DNA of 64,000 bases, from positions 640,001 to 704,000 of the forward strand of contig OZ242214.1 in the NCBI GenBank assembly GCA_965206595.1. The letters are read 5' to 3'. Both the position numbers and the translations under genes were made by a program. Shown in pieces: positions 1 through 64,000 of the stretch; within the stretch, counting starts at the first letter, position 1, and each line of letters opens with the position of its first letter. Source of the DNA: Candidatus Latescibacterota bacterium (GTDB lineage Bacteria > Latescibacterota > UBA2968 > UBA8231). The notes under the pieces were generated by a model. It was not told where the DNA came from. It saw only the letters and a list, made by a program, of their open reading frames with translations, and did no database searches.

Positions 1-81
1 CGCCAACGCCATGCCGGAGCCAGTGAGGAACAACCGCCGATGGTCGCTCTCGACCGGGGCTCCCCGAAACCCGCGCCGCGG

Positions 82-1266
82 TCACACCCCCAGCTCTTGC
101 TTGGCCTCGGCGAATTTCTCGAGGGCGAAATCGAGGTCCCCGCGGGTGTGGGCGGCCGACATCTGCGTGCGGATGCGCGCCGCCCCGTGGGGGACGACGG
201 GGTAGAAGAAGCCGGTCACGTACACCCCCTTGGCCAGCATCAGCGCCGCCATCTCCTGGGCCAGGCCGGCGTCGCCGAGCATGATCGGAACGATCGCGTG
301 AGATCCCGGGCGGAGCTCGAAACCGAGGCTTTCCAGTCCCTGGCGGAAATGCCGCGTGTTCGTCCGCAGCTGCTGCCGCAGCTCCGGAGAGCGGGCGATG
401 ATTTCCAGGGCCTTCAGGGATGCCGCGACGATGCTCGGCGCCAGGGTGTTCGAGAACAGGTAGGGCCGCGAGCGCTGGCGCAGCAGGGCGACGATCTCCC
501 TGCGGCCGCTGGTGTAGCCGCCGCTGGCCCCGCCGAGGGCCTTGCCGAGGGTGCCGGTGATGACGTCGACGCGGCCTTCCACTCCGCAGTGCTCGTGGGT
601 GCCGCGGCCGTGCTCGCCGACGAACCCGACGGCGTGCGAGTCGTCGATCATCACCAGGGCGTCGTGCTCGTCGGCGAGGTCGCAGATCTCCGGGAGCTTG
701 GCGTAGTACCCGTCCATCGAGAAGACCCCGTCGGTGGCGATCAGCCGGAAGCGGGCCGAGGCCGCCTCACGCAGGCAGCTCTCCAGCTCCCCCATGTCGC
801 TGTTCTTGTAGCGCAGGCGCCGCGCCTTGCACAGGCGGATGCCGTCGATGATGCTGGCGTGGTTGAGCTCGTCGCTGATCACCGCGTCCTCATCGTCCAG
901 CAGGGTTTCGAACAGCCCGCCGTTGGCGTCGAAGCAGGAGGAATACAGGATCGTGTCCTCGGTCCCGAGGAACTCGGAGATCCGCGCTTCGAGGGCCTTG
1001 TGGATCTGCTGCGTACCGCAGATGAAGCGCACCGACGACAGCCCGAACCCCCACTCGTCGTAGCTGCGGCGCGCCGCCTCGATGATCTCGGGGTTGTCGG
1101 CGAGGCCGAGGTAGTTGTTGGCGCACATGTTGAGCACCTCGCCGCCGCCGGCGATGCCGACGCGGGAACCCTGCGGGGTGGTGATGGTGCGCTCCTCCTT
1201 GAACAGGTCGGCGTCCCTGATCTCGGCGATCCGCGCTTCGAGGTGCTCCTTGAGGGATTCGTTCAT
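82..1266 (-). CDS. kbl: Glycine C-acetyltransferase (2-amino-3-ketobutyrate CoA ligase)
   Basis: Motifs [50 protein letters not shown] (PLP lysine) and ARIRTQMSA. Start placed at ATG 1266, downstream of a GGAGG RBS. Confidence 0.95.
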
Positions 1267-1472
1267 CGATTGGCCTCCTGAGGTCATCCTCTGTCTCAAG
1301 ATCCCCCCAATCCCCGGGCCGCGCCAGAGCCCGGCAAATTGCCGGGTGGGGTGCTCGAGTTGCCGATTATCCGTAGTAGCACAGTGGAATAAATGGCGCC
1401 TGTTCAAGTTCTTTACCGCGCAGCGGTACTTCCATCCAGGGCATCACCTTCACCGGGATGCGAAACTGAGGA

Positions 1473-2663
1473 GTGTTCGGATATATGGACGAACGTGCAG
1501 AGAGCGAACGCGGCCGCGTGCGCATCACCGGCCTCAAGGCGATGGAGCTCGAGAACGCGGCGGGGCAGAGCCTGGTGCGCGTCGAGACCGACGCCGGTCT
1601 GACCGGCATCGGCGAGGCGGGAGCGGCAGGACCGGCGGCGCGCGCCAACCTGCAGTGGCTCGAGGGCGTTCTCATCGGCGCCGACCCGCTCAACATCGAC
1701 AAGCTCTATCACCAGATGATGGGCCTTCAGCATACCTACCAGGCGCACGTGCCGACGGTCAGCGGCGTCGACATCGCCCTGTGGGACCTGGCGGGCAAGA
1801 TCCTCGATCTCCCGGTCAGCAACATGCTGACGGGCCGCTTCCGCGACCGCGTCGAGATCTACTACGGCGGAGCGCCGGCCGACTGGAGCGATCGCGCCGC
1901 GGTCGACGACTGGGTCAGCGAGTTCCGCGCCCACCCCCACGGCTACCGCACCCTGAAGTTCGGCTTCGATCAACTGCTCGACAGCGACCGGCTGTCGCGG
2001 CCTTACCAGATAGCTGTACCGGGTCAGACGCTGAATGGCAGCCACCTCAAGCGCATTCGCGACGGCTACGAGACCATGCGCGATGCCTTTGGCTGGGACC
2101 TCGACTTCATCGTCCACTGCCACAACGAGTGGGACGTGCCGGCGGCGATCGGCATTTCGCAGGCGGTGGAAGAGGCGCGGCCGCTCTGGATCGAAGACCC
2201 GCTGCAGGTCTGGTTCTCCGATGGGTACAAACAGCTGAGGGCGGCTTCCCGCGTGCCGATCTGCACCGGCGAGAAGGTCGAGGGATTCCGCGATTTCTTC
2301 CCCTTCATCGTCGAGGGCGGGATCGACGTGCTGCACCCCGACCTCTGCTGGTGCGGCGGCATCAGCGGCGGCCGCAAGATCGCCGAGCTCGCCGAACACT
2401 TCGGCCTGCCCGTGGCCTTGCACAACTGCGGCAGCCTCGTCCACAACATGGCCAACGTGCACTTCGGAGCGATGGTGAGAAACTTCAGCATGAGTGAGAC
2501 GCGGCTGTACAGCCAGGCGTACATCGCGGAAATGGGAGGGCTCGACGGGTATGATTTCGCGGACGGCAAGCTGGCGGTGCCCGAGGGCCCGGGGCTGGGC
2601 ATCGACCTGGTGCCCGAGGTGTTGCGCGCCGAGCTCAAGGAAGGGGAGCCGTTCTGGGATTGA
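1473..2663 (+). CDS. Mandelate racemase/muconate lactonizing enzyme family protein (enolase superfamily, acid-sugar dehydratase-like)
   Basis: Motifs VETDAGLTGIGE, SGVDIALWDLAGK, WIEDP, ICTGEK, GGISGGRKIA, ALHN and PGLGI. The start may instead be ATG 1485. Confidence 0.9.
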   Translation: MFGYMDERAESERGRVRITGLKAMELENAAGQSLVRVETDAGLTGIGEAGAAGPAARANLQWLEGVLIGADPLNIDKLYHQMMGLQHTYQAHVPTVSGVDIALWDLAGKILDLPVSNMLTGRFRDRVEIYYGGAPADWSDRAAVDDWVSEFRAHPHGYRTLKFGFDQLLDSDRLSRPYQIAVPGQTLNGSHLKRIRDGYETMRDAFGWDLDFIVHCHNEWDVPAAIGISQAVEEARPLWIEDPLQVWFSDGYKQLRAASRVPICTGEKVEGFRDFFPFIVEGGIDVLHPDLCWCGGISGGRKIAELAEHFGLPVALHNCGSLVHNMANVHFGAMVRNFSMSETRLYSQAYIAEMGGLDGYDFADGKLAVPEGPGLGIDLVPEVLRAELKEGEPFWD

Positions 2664-2826
2664 CGAGCGTCGTACGAGTGATAGGCGGCTCGGAGAGTTA
2701 CCGCCCTCGGTTTTGTGGTGGGCTCCTTCGAAGAGGGAGCATCCGAGTTTCTCCCCGGAGCAGACAACTGCCCTTCCCTGAAAACCCTCCACCGCTGCAC
2801 CCGGCCGGAGAAGACCCTTGGTTGGT

Positions 2827-5800
2827 TCAATCCGGTCGGCTTACGTCGATTACGCAGACGGCGATTTTGCTCTTTTCTTCGCGGGACAGCTTGGCTTTCA
2901 GCTGCTCTTTCACCTCTTGGGGACTGCTCGGAGTAGTGCCCGAGCGCTGCGGGGGAGTGGGTTTCTCGTCAAACCAAAACACGAGGTAGATACCGTATCC
3001 GCCCGTCGCCGGTTCCCTCGTGTACTTAGCGATCAACTGGTCTCGCAGGCCCTCCCAGAGATGCGAATTTGAGGCTTTCTTGATTTCCACCGGCACCTGA
3101 AACCCCCCGTATGAAACTCGTATGTCGGCTCGCGTGTTGTTGACGTACTGTATCTCGGGTTCGGCATTGGGGAAATACAAACGTAGATCATAAAGCAGCG
3201 CATCTCGACAGGAATTCTCGTGTTTCGGAGTCGTCCGTTTCTGGTTTTCGTCCTCGTTCCAGTACGGACGCCAATAATTGGCATTGTTTGTATTGATTCG
3301 ACTTCCGATCTCCTCGAAACGCCCCACCAAGAGGGCAGCAAGGTCCGCGACATTGGCGGGGGTTCCGTCATTGAGCGTTTGGCAAACCTGTTCAATGCTT
3401 GGGTGACGGTAACCGGCGTCGCGGCGTATAACTCGCTGGCTATCTCGAGCCTGCGATAGCACCTCATGCCAGCGCTCTAGGGTGGGATCAAAACAAAGGC
3501 TGTCCAGCGCCTCCCTCGCGTAACTGGTGGGAGAAGCCGACAGGCGTTGAATCAGGTCGTTGACAAGACGAGATGCCTCCATTGCAGGCTGGACTCCCCA
3601 CCCTTCCTCAAACTGACCCGGTTGGAAGTACCTCCCTACAAGCCTGATTACCAATTCCATGACTTTATCATCCAATTCGGGAATGGAAGGCTGCAAACTG
3701 CCTTGAGAGAAAAAGAATGTAGTCAGGTGACGAATCCTTCCTTCTCGATCCTCCACGAACTCATTAAGTCTCTCATGGAATTCCCTTGGCGAAACGATTG
3801 CGCCGGCCACTAGCCAATGGACTCGCTGAGCAACGTTCATCCTCTTCAAGGACAACTTCCATTCAATTAATTCCTGAAACGCTTTCTTTTCGGAGTGTTG
3901 TACTGCAGCCAAAATTAAACTATTCAGTGCTTGGATCTGGTTAACCTTGCACCGGGTAGGAAAGGCGCGGAGCAACGGCATGACAGCCCGTTTGGCAACT
4001 TGCGCGTGCTCCGGGTCGTGCGCGAGTTCCCTTAGGTTATTTATTTTTCCGCGACCGCAACGGAACTCGGTAACTGCGAATCGCACTTGCATATCGGCGA
4101 CTGTCTCGGGACGAGCTTCTAGAAGCCGTTGATACCAAAAAGCCCGGAAACCCGCGTTTGCTTCACAGAAATAAAAGATGAGCCCTTTGCGAATCCGGTT
4201 GTTGTTCCATCGGGCGCTGTCTCCCCCTACTGTCCTTTGGATTTCCGCTAAGCCCGCCAGGAATGGCAAGCTAAAAAAGTATCTGCGCTCCCTTTTTCGA
4301 AGGTCCAGAATTTCCTCGATTTCCGGAACGTCCTGGCGGTCAACCGTGCCACAGAGGCCCTTTAGGCAAGCGTCGATCAAATCAAGGTCGCCCCGGAGCA
4401 GCTTCGATATTATTTCCGGCCCATCATCACCGGGTAGATCGTAAAAATGCCCAAAATAGGCTCGTGCCAAGTGGTCAAGCAGGGCAGGTTCCACGCGGTT
4501 TTCTCTCAGTGCCGTTTTTTGAGAACGTAAATATTCAATCCATTCTTCTTTCTTTCGCTGGCGCTCCTCTGTGAATGTCCTCTCTTGCTCCAAGTACTTT
4601 TGTTCCAGTGGAGAAATGGACCGAGGAGCAAGCAATCGATCCAGCCTGATTTTCAGCCTCTCGTTCTTCCGTGTGTGATCCTTCAGGATTCCGAGGGACA
4701 AACCCTCGTTACTGCTTTCCTCGGTATGCGCCCTGACTGCCCATTCAAGTAGAGACTCTGCAACTAGCGGTTTGGATTCCACCATAGCAACCGCCTGCTT
4801 CAGGCACCAGAGGCCGAAGTCGGGCGGTTGGGTGGCACCATACCATCGTTTCAGGACCTTAAAGGCGTCCAGTTGGACCTCGTTAGTAACGGGACAACGA
4901 CTCAATCCCTCAAAGACAATGTTTTTTTGAACTATTGGCCGCTGCTTTAGCCACAAGCGTATTTCCTGAATATCCTTCGGGTCTCCGACTGGGAATCCTC
5001 TCAGATTTCCACGGAAACCCACATTCAGCCAGTCATACAAACGATTCGTCGCGAGTTTATCCCCATGCGCTTGGAGACCGCGAGCGAGTAGTTTCACCGG
5101 AAGGTTTTCCAGTCTGCCACCGGCCTCCAGAGCGTGGCGCATGCTGGAAAAGCGCTCGTGCAGACCGTCGAGGAGTTTGGCAATCTGATCATTGGAAGAT
5201 TTTTGTAGTAATCCATGCATAAAAAATCCGTAAAACATGCCAAAGAAAAATTCTCTATTTCTTGTCTCAAAAAAGCAGTCCCATACCTCAGATCCTGTTA
5301 GATCCCGTGGATAAAGTTCGTACAGCAGGATTCCGAGAAGCTCGTTGTCGGAATCGGATACACGCCCGGTGCGAATATCAGCCAGCAGCGATTTCAGCTC
5401 GAGGACTTCATCCTGGGTACCCGGACAGTTGTGGATAAAGGCTTTGAGGGCAGATGTACTGACGCGAGGCCATCGAGTGTCGTCGCGGACAAGTTCGAGC
5501 AGAATTCCAGAAAGGCCTGCTAGGGGCGCTCCTTCTGCCAGAAAACGCAAGACGAAATCGGTGAACAATTGGTGGTCCCGGTCGTGGCCCCCGTCGGCCA
5601 AGACTTCCCTGAGCAGGGGTTCCATTTCTGAGGTAGCCAGCCCGCCAAAGGCCTCTGCAATCCTCCATACGAAATCAAGCCGGTACGCATTTTCAATCAA
5701 AGACACCTTCACCTTCAGGGATGCCAGGAGTGCACCTTTATCTTCGGTTGAAAACTCGTGAATATCGCCGTACAGGCCTACGCCAATGGGATCGCGTTCG

Positions 5801-6900
5801 ATAAGGTCTGGCCGGGCGTCCTGGCAATTGGCCGCGAGCCAAGCGGACAAGCCCCTCATTTCGGTGACCACAGTGCCGTCCTCTCCCGTCATCAGGGAAA
5901 CCACCCGGCGGGGAGGGAGGCCGTCTTGGATAACCCTGGCGAGGTACCGGGCGCCGAGGAATTCAGCGAGGTGGCGGTGAACGGAGGTAAAGCGGTTGCT
6001 GGAGGCGCCCTGGAACAGCTTCGTGGCGATTGCGAAACGGACCACTGAGGGACTGTCGTAGCCGCACTGGTCCAGATCCGGGTACTCCTCGTCCGGCTGG
6101 TCGCGCAACGTGTACCCAGCCCCTCCCGAAATCAGTTGAAGCGCGCAGATATGTCCGGCGGCGTCCAGAAGCTGGTCGAGCGAAGGTGGAGAGCCAGACT
6201 GTTGCGCCGCTTGATGCTCCGCGTTGTGCTCTCGGACCATCTGGCGGCAAGCCATCTCGAAGGTCTCCATTCGGCTCTCCGGCCACCCCCCTCCCCCACC
6301 AACGACCTTGGCCAGCATCTCCAGGGCTTGCGGGTTCGTAAGCAGCCCGTCGATGCCCCGTTCCTGCGCTGCTTCGATGAATTCACCGGTATTGATGCCC
6401 CGGTCCTTTAGGATCCTTTCCACGTCACAGAGGGTCAGTGGATCGAGGCGTAGTACCTTCACCCGGAAATCCGGTGAGACTGATTCCAGATGCTTCCTGT
6501 CATTCTCTCCTAGCCAGTCTGCTTCCCGGCATGACAGCCGAAAGCACGGCCTCTCAAGCGTGTCGAGACGCCCGCGAATCTGGTCAAAGGGTGTGCGCGT
6601 GTCCTTCGCTCCGACGCGGATTTCATCGAGTCCGTCGATAAAAAGAGTCTTGTGGCGCCATTCGGGATGGCCCTGGGGATCGAAGGTCATGAAGTCTCGG
6701 GCAGTAATGAGGTACGCCTTTTCTCCAAGCGACTCGCACTCTACTTCAAACGCAGTCGTCTTACCTGCGCCAGGATCCCCTAGCATCACATAGGCCGGTA
6801 CACCTTGAAACGCTTCTAGAGGCTGGGACTTCTCCTTCTGTTGCTGATCCGCATTTCCTGCTAAAATCTCAGTACAGGTACGGGGAACAATCATGTTCAT
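2827..6900 (-). CDS. NACHT/STAND NTPase with long helical region and C-terminal PD-(D/E)xK-like nuclease domain
   Basis: Walker A LGDPGAGKTT, Walker B LFIDGLDE, LSCR sensor, NP motif and HRHLAEFLGA winged-helix motif. C-terminus reads HE...E...RADI...PVEIK...QL...Y...GIYLVFWF. Confidence 0.85.
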   Translation of the reverse strand: MNMIVPRTCTEILAGNADQQQKEKSQPLEAFQGVPAYVMLGDPGAGKTTAFEVECESLGEKAYLITARDFMTFDPQGHPEWRHKTLFIDGLDEIRVGAKDTRTPFDQIRGRLDTLERPCFRLSCREADWLGENDRKHLESVSPDFRVKVLRLDPLTLCDVERILKDRGINTGEFIEAAQERGIDGLLTNPQALEMLAKVVGGGGGWPESRMETFEMACRQMVREHNAEHQAAQQSGSPPSLDQLLDAAGHICALQLISGGAGYTLRDQPDEEYPDLDQCGYDSPSVVRFAIATKLFQGASSNRFTSVHRHLAEFLGARYLARVIQDGLPPRRVVSLMTGEDGTVVTEMRGLSAWLAANCQDARPDLIERDPIGVGLYGDIHEFSTEDKGALLASLKVKVSLIENAYRLDFVWRIAEAFGGLATSEMEPLLREVLADGGHDRDHQLFTDFVLRFLAEGAPLAGLSGILLELVRDDTRWPRVSTSALKAFIHNCPGTQDEVLELKSLLADIRTGRVSDSDNELLGILLYELYPRDLTGSEVWDCFFETRNREFFFGMFYGFFMHGLLQKSSNDQIAKLLDGLHERFSSMRHALEAGGRLENLPVKLLARGLQAHGDKLATNRLYDWLNVGFRGNLRGFPVGDPKDIQEIRLWLKQRPIVQKNIVFEGLSRCPVTNEVQLDAFKVLKRWYGATQPPDFGLWCLKQAVAMVESKPLVAESLLEWAVRAHTEESSNEGLSLGILKDHTRKNERLKIRLDRLLAPRSISPLEQKYLEQERTFTEERQRKKEEWIEYLRSQKTALRENRVEPALLDHLARAYFGHFYDLPGDDGPEIISKLLRGDLDLIDACLKGLCGTVDRQDVPEIEEILDLRKRERRYFFSLPFLAGLAEIQRTVGGDSARWNNNRIRKGLIFYFCEANAGFRAFWYQRLLEARPETVADMQVRFAVTEFRCGRGKINNLRELAHDPEHAQVAKRAVMPLLRAFPTRCKVNQIQALNSLILAAVQHSEKKAFQELIEWKLSLKRMNVAQRVHWLVAGAIVSPREFHERLNEFVEDREGRIRHLTTFFFSQGSLQPSIPELDDKVMELVIRLVGRYFQPGQFEEGWGVQPAMEASRLVNDLIQRLSASPTSYAREALDSLCFDPTLERWHEVLSQARDSQRVIRRDAGYRHPSIEQVCQTLNDGTPANVADLAALLVGRFEEIGSRINTNNANYWRPYWNEDENQKRTTPKHENSCRDALLYDLRLYFPNAEPEIQYVNNTRADIRVSYGGFQVPVEIKKASNSHLWEGLRDQLIAKYTREPATGGYGIYLVFWFDEKPTPPQRSGTTPSSPQEVKEQLKAKLSREEKSKIAVCVIDVSRPD

Positions 6901-8146
6901 GTTTCCTCGAACCAGTATTGTGCTGGAACCGTGAGAAACTCCTCGAGCAATACTCCTCCTTCCCCTACGAGCAGCGAACGAAAGGGACTGAAGCGCTGCT
7001 TGAACGCGGTCATGCCTCGCGAAGTCCTCTTTCTCATTCCACTCTTCACCTCAATGCCGACAATTCGGGGACCACGTTGGAGAACGAAGTCAACCTCATG
7101 CCGCCCTTGCCGCCAGTAGTGAGCCGAATATCGGTTGTCTTGGTGTTGAACAAGTGCGCTCCGACCGTGCTCTCGACGAGGCTGCCAAAAAACGTGTGGT
7201 CGTTCTGAGCCTCATCGAAGGATCGCCCTGACCCGGCTGTCATCAGGGCCGTGTTGAGCACATTGAGCTTTGGACTAGAATTACTCCGGGAAGCGGGACT
7301 CCCGGCGTATTTCTGCAGACCGGTAAGGAGGCTAGCATTCGAGAGCAGGTCGAGATAGCGCGCCAGGGTGGCAGTGTTCCCGCGATCCTTAAGTTGCCCC
7401 AACATTTTTTCGTAGGACAGGATCTGGCCGGAATAGAAAGTTCCCAATTCGAAGAGTCGTTTAAGCAACGCAGGCTTTTCGACCCGCGTCATGGCGATGA
7501 TGTCCCGTTCTATGTTCGGCTCAACGAGCGAACCGAGTATATAATTGCGCCATCGATCCGACTCCCGAACAAAGGGAGCAGCACCCGGGTATCCCCCAAA
7601 ATAGAGGAATTTTGCTAAATCAAAATTAAAAGCCTCGGTCATCTCCGCAAACGACCAGTGGGTGACGCGAATCGGTTCGAAGCGACCGGCAAGGCTCTCG
7701 TTCAATCCCGACTGAAAGAGCAGCGGGGCCGAGCCTAGGATGACCACGCGCAAGGGACAGTCTCTGGCGCGGTCGGCGTCCCAGAGTCCCTTTACAGTCT
7801 CCGACCACCCGGGAATCTTCTGGATCTCGTCGAACACAACCACCAAACCCCCAGACTTCTCAGCTTCGCCTCGGGCCCTTTCCCAACTTTCCACCAACCA
7901 TTTCAAGTCTCGCTTCTCCTGAGAAATGACGGTGGTCCACATCTCGTCGGGAGGGGCACCCAGCTCGTCGGAAGGGCCGACTTGGTCAACGGGCAAGTTC
8001 CAGGATTTTATATAGACCTGTCCCAGTGCCTGACGCACGATGGTAGTTTTTCCTGCCTGCCTCGGTCCGAATAGTGCTATAAGATGATGGGGCGGCTCGG
8101 CAAGCCGTTGGACAAGTGTTCTGACCTGGGAGCGCTGAAATGCCAT
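6897..8146 (-). pseudogene. AAA_14 ATPase with DUF4143-type C-terminus, frameshifted near 7121
   Basis: Motifs GPRQAGKTT, VFDEIQK, LGSA, ESLAGRF and GGYP. After ...TDIRL the expected tail (HYWRQGRHEVDFVLQRGPRIVGIEVKSG...WFEET*) continues in another frame and stops at 6897, overlapping the NACHT start (ATGA). Confidence 0.85.
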
Positions 8147-8249
8147 ACTTCAGACCTGACTAAGGGATAACCACGCGGGTGGTAGAATGACGCGCGGCAT
8201 TTGCTATTCCTCCTGTGCTAACAGGACGCAATCAGCCGGACCCACAAGC

Positions 8250-8461
8250 TCAGACCATTCCCTGTCCATCTTTGGATTCCGATTGGGATTTCCCCTTCGG
8301 CACTCCATTCTCAAGAAGCATTTCGACTACTTCTATCAGATTTCTGTTCAGTTCGACCAATGTCTCGCCCTGAGAATGGGCGCCTGCAAAACCGGAGACA
8401 TATCCGACATATAGCCCCGTATCCTTGCAATATCCTACGATTGGCGAGGAAGTGCATTCAT
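8250..8461 (-). pseudogene. HicB-family antitoxin remnant
   Basis: The minus strand reads CKDTGLYVGYVSGFAGAHSQGETLVELNRNLIEVVEMLLE, a typical HicB pattern. The ATG at 8461, after GAGAGG, is out of frame with this body. Not listed in the ORF track. Confidence 0.75.
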
Positions 8462-8524
8462 ACCTCTCTTTGGAGGGGGAGAAACGTTCACGGTTGCGGC
8501 GAACAGCCTATTCGACTCCCGAAG

Positions 8525-11500
8525 TTATTCCCCCCCAACTGACACGAAGCTTTCTTCCACTTCAGCATACACGGTATCGAGCTGTTCCTGGATTTCGAGC
8601 GTGATGCCAATGGCCGTAACCATCCGGCAATATGTGCGGATGTCGTTGAGGTCCAAGCGACGTTCCTTGCGGTCCTTCAACCACTTGTCGCAGACTTGGT
8701 AACCTCCGATCCGATGTTCGAATACCTCCGAAGGAATTGGTCCGAAATACTGCGCTTTGCTTATGTACATTCGTTGCTCATCGGCATCATACCGAAAACC
8801 TTGTGCCTTTGCCTTTGCAACTACCGAGTCCCCTTCACCTTCGAAACGGCAAGACGGTGAATCGAGTTCCGGCGACGTCAGCTGATGCAATTCCACCAAT
8901 CGTTTGCCAAAGGCGGCGAGCTTGGCAAACAGCTCCCTGTCGGTTGTAAACGGTACGCGCGGGAAGTCGCTTCGCAGAAACTCCGCGTACTTATCCCGGT
9001 ACCCGGGTGAATGCAACAGAGCGTAGACGTAGTGGAAAATCGCCTCGGGCTCGGGTGTCAAACCATGCACCCCTGCCAGAACTTCCGCCAGTTTCGTGTT
9101 CAGATTCGGCCGTCTATCGCTGGCGGTTATATGGAGATAGAGGGGGAAGTAGTAGTTAATATCGTAGGCCGCAACCGACTTGTGCCCACCAATACACGAG
9201 GTTGCAAAAACCCCGAATTCATTTTTGTGCTGCTTGGGGGTTACCAAGGTCAGATTATCTCCCGCCAGCATGTGCCGCATAATCTCGGGGCGAGGCCTGC
9301 AGATGAATCCCCGTGATCGGCCGGTGTAATAGGTGTAGCGAACGTCAAAAGGCCGATACAGAATTGGAACCACATTTTCCCTGGCGAGCCCGGAATCGAG
9401 TAAATCCTTCTGAGCCAAAGTCACTCCCCAGTCCTGAGCGTCCTTGCCAAGTTGGTAACCCTGCCTGGCAAGTTCGGGGTCCATCATCGAGAAAACACGG
9501 ACGGTATCCCATACCTTCTGTTCTGACCATTGAATAGTCAGGCTGTCTCGTGCAGTGACGATTCCGACGCTGTTGATGGGGAATATCTCGGGAATGGAAG
9601 GAAACCGACGGTACCCCGCTTCCAGTGCGTCGTCGCGGGGAATGAAAAGATAATACGGCGAGACTGGGTTAATTTGCTTCCATTCGGTACTGCGGAAGTC
9701 GTGAATGTCCAGCCAAGCATATTTGGTTTTCCGGGTTCCGAAAAAACCCGCGTGATGAACCCGGGCATCACCTGCCTTCTTTTCACCGTGCTTGACGAAA
9801 AAAGCGATAGCGACGCCCTGCCGAATATCGAAGACGTTTTGGTCGGTACCGCCGGCCGGGGAAATCTCACCCTTTAAGGCGTGGCCGTGCAGGTCGAGTA
9901 CGTGGATATCGTCGAAGGTGCGCATCAGACTCTGGCGCATACCGCGAAAAGTGGGGTTGTCGAGGTAGCTGTGGCTCGTAATCATTCCGACAACCCCCTG
10001 CCCGGCTTGTTCTATTTTCCACTCGGCGAATCGGAGGAACTTGACGTAATCGTTTTGTAGCCATTTCGAGTTTTTTTCATTCAACCGCTTGCCATCCACC
10101 TGTTTGTACTTGTCGATCAATCTGCGTATCCAGTCCCCCATATTGCTTGAATGGCCCGAATAAGGGGGGTTTCCCAGAATGCACAGGATCGGAGTTTGCT
10201 TTTTGACTTCACCGGCAAGGCGGGATTCCTCGGCCAAGGCAGATAGACCGGGAATACGGCTCTCTTCGAGTTCCTCCATATCGAGGGTATTGGTCAGATA
10301 GAACCGGACGCGCTCGTCGTCGGCGAGCCGATGGCCGAGCTCTTCGAGAAAAAAGCTCATTTTCAGATGCCCGACCGCGTAAGGGGCCATCATCAACTCG
10401 AGTGCATGGAAATTCTCGATGATGTGTGTACGGATGAAATCCGCTCTCCCTCCGCTGCCGTACTTGGCCTCGAACTCGGCGACCGCCTCCTGGGCGGCGC
10501 GGGCTACAAAGGTCATGGTTCCCGCCGCGGGGTCCAGCAAGGTCATCCCCTCGGAGGCGAGTCCGTCGCGCTTGCCGAATTCTGTCTTGAGCAGGCTGTG
10601 CAGGGAACGAACGATGTACCCGACCACCGATTCTGGCGTGTAGTAGACTCCTCGGCGCTCGCGCTCGTCAGGGTCGTATTGGGCCAAGAAGGTCTCGTAG
10701 AAATGCACGACCGGGTCACTGCCCTTCCCTTCGCGGTAGTACCGATTCAGAATGCCAGGCGCGTCGGCCACGTCCAAAACCTCCGCGAGATCGTCGACGC
10801 ACCAAGCGAGCGGAGTGGGGAGATCGTCGAGCGAAATGAAGCGGAAAAGGTCGCGGAGGACGCCGACTGTGTGGGGGATATTATCGAATGCAGCACGCCG
10901 GTTGAAGCCGTTGCCTGCCCGGGTTCGGGCGGCGAAAAGCCCGTAGGTAATGGTCTGTGCAAACAGATCCGCGAATCCTTCGCGAGTAAGCGATCCGATG
11001 AGGTAGGTCTGGAATGCTTCAAAGAAGCCGGAGAGCATGCCGGGCGCCCTCCGTTCCTGGTCGAACTGCTCGCCGATCACGTCACGAAGGAGACGGGTGC
11101 GCTTGGCAAGTTCCACGGCAAGGGACTCGGCTGTAAACGTCCGGGGGAGGGCAAAATCCAGGAACTGCTCAAGGAGGGCATAGAGGTCATCCTGATTTTC
11201 GAGCGGCGGCGCGGCCCGAACCTTATTGAGTATCACGGGGCGGCCAGCCATGACCGTTCTGACGCGCTCGCCATTCCGGTACAGGCGAAACTCCAGGAAA
11301 TTGGTGAGGATGAGATTCGGGAAAGTCGAGAGGTAACGCCGGAGTTGTTCGGAGTTCTCGATTACGTCCAGCCGTTCCTCGGTCGGTCTCTTGGCCTCGA
11401 TATAGCCGACGATACGGTCCGTACCGTTCCAAAGGCGGAAATCCGGATTGCCTCCTTCGGTTGCCCTTGGCAGCGTGGTGACCTGCACATCCGTTCTTCC

Positions 11501-11629
11501 GGTAGCGCGGGCTACTGCCTTCAGCATCTCCGCCAGCGCTGGATAGAAGCTCTCCTCCCGTGCATCGCCTTGATTGGTCACGGAGGCGAGGTTTTGCAGA
11601 TACGGTGAAAAGATGGTTTTGGGGGTCAC
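8525..11629 (-). CDS. Single-chain type IIG/ISP-like restriction-modification enzyme (nuclease, N6-adenine MTase, C-terminal specificity domain)
   Basis: N-terminal PDF...YIEAK nuclease motif, then GVYYTP, motif I LDPAAGT and motif IV GNPPY. The C-terminus DFPRVP...IGGYQVCDKWLKDRK resembles the LlaBIII-type specificity domain. No SF2 helicase motifs seen. Confidence 0.88.
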   Translation of the reverse strand: MTPKTIFSPYLQNLASVTNQGDAREESFYPALAEMLKAVARATGRTDVQVTTLPRATEGGNPDFRLWNGTDRIVGYIEAKRPTEERLDVIENSEQLRRYLSTFPNLILTNFLEFRLYRNGERVRTVMAGRPVILNKVRAAPPLENQDDLYALLEQFLDFALPRTFTAESLAVELAKRTRLLRDVIGEQFDQERRAPGMLSGFFEAFQTYLIGSLTREGFADLFAQTITYGLFAARTRAGNGFNRRAAFDNIPHTVGVLRDLFRFISLDDLPTPLAWCVDDLAEVLDVADAPGILNRYYREGKGSDPVVHFYETFLAQYDPDERERRGVYYTPESVVGYIVRSLHSLLKTEFGKRDGLASEGMTLLDPAAGTMTFVARAAQEAVAEFEAKYGSGGRADFIRTHIIENFHALELMMAPYAVGHLKMSFFLEELGHRLADDERVRFYLTNTLDMEELEESRIPGLSALAEESRLAGEVKKQTPILCILGNPPYSGHSSNMGDWIRRLIDKYKQVDGKRLNEKNSKWLQNDYVKFLRFAEWKIEQAGQGVVGMITSHSYLDNPTFRGMRQSLMRTFDDIHVLDLHGHALKGEISPAGGTDQNVFDIRQGVAIAFFVKHGEKKAGDARVHHAGFFGTRKTKYAWLDIHDFRSTEWKQINPVSPYYLFIPRDDALEAGYRRFPSIPEIFPINSVGIVTARDSLTIQWSEQKVWDTVRVFSMMDPELARQGYQLGKDAQDWGVTLAQKDLLDSGLARENVVPILYRPFDVRYTYYTGRSRGFICRPRPEIMRHMLAGDNLTLVTPKQHKNEFGVFATSCIGGHKSVAAYDINYYFPLYLHITASDRRPNLNTKLAEVLAGVHGLTPEPEAIFHYVYALLHSPGYRDKYAEFLRSDFPRVPFTTDRELFAKLAAFGKRLVELHQLTSPELDSPSCRFEGEGDSVVAKAKAQGFRYDADEQRMYISKAQYFGPIPSEVFEHRIGGYQVCDKWLKDRKERRLDLNDIRTYCRMVTAIGITLEIQEQLDTVYAEVEESFVSVGGE

Positions 11630-11670
11630 TGGACTATTACCTTACCATTTGCGGTTGCGGAGACAACCGA

Positions 11671-12312
11671 TTAGTCCTCTGATAAACCAAGTTCTTTTTC
11701 CTTATTTGCTATCTCCGCCATGGTTACCCTGGGATTTTCCCCGGCCATTTCTAGAAATAGATCCGGATGTCTCATTATCAGATATGCAAACGTCTTTCGA
11801 TCAATTCCTTTGTTCGATAAGCCCAAGTCTTTTCGCATTGCAAGCAGGAAATCCCCCATGAAAAACATTGTTTCGGCGTCAGGCTCAGTATTTGACAAAT
11901 GGGTAATCCATTTAATGTAGGTCAGAAGAACGTTGGATCCACCCCAAACAACCATCTTCCGTTTCCATTCCTGAAGGAAGGGAACAAATCCCTCATCCAA
12001 TCTGCCTTCATATCCAAACAGCTTGAACAGCTCCTTCAAAAATTCATCGTAGATCTCTACTTTACGTTCCCTAAAATGTGCTTCTACCGCCTGTTTTCGC
12101 TCAAAATATTTGCCTAATGTAACTGTGAGTGTAGCACCAAATACTGTGCCAACTGCCGCCACTATGCCAATCGCTAGTTTTGCGTCGATTGATATGAGCT
12201 CTTCCCATACCGAAGAGATTACCCAATATACACCCGCAAGCAAGGCACCGATAACACTGATTAAAATTAACCCGAGAAAGAAGCCTTTGGATTTAATAAG
12301 GAATGTTTTCAT
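11671..12312 (-). CDS. Hypothetical membrane protein (2 N-terminal TM helices)
   Basis: AT-rich ORF with two hydrophobic segments followed by a helical soluble domain. Start placed at MKTFLIK. Confidence 0.7.
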   Translation of the reverse strand: MKTFLIKSKGFFLGLILISVIGALLAGVYWVISSVWEELISIDAKLAIGIVAAVGTVFGATLTVTLGKYFERKQAVEAHFRERKVEIYDEFLKELFKLFGYEGRLDEGFVPFLQEWKRKMVVWGGSNVLLTYIKWITHLSNTEPDAETMFFMGDFLLAMRKDLGLSNKGIDRKTFAYLIMRHPDLFLEMAGENPRVTMAEIANKEKELGLSED

Positions 12313-12636
12313 GGCCAAATCCTGAGGTGGAAAAAAGCCCAATGCTCCCGTGCCGAGGGTCATGCGAAGGGCACCGCTCCCGCTCGGCCCCTCAACTTTG
12401 CCTTGGAGAATGATCAACCCCTGCCGTAGATCGAAAGGACCCTCACAGGACGACCATGGTGTCCCGGCCATCAACAACGTTCATCACCTGTAACCTGACA
12501 TTCGTTTATCTTCCACCTCCGCATGGGCGATGTCAAGCTTTTGCTGAATGGCGGACGGTGCCCAAGGCGCGCGCCCAAGCAGGATGGGGATTGGCGACCC
12601 TCCGTCAACTCACCCCAAAGCCCAGGAAAGGAACTA

Positions 12637-13020
12637 CAGCATGTGGGAACGCAGTTCGAATGTCCTCGCATCGGCGACGACTACTTCCGGCAGCTGAAAC
12701 AGCTCGCCATCGACCATGTCTGCAGCACACCGGAGGGACCGGCCGGCTCCTGGACGGCCGACCACCTGAAGGGCACCGGGAGCCTATCGAGTCCTTCGGA
12801 ATCTTCCTCGACATGATCACGCTGGGGCACATGGGCATCGCCCCGGGAACCCTGTTTCCCGACATCATGCTGGGAGGCGAGACCGGGATCGCGAAACAGA
12901 CCAGGTCTGCGACATCCTCCGCTTCACCCCCGAAGCCGGGACCCCGGCAATGAAGTACTACCTGAGCTACTTGGCGGTCGTCAGCATCTCCCCGGCCAAG
13001 CGGCGCGGCGGCGAAACAGG
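12637..13020 (+). pseudogene. Degenerate mannonate dehydratase (UxuA-like) N-terminal fragment
   Basis: Pieces across several frames: HVGTQ..DDYFRQLKQLAIDHVC, IESFGIFLDMI..PDIMLG, RDRDRE, EAGTPAMKYYLS and RRGG. Their order matches the N-terminus of the intact paralogue at 48090-49049. Confidence 0.55.
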
Positions 13021-13115
13021 GATGCGCGGGCAACCGACAGTCGGATTGGCCGTTCGCGCCGGGAAATCAATCGGGTCGACTGGCGCGTCTGGTGCAGGTG
13101 GTTCCGTCAGACTTC

Positions 13116-13395
13116 CTATTTGATATAGAGCAGCCGTCGCGTCTCCACCCCACCGGGGTAAAGCAGGCGGGTGACATAGATCCCCGCGGCCACCTCAGCG
13201 CCACGCTGGTCGCGGGCGTCCCAGAAAACCTGGTAGAAGCCTGGGCTCTGGACCTCATTCACAAGGACGCGCACCGGCTGGCCTAGGATATTGTAGACCT
13301 CCAGCCGCACCGTGCCTGGGGTGGCCAGGCCGTAAGGGATCAGGACGGTGCTGTTGAAGGGGTTGGGCGCATTGGGGTTAATCGCGAGCAGCGGA
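13116..13395 (-). pseudogene. Orphan C-terminal FlgD-Ig/secretion-sorting domain of a truncated extracellular protein
   Basis: Reads NPNAPNPFNSTVLIPYGL...VRLEVYNILGQPVRVLV...WDARDQRGAEVAAGIY. An in-frame stop lies just upstream with no start codon before the domain. Confidence 0.75.
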
Positions 13396-13470
13396 TGTCC
13401 GCCTTCATGCGCCGCTGCTGCGATTCACGAGCCGACCTGTTTGCAGATCAATCGGGTGCTGAGTGGGGAG

Positions 13471-15525
13471 TCACTCCAGCAATGCCTTCAGCAGGGCATC
13501 CGGGGTGTCGGAGTAGAACTGCACGTTGACGCGCGTCGCCATGTCGTCGGAGAGTTCGAACAATTGCTTCCGATCCGAGACAGGGATCAGAACCGTTTCC
13601 GCCCCTTTCTCGACCGCGGCTTCCACGATGCCGACGGCATTCGCCAATGGCTCCACCGAGCCTCCGAGGTTCAGGGCACCCACCACGATCAGGCCGCCCT
13701 TCAGGCTCTTCTCCAGCAACGCGCCACAGAGCGCCAGCAGCGCCGGCAGTCCCAGAGACGCTCCCGAACGGTCGTTGTCCATGGCGCGAAGCTGCACGGA
13801 GAATTCATGGGATCGGGGGTCGCGGTCTCCAACCAGCTCCCTCGCCCGGGTGTACAGGTTCTGCTCGGCGTACCTGGTGCTTTCGCGAAACCCCTGAGGG
13901 ACGGGCGAGTTCAGAATCCTTACCCCGGTGCCCCGGCCCGCCGTGACCTCGATTCGGTACAGGGAGGGGCCCGTCTCCTGTCCGCCCGGACCGATTCCCC
14001 ACACCTGGCCCGGCGGCAACGGGTCCGGATCGATGGCGTCGTCGCTGCGCAGCTCCGGGGTGGCGACGAACTTCTCTATTCCGTCTTCACCCATCGCGTA
14101 ACTGAACTGCGTGTTGCGGAACTCGCTCTTGAACACCCGCTTCTGCTGCTCCTTGACCCGGCGGCGGGTCTCCATGGCCAGACGCACCAGCGGCTCCAAC
14201 TCATCGTCGGGGACCGGCATTTCCGGATCAGGGTACAGCAACTTGAGCAGGCCGCTCACGGTCTTGTTGACCGAGGTGATGTCCCGTCCGCTGAGCGCGC
14301 CGCCGTAGTTCACTCTTCCCTGCAGTTGCTGAACGCGGCTGCCTGTGCGCAACCGGCTCCAGCACTCCGAAAGGAAGTCGCTGACCAGGCCGAAGTGGTT
14401 GGTGAAGTGTTCGTTCGGGTTGAGCTTGGGGAAGTCCCAACCGGGCACGTAGGCATGAATGCGATCCATGAAGGCCGTATCGTCGCGCATGTCCGCGGAC
14501 AGGGGACTGAACAGGTGGCCGATCCGTTGCTGGTGCTCGACCTCCACGTCGAGGTTGCCGACCATGACCACCCCGCCATCGGCCCGGATGCTCTCCTTGC
14601 CGCGCGAGAACTCGCCTGACTCCATGTACCCCTTGAGAATGTTGACGCCGTCCTTCTGATCGAAGGAGACGCTGGCAATTTCGTCGAAACAGACCACGTC
14701 GTATTGACAGACGAGGCCGCGCTGCCCGGTGGCGTTGTTGACGAACATCTTGGCCACCGTCGCCTTGCCGCCGGAGATCAGGTGGGCGTAGGGGGAGATC
14801 TGCTGGAACAGATGGCTCTTGCCGGTCCCGCGCGGCCCCAGCTCGACCATGTTGTAGTTGCGCTCGACGAACGGCGTCATCCGGATCAGCGCCACCATCT
14901 GCGCCCTTTCGGAGAGCGCCTCGGGCTCCAGTCCGATGCTGCGCAGCAGGATGCGCTTCCACTCCTCGCTGGTGAACTGGCTGCGGCCGTGCCGGAGGGT
15001 ATCCAGCGTGTCGGCTTTGGAGAGCTGAATGGCGCGGAGACCATCTACGGCAAAGGGGCGCCCGTTCTTCTCCTGGGCGATGGCGGCGTCGTAGCTCAGC
15101 GTTACCTCGGCGTAGAAGCCGTCGGTCAGCATGCGCTCGTGCTGCTTGACCAGACTGTCGTCGATACGGACATCCTTGAGCGCGAGACTGGGAAGTTCGG
15201 CAATAAGAGAATCAGTCCTGGCGTCCAGCCTCGCCTTGACGATGTCGATCAGCTTGATGGAACCGAGGTCGCGCGCCCGGGCTTTGAACAGTTCTTCTTC
15301 TCCGCTCCGTACCGTGCGGTCGGCCAGCTGCCGCTCCACGATTTCGAGCCCTTCCTCGATTTCCCGTTCGTCGGTGGTGGCGCAGTAGCGCCCGAGCAGG
15401 AACTCGACGACGTAGGTGGGAACCGGGTACTGGCGGCTGTACTTGCGCACCAAATCCTTGCGAACCAGGTAGCCGTCGAAGGCGTTCGCCGCCCTCTGGT
15501 CGAGTTCGTCGAGTTCCAGTCTCAC
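13471..15525 (-). CDS. brxL: BREX Lon-like AAA+ protein BrxL
   Basis: Motifs VPTYVVEFLLGRYC, NYNMVELGPRGTGKSH, VCFDE, MESGEFSRG and AFMDRIH, with a Lon-like C-terminal domain. Overlaps the pglZ stop (GTGA). Confidence 0.95.
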   Translation of the reverse strand: MRLELDELDQRAANAFDGYLVRKDLVRKYSRQYPVPTYVVEFLLGRYCATTDEREIEEGLEIVERQLADRTVRSGEEELFKARARDLGSIKLIDIVKARLDARTDSLIAELPSLALKDVRIDDSLVKQHERMLTDGFYAEVTLSYDAAIAQEKNGRPFAVDGLRAIQLSKADTLDTLRHGRSQFTSEEWKRILLRSIGLEPEALSERAQMVALIRMTPFVERNYNMVELGPRGTGKSHLFQQISPYAHLISGGKATVAKMFVNNATGQRGLVCQYDVVCFDEIASVSFDQKDGVNILKGYMESGEFSRGKESIRADGGVVMVGNLDVEVEHQQRIGHLFSPLSADMRDDTAFMDRIHAYVPGWDFPKLNPNEHFTNHFGLVSDFLSECWSRLRTGSRVQQLQGRVNYGGALSGRDITSVNKTVSGLLKLLYPDPEMPVPDDELEPLVRLAMETRRRVKEQQKRVFKSEFRNTQFSYAMGEDGIEKFVATPELRSDDAIDPDPLPPGQVWGIGPGGQETGPSLYRIEVTAGRGTGVRILNSPVPQGFRESTRYAEQNLYTRARELVGDRDPRSHEFSVQLRAMDNDRSGASLGLPALLALCGALLEKSLKGGLIVVGALNLGGSVEPLANAVGIVEAAVEKGAETVLIPVSDRKQLFELSDDMATRVNVQFYSDTPDALLKALLE

Positions 15526-17846
15526 TGTTCACCTCCGATGATCGTCGATTGCTGCGCGATGACGTGACCGCCGGCATCGAGAACGACAATCGCCGCCGTT
15601 GTTCCCTCGAGCTCATCGTCGCCGACCAACAGGCTTGCGGTGCCATCGCCATCCACGGGACGCGCGCTGCTGACGCTCGAATTCGCGTCTCCTATGCGGG
15701 TCCTCAGATCGACCGACAGTCCCGGAAGGACGGGCTCGACCCGCACCCGGCACCGGAAGCCGACCCAGGAGAAGTCGGCAATGCGAATGTCGACCGTTCC
15801 AGGGCCCGCCCCCCCGGTGATCCGAATAACCGGCACCAGGCTCTCCTGGAGACTCAAGCCTCCGTGGGCGTACTCGTTACCCTCTACGAAGCAGGCGATT
15901 CCGGGCGCAACTGCGATACGTTCCTGGGGGTTCCAATCCCAACTCACAACCGGCGTTTCGACGGCCGAGCCGCCCTCGATGGCGGCGCAGCGCGCCCAGC
16001 GGCTGATGGTCAGGTACCTGGGGAGGTCGACCTTCGGCAGGCCGCCCGGAAGCCACAGCCAACCGTGATCCGTCACCACGCGAACCTCCTGCCAACCACC
16101 TTTCAGAAGCATCCCGATCCGTTCGCGCAGCAGCTCGATCTGTTCATCAATCCGGGCGGCGAGCCCCGCTTGCAACGAATGGCCCAGCCTGTCGAGCCCC
16201 CCGTGTTCCGTCCAGGCGCAGCCGGACGAGTCGCCCGTTTCGTTCGCCTGGAGGTACTGATACCCGGCAGCCTTGAGGAGCTCGCGAAACCGATCTGTGG
16301 TCAAGGGGCGTTCGGTCTCCGCGGTTACCGGCCGAAACTCCTCCCCCAGGGAAAGGCCCGTGATGCTCTTGATCACCGGCGAGACCGCCGGCTTCGCGGT
16401 CGCGGTGACGGTAGGGTGGGCGGACCATTGCGTTGCCGTCGACACGGAACGGCCCCCTGCCCGCAGCAGCTCAACGAGGCGCTGGGACACGTCGAAACGC
16501 AGGCCGTCCGCGAAGAGAATCACCGTTCCGGGTTCAATCGGCGTATCATACGATTCCTGTCGGTCGCGTACCACACCCGGCCGTTCCAGCGCCTGCAGAT
16601 GCCGGGCTGCGGACTCCATCCAGGGGCGGTAGATCGCGTCCAGTGCCCGGCTAACGGCTTGGGTGTCAGCGGCCGATTTCACCGCGGCCATGCTGCGGAG
16701 GGCGGCGTCATCAACCTTCCAGGCCTCCTCGGCGTACAGCTCTGCCATCTGCGCAATGGAGGCACCGCCCAGCTCGCTCGACGCGCCCGACGCCAAAACG
16801 GCCAAGTGCTCGAGAGCGTCCGCCAGAGGCGCTTGGCCGAGCTTCGCCCAGACCCAGCCGCGTCGTTCTCCGTGCTTCTTTTCGAGCTCGATGACTTTTT
16901 TTCGGGCTGCGGCCGGTGGGCCTTCGAGTTTCTGAAGAGCGTCCCGCAGGGCGTTTTCGTTCGCTTCGTTTTGCTGGGGCCAGGAAGAACCTTGGGCGAA
17001 CAGGTCGCTAGGCCCGGCCTTGCCCAACAACTCGGGCACACCCACGAACGGCGCCGGGGACTCGGCAAAACGGTTCCACACCGGTCCCCAGGCCCCTTCG
17101 CGCTTCCCGAGCCGCTCCGCCGCGGCCAGGTCACCGTCCTTCTCCGGGTCGAAGCCGAAATCCGCCTGGCAACGCGACCGGAAGGCATTCCACCTTGCAC
17201 CAGTCCAGCGGGTCCTCACTTGCTCGGAGTCGCTCATCCAGGTCAGCACGTCCCTGACCGGATCGTCGGAGAAGAGCCGGTCGAAATCCTCCGCTTCGAG
17301 GCGCCGGCCTTGCAGCGCCTGCACCGGGGTGGCAGCCAGCTCCGCGAGGGCGCGGTGCATGGCATCACGAGTGGCCGCGTCCTTGGCGACGTCCAGTCCA
17401 AGGCCGCCGTCCGGGGAGGCGAGGAAGGCCTCCACCGTCCAGTCCCTGCCGTTCTTCTGTTTCCAGCAGGCGCCCCGGTACTGGAGCTCGACCAGGGGTT
17501 TCAGGTGATGCGGGCAGGATTCCGCTGCGCCCAGTTGCCCGCGGCCCACACCGGGCAGGTAGAGGACCGGCGTCGACTCGCCGGGGATCTGGGGAGGCAC
17601 CGGAGCCCTCTCGATGACGCAACGCAGCCAGATCGCGGGTCCGCTGCGGTTCTCAGGATCGTACTCGCCCAGGACCAGCAGATGCGGCATGAGAGGGAGC
17701 AGCTGCGGGATGATGGGCTGCCAGCGTGCGTCGGGATCCGTCCACAGGATGGCAGCCGGCTTCACCGCGTCGTTCGGGTTGTGGTCGGCAGCGGCTTCGA
17801 GGGACGCCTTCAGTCTTTCGACTACGGTTGCGGTTTGTGGGGTCAT
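15522..17846 (-). CDS. pglZ: BREX-1 phosphatase/nuclease PglZ (type B-like)
   Basis: Alkaline-phosphatase-fold motifs FADGLRFD, PTVTATAK, D..GH, VVTDHGW and YAHGGLSLQE. Lies directly before brxL. Confidence 0.93.
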   Translation of the reverse strand: MTPQTATVVERLKASLEAAADHNPNDAVKPAAILWTDPDARWQPIIPQLLPLMPHLLVLGEYDPENRSGPAIWLRCVIERAPVPPQIPGESTPVLYLPGVGRGQLGAAESCPHHLKPLVELQYRGACWKQKNGRDWTVEAFLASPDGGLGLDVAKDAATRDAMHRALAELAATPVQALQGRRLEAEDFDRLFSDDPVRDVLTWMSDSEQVRTRWTGARWNAFRSRCQADFGFDPEKDGDLAAAERLGKREGAWGPVWNRFAESPAPFVGVPELLGKAGPSDLFAQGSSWPQQNEANENALRDALQKLEGPPAAARKKVIELEKKHGERRGWVWAKLGQAPLADALEHLAVLASGASSELGGASIAQMAELYAEEAWKVDDAALRSMAAVKSAADTQAVSRALDAIYRPWMESAARHLQALERPGVVRDRQESYDTPIEPGTVILFADGLRFDVSQRLVELLRAGGRSVSTATQWSAHPTVTATAKPAVSPVIKSITGLSLGEEFRPVTAETERPLTTDRFRELLKAAGYQYLQANETGDSSGCAWTEHGGLDRLGHSLQAGLAARIDEQIELLRERIGMLLKGGWQEVRVVTDHGWLWLPGGLPKVDLPRYLTISRWARCAAIEGGSAVETPVVSWDWNPQERIAVAPGIACFVEGNEYAHGGLSLQESLVPVIRITGGAGPGTVDIRIADFSWVGFRCRVRVEPVLPGLSVDLRTRIGDANSSVSSARPVDGDGTASLLVGDDELEGTTAAIVVLDAGGHVIAQQSTIIGGEQ

Positions 17847-17930
17847 GGTTCGAGGTCCGCCTTCCAGCCAGGCGCCCCAAAAGTGTGAGGCGAAGCCCGG
17901 CGGTCGGATGACCTGAGATAGGACCGGTCT

Positions 17931-18278
17931 TCAAACCGGGTCATCTGTCGCAGGCTCCGGCTCCGCGTCAGGCCAGCGGTAGCATTCCTCTCTGAGTTCA
18001 TCCCCTGTCACGATGCCGCCGTACTCACTGAGCAACGTAGCGGTGCGAGCCTCCCGGAATGTTCGTAGCACCTTGCCTCGGGCGTCAAACCAGGTCTGGC
18101 ACACGGGATCGTCGCCAAAGAATTGCCGGATCGCTTCATGGCCGTCTTCGGCCCGAACAGTCAAAGAGCCGGCTTGGGAACCCTGGTTGTCCCACAAAGT
18201 CATGCGGAAGTACTCCGGGCCTTCTTCCATCGCGACGTTGCCCCAGGGGTCTTTCAGGTCATGGTAGTAGGTGCTCAT
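17931..18278 (-). CDS. Hypothetical protein
   Basis: 115-aa ORF co-oriented within the BREX operon, with a GAGGA-like RBS. No motif recognised. Confidence 0.65.
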   Translation of the reverse strand: MSTYYHDLKDPWGNVAMEEGPEYFRMTLWDNQGSQAGSLTVRAEDGHEAIRQFFGDDPVCQTWFDARGKVLRTFREARTATLLSEYGGIVTGDELREECYRWPDAEPEPATDDPV

Positions 18279-18357
18279 GGATTCTCGTCCTCGACAAGGG
18301 AGTTCACGGGGACAGGTGAGGGTTGCGCAGACTTTCAGCAGAAGGGCCGCATGGTGA

Positions 18358-18570
18358 TCACGCGATCCGTGAATACGGATAGCTGTCCCTGATGTACATG
18401 TTTAGGAACCGCCCCTTGGACGGCGCCTCCATCATCCGGTCATGCATAGGGTCAGGCACACCATAGTATTGGTATACCCAACCGCTCAGGAATTCTACCT
18501 CGAGGGTCTGCGTCTTTGTGTCGTAGCCAATCGACCTTACCATCGTGGATGAAACAGGGTATTTGTCCAC
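18358..18570 (-). CDS. KTSC domain protein
   Basis: Pattern VSSTMVRSIGYD...LEVEF.SG..YQY.GVP...APSKGRF...IR. Confidence 0.92.
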   Translation of the reverse strand: MDKYPVSSTMVRSIGYDTKTQTLEVEFLSGWVYQYYGVPDPMHDRMMEAPSKGRFLNMYIRDSYPYSRIA

Positions 18571-18574
18571 GGTT

Positions 18575-19843
18575 CTACTCAGTCACCTCCGGAGCAGCCG
18601 CGTAGATGGTGAGCAGAAGCTCGGCGTCGCCGATCATCCGGTAGGTCGGTGTCTTTCCCGAGAGGCGCTCGCTGTTGTCGAGGATGATCCGCACCCCTTC
18701 CCCACGGCGGTCCATCAGGGTTGCGCGGTCGGTGGTCAGCCAGGAGTGGTCCGGCACCGGGATTCGCGCCAGCAGACTGGCAACAGTCTCGTTGCGGGCC
18801 GACTGAATGTGCACCAGATCGTCGACGCCCATCGAATTGGGAATCGACCCGGGCGAGTAGATCTCCAACCGGTCATCGAAGAGCCGCAAGCGGATCTTGG
18901 ACCCGTGGATGGAGTAGTCCCGGTGCGCGACGGCATTGACCACCGCTTCGAAGACGGCGGCCATGTCGAACTGCGGTCGGTCCACCCGTCCCATGTTCTT
19001 GAAGGCCGCGGTCTTCATATTCTTGGCGACGAAGCGGCAGGCGTTCTCGACCTGCGCATCCAGCGGTCCGGCCACGTCTTCGGCGTCGAGCTGGTAGGGA
19101 TCGTCCGATCCCACGCGGACTTCGGTGCCGCGGTAGGCAACCGCCTGAACGTAGGCACTGGGCAGCCACTCCCGAGGGTCCGTCGCAGCAACGAGAATGC
19201 CCGCAACGGTCGGCTTGAGGTTGCCCCGTTCATCGGTTCGCGCCAAGTGCAGGTTTGACAGGAAGCGGGAAGACTCCGTAGCCGACCGGGGGGTTCTGAA
19301 CCGCTCGACCAGGTCATCCTGCAGGTCGTCGAGCGAGGCCTCGGCCACGACCTCCTCGTCGAATCGCACCAGACCGGTCCGCGAACGCTGCGCCAGCAGG
19401 CGCGCGAGATACTCGGTGGACATGGGCCGCTTTTCGCTCCCGACCCGGAGCAGGTATCCGCGGGGGCTGCGATGAACGAACAGGCTGGGCGCAACGTCGA
19501 TCTTGATTGCCGGAACCTCGCCCCCCGTCGCGGTCGGCAGCTCAAGGCGCTCGATGATGGGCGCAACAGAGGGGTCGATCGAGTCCCGGCAGATCTCGCG
19601 CACGAGCAATTCCGCCGCATCGAGACCCTCGGCCGGGATGCCCAGGACCTCGCGGGGCTTGTCCAGGACGCCCAAGACGATCACGCCGCCGTGGCTGTTG
19701 GCAAAAGCAGCGATTTCGTCCGCGAGGGAGTCGCGACGCGGCTCCTTGACCTGTCTGCCTGCCAAGCGCACTTCCTTCAACTCCAGATAGGAGTCCTCGC
19801 CCAGGCGGATCTTGTCGAGAAGTTCGCGCTTGCTATCGAACAT
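18575..19843 (-). CDS. Schlafen/AlbA_2 domain plus HATPase_c_4 (RecG-C-like) protein
   Basis: N-terminal GEDSYLELK...IAAFANSHGGVIVLGV, then EAVVNAVAHRDY, LEIYSPG, RN and G.GV. The start overlaps the stop of the PHP-ATPase gene. Confidence 0.88.
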   Translation of the reverse strand: MFDSKRELLDKIRLGEDSYLELKEVRLAGRQVKEPRRDSLADEIAAFANSHGGVIVLGVLDKPREVLGIPAEGLDAAELLVREICRDSIDPSVAPIIERLELPTATGGEVPAIKIDVAPSLFVHRSPRGYLLRVGSEKRPMSTEYLARLLAQRSRTGLVRFDEEVVAEASLDDLQDDLVERFRTPRSATESSRFLSNLHLARTDERGNLKPTVAGILVAATDPREWLPSAYVQAVAYRGTEVRVGSDDPYQLDAEDVAGPLDAQVENACRFVAKNMKTAAFKNMGRVDRPQFDMAAVFEAVVNAVAHRDYSIHGSKIRLRLFDDRLEIYSPGSIPNSMGVDDLVHIQSARNETVASLLARIPVPDHSWLTTDRATLMDRRGEGVRIILDNSERLSGKTPTYRMIGDAELLLTIYAAAPEVTE

Positions 19844-22658
19844 CGGCCCGCTCCTGTCCGAGGCGGCGGTAGCGACGCTCGAAAGCCTCCCGCCCTCCTT
19901 CCATGATGCGGCAGACTTCCTCGCGCATGGCCGACTCCTGCAACGAACCACGTTGCGTGACCACACACTGGCCGTTGCAGAAGTCGAGGGCGTGCAGCAT
20001 TTCGGCGTCGCCGTTGACGACGATGTTGGGATTGTGGGTGACCACGACGATCTGTCGGCGGCGCTTGTTCTCCCGCATCTGCCGCACCACCAGGTCGTAG
20101 ATCAGGTGGTTGTCGAGGTCGTCTTCGGGCTGGTCCAACACCAGCGGCTCGTCGCCGTGGGCAAGCAGGAAGGCGAGCATGGCGGCTGCTCGTTGCCCGG
20201 CGGAAGCCTGGCCGATGGGGCGAAAGCCGGTGCCGTCGCCCTTGGGGCTGTACTCCACCCGCAAGGCGTCTTCAGGGAACCACGCGAGCAGGCCGTCCAG
20301 CAGGGCGGGCGAGCGTTCGGTCTCGCGCTCGAGGTAATTGCTGAAGGCACCCCCGAAACGGCCGTTACCTCCCGCGCTTGCCGTCTGGACACGTTCCTTC
20401 CATTGCGCGATGCGCTGTTCCATCTCCCGACCGTGCTCGTCGGCGGACTCTGGAAGGTCCGCCAGCAAGTCCACGACATTCCCCCTGGGACTGCCCCCAT
20501 CGTCCGTAAGGATGTCACTTTGGAAGCGGTTGCCGGTCACGTTGAGGACCTCCCGCATGGAGCGCTCAACGACGCGGGCCTCGTCGCCATATGGCCGTAT
20601 CGAGATGCGCACGAAGCGGTTCCCGGTAAGAGCTTGGGCGAGAAACGCCGCGCGTGCGGCAGTCACGGCGCGGCGGCAGTCGAGGACGCGATCCAGGCTC
20701 TCGCGAGCATGCGCGGCCAGCCGATCACGCTCTTCCGCCAAGGAGTCCAGATCGGCCAGTTCCCCGTCGAGCCGCTGGCGATCCTGGGTCAGGCGGCCGT
20801 ATTCGCTCGGATCTGCGACGCCCTCGGCCTGAAGGTCGCGAACGAGCGCGTCGTAGTCGTCCTCGGCCTGCCGGGCCGCGGCCGTCCAGGTGCTGTCTGC
20901 GAGTGCCCGGCGCTGCGCAGCCAGCGCCTCACTCAGACGCGCGGCCGCCCTGGGCAAGTCCTGGCGGGCGGCTTCGACCGAAGAGGCCAGGTCAGCAATG
21001 ATCGCCGCGGCGGCCGCATCCTCCGGTGAGTCGTCGAAGGTCCCTGCCGGCAGATCCTCGGGCAGCAATTCCTCGGCGCGGGCTTCGATTCGCCCGGCGA
21101 TCTCCTCGGCCGTCTCGAACTGCCGCTCGAGCTCACGGCGCTGTCTGCGCCGGCGCTGGTAGGTCGCAAGAACGGCCTGATGGCCTGCCTCCTCGAAGCG
21201 GCTGAGCTTGCGGTGGGTGTCCTGCCGTTCCACCTCCAGACCGTCCCGGGCCTGCAACTGCGTCTCGAGTTCCCGCACCCGCGCCCGCAGCGTCTGGAAG
21301 GCGTTGACGGCTTCGGCAAGCTTCCGCTTCGGCCCGTCCGTATCTGCGGCATCGTCGATCACGTCGAGCAGCGCCTGCTGGTTGTCGCCGGCCAGTTCGG
21401 CGATCTGCCCCTGGTTGAAGATGCGCAAGGGGAAGCGTTGGCTGTTTACGCTCTGTACCGGCGACTCCTGCCAGGCAGCGCCGGCCTCCTCCTCCACGAC
21501 AACACCCTTGGCCTCCTGGCGCCAATGGACGCGATGCCGCACTTCGTCCCGGACCACAGTCCACGTGATCGCGGTCGAGGCCCGCAGGCCGCCGTCCTCA
21601 CTCCGATGCGAAGGCAGGCGGTCGAAACGCTCGAAGGTCCGCCGCACCGGACTGTGGGTGTCGAGACGGGTCAAGTCCGTGTGGCGCCTCGATGCGAGCC
21701 TGAGAGCATGGACCACCGTGGACTTTCCGGTTCCGCGCCCGCCGACCAAGGCGTTGAGCCAGGGGCTGAACTCGATCCGGGCGGGTTCGCCGCGCCCCAT
21801 GAAGCGGGCATCGCTGATCTCGATGGATTCGATGTAATGGGTCGGCAGCCTGTTCGGATCGAAGGGGTCAGGATCGTCGCTGCGCCGGATGGAAAAGCCG
21901 GGTCCGTCGAGCAGAGCCAGACGCAGTCCTTCCAAGGAGGGTACGGACATCTTCACCCAAGTGGAGTGCGAGCCGGGGGTCCGCTCTCCCGACGCAAGAG
22001 CCGGGTGATGAGAATCCGATCCGAGCACCTCGGCCCATGCGAGCTTGCGCTGCCGGTAGAGTTCGTGCGGGTCCGACGCCGGATCGACCACCTCCATGGC
22101 AAACAGGTCGGAGCAATCGAGCAGGGGGCCGAGGCTGCTTCCGGGCAACCCCCAGGCCCCTGAGGGGCCGTCTACATGTGCGGGAATCGCGATGGCTCCG
22201 TTCTCCGCGATGGCCTTCACTACTTCAATGACCGACGCATCGGCGGCCCGGTCGCCTTGCCCGCGCACACCCTTGTATCGGACCGCTCCGAGGAGCCCGT
22301 TGATGTCTGCGGATCCCTTCGCCGTATCGAAGAGGGCGAGCAGGTGAATGCCGGCGTTGGCGGTGATCTCGACGCCGGGGAAGAGACGCAGCGGACAATA
22401 GTCGGGGTGGTCCTGGAGTCCCTTCAGCGCCTCTTTCAGCTTGTCGATCCACTCGCCGGAGTTATGGTCCGTAACCGCCACGCAATCCACTCCAGCCCGC
22501 ATGAAGCCAAGCAGCCAGTCCTCCGGTGTGATTTCCCGTAAGGAATCCTGGTCCTTTCCCTTGCCATAGTCCGCAGATGCGGGCGTATGGGTGTGGAAAT
22601 CGAACTTCCACCACCGTGCCCCAGGGTAGATCCACTCCTGTCCTGTTCTGATTGTCAT
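19833..22658 (-). CDS. PHP phosphoesterase fused to SMC/ABC-type ATPase (Ppl/TrlF-like defence protein)
   Basis: PHP motifs DFHTHTPAS, VTDHN, GVE, AHVD and GSDSH. ATPase motifs GGRGTGKS, coiled coil, ASAGQ, LDQPEDDLD and VTHNPN. Confidence 0.9.
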   Translation of the reverse strand: MTIRTGQEWIYPGARWWKFDFHTHTPASADYGKGKDQDSLREITPEDWLLGFMRAGVDCVAVTDHNSGEWIDKLKEALKGLQDHPDYCPLRLFPGVEITANAGIHLLALFDTAKGSADINGLLGAVRYKGVRGQGDRAADASVIEVVKAIAENGAIAIPAHVDGPSGAWGLPGSSLGPLLDCSDLFAMEVVDPASDPHELYRQRKLAWAEVLGSDSHHPALASGERTPGSHSTWVKMSVPSLEGLRLALLDGPGFSIRRSDDPDPFDPNRLPTHYIESIEISDARFMGRGEPARIEFSPWLNALVGGRGTGKSTVVHALRLASRRHTDLTRLDTHSPVRRTFERFDRLPSHRSEDGGLRASTAITWTVVRDEVRHRVHWRQEAKGVVVEEEAGAAWQESPVQSVNSQRFPLRIFNQGQIAELAGDNQQALLDVIDDAADTDGPKRKLAEAVNAFQTLRARVRELETQLQARDGLEVERQDTHRKLSRFEEAGHQAVLATYQRRRRQRRELERQFETAEEIAGRIEARAEELLPEDLPAGTFDDSPEDAAAAAIIADLASSVEAARQDLPRAAARLSEALAAQRRALADSTWTAAARQAEDDYDALVRDLQAEGVADPSEYGRLTQDRQRLDGELADLDSLAEERDRLAAHARESLDRVLDCRRAVTAARAAFLAQALTGNRFVRISIRPYGDEARVVERSMREVLNVTGNRFQSDILTDDGGSPRGNVVDLLADLPESADEHGREMEQRIAQWKERVQTASAGGNGRFGGAFSNYLERETERSPALLDGLLAWFPEDALRVEYSPKGDGTGFRPIGQASAGQRAAAMLAFLLAHGDEPLVLDQPEDDLDNHLIYDLVVRQMRENKRRRQIVVVTHNPNIVVNGDAEMLHALDFCNGQCVVTQRGSLQESAMREEVCRIMEGGREAFERRYRRLGQERADVR

Positions 22659-22809
22659 GGCTGCCTTCTCTCCGGCTGTTCTCGGGGCGATTGCTTCCCG
22701 GCTGAAGTCATGTACACCACTTTCACGCGCTCATCGGTGAACTCTCGCCGTCTCGCCAAAACCCAGGGGGTGCCGAGCGAGAGCGGCAATTGTGCGCACG
22801 ATTCCGCGC

Positions 22810-23961
22810 TCATTTCGCACGATTCCCGGGCACGTCCAGGGACGGCTCGGGGAGATAGCGGACACCCCTGCCCTTTCCCTCCATACGCAGGAGACCGCTC
22901 TCGACGAGTCGCCGCAGCTCGCGGGCGGCGGTATAGCGGCTGACCGCGAAGATCCTGCGGTAGTCGGCGTTGCTCAGGCTCGGGTGCCGGAGGAAATGCT
23001 CGCGCAGGCCGGCAAGACGGGAGCTGGCGAATTCGGCGGTCCCGGGGATTGCATCCAGCGGCCCAGCCACCGGCTCGTTGTAGAGACGGACGGAGAACAC
23101 GCCGTCCTCCATCTCGACCTCCGGTTCCCGCAGAAAGCTCTCCTCCATCTCTTCGAAGATCCGCGCGACGCCCTCTCCGTCGCGCATGACTCCGGCATCG
23201 GCCAGCACCCGCACGATGAGCGGATTGCGGGTGGCGTGGGCAGGAAGGCGCTCTCGAAGCCTGGCGAGGGTCACCGGGGGAAGGAGGTCTCCGGGGCTCG
23301 ATACCTCCATCCGGTCTTCATAGAACCAGGCTTCCACTTCGCGCCCCTGGTACTCGTAGTCCCGGTGAGCGAAGGCGTTGACGATCGCCTCCTGCCAGGC
23401 GAAGTCGGGATATTCCGGGACCTCTTCGAAATAGAGGCCGTTGAGCTTTTCGGAGCGGCGGACTTGCTGGCCGGCGAGCCGGTGGGCTTCGGCAATCGCC
23501 TTCGCGAGCGGCGGGTCGGCGCGGCCGACCTGCGTCACGTTTCTTCGCCGGCCATGCTGGCGGCTCGTCCCGGCGACCCGAAACAGCCGCAGTCCGGCGC
23601 GCGGATGCCACCGGAGCGCGGGCGCCCTGGCGAACAGCAGGAGCGCGGCATTCGTGACTCGCCACTCCTGTGCGGACTGCTCGATCAGGCCGTAGTAGCT
23701 GAGTGCTTCCGTGACCGGGCGCGCTCCGACAGGGGTCCGGGCCAGGAATTCCCGGGCAAGCTCCAGATCGAGGTCGTCCAGGGTGGCGTCCGAGCGGAAG
23801 CGCTGCTCGTAACCGACCCGGCGGTAGACTTGCTTGCGTTCGTTGATGACTTCCTGCGGCTCTCGCGTCACGTGGTCGCCGCTTCTCGACAGCAGATGTC
23901 CGATTGCGTGCAGGTCGTCCTTGCCCTCCACCCACAGAATGGAGGTTTCCGGCTGAGACAT
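22810..23961 (-). CDS. Chimeric ORF: DUF3226/TOPRIM-like N-terminal stub fused to HATPase_c_4 plus HTH
   Basis: Starts ILWVEGKDDLHAI, a TOPRIM-like VEG motif, then switches to EAIVNAFAHRDY, VSSPG, RNP and a C-terminal wHTH (LSNADYR...ARELRRLV..G...G.GRG..Y). Confidence 0.75.
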   Translation of the reverse strand: MSQPETSILWVEGKDDLHAIGHLLSRSGDHVTREPQEVINERKQVYRRVGYEQRFRSDATLDDLDLELAREFLARTPVGARPVTEALSYYGLIEQSAQEWRVTNAALLLFARAPALRWHPRAGLRLFRVAGTSRQHGRRRNVTQVGRADPPLAKAIAEAHRLAGQQVRRSEKLNGLYFEEVPEYPDFAWQEAIVNAFAHRDYEYQGREVEAWFYEDRMEVSSPGDLLPPVTLARLRERLPAHATRNPLIVRVLADAGVMRDGEGVARIFEEMEESFLREPEVEMEDGVFSVRLYNEPVAGPLDAIPGTAEFASSRLAGLREHFLRHPSLSNADYRRIFAVSRYTAARELRRLVESGLLRMEGKGRGVRYLPEPSLDVPGNRAK

Positions 23962-25055
23962 CAGCGAACCTCGATTTCCTGCTCCACGGCGATCCCGATC
24001 TGCTCGCCCCGTAGAGGCACGGCATGATCGAGGTCAGCATGCACCTTTTGCAGGGAGACCTTCTCCGCAAGGCCGGGTCGAGACCTGACCAGTGTTCCGA
24101 GCCCGCGAATGCAGTCATGGCTGTGCGTCGTTGCGAATATCTGCACGTTGCATCTGTCCGCTACCTCGACGAGGAGCCGCCATACATCCTCGAGGACGGT
24201 CCAGTGCAGGCCGGAGTCGATCTCGTCGATCAGCAGGTATCCGTCCGTGGCGGAGACGAGGGCCAGGCGCAAAGCCAGCAGGCGGCGCAGGCCATTTCCG
24301 TAATTGCCGATCGGCATCCGGCGTCCTCGGTCTCGAAGGCCGACCAGGATCCCCCCGGGGCCGGGTCTGCCAGTCAGAAAGTGAATCGAGTCGATTTCGG
24401 GCACGAGAAGCCGCATGTCTTCTGCGATTTCACTCTCAAGGCCGTCAGCAAGAACTCTGTCCCATGCGTCTCCCATACGCTCGGATGCAAAGGATTCCAG
24501 CCCGAGAAAGCGAACCGGGGACGGGGAGAGGCCATTGCGCAAAGATGGCCGCCGCCAGAAGTCATGCAGGATCGTCCCGTCTTCGGCCATCGGTAGAGCG
24601 ACTGCCTCTTCCGCTGCGCCGAGCGCAATGCGCAGGCCGAACGCGGGTACGATCTCCTCGTCCTCATCGAGTTCCCGCCGCCGCACACGATTCCTTCCGG
24701 TCTCCCATAGATCGGCGTCTTCTCCCACTTCATCGACGGACAGTATCGTCGCCGACAATTCGCGATCGTCGTGGGAAGACAACTTGAAAGAGGCGCCGGG
24801 TTCGCAAGTGTGGCCGAAGAACAAGTGGGAGGCGTTCACTTCATGCCGTCGCCGATAGGAGATCCCTTCGTCATGGCGCTGGGCGACCTCGGAGAAAACA
24901 GAAAGGTGGCCGTTGGAAACGAGGAGCTCGACCGCTTCGAGAAGGGACGTCTTGCCGCAGTTGTTCTTGCCGACGAGAAGGTTCACGGTTGTTAGTTCGG
25001 CCAACTCGTAGGATTCGAAGGCGCGGAATCCACGCAGCGCGAGGGATTTCAGCAT
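23961..25055 (-). CDS. AAA_15/AAA_21 ABC-type ATPase
   Basis: Motifs VGKNNCGKTS, YGNG signature, LIDEIDSGLH and ATTHS. The stop overlaps the start of the next gene (TGATG). Confidence 0.88.
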   Translation of the reverse strand: MLKSLALRGFRAFESYELAELTTVNLLVGKNNCGKTSLLEAVELLVSNGHLSVFSEVAQRHDEGISYRRRHEVNASHLFFGHTCEPGASFKLSSHDDRELSATILSVDEVGEDADLWETGRNRVRRRELDEDEEIVPAFGLRIALGAAEEAVALPMAEDGTILHDFWRRPSLRNGLSPSPVRFLGLESFASERMGDAWDRVLADGLESEIAEDMRLLVPEIDSIHFLTGRPGPGGILVGLRDRGRRMPIGNYGNGLRRLLALRLALVSATDGYLLIDEIDSGLHWTVLEDVWRLLVEVADRCNVQIFATTHSHDCIRGLGTLVRSRPGLAEKVSLQKVHADLDHAVPLRGEQIGIAVEQEIEVR

Positions 25056-25167
25056 CCTGGTGCTACCTCGTTTCGGATCACGCAGGATCCGGGAGAGTCG
25101 ACCCTCATGTTGAGGACTCCCCAAGGGTACCGGGGGGGCCGCGCCTCGATCAAGACGCTGAAGGTCC

Positions 25168-28100
25168 TCAGAGACACGGGTCCGCTTCGTCTCTGGCGCG
25201 CTGCTTGTGCGCCATGGTCAGATGCAGGTCGTTGACCCGGTCGCCGGTGAACTCGCCGTTGCGCCAGAACCAGGGGAATTCCTCCCTTGGACGCAGTTCC
25301 TTGTTGTCTTCGGGGTCCCAGTCGTCGTCTTCAAGCCACGGAGGCTTCGACCGTTTGCCGCGGGTCAGGGGCTCCTTGCCGCGGTCCTTGCGCCAGTGAA
25401 TGTTCGGCTTGGAGCGCAGGATACCCGCGCCCTTCTTCCCGCCGGGGATGTCCTCCGCCATGAAGGGGCGGATGTTCAGGCGCACGCCGTCGTTGATGTC
25501 CGGCTCCCAGCCGACGGGCTGCTCCTTGAGGGGCTTCCAGCGGACGAATATGTCGAAGGGCGGTTCACCTTCGAGGATGGCGGAAAGGCGCTTCTGCAGC
25601 TCAAGGGCCGCGAGGAGACGGTCGTCCGCGCCGCCTTCGCCGCGTTTCACGCCGTCCTGCTGGCGGGTAATCCAGTCGCCGAGATAGCTGTAGGTCAGGG
25701 ATTCGAGAAGCTGGCGGCCCTTGCCACCGCCTTCGGCCAGCTTGTGGTAATTGACCAGGGCTTGGAAGCCGTCGCGACGGCCGTCATGGATGTGCCAGAC
25801 GAAGGGGCGGTGGTGAAACAGCTTGCAGTGTTCGTCGAAGAAACCATGGCGCAGCCAGTCATCGAGAGTCGCGCTGCCTGCCTCGGCAAGAAGCTTGCTG
25901 AGCACACCGTCGTTCCATTCGTCGCGGAAGGAGGATGCCAGCAGTCGGAGGAGCCGGTCTCCCGCGGGCGGCTCGCCACGTACGGAAGGGATGCAGACGA
26001 TGCCGTCCTCGTCGGCGTGGGAAAGCAGTTCCTTGCAACGTGCCACCCATTCGCGCTGCTCGTCGGCGAGCTCCATGCCAGCATCCTGCTCCGCGGGCCA
26101 GCGGTAGCCGAGCAGGCGGGCGACGGCGACCTGTAACACAGTGGGATCGGTGCGGTGAGGACCGTGAGCGGTCCATTTGCTGGTTTCGTCCCAGACGACC
26201 GAGCCGCAGGGGTGGCCGTGGAAGATCCACTGGGTGGGATCATCGGAGTATGGTAAGGGAAGGCCGTTGGGGTATCGTTCGGTTGCGATCTTGGTCCAGT
26301 GGTCGAGGTCGAAGGGGACTTTGGCTAGCGTGGCGTTGGTGACCTTGAGTGTCTGGTCGATGCGACGAACCGCCTTGTGGTACTCGGGGGAAGAGCAAAA
26401 GCACCAGATGGCAGGAAGGTGTACTGGATCCTTTGGAACAACCGTTGCGCAGTTCATATCCCAGGGACTTCCCATGTTCAAGGTGGCGGGAAGTTCTACC
26501 ATTTGTCGTACGGCTACGCCAAGTTTCTCCCAAGCAGCTTGTCCTTGGATTCGTGCGGCTCCAGATGATCCGAGATATCCCTTTCCATCTTCCCAAAGGA
26601 ATACTTGATGCCGACCACCGAAGTGCCCTGTTTCATCACCGGTCGACTGAAATGTCTTCCACGCACCGTAAATCCCATGCGTTTCCCAAAACGCAAATAT
26701 GAAGCGCGGGTTGTCTCCCGTTGTGATTCCCTGATAGGAGGATGTGTATTCATCGAGGAGACTGGTATCCGCTGCCTGATCCAATGTGACTCGCGCATCT
26801 GGGTTCTTTAACTGCCGGGCCTGCTCGACACCTTGGATGGCCGACTGCGCTAACCGCTCAGCCTTCTCGGCAGGGGTGCGATAGTCGGAAACGTCCAAGC
26901 CATACATCATGCCGGCTCGTGTCTTTTCGCTGAACCGCTTGCCCTTATGCTGGCGGGGATTGTCTCGGCTCAGAGTGAGCAGGACCGCCTTGACGACCTC
27001 GCCGCTGATGGTTTCGAACGCACCCGGGCCCAACCAGGCGAGCAGATGCCAAGTCTCCGTCTTCAGCAGTCTCTCCCGGAGTTTCTTGTAGCTCTTGAGG
27101 GACAGCCAGTTCTGCGGCAGCACGAGGCTGGCGGTCCCGCCCTCGGCACACAGCTTCAGGCAACGCTGCAGGAACACGGTGGCCAAGTCGTTCTTGGCGG
27201 CGGGGTATTTCGCTTGGCAGAAGTCGCGCAGGGCCTTGCCCTGCTTGCCGCGGGCGAGATAGGGCACGTTGGTGATCACGAGGTGATAGCTTCCTGCCAG
27301 CAACTCCGCCGCCCGCGCCATCCCCTGCGCGGCCACGGCCCGTTCCGCCTGCTCGTCGGTGGTCAGCTCCTGTTCGAGCACCGAGGCGAAAAGCGACCGC
27401 ACCGACTCGTAGTCGTGCTGAAAGAGATCCCCCTTCAGCTCACGTGGATCGATGAGGGAGCCGCGCTCCGGCGCCTTCCCGAAGAGATCGTGGAGCTCTT
27501 CCAGGCTGTTGCGGACCTGCGTCGATAACAGGTTGTCATCGACCCCGAAGAGGTTGCGATCGGCCGGCATCCCTCCGGCGTCTGCGGCCTGCTGCGCCAA
27601 CTCGATCCACTGTTCCTTCGTCGCGTTGGGGGCGAGGCCGGAGCAGGCGAGGTGCAGCTCGGGCAGAGGGCGGTACCCGCCCGCTTCGGGGTACGTCCAG
27701 GCGGCGAGAGCGAGGGCGAAGGCCGCAAGCTCGACGCAACGGGGGTCGAGCTCGAGCCCGTGCAAGTTCCCCCCCAACACCCCGTCGACGGCGTCGCGTA
27801 CGGAAAGCCCTTCCCGCTCCACGCGCATGGGAACCAGCATGGAAAGGGCGGCGACCAGGAAGTGACCCGAGCCGCAGCAGGGGTCGAGGATCTTCAGTTC
27901 TGCGAGGTGCTTCGGCCAGCTGTCGAAGGCACCGGCGGCAGGGCGCCAACTTTCCTGCTCCGCAGTGTCCTCACTTCGCACGAAGTGCAGGAAATCGAGG
28001 GGCGCGCCGGGGACCGCCGCCTTCCGGCGCAGAGCGGCTTCGGTGTCAGCTTCCCGCAGATCGGCTTCGCTCAGGAGGCGTGACGCCCACCACGCTCCCA

Positions 28101-28785
28101 GGGTGTTGTCGAGCAGGAAACTCACCATGTAAGGCTCGGTGAAGAGCTGCGTTACCGCAGGCAACTCGTCGGCGCCAACCTTGACCTCGGAACGATTGAC
28201 CTCGGCCTTCTTCCTAGACTGCCAGAACTGGTAGACCCAGCCCAGGGAATCGGTCGCCGTGAAGACCTCGTGCGGTAGACCCTCGACAAGCCCTTCCAGC
28301 TTCAGCCGGTGTTCCCGCGCCATGCTGACCTCGAAGGCCGGGTGATCTGGCCGAAATACCTGGGGCAGCATGCCATGGGCGAAGCGCGCGGCCATCGTCC
28401 ACTTGTCGGCACCCTCCTCCTTGCCTAGTTCCTCGCATTCTTCCAGGGTTACGGCGACGCCCAATTCCGGCTCGATAAGCAGTTGGTTCTCCGCGAGGAA
28501 ACGGGAGAACAGCATACCGTGCCAGTGCTCGTACGCGCATTCGTGCACCAGGTGCCCGATCTCATGACTTCTGGACTGCGGGTCCCGGGAGTCGCCGAGT
28601 TGCCGGGCGCGGGCGCGCAGCCGCTGGCGCAGCGCGCGCTGGCCGGGGCTCATGTGATCGTACGGTTCGCGGTAGTGCACGGCGAGCGTTTCCAGCGCCA
28701 CGCGGGCGCCGGTTTCCGCGACGTCTCGTGCATCCGCGATCGTCCGCTCAAGTTGTTTCCGCAGGTTTGGGGCCAGCGTCTTCAT
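25168..28785 (-). CDS. pglX: BREX adenine methyltransferase PglX (BrxX)
   Basis: Motifs LGWVYQFW, TQLFTEPYMV, motif I LDPCCGSGHF, motif IV-like TNVPY and C-terminal PDINDGVRLNIRPF. Located inside the brx operon. Confidence 0.92.
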   Translation of the reverse strand: MKTLAPNLRKQLERTIADARDVAETGARVALETLAVHYREPYDHMSPGQRALRQRLRARARQLGDSRDPQSRSHEIGHLVHECAYEHWHGMLFSRFLAENQLLIEPELGVAVTLEECEELGKEEGADKWTMAARFAHGMLPQVFRPDHPAFEVSMAREHRLKLEGLVEGLPHEVFTATDSLGWVYQFWQSRKKAEVNRSEVKVGADELPAVTQLFTEPYMVSFLLDNTLGAWWASRLLSEADLREADTEAALRRKAAVPGAPLDFLHFVRSEDTAEQESWRPAAGAFDSWPKHLAELKILDPCCGSGHFLVAALSMLVPMRVEREGLSVRDAVDGVLGGNLHGLELDPRCVELAAFALALAAWTYPEAGGYRPLPELHLACSGLAPNATKEQWIELAQQAADAGGMPADRNLFGVDDNLLSTQVRNSLEELHDLFGKAPERGSLIDPRELKGDLFQHDYESVRSLFASVLEQELTTDEQAERAVAAQGMARAAELLAGSYHLVITNVPYLARGKQGKALRDFCQAKYPAAKNDLATVFLQRCLKLCAEGGTASLVLPQNWLSLKSYKKLRERLLKTETWHLLAWLGPGAFETISGEVVKAVLLTLSRDNPRQHKGKRFSEKTRAGMMYGLDVSDYRTPAEKAERLAQSAIQGVEQARQLKNPDARVTLDQAADTSLLDEYTSSYQGITTGDNPRFIFAFWETHGIYGAWKTFQSTGDETGHFGGRHQVFLWEDGKGYLGSSGAARIQGQAAWEKLGVAVRQMVELPATLNMGSPWDMNCATVVPKDPVHLPAIWCFCSSPEYHKAVRRIDQTLKVTNATLAKVPFDLDHWTKIATERYPNGLPLPYSDDPTQWIFHGHPCGSVVWDETSKWTAHGPHRTDPTVLQVAVARLLGYRWPAEQDAGMELADEQREWVARCKELLSHADEDGIVCIPSVRGEPPAGDRLLRLLASSFRDEWNDGVLSKLLAEAGSATLDDWLRHGFFDEHCKLFHHRPFVWHIHDGRRDGFQALVNYHKLAEGGGKGRQLLESLTYSYLGDWITRQQDGVKRGEGGADDRLLAALELQKRLSAILEGEPPFDIFVRWKPLKEQPVGWEPDINDGVRLNIRPFMAEDIPGGKKGAGILRSKPNIHWRKDRGKEPLTRGKRSKPPWLEDDDWDPEDNKELRPREEFPWFWRNGEFTGDRVNDLHLTMAHKQRARDEADPCL

Positions 28786-28831
28786 TGAATAGCGTTACGT
28801 GGACAGAGGTCAGGATCGCCCAGGTGCTTTC

Positions 28832-29284
28832 TCACCGAAAGAAGGCGTAGGCGGCAAGACCAAAAAAGAGCAGGAAAAAGATGCATGGCAGGCCGACCTC
28901 GACGTTCGTCAGCTTCCAATAGCGGCTTCGTTCCTTGCCCTCGGCAAGCAGTTCCCATTCGCGCTTGAAGAAAGGGTAAGCCAGCTTCTCTTCGAGTTCG
29001 TGCAGGGCCTTGAACTTCCCTGAATTGAGCTGCCGGTAGGAACGGATCACGATATACCAGGAGACGGACAGCAACGAACCGATGGCTCCGGCTGTGAACA
29101 GAATGATCCCCACGGGGACGCAACCCACCCCGAACCTGAGCAAAGCGCCGAGAAACACCATCAGGCCGACGAGCAGGCTGACGTACAAGCGATTCGCTCC
29201 TTCCCGCCGTTGACTCACTTTATCGGCGAGTTCGGCGTGGAGCTTGTATATCTCCAGAAGCTCTGTTTGTCTTGGGTTCGTCAT
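28832..29284 (-). CDS. Small multi-TM membrane protein (RipA/octameric membrane protein-like), candidate pore effector
   Basis: Pattern EIYK...ADKVSQRR..AN..Y, two TM helices, W...IRSYRQLNSGKF...ELE..L...F..EW, then a third hydrophobic segment. Its ATG overlaps the TIR stop (TGATG). Confidence 0.75.
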   Translation of the reverse strand: MTNPRQTELLEIYKLHAELADKVSQRREGANRLYVSLLVGLMVFLGALLRFGVGCVPVGIILFTAGAIGSLLSVSWYIVIRSYRQLNSGKFKALHELEEKLAYPFFKREWELLAEGKERSRYWKLTNVEVGLPCIFFLLFFGLAAYAFFR

Positions 29285-29697
29285 CACGCCAGCTCCCTGA
29301 TAGGGCCTACGATGCTGTCGGTGTTCCATCCGACGATGCTGTCAGCCGCTTGTTTAACACGCACAGAGATTTTCTCGCTTCCCCATGGTTCGACTGCGAC
29401 TATCGGCTTTGATGGATCGAACGACTCCACTGCCAAGTCTATTTCCTTGTCTATCCACTTACTGTACGTAGCATAGACTCCGGCCATAATGAGCACAACG
29501 CTGCCGAAGGCCATTTTTGCTCGAATCGCCTCCCGCAACTTCGCATCTGTTCCTGCATGATAAATTGGATCATCTCGGGGTACCGAGTAGTCGGCAAACT
29601 TGAAGTAGCTCTTCGCTCGCAGGAGATTGACGAGCTTGTCGTCGTATGCATCCGAATAACTCCACGAATGGCTGATGAACAAGTGATATGGCTTCAT
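29284..29697 (-). CDS. ThsB-like TIR domain protein (MTH538/DUF1863)
   Basis: Motifs LFISHSW, DYSVP, catalytic-type SKWIDKEI and KPIVAV...IVGW. Start placed at MKPYHLF. Confidence 0.9.
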   Translation of the reverse strand: MKPYHLFISHSWSYSDAYDDKLVNLLRAKSYFKFADYSVPRDDPIYHAGTDAKLREAIRAKMAFGSVVLIMAGVYATYSKWIDKEIDLAVESFDPSKPIVAVEPWGSEKISVRVKQAADSIVGWNTDSIVGPIRELA

Positions 29698-29788
29698 GTC
29701 TTCATGGCTTCTTCCTTCGTTGATAGTCCCGAGGCTGCTAAACAGGACACCGTCGAGCCATTGCACGGACTCAGCATCAATGGGCGTG

Positions 29789-32050
29789 CTAAGCCTCTTC
29801 TTTCAGGATAGATCTGAGACGGGCAGCATCAACGATTCTACCGCATCGATCGAACGCCTTTAGCAGTAAGGGATGGACTCGGCGGCGTGTCTCTGAAGAC
29901 GAGTGAGTTTCCAACGGTGCTAAAATTTCAATTATGCGCTGATACGAACCCTTTCTTTCTAGAGCACGGGCAAGTGCAACGCAACATATTGGGTCATTGG
30001 GTTCCTCTTCGCGCGCTTGCTCGAACTTTTCGATGGCTCGATCAGTCGCATCGGGCTCGCCAGAGTCCCGCAGAAGCATGCCAAATTCCCGGCAGATGAG
30101 GGCTCGTTCATGGCCTCGGCTAGGAGCATTAGCAAAAGCACGCTCATAGAGGATCAATGCGCTTGCTTTGTTGTTCCTCTCATGTCGTTCGAATTCGCCA
30201 AACTCGCGCGCAGCTCTCCAGCTTCTCGGGTTCCTTTGCAAAGCCTGCTCGAACATCCGATCGGCCGCATCAAAGTCCCCTCGATGTCTTGCCGCCTTCG
30301 CGAGATCTACGAGCGACTCCTCACTAGAGCCGCGTCCGTGCCGAATCTCTCGAACAACCTGACGTTCCTGAGGATTCCTTATATCCGTTGCTTCATACCA
30401 ATCAGACAGCTTGCGGCGAATCTGTGGTTCGAGTTCCCTCTCTTTGATGACTTCGGAATATGCGAATGATCGAACAATAGGGAGTAAGGTGTAACAGTAA
30501 TCATTGAAATCGGGGTCGAAAAGCCGCTGTATCAGGGCGTCTGATATAAGGTCTTCAGTTGCATCCATGACGGTATGATGAGGATAGGAGCAGCCGATCT
30601 GAAGTGCCTCTGCCGAAATTGGCCGCTGAAAGAGAGAAAGCACTTGTAGAATTCGTCTCTCGTAGCCTGACATGTCATCAAATACTCGCCTGAAGCAGAA
30701 TTCAAGCAACTCCTCTCCTTTAGGACGTCTAAGTCTTTGAGTGATTTCGTCAGATTGACGCACCGCGTCCGCGGCCGACTTGAAATGAGTGAGAGACCAG
30801 CGAATCGCTAAGGGAATTCCATCGCAGGCACTTCCGATCACCTCTGCTTCCGAATTAGACAGTTCACCGATGTAGCTGAGTCCATTCTCATTGGCGAGAG
30901 ATTTTATGAAGGTGCGCGCCTCCTTGTCGGTCAAGGGTCCCAAATCAACGGGATGGACAGACACTCGTATTGTACTGCGCCTTGAAGTCGTGATCGCCCT
31001 TACGCCAACGGGTAGATTGTCGAGAAACCGCACGAGTCGCGGATCGTCGACCGTTTCGAGATTGTCGACGTAGAGAAGGCCATTGCTGTTCGTGAGAACT
31101 TCACGGGCAAGTACTTCCTTTTCGCTTGAATTAGCCGTCTTTAATTCTGGCAAGTCGAGAACCTCACTGATGGCCTGTAGGAGTCCTTCGAAGCTTGTGA
31201 TGCCCTGGCTCAAGGCTCGTATCCCCGATGATGTCAGCTCGCGATCCTTGGCAGTGACCGATATGATGAAATCAAATTGATTCTTGCTGTACGCCCGCAT
31301 GACCGCCCAAGTGGCGAGAGCAGTTTTCCCAGCACCTCCAATGCCAACAATCGCGGTCACCGCGGTTCGGGGATCTGAGAGCGCCGTCATGACGGCTCGG
31401 CAGGGTTCTTTTCTCTCTACAAAAACCTTGTACTCTGGTGCAAGGATGCGAAAGAACGGAACATCAACCTCATAGACTCGTCCGAGAGTGGGTGCAGATA
31501 GATTCCTTGAACTCTCAGCTGTTTCTTGCGGGTCGAGGACTTTGCTCTCGTCCCCGTCCCTGATTGCCGAATACCCCTTCCGGAAGCGGCACTTGCCATC
31601 GGTCTCTGGGGCGTCACCAGAGAATCTTACAAGAACGGGCCCCCTTGGAGGTATCACCGCGAGACCGAGGTATCTTTGATCTGCTTGGATGAAGTGGCGG
31701 TGGTATTCGACCCAGACTCGATCGCCGAGGAACCGACGCAGTTGATCATTGACCAGCTTGCTATCCAGCCGCCTACTGCAACCATGGAAGGTGAAATCAG
31801 TATCGCTTACCCCGAAAATTAAAACACCACCTTGCTTGTTGTGGAAGGCCAGTACGTCCACGGCCACCTCCGCCCACGCGTTGTGATTATGCTTCCCACG
31901 ATGCGGGCAATCGGCTTTGTAGTCCCAAAGGTCTGACTCAGTCCGGAAACCATGACGGACTACAGGCGGATTCCCTTCAAACATCAGGGCTGAGACGCTC
32001 TCGAGATCTCGCTGTTTGATTGCTTTCTCAAGGTCTTTATTTCTGTCCAT
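29789..32050 (-). CDS. NLR-like protein: Schlafen/AlbA_2 - NB-ARC (STAND) - TPR
   Basis: N-terminal ESDLWDYK...LAFHNKQGGVLIFGV. NB-ARC motifs GIGGAGKT, YVDNLE, ITTSR and GIPLAI. C-terminal TPR-like helices. Confidence 0.88.
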   Translation of the reverse strand: MDRNKDLEKAIKQRDLESVSALMFEGNPPVVRHGFRTESDLWDYKADCPHRGKHNHNAWAEVAVDVLAFHNKQGGVLIFGVSDTDFTFHGCSRRLDSKLVNDQLRRFLGDRVWVEYHRHFIQADQRYLGLAVIPPRGPVLVRFSGDAPETDGKCRFRKGYSAIRDGDESKVLDPQETAESSRNLSAPTLGRVYEVDVPFFRILAPEYKVFVERKEPCRAVMTALSDPRTAVTAIVGIGGAGKTALATWAVMRAYSKNQFDFIISVTAKDRELTSSGIRALSQGITSFEGLLQAISEVLDLPELKTANSSEKEVLAREVLTNSNGLLYVDNLETVDDPRLVRFLDNLPVGVRAITTSRRSTIRVSVHPVDLGPLTDKEARTFIKSLANENGLSYIGELSNSEAEVIGSACDGIPLAIRWSLTHFKSAADAVRQSDEITQRLRRPKGEELLEFCFRRVFDDMSGYERRILQVLSLFQRPISAEALQIGCSYPHHTVMDATEDLISDALIQRLFDPDFNDYCYTLLPIVRSFAYSEVIKERELEPQIRRKLSDWYEATDIRNPQERQVVREIRHGRGSSEESLVDLAKAARHRGDFDAADRMFEQALQRNPRSWRAAREFGEFERHERNNKASALILYERAFANAPSRGHERALICREFGMLLRDSGEPDATDRAIEKFEQAREEEPNDPICCVALARALERKGSYQRIIEILAPLETHSSSETRRRVHPLLLKAFDRCGRIVDAARLRSILKEEA

Positions 32051-32168
32051 TGCATCGCCTCCTTTGCCTCAAAGCCTTTCGAAATAAGTCCTTTGGAAAT
32101 CGCCCTATCCCTTAATCTGTTTCCGCTTAGTTTCCAGTCATAGGGCCGATGCTTTGTCCCGCAGAGTG

Positions 32169-33380
32169 TCAATCAGCCGCTTTGCATGCGGGGAGGTGGC
32201 GGTCACCTTCCAACCCGCCCCTCATCCAAAGTTCCCCGAGACTGTATCGCTCAAGCCAGCAGGCGAGCTCCTCTTTATCAAGGCGTTTCAACCCAGTTTG
32301 TCCTTCACGTTTTTTGCATACGACGATGCTTTCGGGCATCTCTCTGAGCGCATCGACGATTATTTCCGAATGGGTGGTGACGATCAACTGGCACCGCTCC
32401 GATGTCTCGCGCAGGATGTCGGCGAGGCCCGGAAGGATGTCGGGATGGAGACCCAGTTCCGGTTGCTCGATACAAACGAGCGGCGGCGGGTTCGGGTGGC
32501 AGAGAATGGCGAGCAGGCAGAGGTAGCGGATGGTACTGTCCGATAGCCGCATGGGGGGAACGATGATGTTGCCCTCCTGGAGAATCACCTGGACGGTGCC
32601 GCCCTCTATGATCACGTCGAAGTCCACGATGTCTTCGTAGAGATCCCGCAAGGCATGCAGGAACTCTCCCCTGGCCTTTGGTTCTCGTCTCAGACGGTTC
32701 AAGACCAAGCCGAGGTTATGGCCGCCCTCCATCAGGAAATCGTTAGGCAGGGCGGCGTCCTGGGGCCGTTGCGGCGGCGTGTTCCGGCCGAAGGACCATT
32801 CACGATACAGCCGTATGCGGGAGTACATGTCCCCGAGCCGAGTAAGTTCCGGGTAAAAATCGGGATCCCGGCGCTGGGCAAGCACGGACTGCTGGGGGTT
32901 GAGGTCGCCGGTGCGCAACTGTCTCTGGATTCCGTCCTTGCAATTCAGGACCGCGTGGCCACCGTGCCGCTCGAAGTAGATACAGGGCTTGTCGTGGCCG
33001 GGATATGCTCTCTCGGTTTCTATCTGTTCGTCAGTCAACTCGAAACGTTGCCCCTTCTCCGTAAAGGTGAGGCGGTGGCGCAGGGCCTGATTGCCATTCG
33101 GGTTGTCCAGAACCGCCTCGACGTGAGCAGACCGTGCCTGGGGTTCCCCTTTCCATATCCAATCGCCGACACCGCCGCCGTCAATGATGGGCGTCGTCAA
33201 CTCCTTCGGCGCGGCTTTCAACAGCCCAATTGCCTCTATGAGATTCGATTTGCCGGACCCGTTCGGACCGATCAGCACGTTGAGCGGCCCGAGATCCAGT
33301 TCCTGCTCGTTCGGGCCAAACGAGAGTATGTTCTTGAGCTTGATTCGGTGCATGAACATCGTGCTTGCTACCTCAACCAA
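32169..33380 (-). CDS. AAA_21 ABC-type ATPase with degenerate catalytic motifs
   Basis: Walker A IGPNGSGKSN and H-loop VTTHS are intact, but the signature reads LSDST and Walker B reads IEQPE. The start may be ATG 33359. Confidence 0.85.
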   Translation of the reverse strand: MVEVASTMFMHRIKLKNILSFGPNEQELDLGPLNVLIGPNGSGKSNLIEAIGLLKAAPKELTTPIIDGGGVGDWIWKGEPQARSAHVEAVLDNPNGNQALRHRLTFTEKGQRFELTDEQIETERAYPGHDKPCIYFERHGGHAVLNCKDGIQRQLRTGDLNPQQSVLAQRRDPDFYPELTRLGDMYSRIRLYREWSFGRNTPPQRPQDAALPNDFLMEGGHNLGLVLNRLRREPKARGEFLHALRDLYEDIVDFDVIIEGGTVQVILQEGNIIVPPMRLSDSTIRYLCLLAILCHPNPPPLVCIEQPELGLHPDILPGLADILRETSERCQLIVTTHSEIIVDALREMPESIVVCKKREGQTGLKRLDKEELACWLERYSLGELWMRGGLEGDRHLPACKAAD

Positions 33381-33422
33381 TCAGAACGGTCCGCGTTGCA
33401 ACCGGGGAAGTGATCACCGTGC

Positions 33423-35150
33423 TCACCCGGGCTGCCGAATCAGCGCGATCAGCGCTGCCGTAAATCCTGCGATTTCTTCCGGGGTCCCTTCGTTCGCGAC
33501 TTTTCGTAGCGCCCTTCCTATTTCTTTGTCATTGTCCTTGTGCATTGCCACGTAATTCACCGCACTTTGCAGGTCCAGCGGTTTTGACCCTGATGGTGTC
33601 TCCGGCAACGGCTGCGAAACCGTTTGATTCGGCATACGGTTGCTGTCCGTTTTTTGGCCGCTTGTTTCTCCCGGTTGAGGATCGCGGGCCACAGACGACG
33701 CATGCGCCGTGGACTGTGTTTCCGGACCTGCGTCGATTTCCGTGGGATGGACCTCGAGACTTCCGCGACGTTTGATCAGCAACGTCTGCCCCGTTTCCAG
33801 CCTGATCCACTGCCATTTGAAACCGCCGCTCGGAGGCCCAATTGGTTCACTCATCCCTTTGGCGCCACCCAAGCCCCGGACGTGCAGTGCTCCATCCTTG
33901 GTGCAAGTCAATGCGTCGGCGCGTGCATTCGGTGCCGACCAGTGCAGCAGGTCCGGATACCGATGCCCCTTTGGTTGGCCGCCCTCCGCGATCTTCGCCA
34001 ACCGGTCCGCCTCGGATCGAAACAGATCGGCATCGAGGACCTCGATTGGTGGATCCGATTCCGAGGTTACACCAAGGATCGCGCCCGCCATTGTCGCAAT
34101 GGTGTCGGTATCCGTACCAATTGCGTTAGCGGCCACGCGCAGGGCTTCCTCCGGCCGCGTTTCACACCATGTCAAACCCACCGCCGCAACTGCCGTGAGC
34201 ATGCCGCTACCTCGCCGTTCCGGCTTGCGGAGCCCCAGGCGATCAATGATCAGGGAGTAGGAGGAAGGGTCGGCGCTCGCAGGGTTCATGCCTGCAACTT
34301 GAATTGCCTCCCTGCACTCGACAATCGCCTTGGACCACGCCTCATCGAAGGCACCCGACTCCCGCTCGAAGGCGGTTCGCCAATAGCTTCCAGTCTCAAT
34401 GTCGCTCTGCATGATGTCAGGCAGGTTCGCGGCAACTTCAGTGACCGCCAGCAGGTCTTCCGGCGACGGATGGCGCCCGGTGGCCATGGTATGCGCGAGC
34501 GACAAGGCGTGAAGAACCGCACCTAACAGCCCGGTCGGATGGGAGTGGGTACAGACCGTGTTGCGGACCACGTCCGGAAGGAATTCCTCCGCCTCGAGCG
34601 AGCGCGCCGCCCACACATGCGGTTGAATCCGCATCGCCGCGCCGTTGCCGCCCGACTCGGTCCAACCTTTGAAACTGTTGGCAAACCACGATGTCCTGGG
34701 TTTGGTCAGGTTGAGCGCTGCGGCGCTGGTGGACTTTCCTGCACCAAGCGCATAGCCAAGCCATACCGGAAGTTCGACCTTGGCGAATGCCTCGACGTCG
34801 AAACCGTCGGGACGAATGGCCCGACCTGTGGCAAGACGCAATTGGGTGTCGTCGGAATAGCAGCCCACGGGAAGCGAAGCCGTGATGCCTGCGCGACCGC
34901 CGATCCGCCGCTTCCATGCGACAGGCTTGCATAGGGGCGCGCCGCCGGTTCGTCTTCTGAGTCCGGCCTCGTTGGTCATTTCACTGATCCACCCCAGGGC
35001 ATCGCCGTACGCGGCCCACAACGATGATCGCCGGATTTGGCCGTCTCGGCCGGCGACCTTGGTTGCCACATCTCGCGGCTGGTCGGGGACGCGGCTCACC
35101 GCTGTCGTGGCTCGGGCGTGGGGGTGACGTTCTGTAACGTGCGCATCCAA
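33423..35150 (-). CDS. ADP-ribosylglycohydrolase (ARH/DraG family) with C-terminal extension
   Basis: Motifs AYGDALG, YSDDTQL, GNGAAMR, THSHP and GTDTDTIATMAGAILG. Begins about 10 bp downstream of brxC. Confidence 0.9.
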   Translation of the reverse strand: MDAHVTERHPHARATTAVSRVPDQPRDVATKVAGRDGQIRRSSLWAAYGDALGWISEMTNEAGLRRRTGGAPLCKPVAWKRRIGGRAGITASLPVGCYSDDTQLRLATGRAIRPDGFDVEAFAKVELPVWLGYALGAGKSTSAAALNLTKPRTSWFANSFKGWTESGGNGAAMRIQPHVWAARSLEAEEFLPDVVRNTVCTHSHPTGLLGAVLHALSLAHTMATGRHPSPEDLLAVTEVAANLPDIMQSDIETGSYWRTAFERESGAFDEAWSKAIVECREAIQVAGMNPASADPSSYSLIIDRLGLRKPERRGSGMLTAVAAVGLTWCETRPEEALRVAANAIGTDTDTIATMAGAILGVTSESDPPIEVLDADLFRSEADRLAKIAEGGQPKGHRYPDLLHWSAPNARADALTCTKDGALHVRGLGGAKGMSEPIGPPSGGFKWQWIRLETGQTLLIKRRGSLEVHPTEIDAGPETQSTAHASSVARDPQPGETSGQKTDSNRMPNQTVSQPLPETPSGSKPLDLQSAVNYVAMHKDNDKEIGRALRKVANEGTPEEIAGFTAALIALIRQPG

Positions 35151-35159
35151 GTGCTCGCC

Positions 35160-38100
35160 TCAACTGATTACAATGGGCCCTTGCTTCACTTCCTGCAGCA
35201 GATCCTGCTCCGTCTTCCTGACCCATGCGTTGACCTCCTCCGCCGTGCGCAGGGTTGGGCTCTCCAGTTTCACGTGACGGATCTCCGGCTCGACGAGCTT
35301 GTCCGCTTCTGCCCGGGCTTCCGCGAACAAGTGCGGGAGGGCCGCCGTGCGCGTCCGCCAGCCGTCGAGGGAAATGCGTCCGAGAGACTCCAGCACTTCC
35401 TGCTCGCTTCCGGTCGCGCCTGTCGATGCCTTCGAAATGTGCAGTCGCGCGAAGATCTCTTCGCGATATTTCGGCTCGATCCGGCCCCAGCTCTCCGTCT
35501 CTTTCAGGCGTTTCTGCTCCACTTCATATGTCTCGGCGTAACGCTTCTGAGATTCTGCTAGCTCAGTCCGCAGCGCATTTGTCAGATTCGCCGCGAGCCC
35601 GGGCACCGGGTCCGATGCGTCGAGCAGGCGCCGGTCAGCGACGATCGCTTCGATCTGGAGCTTCGCCTCCTTCGCTGGGTCCAGACCTTCGGCGTGGCGG
35701 GCAAGGGCTCGCAAGCGTTCGAACCCTGGAAGACGCTCGCTTCTTACCCTGCCTGCCTTGGTCCAGTCCTTGAAGTTAGCCGCGAGCTGGTCGTGCTGGC
35801 CCAGAACGGCCAGGAGCTGCTCGTTGCCGGCAAGCGACTGAAGGTCCGACAGATGGCGGGTATCCGGGCGCTCTGGCAGCGGGGCATCACCGCCCGCGTT
35901 CCGGGCAAGCTCCTCCAGCTTTTGCAACAACCGGCCTGCGGCCTCGGACTCCTCGTTCGGCTTGCACTCGATTTCCGCTGTCTGGAAGAGACTGCGCAGC
36001 TTCAGGCGCTGCCGGGTATCGATGGTAGCGCTCTCGATCCGGAAGTCGGTGTTCGCCACTTTCCCCTGATCGAGGCCCCGTGACTTCAGCGCCACGCCGT
36101 TCGCGGATGCCCGCAAGTGCCCGGTTTCAAAGAGGCTGATGAGGGCGGCGTCGATGGCGTCGCGCGGCCAGCCAAAGGGCGGACCGGAGAAGTGCGAACG
36201 GACCTCCTTTCCCTTTTTTCCGGAACCCACCGACTCCATCACGCCTGAGCACACCGGGTGCTCCTCGGTCTTGCCGCTGTATTCCAGGGCTTCCAGCGGG
36301 TGCTCCGCGCCCCGGCGGGCGCGCTCGATCACGTTCGGCCACCGGTGGTCGTCGGCGTCCCCGAAGCGGTGGAAAAGCCGGTCAAGGGAGGCATTCGCAG
36401 CTTCCGTTGTTTTCTCAGACAGGCTCAACTCCAATCGTTCATTACCTCCGCCCTGGAAAACTTTTGCGCCGTTGATGATTTCGGCCACCAGCGCCTTCTG
36501 CGCGTTCTCCGCCTGGGCGTGGCGGGTCTCCATTCCCTGGCGCGCCTCGGTGCCTTCGTCCCCTGCAGGCACGCCCTTGAAATCAAGCGTCTCCCTTGCG
36601 GCACTGCTTTCGGCGATGCGGCGGGCGAGTTCATCGGCGCGGGTCCTGGGCACGAAAACGTGGAGCACGGGGCTGTCAGGTCCGGCCGCGCGCGCGTCGG
36701 CGATCACGCTGCTCTCATCGGCTCCCCATCCATCCCGTATCCACACCGGGATGTCGAGGGCGCCTTCCGGCGGGGGCTCGGCACCGAAGTGCAGCGAGAG
36801 CTTCCGAGGCTCCTTGGACCTTCCGTGAGGCAGCCGCACGGACTTCACGGCATCCTGCACCGCGGAGCCGAGGAGCTGGCTGCGCCTGCTGCTCATGCTC
36901 GCCAGATCGTTGGCAAGCCGGCTCTGCCTGTTGCGGAACTCGGCTTCCCATTCGCTGCTCTCCCGTGTCTGCAGGCTGTACTCGTCCTCGAGCTTCATCA
37001 GCGTGCCCGCTTCCACTAGCTCCTGGAGGAGCGCCGGGAGCCGTCCGCGCAGGGCGGCCCCGTCCCTGGCCAGGTCCTCCACCAACAGATCCGCCAGCGC
37101 CTCGGCAGTGGCACGCACTCCGATGTCGGCGCCGGCTTCGCGCGGGAGCCTGCGGATCAGGAACACCAGGGCGCAGAGCCGGGACTTGAGCTCGCCATCG
37201 GAGGTGCCGTCCCGCAGCTTGACGATGGTCTCGTGAAGCTCGCGCAGCAGCATGCCGGAGTTCAGCAGGTTGGTCTCCAGCTCCTCGAACAGGAAGTTCG
37301 CCGACACCACCGTACCGAGCGGTTTATCGGCCGTGCGGCGGATGGCTTCGTAGACGATGTGCAGCTGCGTGCGCAACTGACCCGCCATCCCCGCGCGGTC
37401 GACGGCGCGCAGGGTGTGTTCCCAGAAGCGCCGGCGAACGGGAAGCAACGGGTAATCTTCCACCAGGACCTGCTTGTCCTCGCCGCGGGGGCTGATGCGG
37501 CTGCCCACGAGGTGACGGTCGATCTCTCCGGCGCTCGCTTCCATGGCAGCCTCGATGTTGTTGACACGGTCCTGACGTTTCGCCAGGACGACCCGCCGGA
37601 TCACGGTCTCCACGTCCTGGTCGGACAACTCCACGTTGATCCTGAAACGGCCCTGGAGACGCTGCAGCGCCGCGGTGCCCGACAACGCCGTCTGTCCGGT
37701 GCCCACGAAGAGCAGGCGGTCGCCGAACCGCTTGCTGCAGGCTTCGACCAGATCCTGGACGATATAGGAGCGGTCGGTGCCCTCTCCGATGTACTGTTGC
37801 ACCTCGTCGAGGACGATGACGGTGCAGGGCATCCCGCCGTCGGGAGCCAAGGTGTCCTGCAATGCGGCGATGAATCCGTCCGTGGTGATGTCATTTGGCT
37901 TTGGAAACTGGGCGCGCAACGCCGCCCTGGCTTCCCTTTCGCTGTTGGCGAAGCCGGGGTCCGCGGCGAGCAGTGCCTTGGCGATGAGCGGGCTCACGTA
38001 GAGGTCGTTCAGCTCACGCCGAAACTCCCGGCCTTCCTTTTCGACAGCATCACGTACCTGCTGGAAGATGTCCTCCTTCTTGAGCCAGAGGCAGAACTGC

Positions 38101-38600
38101 GCCTGGGGGTAGCTCTCGGGGAGTTTCGCGGATTTGAACACGATCCCGAGCAACGCGAGCCGGACGCTATCCCCGGCGCCGTCGAGCGTTCCGGCCGCGG
38201 CGTGCAGTCCATTCCCCCGCCGGCCGAGGGTGGAGATCTCGGTCAACAGTTCCTGCACGTCGGCCGGCAACCGGGCGAGGCCCCGGGCGTTGGCGCCGTC
38301 CTCGGGGAAGGTGTGGTCCGTCCACAGGAAGCGCAGCATCTTCGCCAGGTGCGACTTGCCGCTGCCGAAGAAACCGCTGATCCAGGCAGCCGGCTGCTCC
38401 GGCTGACCTTGGTGGCTGATGTAGGATTCCAGGATGCGAACGAGCCCGCTGCGGTACTGTCCTTCGCAGACGAAATGCTCCAGCTCGAAGCGGAGCGTGC
38501 GGCGCTCCTCGTCGGTGGCCGCGTCGGTCACGGCCGCGACGCCGTTGTTCAGGAGCGTGATCTTGTCGGGATCTTTCTGGTAGACCGCCCGGTTCTTCAT
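35160..38600 (-). CDS. brxC: BREX P-loop ATPase BrxC
   Basis: Motifs WISGFFGSGKSH, VLDEVQQYIG, TGQ, LQGRF, YPLLP and PPFGWPRD; 1146 aa. Confidence 0.95.
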   Translation of the reverse strand: MKNRAVYQKDPDKITLLNNGVAAVTDAATDEERRTLRFELEHFVCEGQYRSGLVRILESYISHQGQPEQPAAWISGFFGSGKSHLAKMLRFLWTDHTFPEDGANARGLARLPADVQELLTEISTLGRRGNGLHAAAGTLDGAGDSVRLALLGIVFKSAKLPESYPQAQFCLWLKKEDIFQQVRDAVEKEGREFRRELNDLYVSPLIAKALLAADPGFANSEREARAALRAQFPKPNDITTDGFIAALQDTLAPDGGMPCTVIVLDEVQQYIGEGTDRSYIVQDLVEACSKRFGDRLLFVGTGQTALSGTAALQRLQGRFRINVELSDQDVETVIRRVVLAKRQDRVNNIEAAMEASAGEIDRHLVGSRISPRGEDKQVLVEDYPLLPVRRRFWEHTLRAVDRAGMAGQLRTQLHIVYEAIRRTADKPLGTVVSANFLFEELETNLLNSGMLLRELHETIVKLRDGTSDGELKSRLCALVFLIRRLPREAGADIGVRATAEALADLLVEDLARDGAALRGRLPALLQELVEAGTLMKLEDEYSLQTRESSEWEAEFRNRQSRLANDLASMSSRRSQLLGSAVQDAVKSVRLPHGRSKEPRKLSLHFGAEPPPEGALDIPVWIRDGWGADESSVIADARAAGPDSPVLHVFVPRTRADELARRIAESSAARETLDFKGVPAGDEGTEARQGMETRHAQAENAQKALVAEIINGAKVFQGGGNERLELSLSEKTTEAANASLDRLFHRFGDADDHRWPNVIERARRGAEHPLEALEYSGKTEEHPVCSGVMESVGSGKKGKEVRSHFSGPPFGWPRDAIDAALISLFETGHLRASANGVALKSRGLDQGKVANTDFRIESATIDTRQRLKLRSLFQTAEIECKPNEESEAAGRLLQKLEELARNAGGDAPLPERPDTRHLSDLQSLAGNEQLLAVLGQHDQLAANFKDWTKAGRVRSERLPGFERLRALARHAEGLDPAKEAKLQIEAIVADRRLLDASDPVPGLAANLTNALRTELAESQKRYAETYEVEQKRLKETESWGRIEPKYREEIFARLHISKASTGATGSEQEVLESLGRISLDGWRTRTAALPHLFAEARAEADKLVEPEIRHVKLESPTLRTAEEVNAWVRKTEQDLLQEVKQGPIVIS

Positions 38601-38614
38601 TGCCGATATCCTTC

Positions 38615-39172
38615 TCAGTCTTCCTGCGCAGTAATCGGAACCGCGAGGTAGTTCCAGCCGTCCCGTGCGTCCAGCAGGCGATAGTTGCCGTCTTCATACT
38701 CGCCGGGGAAGAACACGGCGATCCGGCCTCTGACATTCCCCTCTACCGCCTTCATCAGCTCCGACACCCGGACGAAACCGAAAAGGGAAGCAATGCCGTA
38801 GACCCCGACGACCGTGTGGTCATCCGCTTCCGGCCCCGTCAGCTTCTGGCGTACAAGTCCGGCCACGTGCGCCAGGAATTCGTCGTCGAGCTTGAGCTCC
38901 AGGTCTTGAGGGGACTCGAAGTAGCTGTCCCGGTAATCCAGGGCAGCCATCCACTCGGCGAAGGCAGCGGTCAGGTCGCATTCGATCCAGCGGTGCCCCG
39001 CCTCCTTGGTCGCCAGCTCGAAGAGGGTCATGCGCGCCCGCAGCCGCCGCTCGTCCGTCCTGTCGTACTGGATGAATATGGTGCGCTGCGCCCCCGCCAG
39101 ATCCTTCTGCCATGGAAGGGCGATGTAGCGTTTGTAGCACTCGGCGAGTCTGTCGATGCGCCCCACGATCAA
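38615..39172 (-). CDS. brxB: BREX protein BrxB (DUF1788)
   Basis: C-terminal FFPGEY...YRLLDARDGWNYLA. Lies between brxA and brxC. The start may be GTG 39166. Confidence 0.9.
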   Translation of the reverse strand: MIVGRIDRLAECYKRYIALPWQKDLAGAQRTIFIQYDRTDERRLRARMTLFELATKEAGHRWIECDLTAAFAEWMAALDYRDSYFESPQDLELKLDDEFLAHVAGLVRQKLTGPEADDHTVVGVYGIASLFGFVRVSELMKAVEGNVRGRIAVFFPGEYEDGNYRLLDARDGWNYLAVPITAQED

Positions 39173-39981
39173 TGCTCCCTGATGGTCCCGGCGATTCCCG
39201 TCGGAAAAGATACGTCGACCATAGCCCCGGACTGCTTGAGGTCGAGCAGTCCCAGGCGTTTTGCCGCCCAGGCCAGTTCAACAAGCTCATCGGCTCCTGC
39301 GTCCAGGACCGCGCACCAGGGCGTCTCGAACAGGAGGCGGCCTCGACGGCCCGACCCGAATCCGATCAGGAGCGCGTACACGGTGGCGGCGGGAGTCGCC
39401 TGCACGCGTTGCCTGGCCTTTCTGCTTCGGCCTTGCAGATGGCCGGATTGAGTCCAGGACGAGGAGGCGTTGCGCACGACCTTGTCGAGGATGTCCTCGT
39501 TCAAACGCTCCTCCGCGATTTCGGACAGGGAGTCCTTCATGGGTTGCCGGGCAAACTCGTGACCGTGCGGGGTGCGAAGCACGGCTTCCGCAGTGGCTCG
39601 AAGCAGCGGGTCGCGCGCCAGGGCAAGGAGAAGTGCCAGGAGAGGGCGGCTGGATTCGTGACGCGCCCACAAGTCCCTGAGGGCTCGGAACAGAAGCAGC
39701 CGCGGGTCGAGGCCGTAGAGTTCGCTGAGTCGCTGAAGCGAGAGCTTGCGCGTGGCCGATGTGCGCTTGCCCAGGCAGTTCTCCTCCATGATGGCGTGCG
39801 CATAGTCCCGGCGGGAGGCCTCGACCGGAGCCGCATCCAGCAGATCCGACAGCTCATCGAGCATGATCGTCCGGCTCGTATGGGTCCCCCGCTCACCGCT
39901 GCGGAATCCCCAGAGATCCGTCTGATCGGGTGGGAGCTTGGCGATATCACGCTCGAAATCGAGGTCCGAAATCGAATTCAT
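39169..39981 (-). CDS. brxA: BREX protein BrxA-like
   Basis: First gene of the operon and overlaps brxB. Motifs THTSRTIML, NCLGKRT...R, ARDPLL and SSWTQSGHL are typical of this BREX subfamily. Confidence 0.8.
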   Translation of the reverse strand: MNSISDLDFERDIAKLPPDQTDLWGFRSGERGTHTSRTIMLDELSDLLDAAPVEASRRDYAHAIMEENCLGKRTSATRKLSLQRLSELYGLDPRLLLFRALRDLWARHESSRPLLALLLALARDPLLRATAEAVLRTPHGHEFARQPMKDSLSEIAEERLNEDILDKVVRNASSSWTQSGHLQGRSRKARQRVQATPAATVYALLIGFGSGRRGRLLFETPWCAVLDAGADELVELAWAAKRLGLLDLKQSGAMVDVSFPTGIAGTIREH

Positions 39982-40173
39982 GGGTGGGAAGGTATCGTTT
40001 GATTTGAGGGCGTCAACTTTCGCCGGCTGGTTTGCCGGCGAGTTCGATGCGTGTAGTTCGGCCGCGAATCGACGGTAGTCGACTGCTTACGCGGAGGGAG
40101 TCGCGGTATCTTGCGAAATCCGGCCTGTTTATTGTATTAGAAGAGATGATGCAACAAGAAAGGAGACATTTTC

Positions 40174-40990
40174 ATGGCAAACCAAAAACATATCGAATGG
40201 CTCCTCGAGGGCGTTAATGCTTGGAACACGAGGCGCGCGAAGGAAGATTTTCAGCCGGATTTCGAGGAGGCGGATATTTCCGGGGAGTTCGGAAGAAGGG
40301 AAAAGCTCGGGGATGATGGACGAGTTTGTCTCCGGGGAATCAATCTCCGGGGTGCCGACCTTCGCAAAGCGGACCTTCACAGGGCGGACCTTCACAGGGC
40401 GGACCTTCACAGGGCGGACCTATGCAAAGCGGACCTTCACAGGGCGGACCTTCGCAAGGCCGACCTTTCTTTTGCGAATCTCACAAACGCCAACCTGACC
40501 GAAACAATCCTCATCGAAGCTGATCTCGTCTGGGCCAATCTATCGTATTCCCGGGTATGGAAAGCGAAGCTGTATGGATGAATCACAGAATGACGGAATA
40601 GATCAGGCTAACAGCGACAAGAAAATCAGAAGCATCGAGGACTTGCTGAATGAGTGCCGTAACCTCAAAAAACGCTGCTCTGATGATGTCCAGCTCTATT
40701 TCCGCGGACAACGCCGCGATTCGTGGGAGCTGCGTCCCTCCGTTATGCGGCGTTTCAGCTTTCGCGAAAATGAAAGCGAGATGCTGAACGAACTCATGAC
40801 ACGTCAGCCAGAGGCGTTCAGCGGTCTGACATCAGCTTTCTCACAGTGGGTACTTGCGCAGCATCACGGACTTAAAACGAGGCTTCTGGATATAACCCGT
40901 AATCCGTTGGTCGCTTTATTCAATGCCTGCGAAGATGATATTGACAAGGACGGCCGGTTGCATGTCTTCGCTGTTCCCCGGGCTCGATGA
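40174..40990 (+). pseudogene. Pentapeptide-repeat plus FRG-domain protein, split at about 40575 and 3'-truncated
   Basis: ORF 40174-40581 carries A(D/N)Lxx repeats. The overlapping ORF 40574-40990 has the FRG motifs YFRGQ, L.PSVMR and AQHHGLKTRLLDIT.NPLVALF.A and ends abruptly at FAVPRAR*. Confidence 0.75.
40354..40473 (+). repeat. 15-bp tandem repeat (8 units, consensus GCGGACCTTCACAGG) encoding ADLHR/ADLRK pentapeptides
   Basis: Read directly from the sequence; four units are exact copies. Confidence 0.95.
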
Positions 40991-41018
40991 AGCCGCCTCG
41001 GCAATCACACAGCTATTC

Positions 41019-42104
41019 ATGAAACCGGAAAAACCCCATACCGTAGCCACCGACCCGGGCATCGCCTGGATCAAGGACGAGGCCATCGCCATCGACGCCC
41101 CTCCGGACGACGACAGCGATCCCGCTCCCGAGACGCGCTGGTCCTCCGCAGCCGTCCGCACCGGGTTGTGCGGCGCCGTGTCGCCCAACGTCGTCCCCCT
41201 ACCCGGGGGCGGCTACCGCATGTACTACACCCAGATGACCCCGCGGCCCGGGCACCCGGCCGGCGCCAACGACTACGACAACTGCACGGCGCGTATCCTC
41301 AGCGCCGTCTCCGCGGACGGGTCTTCCTGGACGCCGGAACCGGGGGTGCGCCTGTCCCCGGGGGAGGGCGGGGCAGGGGAGTTCCGCGTGGTCAGCTCGG
41401 ACGTCGTTCCGATCCCCGGGGGCGGCGGCAGGCTGCGGATGTATTTCGAGTGTTGTCCGGGGACCCAGGGAGGGGGTAGCACCATTCGCAGCGCCGTCTC
41501 CGACGACGGCGAACCCGAGGGGTTCGCCTTGGGAACGGCGAAGCCGTTGCCCCGAGACGCTCAAAGAGCGTTCGGCCTCGACTGGAAGCTGGAGCCCGGG
41601 GAGCGCCTGGAGTCGGGAAGCTACAACGCCCCCCGCCTGCTCCACCTCGACGACGGCACCTGCCGGCTCTACTGCAGCGACCGCTCAGGCGGCATCGCCA
41701 GCGCCCTCTCCGGCGACGGCGGCCTCACCTTCCGCATGGAACCGGGCAAGCGGATTGAGCAGGAGCTGCCGTACGAAGCGGCCACCGCGTTCGCCCCGGA
41801 GGTTCTGCGCATCGAGAGCGGGGGCTACCGCATGTACTACGCCGGGTACAGCGACCGGACCAGGGCCTACGTCCTGACCGCGGCGTCGGAAGACGGCCTG
41901 GAATGGACCAAGGAGCCGGAGCCGGTCGTCGCGCCGGGCAGCCCGCTTGACCGGGCCAAGTGCTCGGAGATGTGCGTCGTTCAGCTGCCGGGGGTTGCCG
42001 GCGAGCCACCGCGCTACCGCCTGTTCTACGAGGCCTGCGACGGCACCGCCCCCGGGGAACGGGGCGTCTGGCGCATCCTCAGCGCCACTTCCACAACTGC
42101 CTGA
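41019..42104 (+). CDS. Five-bladed beta-propeller glycoside hydrolase-like protein
   Basis: Repeated YRMYY...SA.S.DG..W..EPG blades. Confidence 0.8.
   Translation: MKPEKPHTVATDPGIAWIKDEAIAIDAPPDDDSDPAPETRWSSAAVRTGLCGAVSPNVVPLPGGGYRMYYTQMTPRPGHPAGANDYDNCTARILSAVSADGSSWTPEPGVRLSPGEGGAGEFRVVSSDVVPIPGGGGRLRMYFECCPGTQGGGSTIRSAVSDDGEPEGFALGTAKPLPRDAQRAFGLDWKLEPGERLESGSYNAPRLLHLDDGTCRLYCSDRSGGIASALSGDGGLTFRMEPGKRIEQELPYEAATAFAPEVLRIESGGYRMYYAGYSDRTRAYVLTAASEDGLEWTKEPEPVVAPGSPLDRAKCSEMCVVQLPGVAGEPPRYRLFYEACDGTAPGERGVWRILSATSTTA
41511..41576. repeat. 66-bp in-frame palindromic insertion (three hairpins)
   Basis: Hairpins GGCGAACCC-GAG-GGGTTCGCC, AACGGC-GAA-GCCGTT and ACGCTC-AAA-GAGCGT, flanked by a CGGC direct repeat. 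Interrupts the SDDG|LDW motif. Confidence 0.75.
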
Positions 42105-42117
42105 GGACCCGCCTGAC

Positions 42118-43218
42118 TCACGACCACGCCTCGCGAAAGAAGCGCAGCGCGTTCCCGTGCAGGATGCCGGCGATCTCCGCGCCCCCGATCCCGGCCTCGC
42201 CCAGCACCTCGGCAAACCCCTGCAGGTCGGCGATGGTGTCGACGCCGATCGGGGTCAGCTCGGCGCCGAAGCCCCCGTCCATGTCGGTGCCGATGGCGAC
42301 GTTGGCGAGCGAGCCCCCGGCCAGCTCCGAAATCCTCTCGATATGGGGCAGCAACCCCTCCATCCCGTATTCAGCCTCCCGCGGCACCTCGAACAGTTCC
42401 TCGGTCCATTCGAACTCCGGGTTCATGAAGTACTGGCAGAACACCAGCCCGATGATCCCCCCGCGCCTGGCGAGCTCGGCGATCATGTCGTCGGTGAGGT
42501 GCCGCTGACCGGGGACGACGGCGCGGCTGACGCAGTGCGATGCCATCACCGGGCCGTCCCAGAGGTCGAACGACTCCCACACCGCCCGGTCGGCCATGTG
42601 GGTGATGTCGAGGATGATCCCCGCCTCGCGCATCGCCCGGAAAAGCTCCTTCGCCGGCGGCTTCAGCCCCCCTTCGGTGAAGGTGCCGTGGATGTAGGTG
42701 TTGTGCCCGAAGTGGGCGGGGCCGACGACGCGCAGCCCGGCGTCCCACCAGAAGCCGACGTCCTCCGGGCCGGCGATCGGGTCGGCGCTCTCCATCGACA
42801 GGATGTGATACACCGGGGTGTTGGGCGCCGGGTTTTTCCAAGCCTCCACCGCGGCTTCGAGATCGCCGAGCGAGGTCACCGGGGCGATCTCCCCGCGGCG
42901 CGCCATGGCCCGGTAGTACTCGAGATGGCCGCGGCCCATGGCGATCGCCTGCTCCTGGGTGCGCATGCCGTCGCGGCGCTTGCGGTAGCGCGGCTCGGTG
43001 CGCGACATGACGGTGCTGAGCATGATGCCGACCGAGCCCCGCCGCATCTCGGGGAAGGTCACCGTGCAGGAACCGGTGTCGTAGTCGTCGGCGACCTGCG
43101 GGATCTCGTTCCTCTCCTGCTCGCGGACCTCGTGCGCCGTCAGGGTCAGGTCGCGGTTCCAGTAGAGGGCGTCCCACGCCAGGTCGAGATGCAGGTCGAT
43201 GATCAGTGGTTGTGACAT
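42118..43218 (-). CDS. Membrane dipeptidase (peptidase M19 family)
   Basis: Motifs IDLHLD, LSMESAD, LDITH, ASH, RHLTD and IGTDMDG. Confidence 0.9.
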   Translation of the reverse strand: MSQPLIIDLHLDLAWDALYWNRDLTLTAHEVREQERNEIPQVADDYDTGSCTVTFPEMRRGSVGIMLSTVMSRTEPRYRKRRDGMRTQEQAIAMGRGHLEYYRAMARRGEIAPVTSLGDLEAAVEAWKNPAPNTPVYHILSMESADPIAGPEDVGFWWDAGLRVVGPAHFGHNTYIHGTFTEGGLKPPAKELFRAMREAGIILDITHMADRAVWESFDLWDGPVMASHCVSRAVVPGQRHLTDDMIAELARRGGIIGLVFCQYFMNPEFEWTEELFEVPREAEYGMEGLLPHIERISELAGGSLANVAIGTDMDGGFGAELTPIGVDTIADLQGFAEVLGEAGIGGAEIAGILHGNALRFFREAWS

Positions 43219-43358
43219 GCGCTGGCCTCCGTTAGTATGTGCGCTCCGTCAGTTGGAGCCGGCAATATATGAAGTCCCGCGGGCCGGGCGCTTCTTCCGC
43301 TCGAGCCGCCTTTTCCTTCCGACAGGAACCTCGCAATCCGCAGCGGAAAACTCCCCCC

Positions 43359-43667
43359 GTGAACCCAAAGTACCAGATCGTCATCTACTGGAGCGACAAC
43401 GACGGCAGCTTCGTCGCCGAGGTGCCGGAGCTCGACGGCCTCGATGTCCTCGGGGAGAGCTACGAGGAGGCCCTGGCAAAAGCCAGGACCGCGATGGCGG
43501 AATGGATCGACAGTGCCCGCGCCGACGGCGAGGAAATTCCCGAGCCGCTGGGCCGCGTCGAGGTCGCTCCGAAGACCGGCCGCGGCGGCAGGCGGCAGGA
43601 GCGCATCGACAAGCGCCGCCGCCGAAGGGAGAAGGGGCGCCGGGAGCGGCGCGACGCCGGGGAGTAG
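43359..43667 (+). CDS. HicB-family antitoxin-like protein with Arg-rich tail (no hicA partner)
   Basis: Pattern KYQIVIYWS..D..FVAEVPEL.G....G..YEEAL.....A...WI..A...G..IPEP. Confidence 0.8.
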   Translation: MNPKYQIVIYWSDNDGSFVAEVPELDGLDVLGESYEEALAKARTAMAEWIDSARADGEEIPEPLGRVEVAPKTGRGGRRQERIDKRRRRREKGRRERRDAGE

Positions 43668-43784
43668 TGCCTGCCCGCGCAGGCATCAGGTTGAATGCTG
43701 CTCTGCCCCGGGCCTCGCGGCTTTGCCGCGGTATCGCTGCCGAGGGCAAATGAATTCCCATGCCAATTACCGAAGGAGACCGCC

Positions 43785-44699
43785 ATGGCCAGCAGGCCGA
43801 TCCAGATACTCATCGTAGCCGCCCACCCGGCCGACAGCTTCGACCAGGCCGGGGGCACCGCCGCCCACCACGTCGCCCAGGGAGACAGGGTGACCGCCCT
43901 GGTCGCCACCACAGGGGTGCGCTCCCACCACTGGCAGCTCGCGGAGGAGAAACGCCGGAGGGGGAGCGACCTTAATATGGAGGAGCGCGTCCAGGCCGCT
44001 GTCGAGGAGAAGCTCGAGGAGACGCGCCGCGCCTGCCGCATCCTCGGGTTTGACGACCTGCGCGACCTCGGCTTCGAGGACGACGACATCCTCGTCACCC
44101 AGGACAAGGTCGAGGCGATCGCTTCGGCGATCCGCGAGATAAGGCCGGACGTCGTCATCACCCACCACCCGTACGAGACCGCCGGCCTCAAGATGCACGG
44201 CACCATCGGCCAGTGCACGGTCTACGCCTCGCAGCTGGCCAGCGGCACCGGCCGCGGCACCGAGCAGCGGCACGTGGTCCCGGCCATCTACTTCATGAAC
44301 CCGATCGCCTACGTCGGCAGCAACAGCCTCGAGTACGCAAGCACCTGCCGCGTCGACCTCTACGTCGACATCAGCGACGTCATCGAGCGCAAGGTCCGGG
44401 CCCTCGACCAGATCGGCAGCCAGTACTACGGCGGCCCGTACGCGCGCAAGCGCTCCGAGACCTCGGACGGGGCCTACGGGCAGAAGGCGTCGGTCGCCTA
44501 CGCCGAGCCGTTCCAGCGCTACACGCCGATGGTCCGCTACACCCTGCCGGTGACCGACGCCGAGCTCACCGCCAACGACACCGCCCCCGGGGAGACGATG
44601 GGCCGCCGCAGCGAAATCGTCGGCGGGCTGATGCCCCTGGAAGGCGGCGATGCGTACACCTCGGTGCACCGCTTTGCCAAAGAGCAGTACGATGACTGA
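43785..44699 (+). CDS. PIG-L/LmbE family deacetylase-like protein
   Basis: Motifs AAHPAD, GGT, E.R.AC.ILG, IRPDVVITH, VDIS...K and AEPF, with an AAGGAG RBS. Confidence 0.88.
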   Translation: MASRPIQILIVAAHPADSFDQAGGTAAHHVAQGDRVTALVATTGVRSHHWQLAEEKRRRGSDLNMEERVQAAVEEKLEETRRACRILGFDDLRDLGFEDDDILVTQDKVEAIASAIREIRPDVVITHHPYETAGLKMHGTIGQCTVYASQLASGTGRGTEQRHVVPAIYFMNPIAYVGSNSLEYASTCRVDLYVDISDVIERKVRALDQIGSQYYGGPYARKRSETSDGAYGQKASVAYAEPFQRYTPMVRYTLPVTDAELTANDTAPGETMGRRSEIVGGLMPLEGGDAYTSVHRFAKEQYDD

Positions 44700-46131
44700 C
44701 ACGCCATCGTCGTCCCTGCACTTCTTCGACGATTGGCGGCTGCGGCTGCGCGAGGGTTTCGACCGCGAGCAGGGGAGCCCCGAGCCGCTGCGCGAGATCC
44801 CGCTGGGCACCCGCCCGGAGCTCAAGATTCTGCGCGGCCTGGTCGGCACCCGGTACGATGAGCGCCGCGAGTGCTGGTTCAGTATCGTCGACTGCCACCC
44901 GGCCGACGGCAGCCCGCGGTTCGCGCTGCGCATGGAAACCGACGACCCCTGCCATTGGGAAGCGCCGAGGTGGTCCGAGGGCGGCGACCCGATCTGGCGG
45001 CGCACCGACAGCCTCATGGTAGATCAGTACGACGAACCGATAGCCTGCTTCAACATCCTGCCGCTGGCCGGCACCCCGCACGAAGAGCGCGGCTATTTCA
45101 TGAACATGTACCGCTACATCGCCGCCGACGGCACCCGAACTCCGGGCGCGGTCGCCTTCTCGCAGGATGGGTTTCGATTCGAAGTCGACGTGAACACCCG
45201 GTGGATCGACTACCTGAGCGACACGGGAAATCCGACGATCTACGACCCCGTCATCGGCCAGTACCGCATCTACTGCCGGCCCCATTTCGTCGATCGGCGC
45301 GCCGCCATGCTGCTTTCACCGGACCTGAACAGCTTTGGCGAGCCGACCGTCATCCTGCAGCCGGACGCATTGGACCCGCCCAACCGCGAGTTCTACGGCA
45401 TCGAGCCGATACCGCTGGACGACATGTACGTCGCCCACCTGGCTGTTTACGATACCGAGCCTTCCGAAATCGAGTCGCCGGGCAAGATGCAGGGCACCAC
45501 CCAGACCGAGCTCGCCTACAGTTACAACGGCCAGAACTGGTACCGCGCCCGCCGCGAGCCGTTCCTGGCGCGCACCGGGGCGGGCAGCTTCTTCGGAGGC
45601 TCGGTCTATCCCTCCGCGCCGATGCGCACGGCAGACGACCGCCTGCTTTTTCACTGTATGGGTCAGGGCGTCGAACACGGCGCCCACGACGAAGAGATCC
45701 CGGAAGAGCGCCGCACCGAAGCGACTGCCTGGAAGACGTTTCAGTACGAAATGCGCCTCGACGGCTGGAACTACCTGAGGACGCGGGCGAGGTACGGACG
45801 CATTCAAACGAAGGCCTTGATACCCGCGGGCGGCCGGTTGATCGCCAATGTCCGCACCGCGCCAACCGGCGAGGCAAGGGCCGCGTTGCTCGACTACCGG
45901 ACGCTGGAGCCGCTGCCCCACTATACCCTGGACGAATGCGTGCCGATCAACGGCGACGCGGTGGCCGGGGTGGTGCGCTGGCAGGAGCGGGAGGATCTGG
46001 AGGAGCTGAAGGGCCGGCCCGTAATACTGGAGGTGAAAGTTCGCGAGGGGGAGCTGTACTCGCTCCGCTTCGACTACCGCATGGCGGAGTTCACGTATAC
46101 AGCTGAAGGGCCGGCGCTGCTGGAGAAATAG
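44692..46131 (+). CDS. Hypothetical beta-propeller glycosidase-like protein
   Basis: FFDDW N-terminus, FSQDG and YSYNG..W blades, MRLDGW and a C-terminal LYSLRF beta-sandwich. Overlaps the upstream gene. Confidence 0.75.
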   Translation: MTDTPSSSLHFFDDWRLRLREGFDREQGSPEPLREIPLGTRPELKILRGLVGTRYDERRECWFSIVDCHPADGSPRFALRMETDDPCHWEAPRWSEGGDPIWRRTDSLMVDQYDEPIACFNILPLAGTPHEERGYFMNMYRYIAADGTRTPGAVAFSQDGFRFEVDVNTRWIDYLSDTGNPTIYDPVIGQYRIYCRPHFVDRRAAMLLSPDLNSFGEPTVILQPDALDPPNREFYGIEPIPLDDMYVAHLAVYDTEPSEIESPGKMQGTTQTELAYSYNGQNWYRARREPFLARTGAGSFFGGSVYPSAPMRTADDRLLFHCMGQGVEHGAHDEEIPEERRTEATAWKTFQYEMRLDGWNYLRTRARYGRIQTKALIPAGGRLIANVRTAPTGEARAALLDYRTLEPLPHYTLDECVPINGDAVAGVVRWQEREDLEELKGRPVILEVKVREGELYSLRFDYRMAEFTYTAEGPALLEK

Positions 46132-46500
46132 CAGCGCCGGGGCAGAGCAATTCCTGGTGCTGGGCGGGCCTGGGTTGCCTGCTTGCAAAGCAAGGACGGA
46201 AAAACTCCACGCCCCTGTCCGCAGAGCGGCTTTGGCGCCGCGCGACTTCGCGCCACGACCGCATCGAGGCCCTCGGCCGCCCCGGCGCCGCGGCCCGGCG
46301 AACCACCGGAGGCCGTAGCGCGGTCGCGGCAGCTGCCCGCGGAGCCCGTGCGTCGCGATGGCCGGGCGGAGATTCCGTCCGGGACGGTGCCGCGGGTGCG
46401 GCAGGGTGAGGCCCGGCTTCGCGCATAGCGAGAGCCCCTCGCCGCGGTTGCCCGGCCTCTCTTCGAACTGACTTCACCGGCGGCTGATTGACAGCGCCGT

Positions 46501-47307
46501 CTATGCGATCAGCCCCTTGAGATATCGAACCGCGTCCGCGGTGCTCTGCGGCCCCAGGTGCTCGGGGACGATCACCCCTTCGTACTGGTTGTCCTGCAGA
46601 GCGCGCATGCAGCGGGCCATGTCGACGTCGCCGCTTTCCAGCGGCACCTCGTCGTGGTCCATCAGCGCCGGACCCGTCCTGACCTGGTTGCGGGCGTGGG
46701 CGAAGAAGATCCGGTCCATACCCCAGGTCTCGGCCGGGGTGTGTGGCTCCTCGCCGATCAGCCACATCCCCTGGCAGTAGGTAACCCCGTTGTTGGGACT
46801 GGGCGCCGCCTCCCAGATCGAGTGCACGACGTCGACCGCCCACAGGTGATTCCCCAGCCTGAGGCCGGCCTCGTCCGCGGCGGCGACCACCTCTTTGAAG
46901 AAGTCGATCACGGCCCCCCAGTCCTCGTCTCCCGGCATCACCATCAGGGGCCGGCCCTCGTGGTATTCGTGGAAGTGGAGGAACCGGTCCAGCGGATAGA
47001 AGAGGGAGGCGTCGATGCTGGCCCGCCCCGCGGCGCGGATGGTTTCGCAGAGAGCCTTGCGCTCCTCGGGGGCGGTCCCCAGCACCACCTCCTGCGAGGG
47101 GGGCGCCAGTATCACCCCGGAGACGAGGACGTCCCTCGCCCGCAGCTCATCGATGACCCGGGTGAACTCCCCGGCCGTTGCATGGCCGCGCTCGTCGAAC
47201 CCCGGGACCGAGTTGGCGCTGAGGAATATCTCGTCGACGCCGCAGGCGCGGCACTCCGCCGCGACCTGGTCGGCGCTGCTGTAACCCATGTGAATCCCGA
47301 CCCTCAT
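46501..47307 (-). CDS. Sugar phosphate isomerase/epimerase, UxuA-like TIM-barrel protein
   Basis: Motifs GVTYCQG, IFFAHARN, E.....GDVDM and IVPEH. Confidence 0.8.
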   Translation of the reverse strand: MRVGIHMGYSSADQVAAECRACGVDEIFLSANSVPGFDERGHATAGEFTRVIDELRARDVLVSGVILAPPSQEVVLGTAPEERKALCETIRAAGRASIDASLFYPLDRFLHFHEYHEGRPLMVMPGDEDWGAVIDFFKEVVAAADEAGLRLGNHLWAVDVVHSIWEAAPSPNNGVTYCQGMWLIGEEPHTPAETWGMDRIFFAHARNQVRTGPALMDHDEVPLESGDVDMARCMRALQDNQYEGVIVPEHLGPQSTADAVRYLKGLIA

Positions 47308-47383
47308 CGATCATTCTCCTTCCGCGCCGGTCCGGCCGGCGTGGTATTCATTGTGATACGGGAAAGAGGTGTTTTGTCCAGGC

Positions 47384-47975
47384 TTATCGGTTCTTCAGAT
47401 CTCCCCAGGACACCGACTTTACCGGCGTCGGGATCACTCGCTTATAGACATCGCCGCCCAGAGTGAGAACTTCGTCTTCGATGCTCCAGTAAACAAAAGT
47501 TTCTTCCCCGAATTGAAAGGTTTCCCTTGCCGAAAACAAAGACTTCAGAAGCCCTCTGTAGGCGTCTACCAGGAAGTCTGTGTCATCTGATCCCTCCTGG
47601 CGGTTCTCGATAGCCGGAGCCGCAATTTCCATAATGTCGTTAACCAGCTCTTCCCACCCTGCTACTTCGGCGGCTTGATAGACAGACAGTCAAAAATCTG
47701 CTGCCTCTTGATTCCCAGGTCCCTGAAAGAGACACGTATACAATTCGCCCCTGTATAAGAGCCGCAAGGGCTTCCTTTATATCGGGGTCATCTTCGAATC
47801 CCAATTCTGAGGGAACCAGGATAGTCTCAACATCAATGCTGGTTTCCCGCGCAAGAGTCCCGTTATCTCGGATAGTCATAGAGTCAGTGCCGCCCTCAAG
47901 CATCCAGGCGCCGATCAGGGATTCATCGGCGGAGGCCAGAGAAGCGAGAAGCAGGATACCCGCATGTAATCGCAT
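47384..47975 (-). pseudogene. Secreted hypothetical protein split by a 4-bp duplication
   Basis: Signal peptide MRLHAGILLLASLASA-DESLIGAW. Removing the duplicated TGTC at about 47681-47690 joins it to VYQAAEV...MEIAAP...KSVSWGDLK*. Confidence 0.65.
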
Positions 47976-48089
47976 GTTGTTTCCTCCCTTGCAGAAGTTC
48001 AGCAACGTCGTAATCGACACCGTTGTTTATGAATGGAAGGCCGGTAACCGCCGGTCCCGGCCCCGGGGCGATTCCCCGGCCGGCCCTGC

Positions 48090-49049
48090 TTACGTCTCCT
48101 TGGAAACCGCCTGGATCAGGGCGATGATGTACCCGAACTGGAACGCCCACCCCTGCCGCACGCGGCCTGAAACACCTTCCGGCGCGACGTCGTCCGGGTG
48201 CACGGGGGAGTGGTCGGGCATCAGCATGTACGGGTATCCCGTCCTGTGGAAGATCCTCGCCAGCTCGTGCATGTCGACGTCCCCTTCGTCCGGCCAGACC
48301 TCGACGAAGTCGCCGAGACCGCCGCGGATGTTACGGAAGTGGACGTTGAAGATCTTCCTTTTCGAGGAGAAGTACTCGACGATCGGCGGCAGCTCCTTCC
48401 CCGGGTCATCGAGACCTTCCGAGGCGACCCCGCAGCAGAAGTTGAATCCGTGGTACGGGCTGTCGACCAGCTCGCTGAAGCGCTTGAGGCCCTCGAAGAC
48501 CGGGTAGTTCCAGCGCTCCTCCCCGCGCAGCACCGGCGCCGGCGGGTCGGGAAGGTGGCAGGCCATCTGGACCCCGTACTCCTCGGCGACCGGAATCACC
48601 CCTTCCAGGAAGTACTGGATGCGGGCGAAGATTTCGTCGAGGTCGACGCGCCCGGCCTCGTGCGGCTCGTCGTTGTCGTACTTCGAGAACTCGAACGAGC
48701 TGTACCCCGACCCCCCGCGGCCGTAGCGCATCTCCGTCCTCTGGTACCCGACCGGGGTGAAGTTGTAGTTGAGGCCGCGCAGCCCGGCCTTTCCCGCGTT
48801 GGCGATCCAGCCGCGGATGGCGTCGATGTCGCGGTCCCGCTGCGGGTCGCGGGCAAACGGGATGCTTTCCGGCATCGGGATGTGGATCATCTCGAGCTCC
48901 ACCCCCTCGGCCGCGGCCTCCTCCCGCCGCCTGACGATCTCGTCGAGGTCGTCGGGATCGATCGAGGTGTCCATGTGGGTGACGCCGTGACGCCTGAGGA
49001 ACTCCAGCTCCTTCTTCGATGTCCCTATGCCCTGCACTCCTACGTACAT
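48090..49049 (-). CDS. uxuA: Mannonate dehydratase family protein (UxuA-like)
   Basis: Motifs RDRDID, YNF, PVAEEYGVQMACHLPDPP, FCCG, VHFRN, DEGDVDM and MPDH.P. Confidence 0.8.
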   Translation of the reverse strand: MYVGVQGIGTSKKELEFLRRHGVTHMDTSIDPDDLDEIVRRREEAAAEGVELEMIHIPMPESIPFARDPQRDRDIDAIRGWIANAGKAGLRGLNYNFTPVGYQRTEMRYGRGGSGYSSFEFSKYDNDEPHEAGRVDLDEIFARIQYFLEGVIPVAEEYGVQMACHLPDPPAPVLRGEERWNYPVFEGLKRFSELVDSPYHGFNFCCGVASEGLDDPGKELPPIVEYFSSKRKIFNVHFRNIRGGLGDFVEVWPDEGDVDMHELARIFHRTGYPYMLMPDHSPVHPDDVAPEGVSGRVRQGWAFQFGYIIALIQAVSKET

Positions 49050-49323
49050 GCCTGTTGTTCCCTTTCTATCTGAATGTGGTGTCGTGGCAAAGTTCCGATT
49101 TCAAGAGATGGTGCCGCCCGTCATGGCGAGAGGCTCGCCTTGATCAGCCCCCACGAGTCAGGTGCGGCCGCGGTGCCGCCATTGTCGCTGCCGTCCGCCG
49201 GAATCAGGATGCCATGGAGACCCGAAAATGCCACGAATGTCGTTCCGGGGAAATCCGAACTGCGCCCCCCGTCCATTACCTCGGGTGAAAGAACGGCCTG
49301 GTTCTCCTGGTGATCGAATCCCA

Positions 49324-50775
49324 TCAGACATTGTAGGAAGTCGACGCCGTAGTTCCCCCGCGGCCGGTCCAGTTGGTGTGGAAGAACTCGCCGCGGGGCC
49401 TGTCGACGCGCTCGTAGGTGTGGGCCCCAAAGTAATCCCGCTGCGCCTGCAGCAGGTTGGCCGGCAGGACCTCGCTGCGGTAGCCGTCGTAGTAGGCCAG
49501 GGCGCTGCCGAAGGCCGGCACCGGCACACCGAGCTGCACCGCGGCAGCGACCACCCGGCGCCAGGATTCCTGGCTCTCGGCGAGGGCCGCGGAGAAGTGG
49601 GGCGCCAGCAGAAGGTTGGCGAGGCCGGGGTCGGCGTCGAAGGCCTCCTTGATGCGCCCGAGGAAGCGCGCCCTGATGATGCAGCCGCCGCGCCACATGA
49701 AGGCGATGCTGCCGTAGTCGAGCGGCCATCCGTGCTCGGCCGCGGCCGCCCTGAGCAGCTGGAACCCCTGGGCGTAGGAGCAGATCTTGGAGGCGTACAG
49801 GGAGCGGCGCACGTCCTCGACGAAGGCGGCGGGGTCGCCGTCGAAGCCGCGGTCCGCGCCCTTGAGAACCGCGGCCGCCCCCACCCGTTCCTCCTTGAGA
49901 GCCGAGAGGCAGCGGGCGAAGACCGCCTCGGTGATGGTCGCCGCGGGCGCCCCGAGCTGCAGCGCCTCGATCCCCGTCCACTTGCCCGTCCCTTTCTGTC
50001 CGGCCGTGTCGAGGATGACGTCGACCATCGGCCGCCCGGTCTCCTCGTCGGTGCGCGCCAGGATGTCGCCGGTGATCTCGATCAGGTAGCTGTCGAGCTC
50101 GCCCTGGTTCCACTGGCGGAAGACGGCGCTCATCTCCTGCGGGCTCATCCCGCAGACCCGGCGCAGCAGCGAGTAGGCCTCGCAGATCAGCTGCATGTCG
50201 CCGTACTCGATGCCGTTGTGGATCATCTTGACGTAGTGGCCGGCCCCGTCCGGGCCGATCCAGTCGCAGCAGGGGGAGCCGTCGTCGACCTTGGCGGCGA
50301 TGGCGCGGAAGATCTCCCTGACGTGCGGCCACGCCTCCTCGTTTCCCCCCGGCATGATGCTCGGCCCCTTGAGAGCCCCCTCCTCGCCGCCGGACACCCC
50401 GGTGCCGATGTAGAGGATTCCCTTCCGCGCGAGGTCGCGGGTCCGCCGCGTCGTGTCCCCGAAGTTGGAGTTGCCGCCGTCGATCAGGATGTCCCCCTTG
50501 TCGAGCAGGGGAAGGAACTCGGCGATCACCCTGTCGACCGCGGCCCCGGCCTGCACCATCAGCATGACGCGGCGGGGGCGCGCGAGTCGGGAGACCAGTT
50601 CCGCGGGAAAGCGGGCGCCGAGGATCGGCAGGCCCTTCGCCCTGCCTTCGAGGAAGGCGTCGACCTTGGAGGTGGTGCGGTTGTACACGGCCACGGTGAA
50701 GCCGCGGCCGGCCATGTTCAGCACCAGGTTTTCCCCCATCACCGCCAGTCCTACGAGACCGATATCCGCCTGCAT
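49324..50775 (-). CDS. gndA: 6-phosphogluconate dehydrogenase, NADP-dependent, decarboxylating
   Basis: Motifs [45 protein letters not shown] and [10 protein letters not shown]. Confidence 0.97.
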
Positions 50776-51068
50776 CCGCTTTCCTTTCTGTTCATCCATT
50801 CTGTCATCAATCCGGCTCTTCATTTTGTCTGGGCGCGTAAGTAAGCGTACGAACGAGGGCGAGGACCAACTATGTCCTTTCGCCTATGCGCCCGGCTGGC
50901 AAGGCGCCTGAGCGAGCCGTACCGGGGGTGTACGGGGAGCGAAGGCAACGCGGCGAAACGGGATACAGCGGCGACCGGATTCGCGCGGATTGCGCGCCCA
51001 GGCACCAGGTTGACGGGTTCCCCCTGGAGTTGCGCTAACCCGCCGCGGCTACCGGTCCTCCCGGCCCC

Positions 51069-52208
51069 TCACGGCTCGAGATGCCAGAACAACCCGTTGA
51101 CCGCCAGTTCATCCCCCCCGCCGGGATACCAGCCGTACGCGGTGAGAAAATGGCGCGGCTCGAACTCGATGGTCGGGGTCGTGAAGGAATGGCCCGGGGG
51201 ATCGGGCACGAGCACGAACTTCCGCGCGGCGAGCAGCTCGGCGGTGCCCTCGGCGCTGCCGTCCTGCCAGGTGCCGGCCCCGTCCAGGCTGACGCGGGCG
51301 ACGACGCTGCGGTCCCGGTACCCGCCCGAGTGCGTGATTACGACGGTACGGCTGGGAGCGAAACAAACATTCCCGCGGTGTCCATACCAGTTGGTCCACC
51401 CCGCCGCCGCGAAGGTGCGGCCGGCGTCGCTCGATTCGAAAAGGACGCCCTGTTTGATCGCCGGCCCGGGATTCCCCGTCCTCGCCAGGAACTCGTCCGG
51501 GTCCTCGTTGGGTACGGAGGCCCGCTGGCAGCGCGCCATCAGCAGGATGCGCTCCCCGTCGCCGGGATCGACGGCGAGGTTGGACTCGTGGGGGTTGAGA
51601 AAGGGATCGACCCGGGAGGCATCCCCCCAGGTACGGCCGCGGTCGCTGCTGCGCAGGATCAGATCCCCGAAGAGGTCTCCGGGCCGCCCGCCGTACGCCT
51701 CTTGGGAAGCAGAAGGGAAGCGGTCAGCGTAAGCGGGGGCGGGAACGACCGTCGTCGAAAACATCAGGGTGCCGTCGGGCAACTCGACGAAGGTGCGGTT
51801 TCCGTCTTCGTGAAAGCAGAGGTTGGGAATGCCGGGCGGGATTGTGCTGAAGTCGGTGGCCGACCGCTGCCAGGTGACCCCCCCGTCCGCCGAGTGCGAG
51901 ACGTGGAGGTCCTGGCCGTACAGCCCTCCGGGGTACTCACGGTCGGAGCTGTGGCTCAGCCACAGGCGGCCGTCCCGGCCGGTGCCGATGCCGTGCAGAA
52001 CCTGCGGGTGGGCGAGATCCGGCATCTCCACCGGGACCGGGGTCCACGAACGGCCCCGGTCCGCGCTCCGGTAAAGGGGGCCGGTCTGGGTGTTGAGGTA
52101 GACGGCGCCATCCGGGTGCCGGGCCATGCTCATCATCGACCGCTTCAGAACCCCGGGCGGGACTATCTCGACTTCGCCGTCGAGGACGACGGCAACCGGG
52201 CCGTTCAC
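51069..52208 (-). CDS. BNR/Asp-box (sialidase-fold) protein
   Basis: Five Asp boxes (SADRGRSW, SADGGVTW, SSDRGRTW, SSDAGRTF, SLDGAGTW). GTG start after AGAGGAG. Confidence 0.85.
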   Translation of the reverse strand: MNGPVAVVLDGEVEIVPPGVLKRSMMSMARHPDGAVYLNTQTGPLYRSADRGRSWTPVPVEMPDLAHPQVLHGIGTGRDGRLWLSHSSDREYPGGLYGQDLHVSHSADGGVTWQRSATDFSTIPPGIPNLCFHEDGNRTFVELPDGTLMFSTTVVPAPAYADRFPSASQEAYGGRPGDLFGDLILRSSDRGRTWGDASRVDPFLNPHESNLAVDPGDGERILLMARCQRASVPNEDPDEFLARTGNPGPAIKQGVLFESSDAGRTFAAAGWTNWYGHRGNVCFAPSRTVVITHSGGYRDRSVVARVSLDGAGTWQDGSAEGTAELLAARKFVLVPDPPGHSFTTPTIEFEPRHFLTAYGWYPGGGDELAVNGLFWHLEP

Positions 52209-52523
52209 TTCTCCTCTTCTCTCATTCGATGGCGCGGGTACGTCCCTCACCGTGCCGCTTGTTCGGGTTCGTTCCTGGAATGGGGAATCAAATCCCCCTG
52301 GCCCCAGCCCGTTTTCCGGGGCGGAACCGGTGCGGGTTAATACTTGGAAGGGGGATCAACCCCCCTTGGCTCCAGACCACTTTCCGGTGGGCCGGGAACG
52401 GAGGGAAAGGACGCTGTTTCACAGGGCGGGTGCGAGCCGCGGTCAGGGCGCAACCGGCTCTTCGGGCACCCCGGTAGCCATTCGGTTACCTTGCCGGGAA
52501 AGAGCGCGAAAGGACGCGACACG

Positions 52524-52966
52524 ATGAAGACGATCCTGTTTCTCGACGACTGGATGCTCGATTCCAAACGCAACATCGCGCGGCGGTTCTGCAACCCCGA
52601 ACTGCTCGCCGCCGAACTCACGCTCGAAGGCTCCGCCGCGGGCGCAGAGGAGCTGGCCGGGCAGACCTCGGTATATCCGAACTACCTCCGGGATCCGGCA
52701 GCCGCTCATACCGCGGCGGCCGCTGGGCGAGTTCGGCAGCGAGCAGCTCTACACCTCGTCGATGGTGGAGACGGCGGACGGCTCGCTGCGGTTCTACACC
52801 CTCGGGGACATCGGCGAGCACGGTGAGCTGGAAGGAAGGCCGGGGGCTGGAGGAGTTCACGGGAAAGCCGGTGCGCCTGGAGTTCCAGCTTTTCCAGGCG
52901 CAGGTGTACGCCCTGCACTGGGACTTCCGGATCCGCTACGGCGACCCGATCATCGAGAAGATCTGA
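52524..52966 (+). pseudogene. Internally deleted paralogue of the 44692-46131 propeller protein
   Basis: Retains the N-terminus LFLDDW, a middle piece GSLRFYTLG..GEHG and the C-terminus LEEFTGKPVRLEF...VYALHWDF in different frames within about 440 bp. Confidence 0.7.
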
Positions 52967-53064
52967 TCCGGACGGGGGCGGCCGTCGGTTCATCCGAGAG
53001 GAAGAAGCAGCCCCCCCAAATCCCGGGCCCCGGGCGCGCAACCCTGGTCGGGGAAACGGCAGCC

Positions 53065-53264
53065 CAGTCGGCATCGACCTCGGGGTCGTCGAGCAGGTCG
53101 CGGTAGTCGGTGTACGACTTCGCCGCCCCCCATGGCGCGGCGCGCTCGCGGGCGCGTTCCCCGTCGACATCGCAGACGGCGCTAAGCTCGGCGTTGGCGT
53201 ACCCGAGGGCGTGAAGCCTGGCGATGTTGCCGGCCCCGATGATGCCGACGCGGACCTTGCTCAT
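53065..53264 (-). pseudogene. Gfo/Idh/MocA oxidoreductase, N-terminal fragment only
   Basis: Reads VGIIGAGNIA..H...AVCD...YTDYRDLLDDPEVDA, after which similarity is lost. Confidence 0.8.
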
Positions 53265-53282
53265 GCCGGCGTCAGGGCGCCC

Positions 53283-54071
53283 TCAAACGAGGTACTCCCC
53301 CGGTATGCGCGAACCCTCGTACTCCGCCTCGGGACCCCGGTTCGCGATGACCTCGGGGATCTCCCCCTCCCAGTTCTCCGGCACGGTCAGCGGCCGGCGG
53401 TGCCAGGCCAGGATCAGGGTGCGGCGCACGTCGGTCAGGTTGCGGTGCGCCGAGTGCAGGAGGCGGGCGTCGGCTATGGTAAGCGACCCGGCCTTCACCA
53501 TCACGTCCAACTGGTCGGGGTGGTCGCTGAACATGACCGGGTGGTCCTCGTCGATGAAGCGGGCCCCCTTCTCGTGGGCCGGAACCAGCTGGTCGTGCAG
53601 CTCGTGGCGCCGCAGGTGCGACCCGGGGATCACCTTGAGGCAGCCGTTCTCGACCGAGGTGTCGGACAGGTAGTACGACAGGAACACGATCTGCGGCCAC
53701 GGGGAGCAGCTGAACGGGTCGTTCCACTGCATCCAGTCCTGGTGCCAGTAGAGGGCCGGCTCCCCGGGATCCTTGGTCAGGATGATGATTCCCCCGGTGC
53801 TCTCGAAGTCGCCGAAGCCGAGCTGCTCCAGCACCCGGCGCGAGGCCGGCCACTCGAGCAGCCGCCGTATCACCTCGTTGTCGCTGCCCTGGGCGACGAC
53901 GTGCTGCCCCTGGTAGCGGAACTCCTCGGCCATGACGTGGTGCTCCATCAGCCGGTCCGACTCGTCGCGCAGCTCCTGCAGGAATTCATCCGTCAGCACA
54001 TCGTCTACCACGCAGCAGCCATCGCGTATCATCTGCCGGCGCTTCGCCGCGGCCTCTTCCGGTGTCATCAT
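53283..54071 (-). CDS. Phytanoyl-CoA dioxygenase (PhyH) family protein
   Basis: Fe triad WHQD...LLHSA, plus NGCLKVIPGSH and RR. Confidence 0.92.
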   Translation of the reverse strand: MMTPEEAAAKRRQMIRDGCCVVDDVLTDEFLQELRDESDRLMEHHVMAEEFRYQGQHVVAQGSDNEVIRRLLEWPASRRVLEQLGFGDFESTGGIIILTKDPGEPALYWHQDWMQWNDPFSCSPWPQIVFLSYYLSDTSVENGCLKVIPGSHLRRHELHDQLVPAHEKGARFIDEDHPVMFSDHPDQLDVMVKAGSLTIADARLLHSAHRNLTDVRRTLILAWHRRPLTVPENWEGEIPEVIANRGPEAEYEGSRIPGEYLV

Positions 54072-54195
54072 CAAGCTCTCCTTCCCGGTTCGGTTTCGGG
54101 GGCTCAAAATCGCCATTTGCAGCGGCGCAAACCAGCGGGGATATTTGCCGCATCAGACCCCCGAAAACCTCCACTCGACACCGGAGAAACCCGTC

Positions 54196-55833
54196 ATGCC
54201 CTCTTCCCGGACCGAGGCCGTCCTGCTCGACGACGAGCAGATGCGCGGCTACATCGCCAACGGCTACATCAAGATCGACCTCTCCGTGCCCGCGGAGGTG
54301 CACGAGGCGATCGCCGTCAAGCTCGACCGCATGCTCGAGCTGGGACCGAACCTCGGCAACAACCTGCTGCCCCATACCCCGGAGTTCCGCCACGTCCTCA
54401 ATTGCCCGGAGGTGCGCGGGGCGCTGAGCAGCCTGCTGGGACCCGACTACATCGAGCACCCGCACCGGTACTGCCACAACATGGCCCCCTTCGACGAGGC
54501 CCCCGAGGACATCGCCGCGGCGGTCGGCCAGCGCTGCCACCAGGATTCGTACACGCCGATGTCGCGGCCGCGGCAGCACTATCCCCGCTACGCCCGCATC
54601 ATCTACTACCCCCGGGCGACGCCGGAGAAGCACGGGCCGACGCACGTCACCCCGGGCTCGCAGTTCCACAAGACGGTCACCGGCGAGGACCGCGCCGCGG
54701 CCCTCCCGATGGCGGGGCCGGCCGGCTCCCTGTGGATCACCCACTTCGACGTCATCCACGGCGCCGGGATCAACCTGTCGGACCGGACGCGGAACATGAT
54801 CAAGTTCATCTACCTGCGCCGCGGCGGGCTGAAGGGTCCTGCCTGGAAGTGCCAGGACCTCCAGTGGAAGAGCCCCGAGAACCTCCAGGCGCCGTGGGAT
54901 CTCGAGGTCGCCTGGTCGCACATGTGGGACTGGATGTGCGGCAAGGAGGACCGCTGGGACAGCTTCCGGTCCGCCCACGGAAACGTGAACGGCAACGGCG
55001 AGGACCTGGCCGCGGCCCTGGAAGGGGACCGGCCCACCGCCGAGATGCTGGCCGTTATCCACCGGGCCGCGGCCCTGGGACCGCGCGCCGCCGGTGCGGT
55101 GCCGGCCCTGATCGGGCTCCTCAACGGGGGGCACCAGGCCGTGCGCGCCGCGGCCACCTACGCGCTGGGCGCCATCGGGGAGCCCGCGGTGCCCGGGCTG
55201 GTTTCGAGACTGGAAGAGGCCGGACGCCGCGGCTGGGTCGAGGGGGAACCGGCGACCTGGGGAGAGGGAACCGTGCAGATGATGGACGAGGCCCACGCCC
55301 TCGGGGCCGCCGGCAAGCCCGCGATCGCCGCGCTGACCGGGCTGCTCGAGTCCGCGGGGGAGTGGGGACGGATCAACGCCGCCTTCGCCCTCGGGGAGAT
55401 GGACTCGAGGGCGGCCGAGGCGGTGCCGGCCCTGAGCCGCTGCCTCGAGGACGACTCGCACCGCATCGTGCGCACCGCAATCGACGCCCTCGGAATGATC
55501 GGGGAGGACCCCGGCCGCTACCTGCCGCGCCTGCGCCGGTTCCTCGTCGAGACCCGCCCCGACTGGGGGGAGGTGCTGACCGGAAAGCGGGCCTGGATCG
55601 CCCGCGACCAGGTGCGCGTCAACGCCGCCACCGCCATGGCGCGCCTGGGGGCGCAGGCCGGCTCGGCCGAGGAGGAGCTGGTGCAGGCGCTCGACGACCC
55701 GTGCGGCTACGTCGGCCTGATGGCGACCGACGCCCTGCGCCAACTCGAATCGCCGAGCGCCAGCCAGGCGGTGACCGATCTCGTCATGGCCCAGCGCTGG
55801 GACTCGTCGCTGTACCCCGAGCGGCCCTGGTAG
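54196..55833 (+). CDS. PhyH-family dioxygenase fused to HEAT repeats
   Basis: Motifs CHQD, GPT.V.PGSQ, VIHGA and R.M.KF, then repeats of the VR.AA.YALG type. Confidence 0.9.
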   Translation: MPSSRTEAVLLDDEQMRGYIANGYIKIDLSVPAEVHEAIAVKLDRMLELGPNLGNNLLPHTPEFRHVLNCPEVRGALSSLLGPDYIEHPHRYCHNMAPFDEAPEDIAAAVGQRCHQDSYTPMSRPRQHYPRYARIIYYPRATPEKHGPTHVTPGSQFHKTVTGEDRAAALPMAGPAGSLWITHFDVIHGAGINLSDRTRNMIKFIYLRRGGLKGPAWKCQDLQWKSPENLQAPWDLEVAWSHMWDWMCGKEDRWDSFRSAHGNVNGNGEDLAAALEGDRPTAEMLAVIHRAAALGPRAAGAVPALIGLLNGGHQAVRAAATYALGAIGEPAVPGLVSRLEEAGRRGWVEGEPATWGEGTVQMMDEAHALGAAGKPAIAALTGLLESAGEWGRINAAFALGEMDSRAAEAVPALSRCLEDDSHRIVRTAIDALGMIGEDPGRYLPRLRRFLVETRPDWGEVLTGKRAWIARDQVRVNAATAMARLGAQAGSAEEELVQALDDPCGYVGLMATDALRQLESPSASQAVTDLVMAQRWDSSLYPERPW

Positions 55834-55849
55834 GCGGGCGGAGGCCGAA

Positions 55850-56668
55850 ATGCAGCTCGACGACAGCCACTACGAGGCCTTCATGGAGCAGGGGTACGTG
55901 GTGGTCGAGGGGTTCTACCCCGAGGAGATGCGGGCCCGCATAGCCGCCCTGCTCCGCCGCATCATGCCCCCGTGGGAGAAGATCAGACAGAACCCGCCCG
56001 AGGGGGGCATGCTCAGGGACGACTTCCCGTACGAGGAGCAGTACTTCAACCACCTCATCCTCGACCCCGACCTGATCGCCTTCGTGCGGCGGGTGCTCGA
56101 CGCGGAGAAGATCCACTTCCGCTACGCCCACAACTGGACCCGCTACCCCAACGGCCCGAAGGATCCCCGCCTGCACCGCGACAACGGCAACAACTCGCTG
56201 CTGCCGCCGTGCGGCGACGTCCGCTACGGGCAGATCAGCTCATGGTACTTCCCCGAGGACGTGCCGGAGGATCAGGCGCCGATGATGGTCATCCCCAAGC
56301 AGTTCGGGGACGACGCGGCCAAGGGAGTGCAGCTGGCGGTGCCGGGGGGGACGCAGATGATCTTCAACACCTACCTGTGGCACTCGGCCACCCCGTTCAT
56401 GGCGAGCGAGGGGCAGCGCTACTCGGTGACCCGGATCTACGGCCGCGCCGACCATTACTGGGAAGGGGTCCGCAGCTACACCAACCTGGGGTCGGCGGAG
56501 CATTTCCGGGAGTTCATCGGCTCGATCAGTGCCGAGCAGCGGGAGCTGTTCCGGTTTCCCCCGGTGGGGCATTCGTACTACAACGGGGAGACCCTGGCTG
56601 CGCTGGAGGAGCACTACCCGGGGTGGAACGCGGGCGGGGAGTACGCAGAAAGGGGCAACCAAAATTAG
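55850..56668 (+). CDS. PhyH-family dioxygenase
   Basis: Motifs F.EQGYVVVE, LHRD, LWHSAT and RYS. Confidence 0.85.
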   Translation: MQLDDSHYEAFMEQGYVVVEGFYPEEMRARIAALLRRIMPPWEKIRQNPPEGGMLRDDFPYEEQYFNHLILDPDLIAFVRRVLDAEKIHFRYAHNWTRYPNGPKDPRLHRDNGNNSLLPPCGDVRYGQISSWYFPEDVPEDQAPMMVIPKQFGDDAAKGVQLAVPGGTQMIFNTYLWHSATPFMASEGQRYSVTRIYGRADHYWEGVRSYTNLGSAEHFREFIGSISAEQRELFRFPPVGHSYYNGETLAALEEHYPGWNAGGEYAERGNQN

Positions 56669-56733
56669 AATTGGCAATTTGGGAAAGTGGAAATTTGTGG
56701 AGTGATCGATCATGAAATTGAGAAAAGTCAGTT

Positions 56734-57774
56734 ATGAAATATTGGTGGACTACAGGCGAGTACGCTCAACGGCAGATACGCCGTCGGGTTAAATTTGACC
56801 GTCGCGCGCGGCATGCACGAAAAAAGAAAACCAGGTTACTTCACCGACCGCCCCGATCACGACCCAGACGGTCAGGCCAAAAGGAGCTATCGCTGCCTGC
56901 ACCCAAAGAGCTTAGCCTAACAAAGAAACCCAGCGAAACTCTTGAGTACTGCGAGGTATTGCGCAAAAACCTTAACGGACGGGGGAATAGGATTTTCTTG
57001 GATCTTGGCAACGTCGAATATTTCACCAGTGATGCACTCCTTCTAATTCGAGCCATCCTTTTGAGTCCCCGTGCTCAAAACCGGTATGTCGGGGGAAATT
57101 TACCGGGTGATCCGATCGTTGCTTCGGAATTCAAGGCATCTGGTTTTTTCCATGGGTTTGAGCAGCCACCAAGTGGTCTTCCACCGGCGAGAGGACTAAT
57201 GTTGAACAAATCAGAAGACACCGTGATCGCAAGAATGGCTGGGGAATTAGTAGACTTCGCAAAGGAACACGTGGTTATGACTAGGGAATGCAAAAATGCT
57301 TGTTTTCAGACCTTGGTGGAGGTTATGACAAACACTCACGACCACGCTGGGAACAGGACATTCATAAAAAAAATGCAACTGGGTAAACGCCTAAAATGGT
57401 TTGTCTGTGTTTACTGCTTAGAAGGAACTGCCTACTTTACCTTTGCCGACCTTGGCATTGGGATTCTAAATAGCGCTCCAGCAAGGACGTTTTTACAGAG
57501 ATCAGGTGCTTCGATTTCTTCGTATGGTCGAATCAGATTATTAAAAGAAGCCTTTGAGGGAAGAATCGGCTCTGTCACGGGCAATCCAGGCAGGGGACTT
57601 GGACTTCCCAGAATGAAACAGGATGCAGAGAAAGGTAGGTTATCCGATCTAATTGTATTAACGTCTGACGTAGTCGGCTCTGTTTCTGACCTTAATTTCA
57701 GGGCCATTTCTCAACCTCTACGCGGCACATTGTTTCATTGGTGTTCCAGACCGAAGGAGTTGAATTATGAGTGA
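56734..57774 (+). CDS. STAS-like domain plus HATPase (anti-sigma kinase-like) protein
   Basis: STAS-like FLDLGNVEYFTSDALL, then GHKL boxes EVMTNTHDHA (N), DLGIGI (G1), GRGLGL (G2) and GT. Confidence 0.8.
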   Translation: MKYWWTTGEYAQRQIRRRVKFDRRARHARKKKTRLLHRPPRSRPRRSGQKELSLPAPKELSLTKKPSETLEYCEVLRKNLNGRGNRIFLDLGNVEYFTSDALLLIRAILLSPRAQNRYVGGNLPGDPIVASEFKASGFFHGFEQPPSGLPPARGLMLNKSEDTVIARMAGELVDFAKEHVVMTRECKNACFQTLVEVMTNTHDHAGNRTFIKKMQLGKRLKWFVCVYCLEGTAYFTFADLGIGILNSAPARTFLQRSGASISSYGRIRLLKEAFEGRIGSVTGNPGRGLGLPRMKQDAEKGRLSDLIVLTSDVVGSVSDLNFRAISQPLRGTLFHWCSRPKELNYE

Positions 57775-58129
57775 AATAATTGAAATCGAGATAGCCAAAG
57801 AGTTCACGGAATTTCCAGGCCCGCGTTACAAGCATCAGGGCAAGGGTTCTGGCCAGGAGTTTCTTGAAAATTTTTTACTTCCTGCTTTCGAGAAGGCAAA
57901 AAAAACCGGGAAACAGGTGACCATAAAACTTGATGGTGTTAAGTACGGTTACCCGACTTCGTTTCTAGAAGAAGCGTTTGGGGGGCTTGCCAGAAAATAC
58001 GAGATAGGGAAAGTTCTGGAAATTCTAATCTTTGAATCAACAGCTGAACCCATGCTCGATTTCGAAATTCGCCATTACATCAAGCATGCAAGGAAAACGC
58101 CAGGGACAAGTTTCAGGAGTGAAAAATGA
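57767..58129 (+). CDS. STAS-like DUF4325 protein
   Basis: Motifs FPGPRY...SGQEF, LDGV.YGYPTSFLEEAFGGL. Overlaps both neighbouring genes. Confidence 0.85.
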   Translation: MSEIIEIEIAKEFTEFPGPRYKHQGKGSGQEFLENFLLPAFEKAKKTGKQVTIKLDGVKYGYPTSFLEEAFGGLARKYEIGKVLEILIFESTAEPMLDFEIRHYIKHARKTPGTSFRSEK

Positions 58130-58659
58130 AAAACCCTAAAAATATCCTTTTCATAGTTTGCGTGGTTATCATCTGTGCAATTTCCATGTCGTTAGTTCCG
58201 CGGCCCCATAAATTTTTGCCGGCATTTTTAAATGCGGGCACAACCGTTGTGGTTGGATGGTGGATTCATAGCGCCGTGCGCCGCAGGGGTGAACTTGAGC
58301 GAGTTCCGATCGACTACTTGGCTAATCTATATCGACGAATTGACGAGTTAACTACAGTGTGTCTAGAAGCTACAGAACAGGACTCGGAACGCTTAGTTGA
58401 ATTTCGTCGGCTTTCAAATGAGATCCATTGGTTGTGCATTATTGCGGGAAGGATGCAACCCAACTTGGGACGAGTGGGGGATAAACTTGGTTCGCATTAT
58501 GTGGATTTCAAGAGGTACCTGACCGAGAGTGATTCGCCCGATTTAGTATGGGCCTCGAAAGCAAGTCAGGAATTACGTTTAACCGCCTTAAACCTTCAAT
58601 GGAAAATGTGCCAGCATATCCTAGATCGGAAAACAGCTACCGACCTTTTTGAACATTAA
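58126..58659 (+). CDS. Hypothetical membrane protein (2 N-terminal hydrophobic segments)
   Basis: ATGA overlap with the DUF4325 gene; TM helices followed by a helical domain. Confidence 0.75.
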   Translation: MKNPKNILFIVCVVIICAISMSLVPRPHKFLPAFLNAGTTVVVGWWIHSAVRRRGELERVPIDYLANLYRRIDELTTVCLEATEQDSERLVEFRRLSNEIHWLCIIAGRMQPNLGRVGDKLGSHYVDFKRYLTESDSPDLVWASKASQELRLTALNLQWKMCQHILDRKTATDLFEH

Positions 58660-58831
58660 CAATGCTTTGAAGCTTAATTAAATTATCCAAGTTTAATACA
58701 TGGAGAAATCGTTACTTAATATGGAAAGATCTGTTGGATTTCTTGGAGGAATATATGCTGTATAAACAAGGATATGTGGATATGTACCACACATCGCCGG
58801 CCGACCAGTCGATCCGGTTTTGTAGTGTCAT

Positions 58832-59615
58832 ATGAACCAGAAGATTTTGCTGGAACAATTGCAGGCAGCGGCTGTTGAGTCCAATTCCGATCTAGGGGAA
58901 GTCCTTCGAAAATGCAAGCTCCTCGCTGCTAGGCTGAAAAGTCCGGAATTAGAAAATTGGTTATTGTGGGAGTCGAACGGATACCCAGATGACGCCGATC
59001 TACCGGACTACCGGGTTTGGCCTGTGGAAGTGAAGGGTCACTTTGTCGGACCCTTTGGCACTGGAATTCCCAACGCAACTGTTCCAGAAATCACCATTCC
59101 AGAAGTGCACCGAGAGGCTGCAACTAGATATGAATGTCGTCAAAGCGTAGCAACAATTTCCTCGCTTCTGGCAGATCTCGAGGGCGGTACGTTTCATAGT
59201 AGGAAAAGGAAATCTGGCAGTCATTTTAGGGGACAAGGTTTTTAATGGGCAGAACTGCATCAAAGCCCGGGGCGAATTTGGGAAGTCCCATTTCACCGAG
59301 ATTTTAAACAGTGTACGAAACCGTATTCTGGATTTTGTTTTAGCCATCGAGAGAGAATATGGTGTCGGGGCAAACATGGAAAATTCGGCAACAATAGACC
59401 CACACAAGGTTACTCAGATATTTAATGCCACTGTTTACGGAGGTGCAGCGAATATTGTTGGAATTTCCCGTGGTACAGGTGTATTTCAGGGACTGGGTTC
59501 CGGAGACCTGGACGCGCTCAGTGAAGTGCTGGCATCATCTGGAGTACCAACACAGGACCTCGCGGAATTACGCAAAGCCATTGAGGCTGATCCGGCGCCG
59601 GAGGACGCTAACGGG
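58832..59615 (+). pseudogene. AbiTii-domain protein, frameshifted at about 59192 and 3'-truncated
   Basis: Reads LRKCKLLAARL....LENW...E.NGY.....LPDYR. The next frame continues ILNSVRNRILDFVLAIE...QIFNATVYG...ELRKAIEAD and runs into antisense YWTD sequence. Confidence 0.8.
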
Positions 59616-62263
59616 GCCCGACGCCGGGGCGATCTCGTCGCTCGACAAGGCCGTGTAGGTCAGCGCCCCGCCCTCCGGGTCGCGGAAGCGGCCGGCCAGG
59701 TACAGATTCGCCGCCTCCCCCTCCACCTTGAGGATCTGCGCCGGCAGGCCGGCACCCAGGGTCAAGCCGTACGGTTCCTTCAGGCCGGAGGTGATCAGGT
59801 CTTCCACATCGCTGCCGTCCAGGTTGGCGCGCTGGATCTTGTCGGTGCCGTAGTCGGTCCAGTACATCTTGCCGCCTCCCAGGTCGAGGGCGATCGCCTG
59901 AGAGGTTCGCAGGCCTTCGGTGACCAGATCCTCCACCTCAGTGCCATCGAGATTGGCTCGCTGGATTTTATCGGTACCCCAGTCGGGCCAGTACATCTTG
60001 CCGGCTGCCAAGTCGAGAGTGATGCCCCGGGGTTGATTGAGGCCGGTCACCAAGTCCTCGACCTCGGAGCCGTCGAGATTGGCTCGCTGGATTTTGTCGG
60101 CGCCCCAGTCGGTTCAGTACATCTTGCCGCCGGCCACGTCGAGGGCGATGCCGTAGGGCTCGTTCAAACCGTCGGTGACCAGGTCCTCGATTCCGGTGCC
60201 GTCCAGGTTGGCGCGCTGGATTTTGTCGATGCCCCAGTCGGTCCAGTACATCTTGCCTCTGGCCAGATCGAGGGCGATGCCGAACGGCTCCTTCAAGCCT
60301 TCGACGACCAGGTCCTCTGCGTGGCTGCCGTCCAAGTTGGCGCGCCGGATCTTGTCGACGACGCTGTCGGTCCAGTACATGCGGCCGGCGTCCCGGTCGA
60401 GAGCGATGTCCCGGGGCTGCTTAAGCCCGGTTACTAGGGTGCGGATGTCACTGCCGTCGAGGTTGGACCGCTGGATCCGGTCGCTGCCGGCGTCGGTCCA
60501 GTAGACCAGGGACACGGCTACCGGGGCCTGGTTGTCCGCAACGGACGGAGTCCGGGTCAGGGCCAGGCCCCGCGGACTCTGCAAGCCCTCGGTCACGAGG
60601 TCTTCCACCTCGGAACCGTCGAGATTGGCGCGCTGGATCTTGTCGGTGCCGCTGTCCGCCCAGTAGAGCTTGCCCTCGGCCACATCCAGGATGAGACCCC
60701 GGGGGGTTTCCAGGCCGATGGTGACCAGGTCTTCCACCTCAGTGCCGTCGAGGTTGGCGCGCTGGATCTTGTCGGTGCCGCTGTCGGTCCAGTAGAGCTT
60801 GCCGCCGGCTACATCGAGAGCCAGGCTCAACGGCGACTGCAGGCCGGTGACGAGGTCTTCCACTTCGGAGCCGTCGAGGTTGGCACGCTGAATCTTGTCG
60901 GTACCGTTGTCGGACCAATAGAGCTTGCCCGCAACCGCGTCGAGGGCCAGGGCCAAGGGGGTCTGCAACCCGGTTGTCACCAAGTCTTCCAACTCGCTAC
61001 CGTCGAGATTGGCTCGTTGGATTTTGTCGGTGCCGTAGTCGGTCCAGTACAGCTTGGAGGCCGCCGCGCCACGACCAAGCCGCGCGGATAGACCAGGCCG
61101 CTGTCGACGACGTCCTCGACCCCGGAGCCATCGAGGCGGGACCGCTGGATCTTGTCGCTGCCCGCGTCCGTCCAGTAGAGCCGCGGTCCTTCGTCATCTG
61201 CCCCCACCGGGGCGCCGATCCCATCCGGAAGCGACAGGTCGGACGGGTCCGCATGGTACGCCACGATGAGGCGGGCGTCGGCCAGATCGACCTGACCGTC
61301 CCGGTTGACGTCCCCAAGGGTGATATCCCCGTTGGGAATGGAAAGGGAGGGGTCCTCGCTGTACGAGGCGACCAGCAGGGCGTCGGAGAGGTCGACTTGG
61401 CCGTTGCCGTCGACGTCTCCCAGGAGGCCGCCTGCGGCCACCTTTCCTCGAGGGAGATTGACCAGCGTTTCGACCTGGATATCGACCGGACCGTCCCCCA
61501 CCCGGAACGCCGGGTCGACGTAGGGGATGAGTCCCGGACCCGTGACCGTCAACCCGTAGACCTGCCCTTGGCCGCCGGGGGGGACCCACGACCCTGATGC
61601 TATCGCTCCCGCAGTCCTACCTGATGGATCCGCTGCACCGTCGGTGCCCGGGCTGGCTGAGGTCCCGCCACCGGAGGGAGCTATTCCCGCCGGGCCCACC
61701 GGCCCGTCCAGCAGCACCATCGACCGGGTCAGGCGCTCCCCGCCGGCCAGCAGACGGTACAGGTACACCCCCGTTGCCACACCCCGCCCTGAAGCATCAG
61801 TGGCGTTCCATGTCGCGGTGTGAAAACCGGCCGCCTGTTTCCCGTCGACCAGGGTGGCAACCCGCTGCCCCAGAATGTTGAACACCTCCAGCCGCACCCG
61901 AGTCGGGGCGGGCAGCTGGTACGGGATGATCGTCGAGGGATTGAACGGGTTGGGGTAGTTCTGCCCCAGATGCATGTGCGCCGGCAGAGTGGCGGCCTGG
62001 CGCAGGGCCGCCAGCGGCAGCGCGAAGTAGCCGCTCTCATCGGTGGTGGCGTGCAGCGAGCGGCCCAGCTCGGCGCTGTGGAACAGCCTGACCTGGACCC
62101 CCGCTGCAGGCGACCCCGTGGCAAGAAGCACCCGCCCCTCCAGCAGCGGTTCCGCACCGGCGCCGGATACCAGAACCACTACCACGAGACCGCCCAGGAC
62201 AAGCCTCGTAGGATGGGCGATTTTTTGCGCAAGCTGAGAAATGATCCTTCGATGTTTATCCAT
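59615..62263 (-). pseudogene. Secreted protein with FlgD-Ig, dockerin-like and 11 LDL-receptor class B (YWTD) repeats, disrupted
   Basis: Signal peptide, QNYPNPFNP, paired GDVDGNGQVD..D motifs and YWTD..TDKIQRANLDG repeats. Frameshift near 61068, TGG>TGA stop at 60114-60116, truncated near 59615. Confidence 0.85.
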
Positions 62264-62790
62264 GGCGATTCCCTCGTGGGTTGGTCCTGATGGAACGCGG
62301 TTCAACTTACAACAAAACCGAAGACTTCCCAGCCAGACTGCTGTCTAACCTGGCCATTTTGGTTTTACGTGTTGGCAGAGTCGGTTCGGGGCGGAAAGGC
62401 TCCCTCCATACCCATTCACAACACCGATCGCCACAGTCAGTACATAGCCCTGGCCTTCGGGATGCGCTGCCCGCCAAGCTGGGGTGCGCCCGTCCATGGG
62501 ATCGGTCGGTACCGAGGATGTTTTCCAAAATTGTGGTGTCCTTTAGGTCCCTTGGGAGGGGACTTGCTTCGGCTTCCCGGAAGCCGGGAAGGCCGGGCCT
62601 GGACACCGTTGCCGCACAGAGTGCGCGGGACAGTCTGACCTATTCGCCGTGGCCCCAGGGAGCGACCCTTCGCCCCCTCCGGCTCATTTTATAGGTAATA
62701 GGGGCCAACAGCTCGGAAAAGGACCCTGCAAGTAGGGGAAGAAACCAGCCCAATTGCAGCCGGCCAACAAGAAATCAGAGGGGAGGCGCT

Positions 62791-63290
62791 TCAGTTCTTC
62801 TGCAGGGCCAGCCAGCGTTCCCACCAGAGCCGCACCCGGTCGGGCAGGGCCGGTCCGATGTTCTCGGCCACGCGCCACTGGAAGCGCTTGTCCGGCTCCA
62901 GCTGGGGCTCGTCCGGGTCGTACTTGCACAGCCCCCCCCGTCAGCACGAGCCGCTGGTTCACCCCCGGGGGCAGCTTGCCGCGGTGGATGGGGTTACCGT
63001 CCCGGAACAGGGTCTGGCCCCGCTTGAGGACGATGTTCTCCATGCCGGGGAGATCCCTGTGCCTGTCGGAGACGAGGGCGTCCCGCTCCTCGTCGGTGCG
63101 GTAGCGGCTCTGGCTCCAGGGGACCAGCCACAGGCAGGGGTCGTCGATCAGGGCCAGCTGCCAGCGGAAGTTCGTCCACCTCTCCGGACCGCACCTTCTT
63201 CCAGACGTTCCAGGGGGCGGTCTCCAGGCGTTCCAGCAGATCGGGGCCGAAGACGTCGTCGACGATGAAAATACCCGCGGCCCCGCCGCA
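62791..63290 (-). pseudogene. Degenerate PhyH-family dioxygenase
   Basis: Fragments GIFIVDDVFGPDLLERL, ALIDDPCLWLVPWSQ.R.RT, LKRGQTLF..GN.IHRG and WWERWLALQKN* lie in different frames. The HxD region is missing. Confidence 0.65.
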
Positions 63291-63764
63291 GTTCGAGAGG
63301 GAGTGGAATGGTATCCGTAGGCTCCCCTTGCCGCCGATGGCACCGGAGTGTGTGGTCCAGGACACAGAACCGTGTGCTGGAGCACCCAGGGAGCATCCCC
63401 GGGGGGCAGGCCCATGCACCAAGGCCGGTCATTTTTTTCCTGCAAACTTGGTATGGGTCAGGCACGGCCGTAGGAATAGTATCGCGTCGGGCCAGTGGCG
63501 AAACGAATGCGGACCAGTTTTGCCAGAGGGAGTGGACCGAGGGTCGTTACTAGGGATTTGTGTGAGAAGGGGCACAGCGTCACCCTGGCTAGAGGCGTCC
63601 GTTGGGCCATCGAGGCTCCTGGCCCAGATTTTGCGTCCGAGCAAGAGTAAATCCAGCGTACACCCAATGGGAAGAAAATCCGGGGAGTGCGGAGTCACAC
63701 TACAGGAGTGGGGCCGGAGTGGATGGGGTGGTCAAAATCCGGATCGGTTGGTTGGTACCCTGAC

Positions 63765-64000
63765 ATGACAGAAATGAAAAATCACAGGTCTGAAAGGAGA
63801 AGACTAACCGGTAGAAAACCCGGGCCTATTTGGTCGGGATCATTTGCCGGTTTCGATTTGGTATATCTGCCTGATGATGGACAGAGGCTACTCAAGCCGT
63901 CAGCAAGTACCCTGGTAGGGGAAATGGGAGACCAGGCCGGGCTGCGAGGGAGTCGGGCAATTCATCATTATAACCAGGGGGAAAAGGCGTTCAAGGAACG
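63765..64000 (+). CDS. Possible 5' part of a gene running off the window
   Basis: Open from ATG 63765 to the end. The last residues AIHHYNQGEKAFKE look like the start of a TPR. Confidence 0.3.
   Translation, partial: MTEMKNHRSERRRLTGRKPGPIWSGSFAGFDLVYLPDDGQRLLKPSASTLVGEMGDQAGLRGSRAIHHYNQGEKAFKE

Follow-up and report, generated by a model that had tools for sequence, protein, structure and literature searches.

A candidate Thoeris-like TIR-8xMP gene pair and an independent NLR-like gene as putative cargo of a BREX operon in Candidatus Latescibacterota

The stretch of DNA analysed here (the window; 64,000 nucleotides of contig OZ242214.1, assembly GCA_965206595.1, Candidatus Latescibacterota bacterium) contains a 3.2-kb block at 28832-32050, in which three co-oriented genes on the minus strand follow each other, from upstream to downstream, in the order NLR, TIR and 8xMP, with pglX coming next. 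The conserved unit within this block is a two-gene, translationally coupled TIR-8xMP cassette. Our best explanation, which we consider more probable than the alternatives taken together, is that two independent units, a Thoeris-like TIR-8xMP pair and a single-gene STAND NLR, share one block of cargo. Should this view of the pair prove right, TIR signalling would gain 8xMP as a further effector family, and at 150 aa the membrane protein would be a convenient model for the gating of a membrane ring by an ADPR-derived ligand. The pair is common in uncultured, apparently host-associated bacteria. Two features stand out: it is repeatedly nested beside methyltransferase genes of four different defence systems, and copies of the membrane gene that lack a TIR persist under strong selection.

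The BREX operon and its low-GC block

The host operon is a BREX system of type 1, in which brxB, brxC, pglX, pglZ and brxL are present and co-oriented (PADLOC BrxB 1.7e-73, PglZ 1.7e-298; BrxL domains 1.9e-126). The gene brxC (35160..38600, minus strand) matches PADLOC BrxC (PDLC02489) with E = 0 over 1-1145 of 1146 positions, and the methyltransferase gene pglX (25168..28785, minus strand), which is the gene directly 3′ of the TIR-8xMP pair, matches PADLOC PglX (PDLC02528) with E = 0 and carries the Pfam domains Eco57I and N6_Mtase. The gene brxA could not be confirmed, as the 270-aa ORF at 39169-39981 is without a Pfam match. The GC content of the block is 52%, compared to about 65% in its surroundings; in intervals of 1 kb it amounts to 0.517-0.541 over 29000-31999, to 0.657-0.662 at 27000-28499 and to about 0.64 beyond 35000. 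A sequence-only reading of this DNA had described three co-oriented, AT-richer genes between brxC and pglX. Orientation, base composition and flanks agree with that description, but the gap between brxC and pglX comprises five genes rather than three, as a gene for an ADP-ribosylglycohydrolase-domain protein (ARH; 33423..35150, minus strand, 575 aa; PF03747 2.4e-31) and one for an ABC ATPase of the HEC-01A type (32169..33380, minus strand, 403 aa; PADLOC PDLC04177 8.1e-167, Pfam AAA_21 1.9e-31) also lie between brxC and the NLR gene.

The TOPRIM/DUF4276 partner of HEC-01 is missing in the window, where the 118 bp before the NLR gene are too short for one; the relatives L038 and G103 possess it, in the latter as read by eye from the sequence. 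The ARH protein has no PADLOC match, and in two relatives the BREX locus holds a decayed version of its gene. A function of ARH as regulator of the TIR signal was considered and rejected, because none of the other 80 loci contains ARH, which is part of an older brxC-ARH-HEC-01A arrangement.

In the same-family relative G167 about 210 bp (with a small ORF recognized by eye) separate HEC-01A from pglX and none of the three genes is found, and in the same-genus relative G103 two other genes occupy this interval. The similarity between G167 and the window starts only a few bases before the start of pglX, so that no insertion scar can be defined. The search for repeats flanking the block yielded short, chance-like matches only, and a scan for promoters and terminators gave counts at chance level. 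As the NLR gene and the pair are contiguous and share the same low GC content, they may have arrived together. As part of the two-unit reading, it appears probable that the block is cargo, placed into a variable site immediately before pglX, and that it carries two independent defence candidates. The window holds an intact copy of the pair in a complete-looking BREX operon and is a good source for cloning.

The TIR-8xMP pair

The TIR gene (29284..29697, minus strand) encodes 137 aa, counted from the ATG common to its homologues. Its product matches PF08937 (ThsB_TIR) with 58.5 bits against a cut-off of 21.2, PADLOC ThsB with 6.4e-11 and, in a sequence search of the PDB, MTH538 with 9.5e-6; according to Pfam it has no extra sensor or regulatory domain. 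The stand-alone TIR with a WIxxE glutamate that had been proposed is thus present: the protein contains the motif W81-I-D-K-E85, all 59 aligned TIRs carry E85 and an S-K-W-I-x-K-E helix is conserved among the homologues. From the family we take Glu85 to be the candidate catalytic residue. The predicted model of the TIR (pLDDT 84.8) has fold matches to DNPH1 (1.3e-4), MTH538 (8.5e-4) and EcThsB (2e-3; TM 0.62/0.55). The match to DNPH1, a nucleotide N-hydrolase, is slightly closer than that to EcThsB, and the substrate may be other than NAD+.

The second gene of the pair (28832..29284, minus strand) encodes the membrane protein of 150 aa, which matches PF24838 (8xMP) with 114.6 bits against a cut-off of 30 over positions 1-135 of 136. 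No match was obtained with PADLOC or NCBIfam. Even at E ≤ 10 PF24838 is the only Pfam family over its curated cut-off, and the families below it, DUF4158 and C19orf12, are not Thoeris effector families. The protein has three hydrophobic helices, with hydrophobic stretches near residues 34-80 and 128-150 and a loop at 81-127 which contains 11 K/R; its model (pLDDT 84) places helices at 4-51, 58-100, 105-115 and 119-149. The residues K14, R26, R27, K90, E98 and E109 are invariant or near-invariant and lie on predicted cytoplasmic helices. In a four-copy model these helices form the contacts between protomers, and the model reaches a score of 0.48 compared to 0.00 for the best control, with pLDDT ≥ 74 and contact agreement ≥ 83%. 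In a calibration with two copies rather than four, 20 of 30 solved homo-pairs and 1 of 23 single chains attained the mark for this score. A model which beats its controls supports self-association of the membrane protein, and an octamer appears in the name of the Pfam family.

The fold of the membrane protein brought up generic helical matches only. A sequence search of the PDB yielded nothing below E 0.19, Foldseek no PDB entry at E ≤ 0.001, and a wide search with VIA-align a best Z of 9.4 for generic helical hairpins, which is below the noise stated by the tool for helical proteins. In the ESM Atlas only unnamed clusters were found, the nearest named lead being PycTM at 0.75, a level which the tool calls often chance. 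Of the papers listed that use the name 8xMP, none had a title on a relevant subject, and no paper was found that joins an octameric membrane protein and a TIR. A search for fused forms returned four longer proteins, of which P0247 is a natural fusion of 8xMP with an ABC ATPase. Another one, P0244, was rejected as a TIR-8xMP fusion, since its sequence suggests that the C-terminus of the TIR was read through in a shifted frame. The membrane protein is predicted to be an oligomeric membrane effector and represents a candidate effector family.

The pairing of both genes is conserved across genomes. In 56 of 80 genome loci according to phmmer, and in 57 of 80 with a profile, the gene immediately upstream of the membrane gene is a TIR gene. 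Within the phylum of the window, where both genes adjoin in 16 of 23 loci, this includes membrane proteins which are just 26-38% identical to that of the window, and the upstream genes were PF08937-positive in all four cases tested. The TGATG overlap that had been noticed before is indeed found in the window, where the last letter of the TIR stop codon TGA (29286-29284) is also the first letter of the ATG that starts the membrane gene, and TIR stop and 8xMP start overlap in 48 of 53 resolvable loci. Of the proposal that a TIR acts here on a pore, the conserved pairing therefore stands, and a logic leading from a TIR to a membrane effector is its best reading. We infer the following course of events. 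The TIR protein would sense infection, and its Glu85 would turn NAD+ into an ADP-ribose-derived signal. This signal molecule would bind to the basic cytoplasmic face between the protomers of a ring formed by the three-helix membrane protein, and the ring would then breach or depolarise the membrane, whereby the infection would be aborted. In this scheme the sensing of phage, the signal molecule, its binding by the membrane protein and the resulting membrane damage are proposed, as is anti-phage activity of any kind.

Not all membrane genes are accompanied by a TIR gene, as 23-24 of the 80 loci lack one. In ten syntenic Poribacteria loci with a TIR-less membrane gene the median dN/dS is 0.04 over 45 pairs, with dS up to >1. 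On this estimate these genes are under strong purifying selection, which speaks against a simple pair model. Five of the respective genomes contain other TIR-like genes, which belong to distant clades and are not next to an 8xMP gene. The membrane protein therefore has some use without its cognate TIR. This selection, together with the DNPH1 nucleotide hydrolases as best fold matches of the TIR, a gene overlap typical of toxin-antitoxin pairs and the fusion P0247, which would suit a modular membrane part, would fit a scheme with reversed or non-signalling roles. There the TIR would be a toxic effector (an NAD+ depleter or a nucleotide N-glycosidase) and the membrane protein its sensor, anchor or antidote, or both would form an addiction module resembling a toxin-antitoxin system. 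However, the TIR has no domain of its own for sensing or regulation and belongs to the ThsB family, whose tested members make signals according to the main text of a recent preprint (10.64898/2025.12.03.692087), and in the Thoeris types II, V and VII, as described there, the small ring-forming membrane proteins beside such TIRs are the effectors. We regard reversed roles as unlikely, although they are the most serious competitor to a signalling TIR with a membrane effector.

Genomic context of the pair and of the NLR gene

As a mobile cassette, the pair is nested within operons of methylation-based defence. Of the 80 membrane-gene loci, 28 are located in or next to genes of BREX, Hma, type III or type IIG restriction-modification (R-M) systems, and in L031 and L078 the order is brxC-TIR-8xMP-pglX with nothing else in between. 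This nesting in four kinds of methyltransferase-bearing systems, with a methyltransferase gene as the very next gene downstream in 11 of the 80 loci and in the window, raises the question of whether the cassette is a guard of its host. Like PrrC for EcoprrI, it would monitor the methylation system and fire once an anti-restriction protein of the phage has knocked out BREX, R-M or Hma. In a more specific version, the cassette would be a dedicated back-up of methylation-based immunity, which would lie just upstream of the methyltransferase gene of BREX, Hma and type III R-M operons because it reads the state of their complex, and which would kill the cell via the TIR-made signal and the membrane ring; if true, this would amount to PrrC/EcoprrI logic carried out with a small molecule. 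The idea is discussed for embedded systems in the text of 10.1101/2024.01.29.577857, and a comparison of the window with L031, L036 and L040, where BREX proteins and pair are similarly diverged (63-72% identity), would be in line with it. Yet, 52 of the 80 loci contain none of these systems within 10 kb, and the context switches at least 13 times on a tree of 45 rows, with close Poribacteria cassettes residing in different contexts. Compared with the window, L078 shows far greater divergence in its BREX proteins (BrxC 40% identity) than in the pair (58-64%), and the same insertion sites carry unrelated cargo in relatives. Both the guard in general and this more specific version are judged improbable, somewhat more so than reversed roles.

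A housekeeping function of the membrane protein or of the whole pair, with a membrane role outside of defence, would be suggested by the ten Poribacteria loci, in which the solo 8xMP gene is conserved at one chromosomal position, following a Cu-ATPase gene. In L106 and L107, however, the same place holds whole Hma systems with an embedded pair, which makes the solo genes look like survivors of decay. The family is moreover patchy, with 21 of 168 genomes of the phylum over the cut-off, spreads across phyla at 55-72% identity and is repeatedly present in defence operons. Such a function is very improbable.

The NLR gene (29789..32050, minus strand) encodes a protein of 753 aa, for which the proposed AlbA/Schlafen-NB-ARC-TPR architecture is confirmed by the Pfam domains SLFN_AlbA_2 (6e-9, residues 38-137), NB-ARC (9e-10) and TPR families (residues 575-714). 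At E ≤ 1e-10 there are 464 homologues, many of them full-length at 50-60% identity. Invariant in 15 sequences are E38-x4-D43-x-K45, the Walker A motif G236-T243 (GIGGxGKT) and D329/E332/D335/D336 of the DNLETVDD block; the first of these is an intact copy of the Schlafen motif Ex4(E/D)xK, as given in section 6 of PMC13056530. The protein matches no PADLOC model for Avs or NLR, the only PADLOC result being PDC-S50 (E 0.0097) over the Schlafen part. The TPR arm would sense a phage product, and oligomerisation driven by the NB-ARC domain would switch on the N-terminal Schlafen RNase, which would probably cut tRNA. With such an effector head of its own the protein does not need a downstream partner. 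Going by its sequence, it is most likely a self-contained single-gene sensor-effector and not part of the pair.

The neighbourhood survey bears this out, as the TIR and membrane genes co-occur and the NLR gene does not join them. NLR homologues were found within 10 kb of the membrane gene in 0 of 80 loci, and a TIR or 8xMP gene beside the NLR gene in 0 of 80 NLR-family loci, where the available sequence extends for 1 kb or more downstream in 44 and upstream in 49. On its own, the NLR family is conserved over its full length. A single three-gene pathway, in which the NLR senses the phage and triggers the TIR, which opens a membrane pore, can be set aside as extremely improbable on account of these counts, the intact effector domain of the NLR and the presence of the pair alone between brxC and pglX in L031 and L078, even though the three genes are contiguous and co-oriented, share a GC dip, have no terminator-like site above chance between them and are missing as a block from G167 and G103. 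The NLR as trigger and the parallel to the NLR/TIR/pore logic of plants, as drawn in the sequence-only reading, find no support.

Relation to known defence systems

The NLR resembles bNACHT34 (10.1101/2022.07.19.500537) and prokaryotic Schlafen defence proteins (PMC13056530) in combining an N-terminal Schlafen RNase, a STAND NTPase and a repeat sensor. Unlike in bNACHT34, its NTPase is of the NB-ARC type and not of the NACHT type, and the main text of PMC13056530 does not name this architecture among its frequent Schlafen fusions.

As regards location, the block is comparable to the embedded systems of Payne et al. (10.1101/2024.01.29.577857), described in the text of that preprint as co-oriented cargo between core genes of BREX, Hma, DISARM and R-M operons, and HEC-01A, one cargo gene of that set, is present in the window. 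Unlike for the candidates of Payne et al., PADLOC-DB 2.0.0, which carries them, contains no model matching the membrane protein.

The claim of a new immunity module was too far-reaching, as the main text of 10.64898/2025.12.03.692087 already presents TIR systems whose membrane effectors are small and form rings. According to Pfam and PADLOC the effector of the window is outside the validated Thoeris families (SIR2-SLOG, Macro-TM, DUF2270, DUF6650, SLATT and others). The preprint predicts further putative Thoeris effectors, including proteins with transmembrane helices; the names 3TM and 8xMP are absent from its main text. With type II (Macro-TM) and type VII (SLATT) Thoeris, as presented there, the pair would have in common that an oligomerising membrane effector responds to an ADPR derivative made by the TIR, although the effector of the window has neither a Macro nor a SLATT domain.

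The closest likeness is to type V Thoeris (ThsB and ThsF/DUF2270), for which the main text of the preprint describes a three-helix membrane effector with a predicted ring and basic pockets between protomers. Both are two-gene operons of a ThsB-type TIR and a small three-helix membrane effector, and on the side of the window the conserved basic residues at the modelled protomer contacts and the support for self-association would agree with such a ring. The effector of the window differs in belonging to PF24838 and not to PF10028 (DUF2270), to which it has no match at E ≤ 10; a search of 168 genomes from the phylum gave no DUF2270 protein. As in Thoeris systems, the window combines a ThsB-type TIR, a conserved glutamate at its putative active site and a predicted effector gene in the same operon which is conserved with the TIR. 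By this analogy, the pair is most likely a Thoeris-like abortive-infection module with a candidate effector family.

Gene content of the BREX operon and the genes that form a unit

All named genes of the BREX operon in the window lie on the minus strand, from brxB (38615-39172) and brxC (35160-38600) over pglX (25168-28785) and pglZ (15522-17846), these four being assigned by PADLOC (BREX core E-values from 1.7e-73 to 0), to the core gene brxL (13471-15525). The sequence-only reading had proposed that three genes between brxC and pglX may constitute a single NLR-TIR-membrane-pore immunity module. Coordinates, Pfam and GC content confirmed the genes themselves: a Schlafen/AlbA_2-NB-ARC-TPR protein of 753 aa (NLR; 29789-32050), a ThsB-type TIR of 137 aa (29284-29697; PF08937, 58.5 bits, cut-off 21.2) and an 8xMP membrane protein of 150 aa (28832-29284; PF24838, 114.6 bits, cut-off 30). 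The TIR stop shares one base with the ATG of 8xMP, and GC is 0.52-0.54 across 29000-31999 compared to about 0.65 on either side; a further dip (0.53) occurs at 40000-41000, just past the brxB end of the operon. The placement between brxC and pglX was correct, but two genes in the same gap had been missed, an ADP-ribosylglycohydrolase-domain protein (ARH; 33423-35150; PF03747, 2.4e-31) and a HEC-01A-type ABC ATPase (32169-33380; PADLOC PDLC04177, 8.1e-167), so that the gap comprises five genes. Four additional cargo genes occupy the pglX-pglZ interval (18575-25124), namely a PDC-M38A/AbiLi-like ABC ATPase (23961-25124), a HATPase_c_4 protein (22810-23961), a Ppl homologue (19833-22658; PADLOC, 1.1e-122) and a Schlafen/AlbA_2-HATPase_c_4 protein (18575-19966), all on the minus strand. 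The operon thus behaves as a small defence island.

A profile built from 17 family members retrieved 463 relatives of 8xMP from one-genome-per-species contigs, of which the best 80 loci were analysed with 10-kb flanks. Searching with the TIR of the window revealed a homologue immediately upstream of the 8xMP gene in 56 of these 80 loci, and a TIR profile raised this count to 57, several of these TIRs being fragmented. A search with the NLR of the window yielded no homologue within the flanks of any of the 80. From the other side, the best 80 of 105 metagenome relatives of the NLR, with at least 1 kb of downstream sequence in 44 and at least 1 kb of upstream sequence in 49, gave no match to either the TIR or the 8xMP profile. 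As both surveys agree, the TIR-8xMP pair is a conserved unit. The NLR is a neighbour of it in the window, a proximity seen nowhere else in the loci surveyed, and the three-gene NLR-TIR-pore module is therefore not supported.

The TIR stop and the 8xMP start overlap in 48 of the 53 loci in which both gene ends could be placed (4 nt in 28 loci, 1 nt in 19 and 8 nt in one). Within the phylum of the window, 21 of 168 genomes have a PF24838 match above the cut-off, and a TIR-like gene adjoins the membrane gene in 16 of 23 loci with a membrane-protein hit, two of the 23 being views of one place. This adjacency extends to membrane proteins only 26-38% identical to that of the window, and all four tested weak-scoring genes upstream of such divergent 8xMP genes passed PF08937. 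The pair is a real and widespread, Thoeris-like predicted cassette.

Its gene arrangement varies. Two tandem TIR genes precede a single 8xMP gene in L009, L028, L046, L058 and L070, and in L007/L030 a TIR-like gene is flanked by two 8xMP genes. Nine loci, mostly from Chloroflexota (L048, L054, L059, L061, L067, L071, L072, L079, L082), contain a second, divergent PF08937 TIR-like gene of about 135 aa directly downstream of 8xMP in convergent orientation (about 10490-10990, minus strand); L061 and L082 have this gene without an upstream TIR.

The NLR forms a Schlafen-STAND candidate of its own. Its family is large, with 464 of 8000 scored proteins reaching E<=1e-10, and is conserved end to end, many members being 50-60% identical over 97-100% of their length, and the phylum of the window contributes one distant match among 167 other genomes. 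E38-x4-D43-x-K45 is invariant in 15 family members and fits the Ex4(E/D)xK motif described for prokaryotic Schlafen proteins (PMC13056530). A Schlafen head is also present in the bacterial NACHT protein bNACHT34 (10.1101/2022.07.19.500537), whereas the NTPase of the NLR is of the NB-ARC type. Motif and precedent thus place the NLR within a known Schlafen-headed kind, with an NB-ARC-type NTPase.

Nesting in methylation-based defence systems

Two relatives, G167 (same family) and G103 (same genus), carry the same BREX lineage, and the searches of the phylum gave no 8xMP or NLR match in either. In G167, an internally deleted ARH comes after brxC (82% identical), then HEC-01A (84%), a stretch of about 210 bp interpreted by eye as a single small ORF, and pglX. 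In G103, the order is brxC (90%), a 76-aa ARH remnant, HEC-01A, a 212-aa gene resembling, when read by eye, the DUF4276/TOPRIM partner of HEC-01A, a 538-aa ATPase-like gene and pglX. As the three genomes differ in content there, the site immediately upstream of pglX is variable, and in the window it is occupied by the NLR-TIR-8xMP block. The common low GC allows a joint arrival of NLR and pair, which concerns history and not function. The order brxC-ARH-HEC-01A is common to all three loci (window 32169-35150; L215, from G103; L216, from G167), with ARH intact in the window alone; HEC-01A of the window lacks its DUF4276/TOPRIM partner, which is apparently kept in G103. In the pglX region of G167 (L216, 5906-11210), matches to PglX of the window fall into two separate open frames (9138-11210 and 5906-7642) about 1.5 kb apart, and pglX may be interrupted there.

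Contexts of the best 80 of 463 8xMP loci were assigned by gene clustering and HMM scans. Five lie inside BREX (L031, L078, L036, L040, L038): L031 and L078 exhibit brxC-TIR-8xMP-pglX with no other gene in between, and L038 contains 8xMP without a TIR. In five loci (L032-L034, L106, L107) the pair is located inside Hma, either between hmaA and hmaB or next to them. In 10-12 it lies between type III-like res and mod genes or adjacent to them, and in six beside a type IIG/DrmMI-like enzyme. Together, these four kinds of methylation-based system account for 28 of the 80 loci, and in 11 of the 28 a methyltransferase is the immediate next gene, as in the window. Compared with L031, L036 and L040, BREX proteins and pair of the window are similarly diverged (63-72% identity); compared with L078, BrxC is 40% and the pair 58-64% identical.

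On a quick tree of concatenated TIR and membrane protein (45 rows, leaving out 36 of the 80 loci without a one-piece TIR or full membrane-protein match), context was clustered: it changes 13 times, compared with a mean of 19.7 after shuffling, and none of 200 shuffles reached so low a count. Context changes are nevertheless many on this tree, and close Poribacteria cassettes occupy different contexts. The pair is a mobile cassette favouring methylation-based systems. Defence cargo embedded in BREX, Hma, DISARM and R-M, including HEC-01 (ABC ATPase and TOPRIM), has already been described, and a PrrC-type guard idea for embedded systems was set out in the same work (10.1101/2024.01.29.577857). 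The nesting appears mostly positional; a guard relationship to the host system is a less probable reading.

8xMP genes without a TIR

In 23-24 of the best 80 of 463 loci, 8xMP occurs without a TIR. Ten of these (L083, L087, L089, L091, L093, L096, L101, L102, L104, L110; gene at about 10001-10460) are syntenic in Poribacteria, following a Cu-ATPase gene, and the 8xMP gene is intact. A median dN/dS of 0.04 over 45 pairs (dS 0.14 to 2.6) indicates strong purifying selection. In L106 and L107 this place is taken by an entire Hma system with the pair embedded in it. L103 has the pair there on its own, and L110 has 8xMP with one neighbour, C-terminal residues of the TIR still being readable in the frame upstream of 8xMP. 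Because of these intermediates, the solo genes appear to be what stepwise loss has left behind, although they are maintained.

All five tested genomes with a solo Poribacteria 8xMP contain other PF08937 genes. Four of the eight PF08937 places found in them score 15-29 bits on the cassette-TIR profile, compared to 212 for the TIR of the window, the remaining four do not match this profile, and none of the eight has an 8xMP gene nearby. An activity or partner of 8xMP beyond its cognate TIR is suggested, which counts against a simple TIR-effector model. The database protein P0247 (859 aa, one sequence), in which an N-terminal 8xMP is fused to an SMC_N/AAA_21-type ABC ATPase, also points to such a role. 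In L038, a HEC-01A gene directly follows 8xMP.

Predicted proteins and comparison with Thoeris

The structure model of the TIR (pLDDT 84.8) matches, best first, DNPH1 nucleotide hydrolases (1.3e-4), MTH538 (8.5e-4) and EcThsB (2e-3). All 59 sequences compared share E85, and the helix S-K-W-I-x-K-E is conserved at about 90%. By prediction, the protein appears to be an active ThsB-family N-glycosidase, with NAD+ as its presumed substrate.

For 8xMP, the model (pLDDT 84) comprises four helices (4-51, 58-100, 105-115, 119-149), and hydropathy indicates a hairpin of helices around residues 34-80, with residues 128-150 as a third hydrophobic helix. As the N-terminal helix and the 81-127 loop are rich in K/R (6 and 11 residues, respectively), both probably face the cytoplasm. 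The invariant or near-invariant residues Y13, K14, R26, R27, S82, K90, E98 and E109 map onto the predicted cytoplasmic helices. A four-copy model (pLDDT at least 74, contact agreement at least 83%) scored 0.48 (runs 0.61, 0.39, 0.48), whereas the best of three controls scored 0.00. In the calibration of this score, which used two copies and not four, 20 of 30 solved homo-pairs passed the mark, as did 1 of 23 single chains. In the model, protomers touch along residues 4-47 and 89-113, the same conserved surfaces. Sequence and structure searches of the PDB found no solved relative of 8xMP, and PADLOC and NCBIfam models did not match it.

Yirmiya et al. annotated 29 putative Thoeris types and validated seven new configurations; additional untested effectors are shown in their Fig. 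1C (10.64898/2025.12.03.692087). There, the type V effector is a three-helix DUF2270 protein that responds to 3'cADPR and whose model is a ring with basic pockets between protomers, and the type VII effector is SLATT. On paper, the TIR-8xMP pair would operate in the manner of these systems, but judged by sequence 8xMP is not DUF2270 and has neither a SLATT nor a Macro domain.
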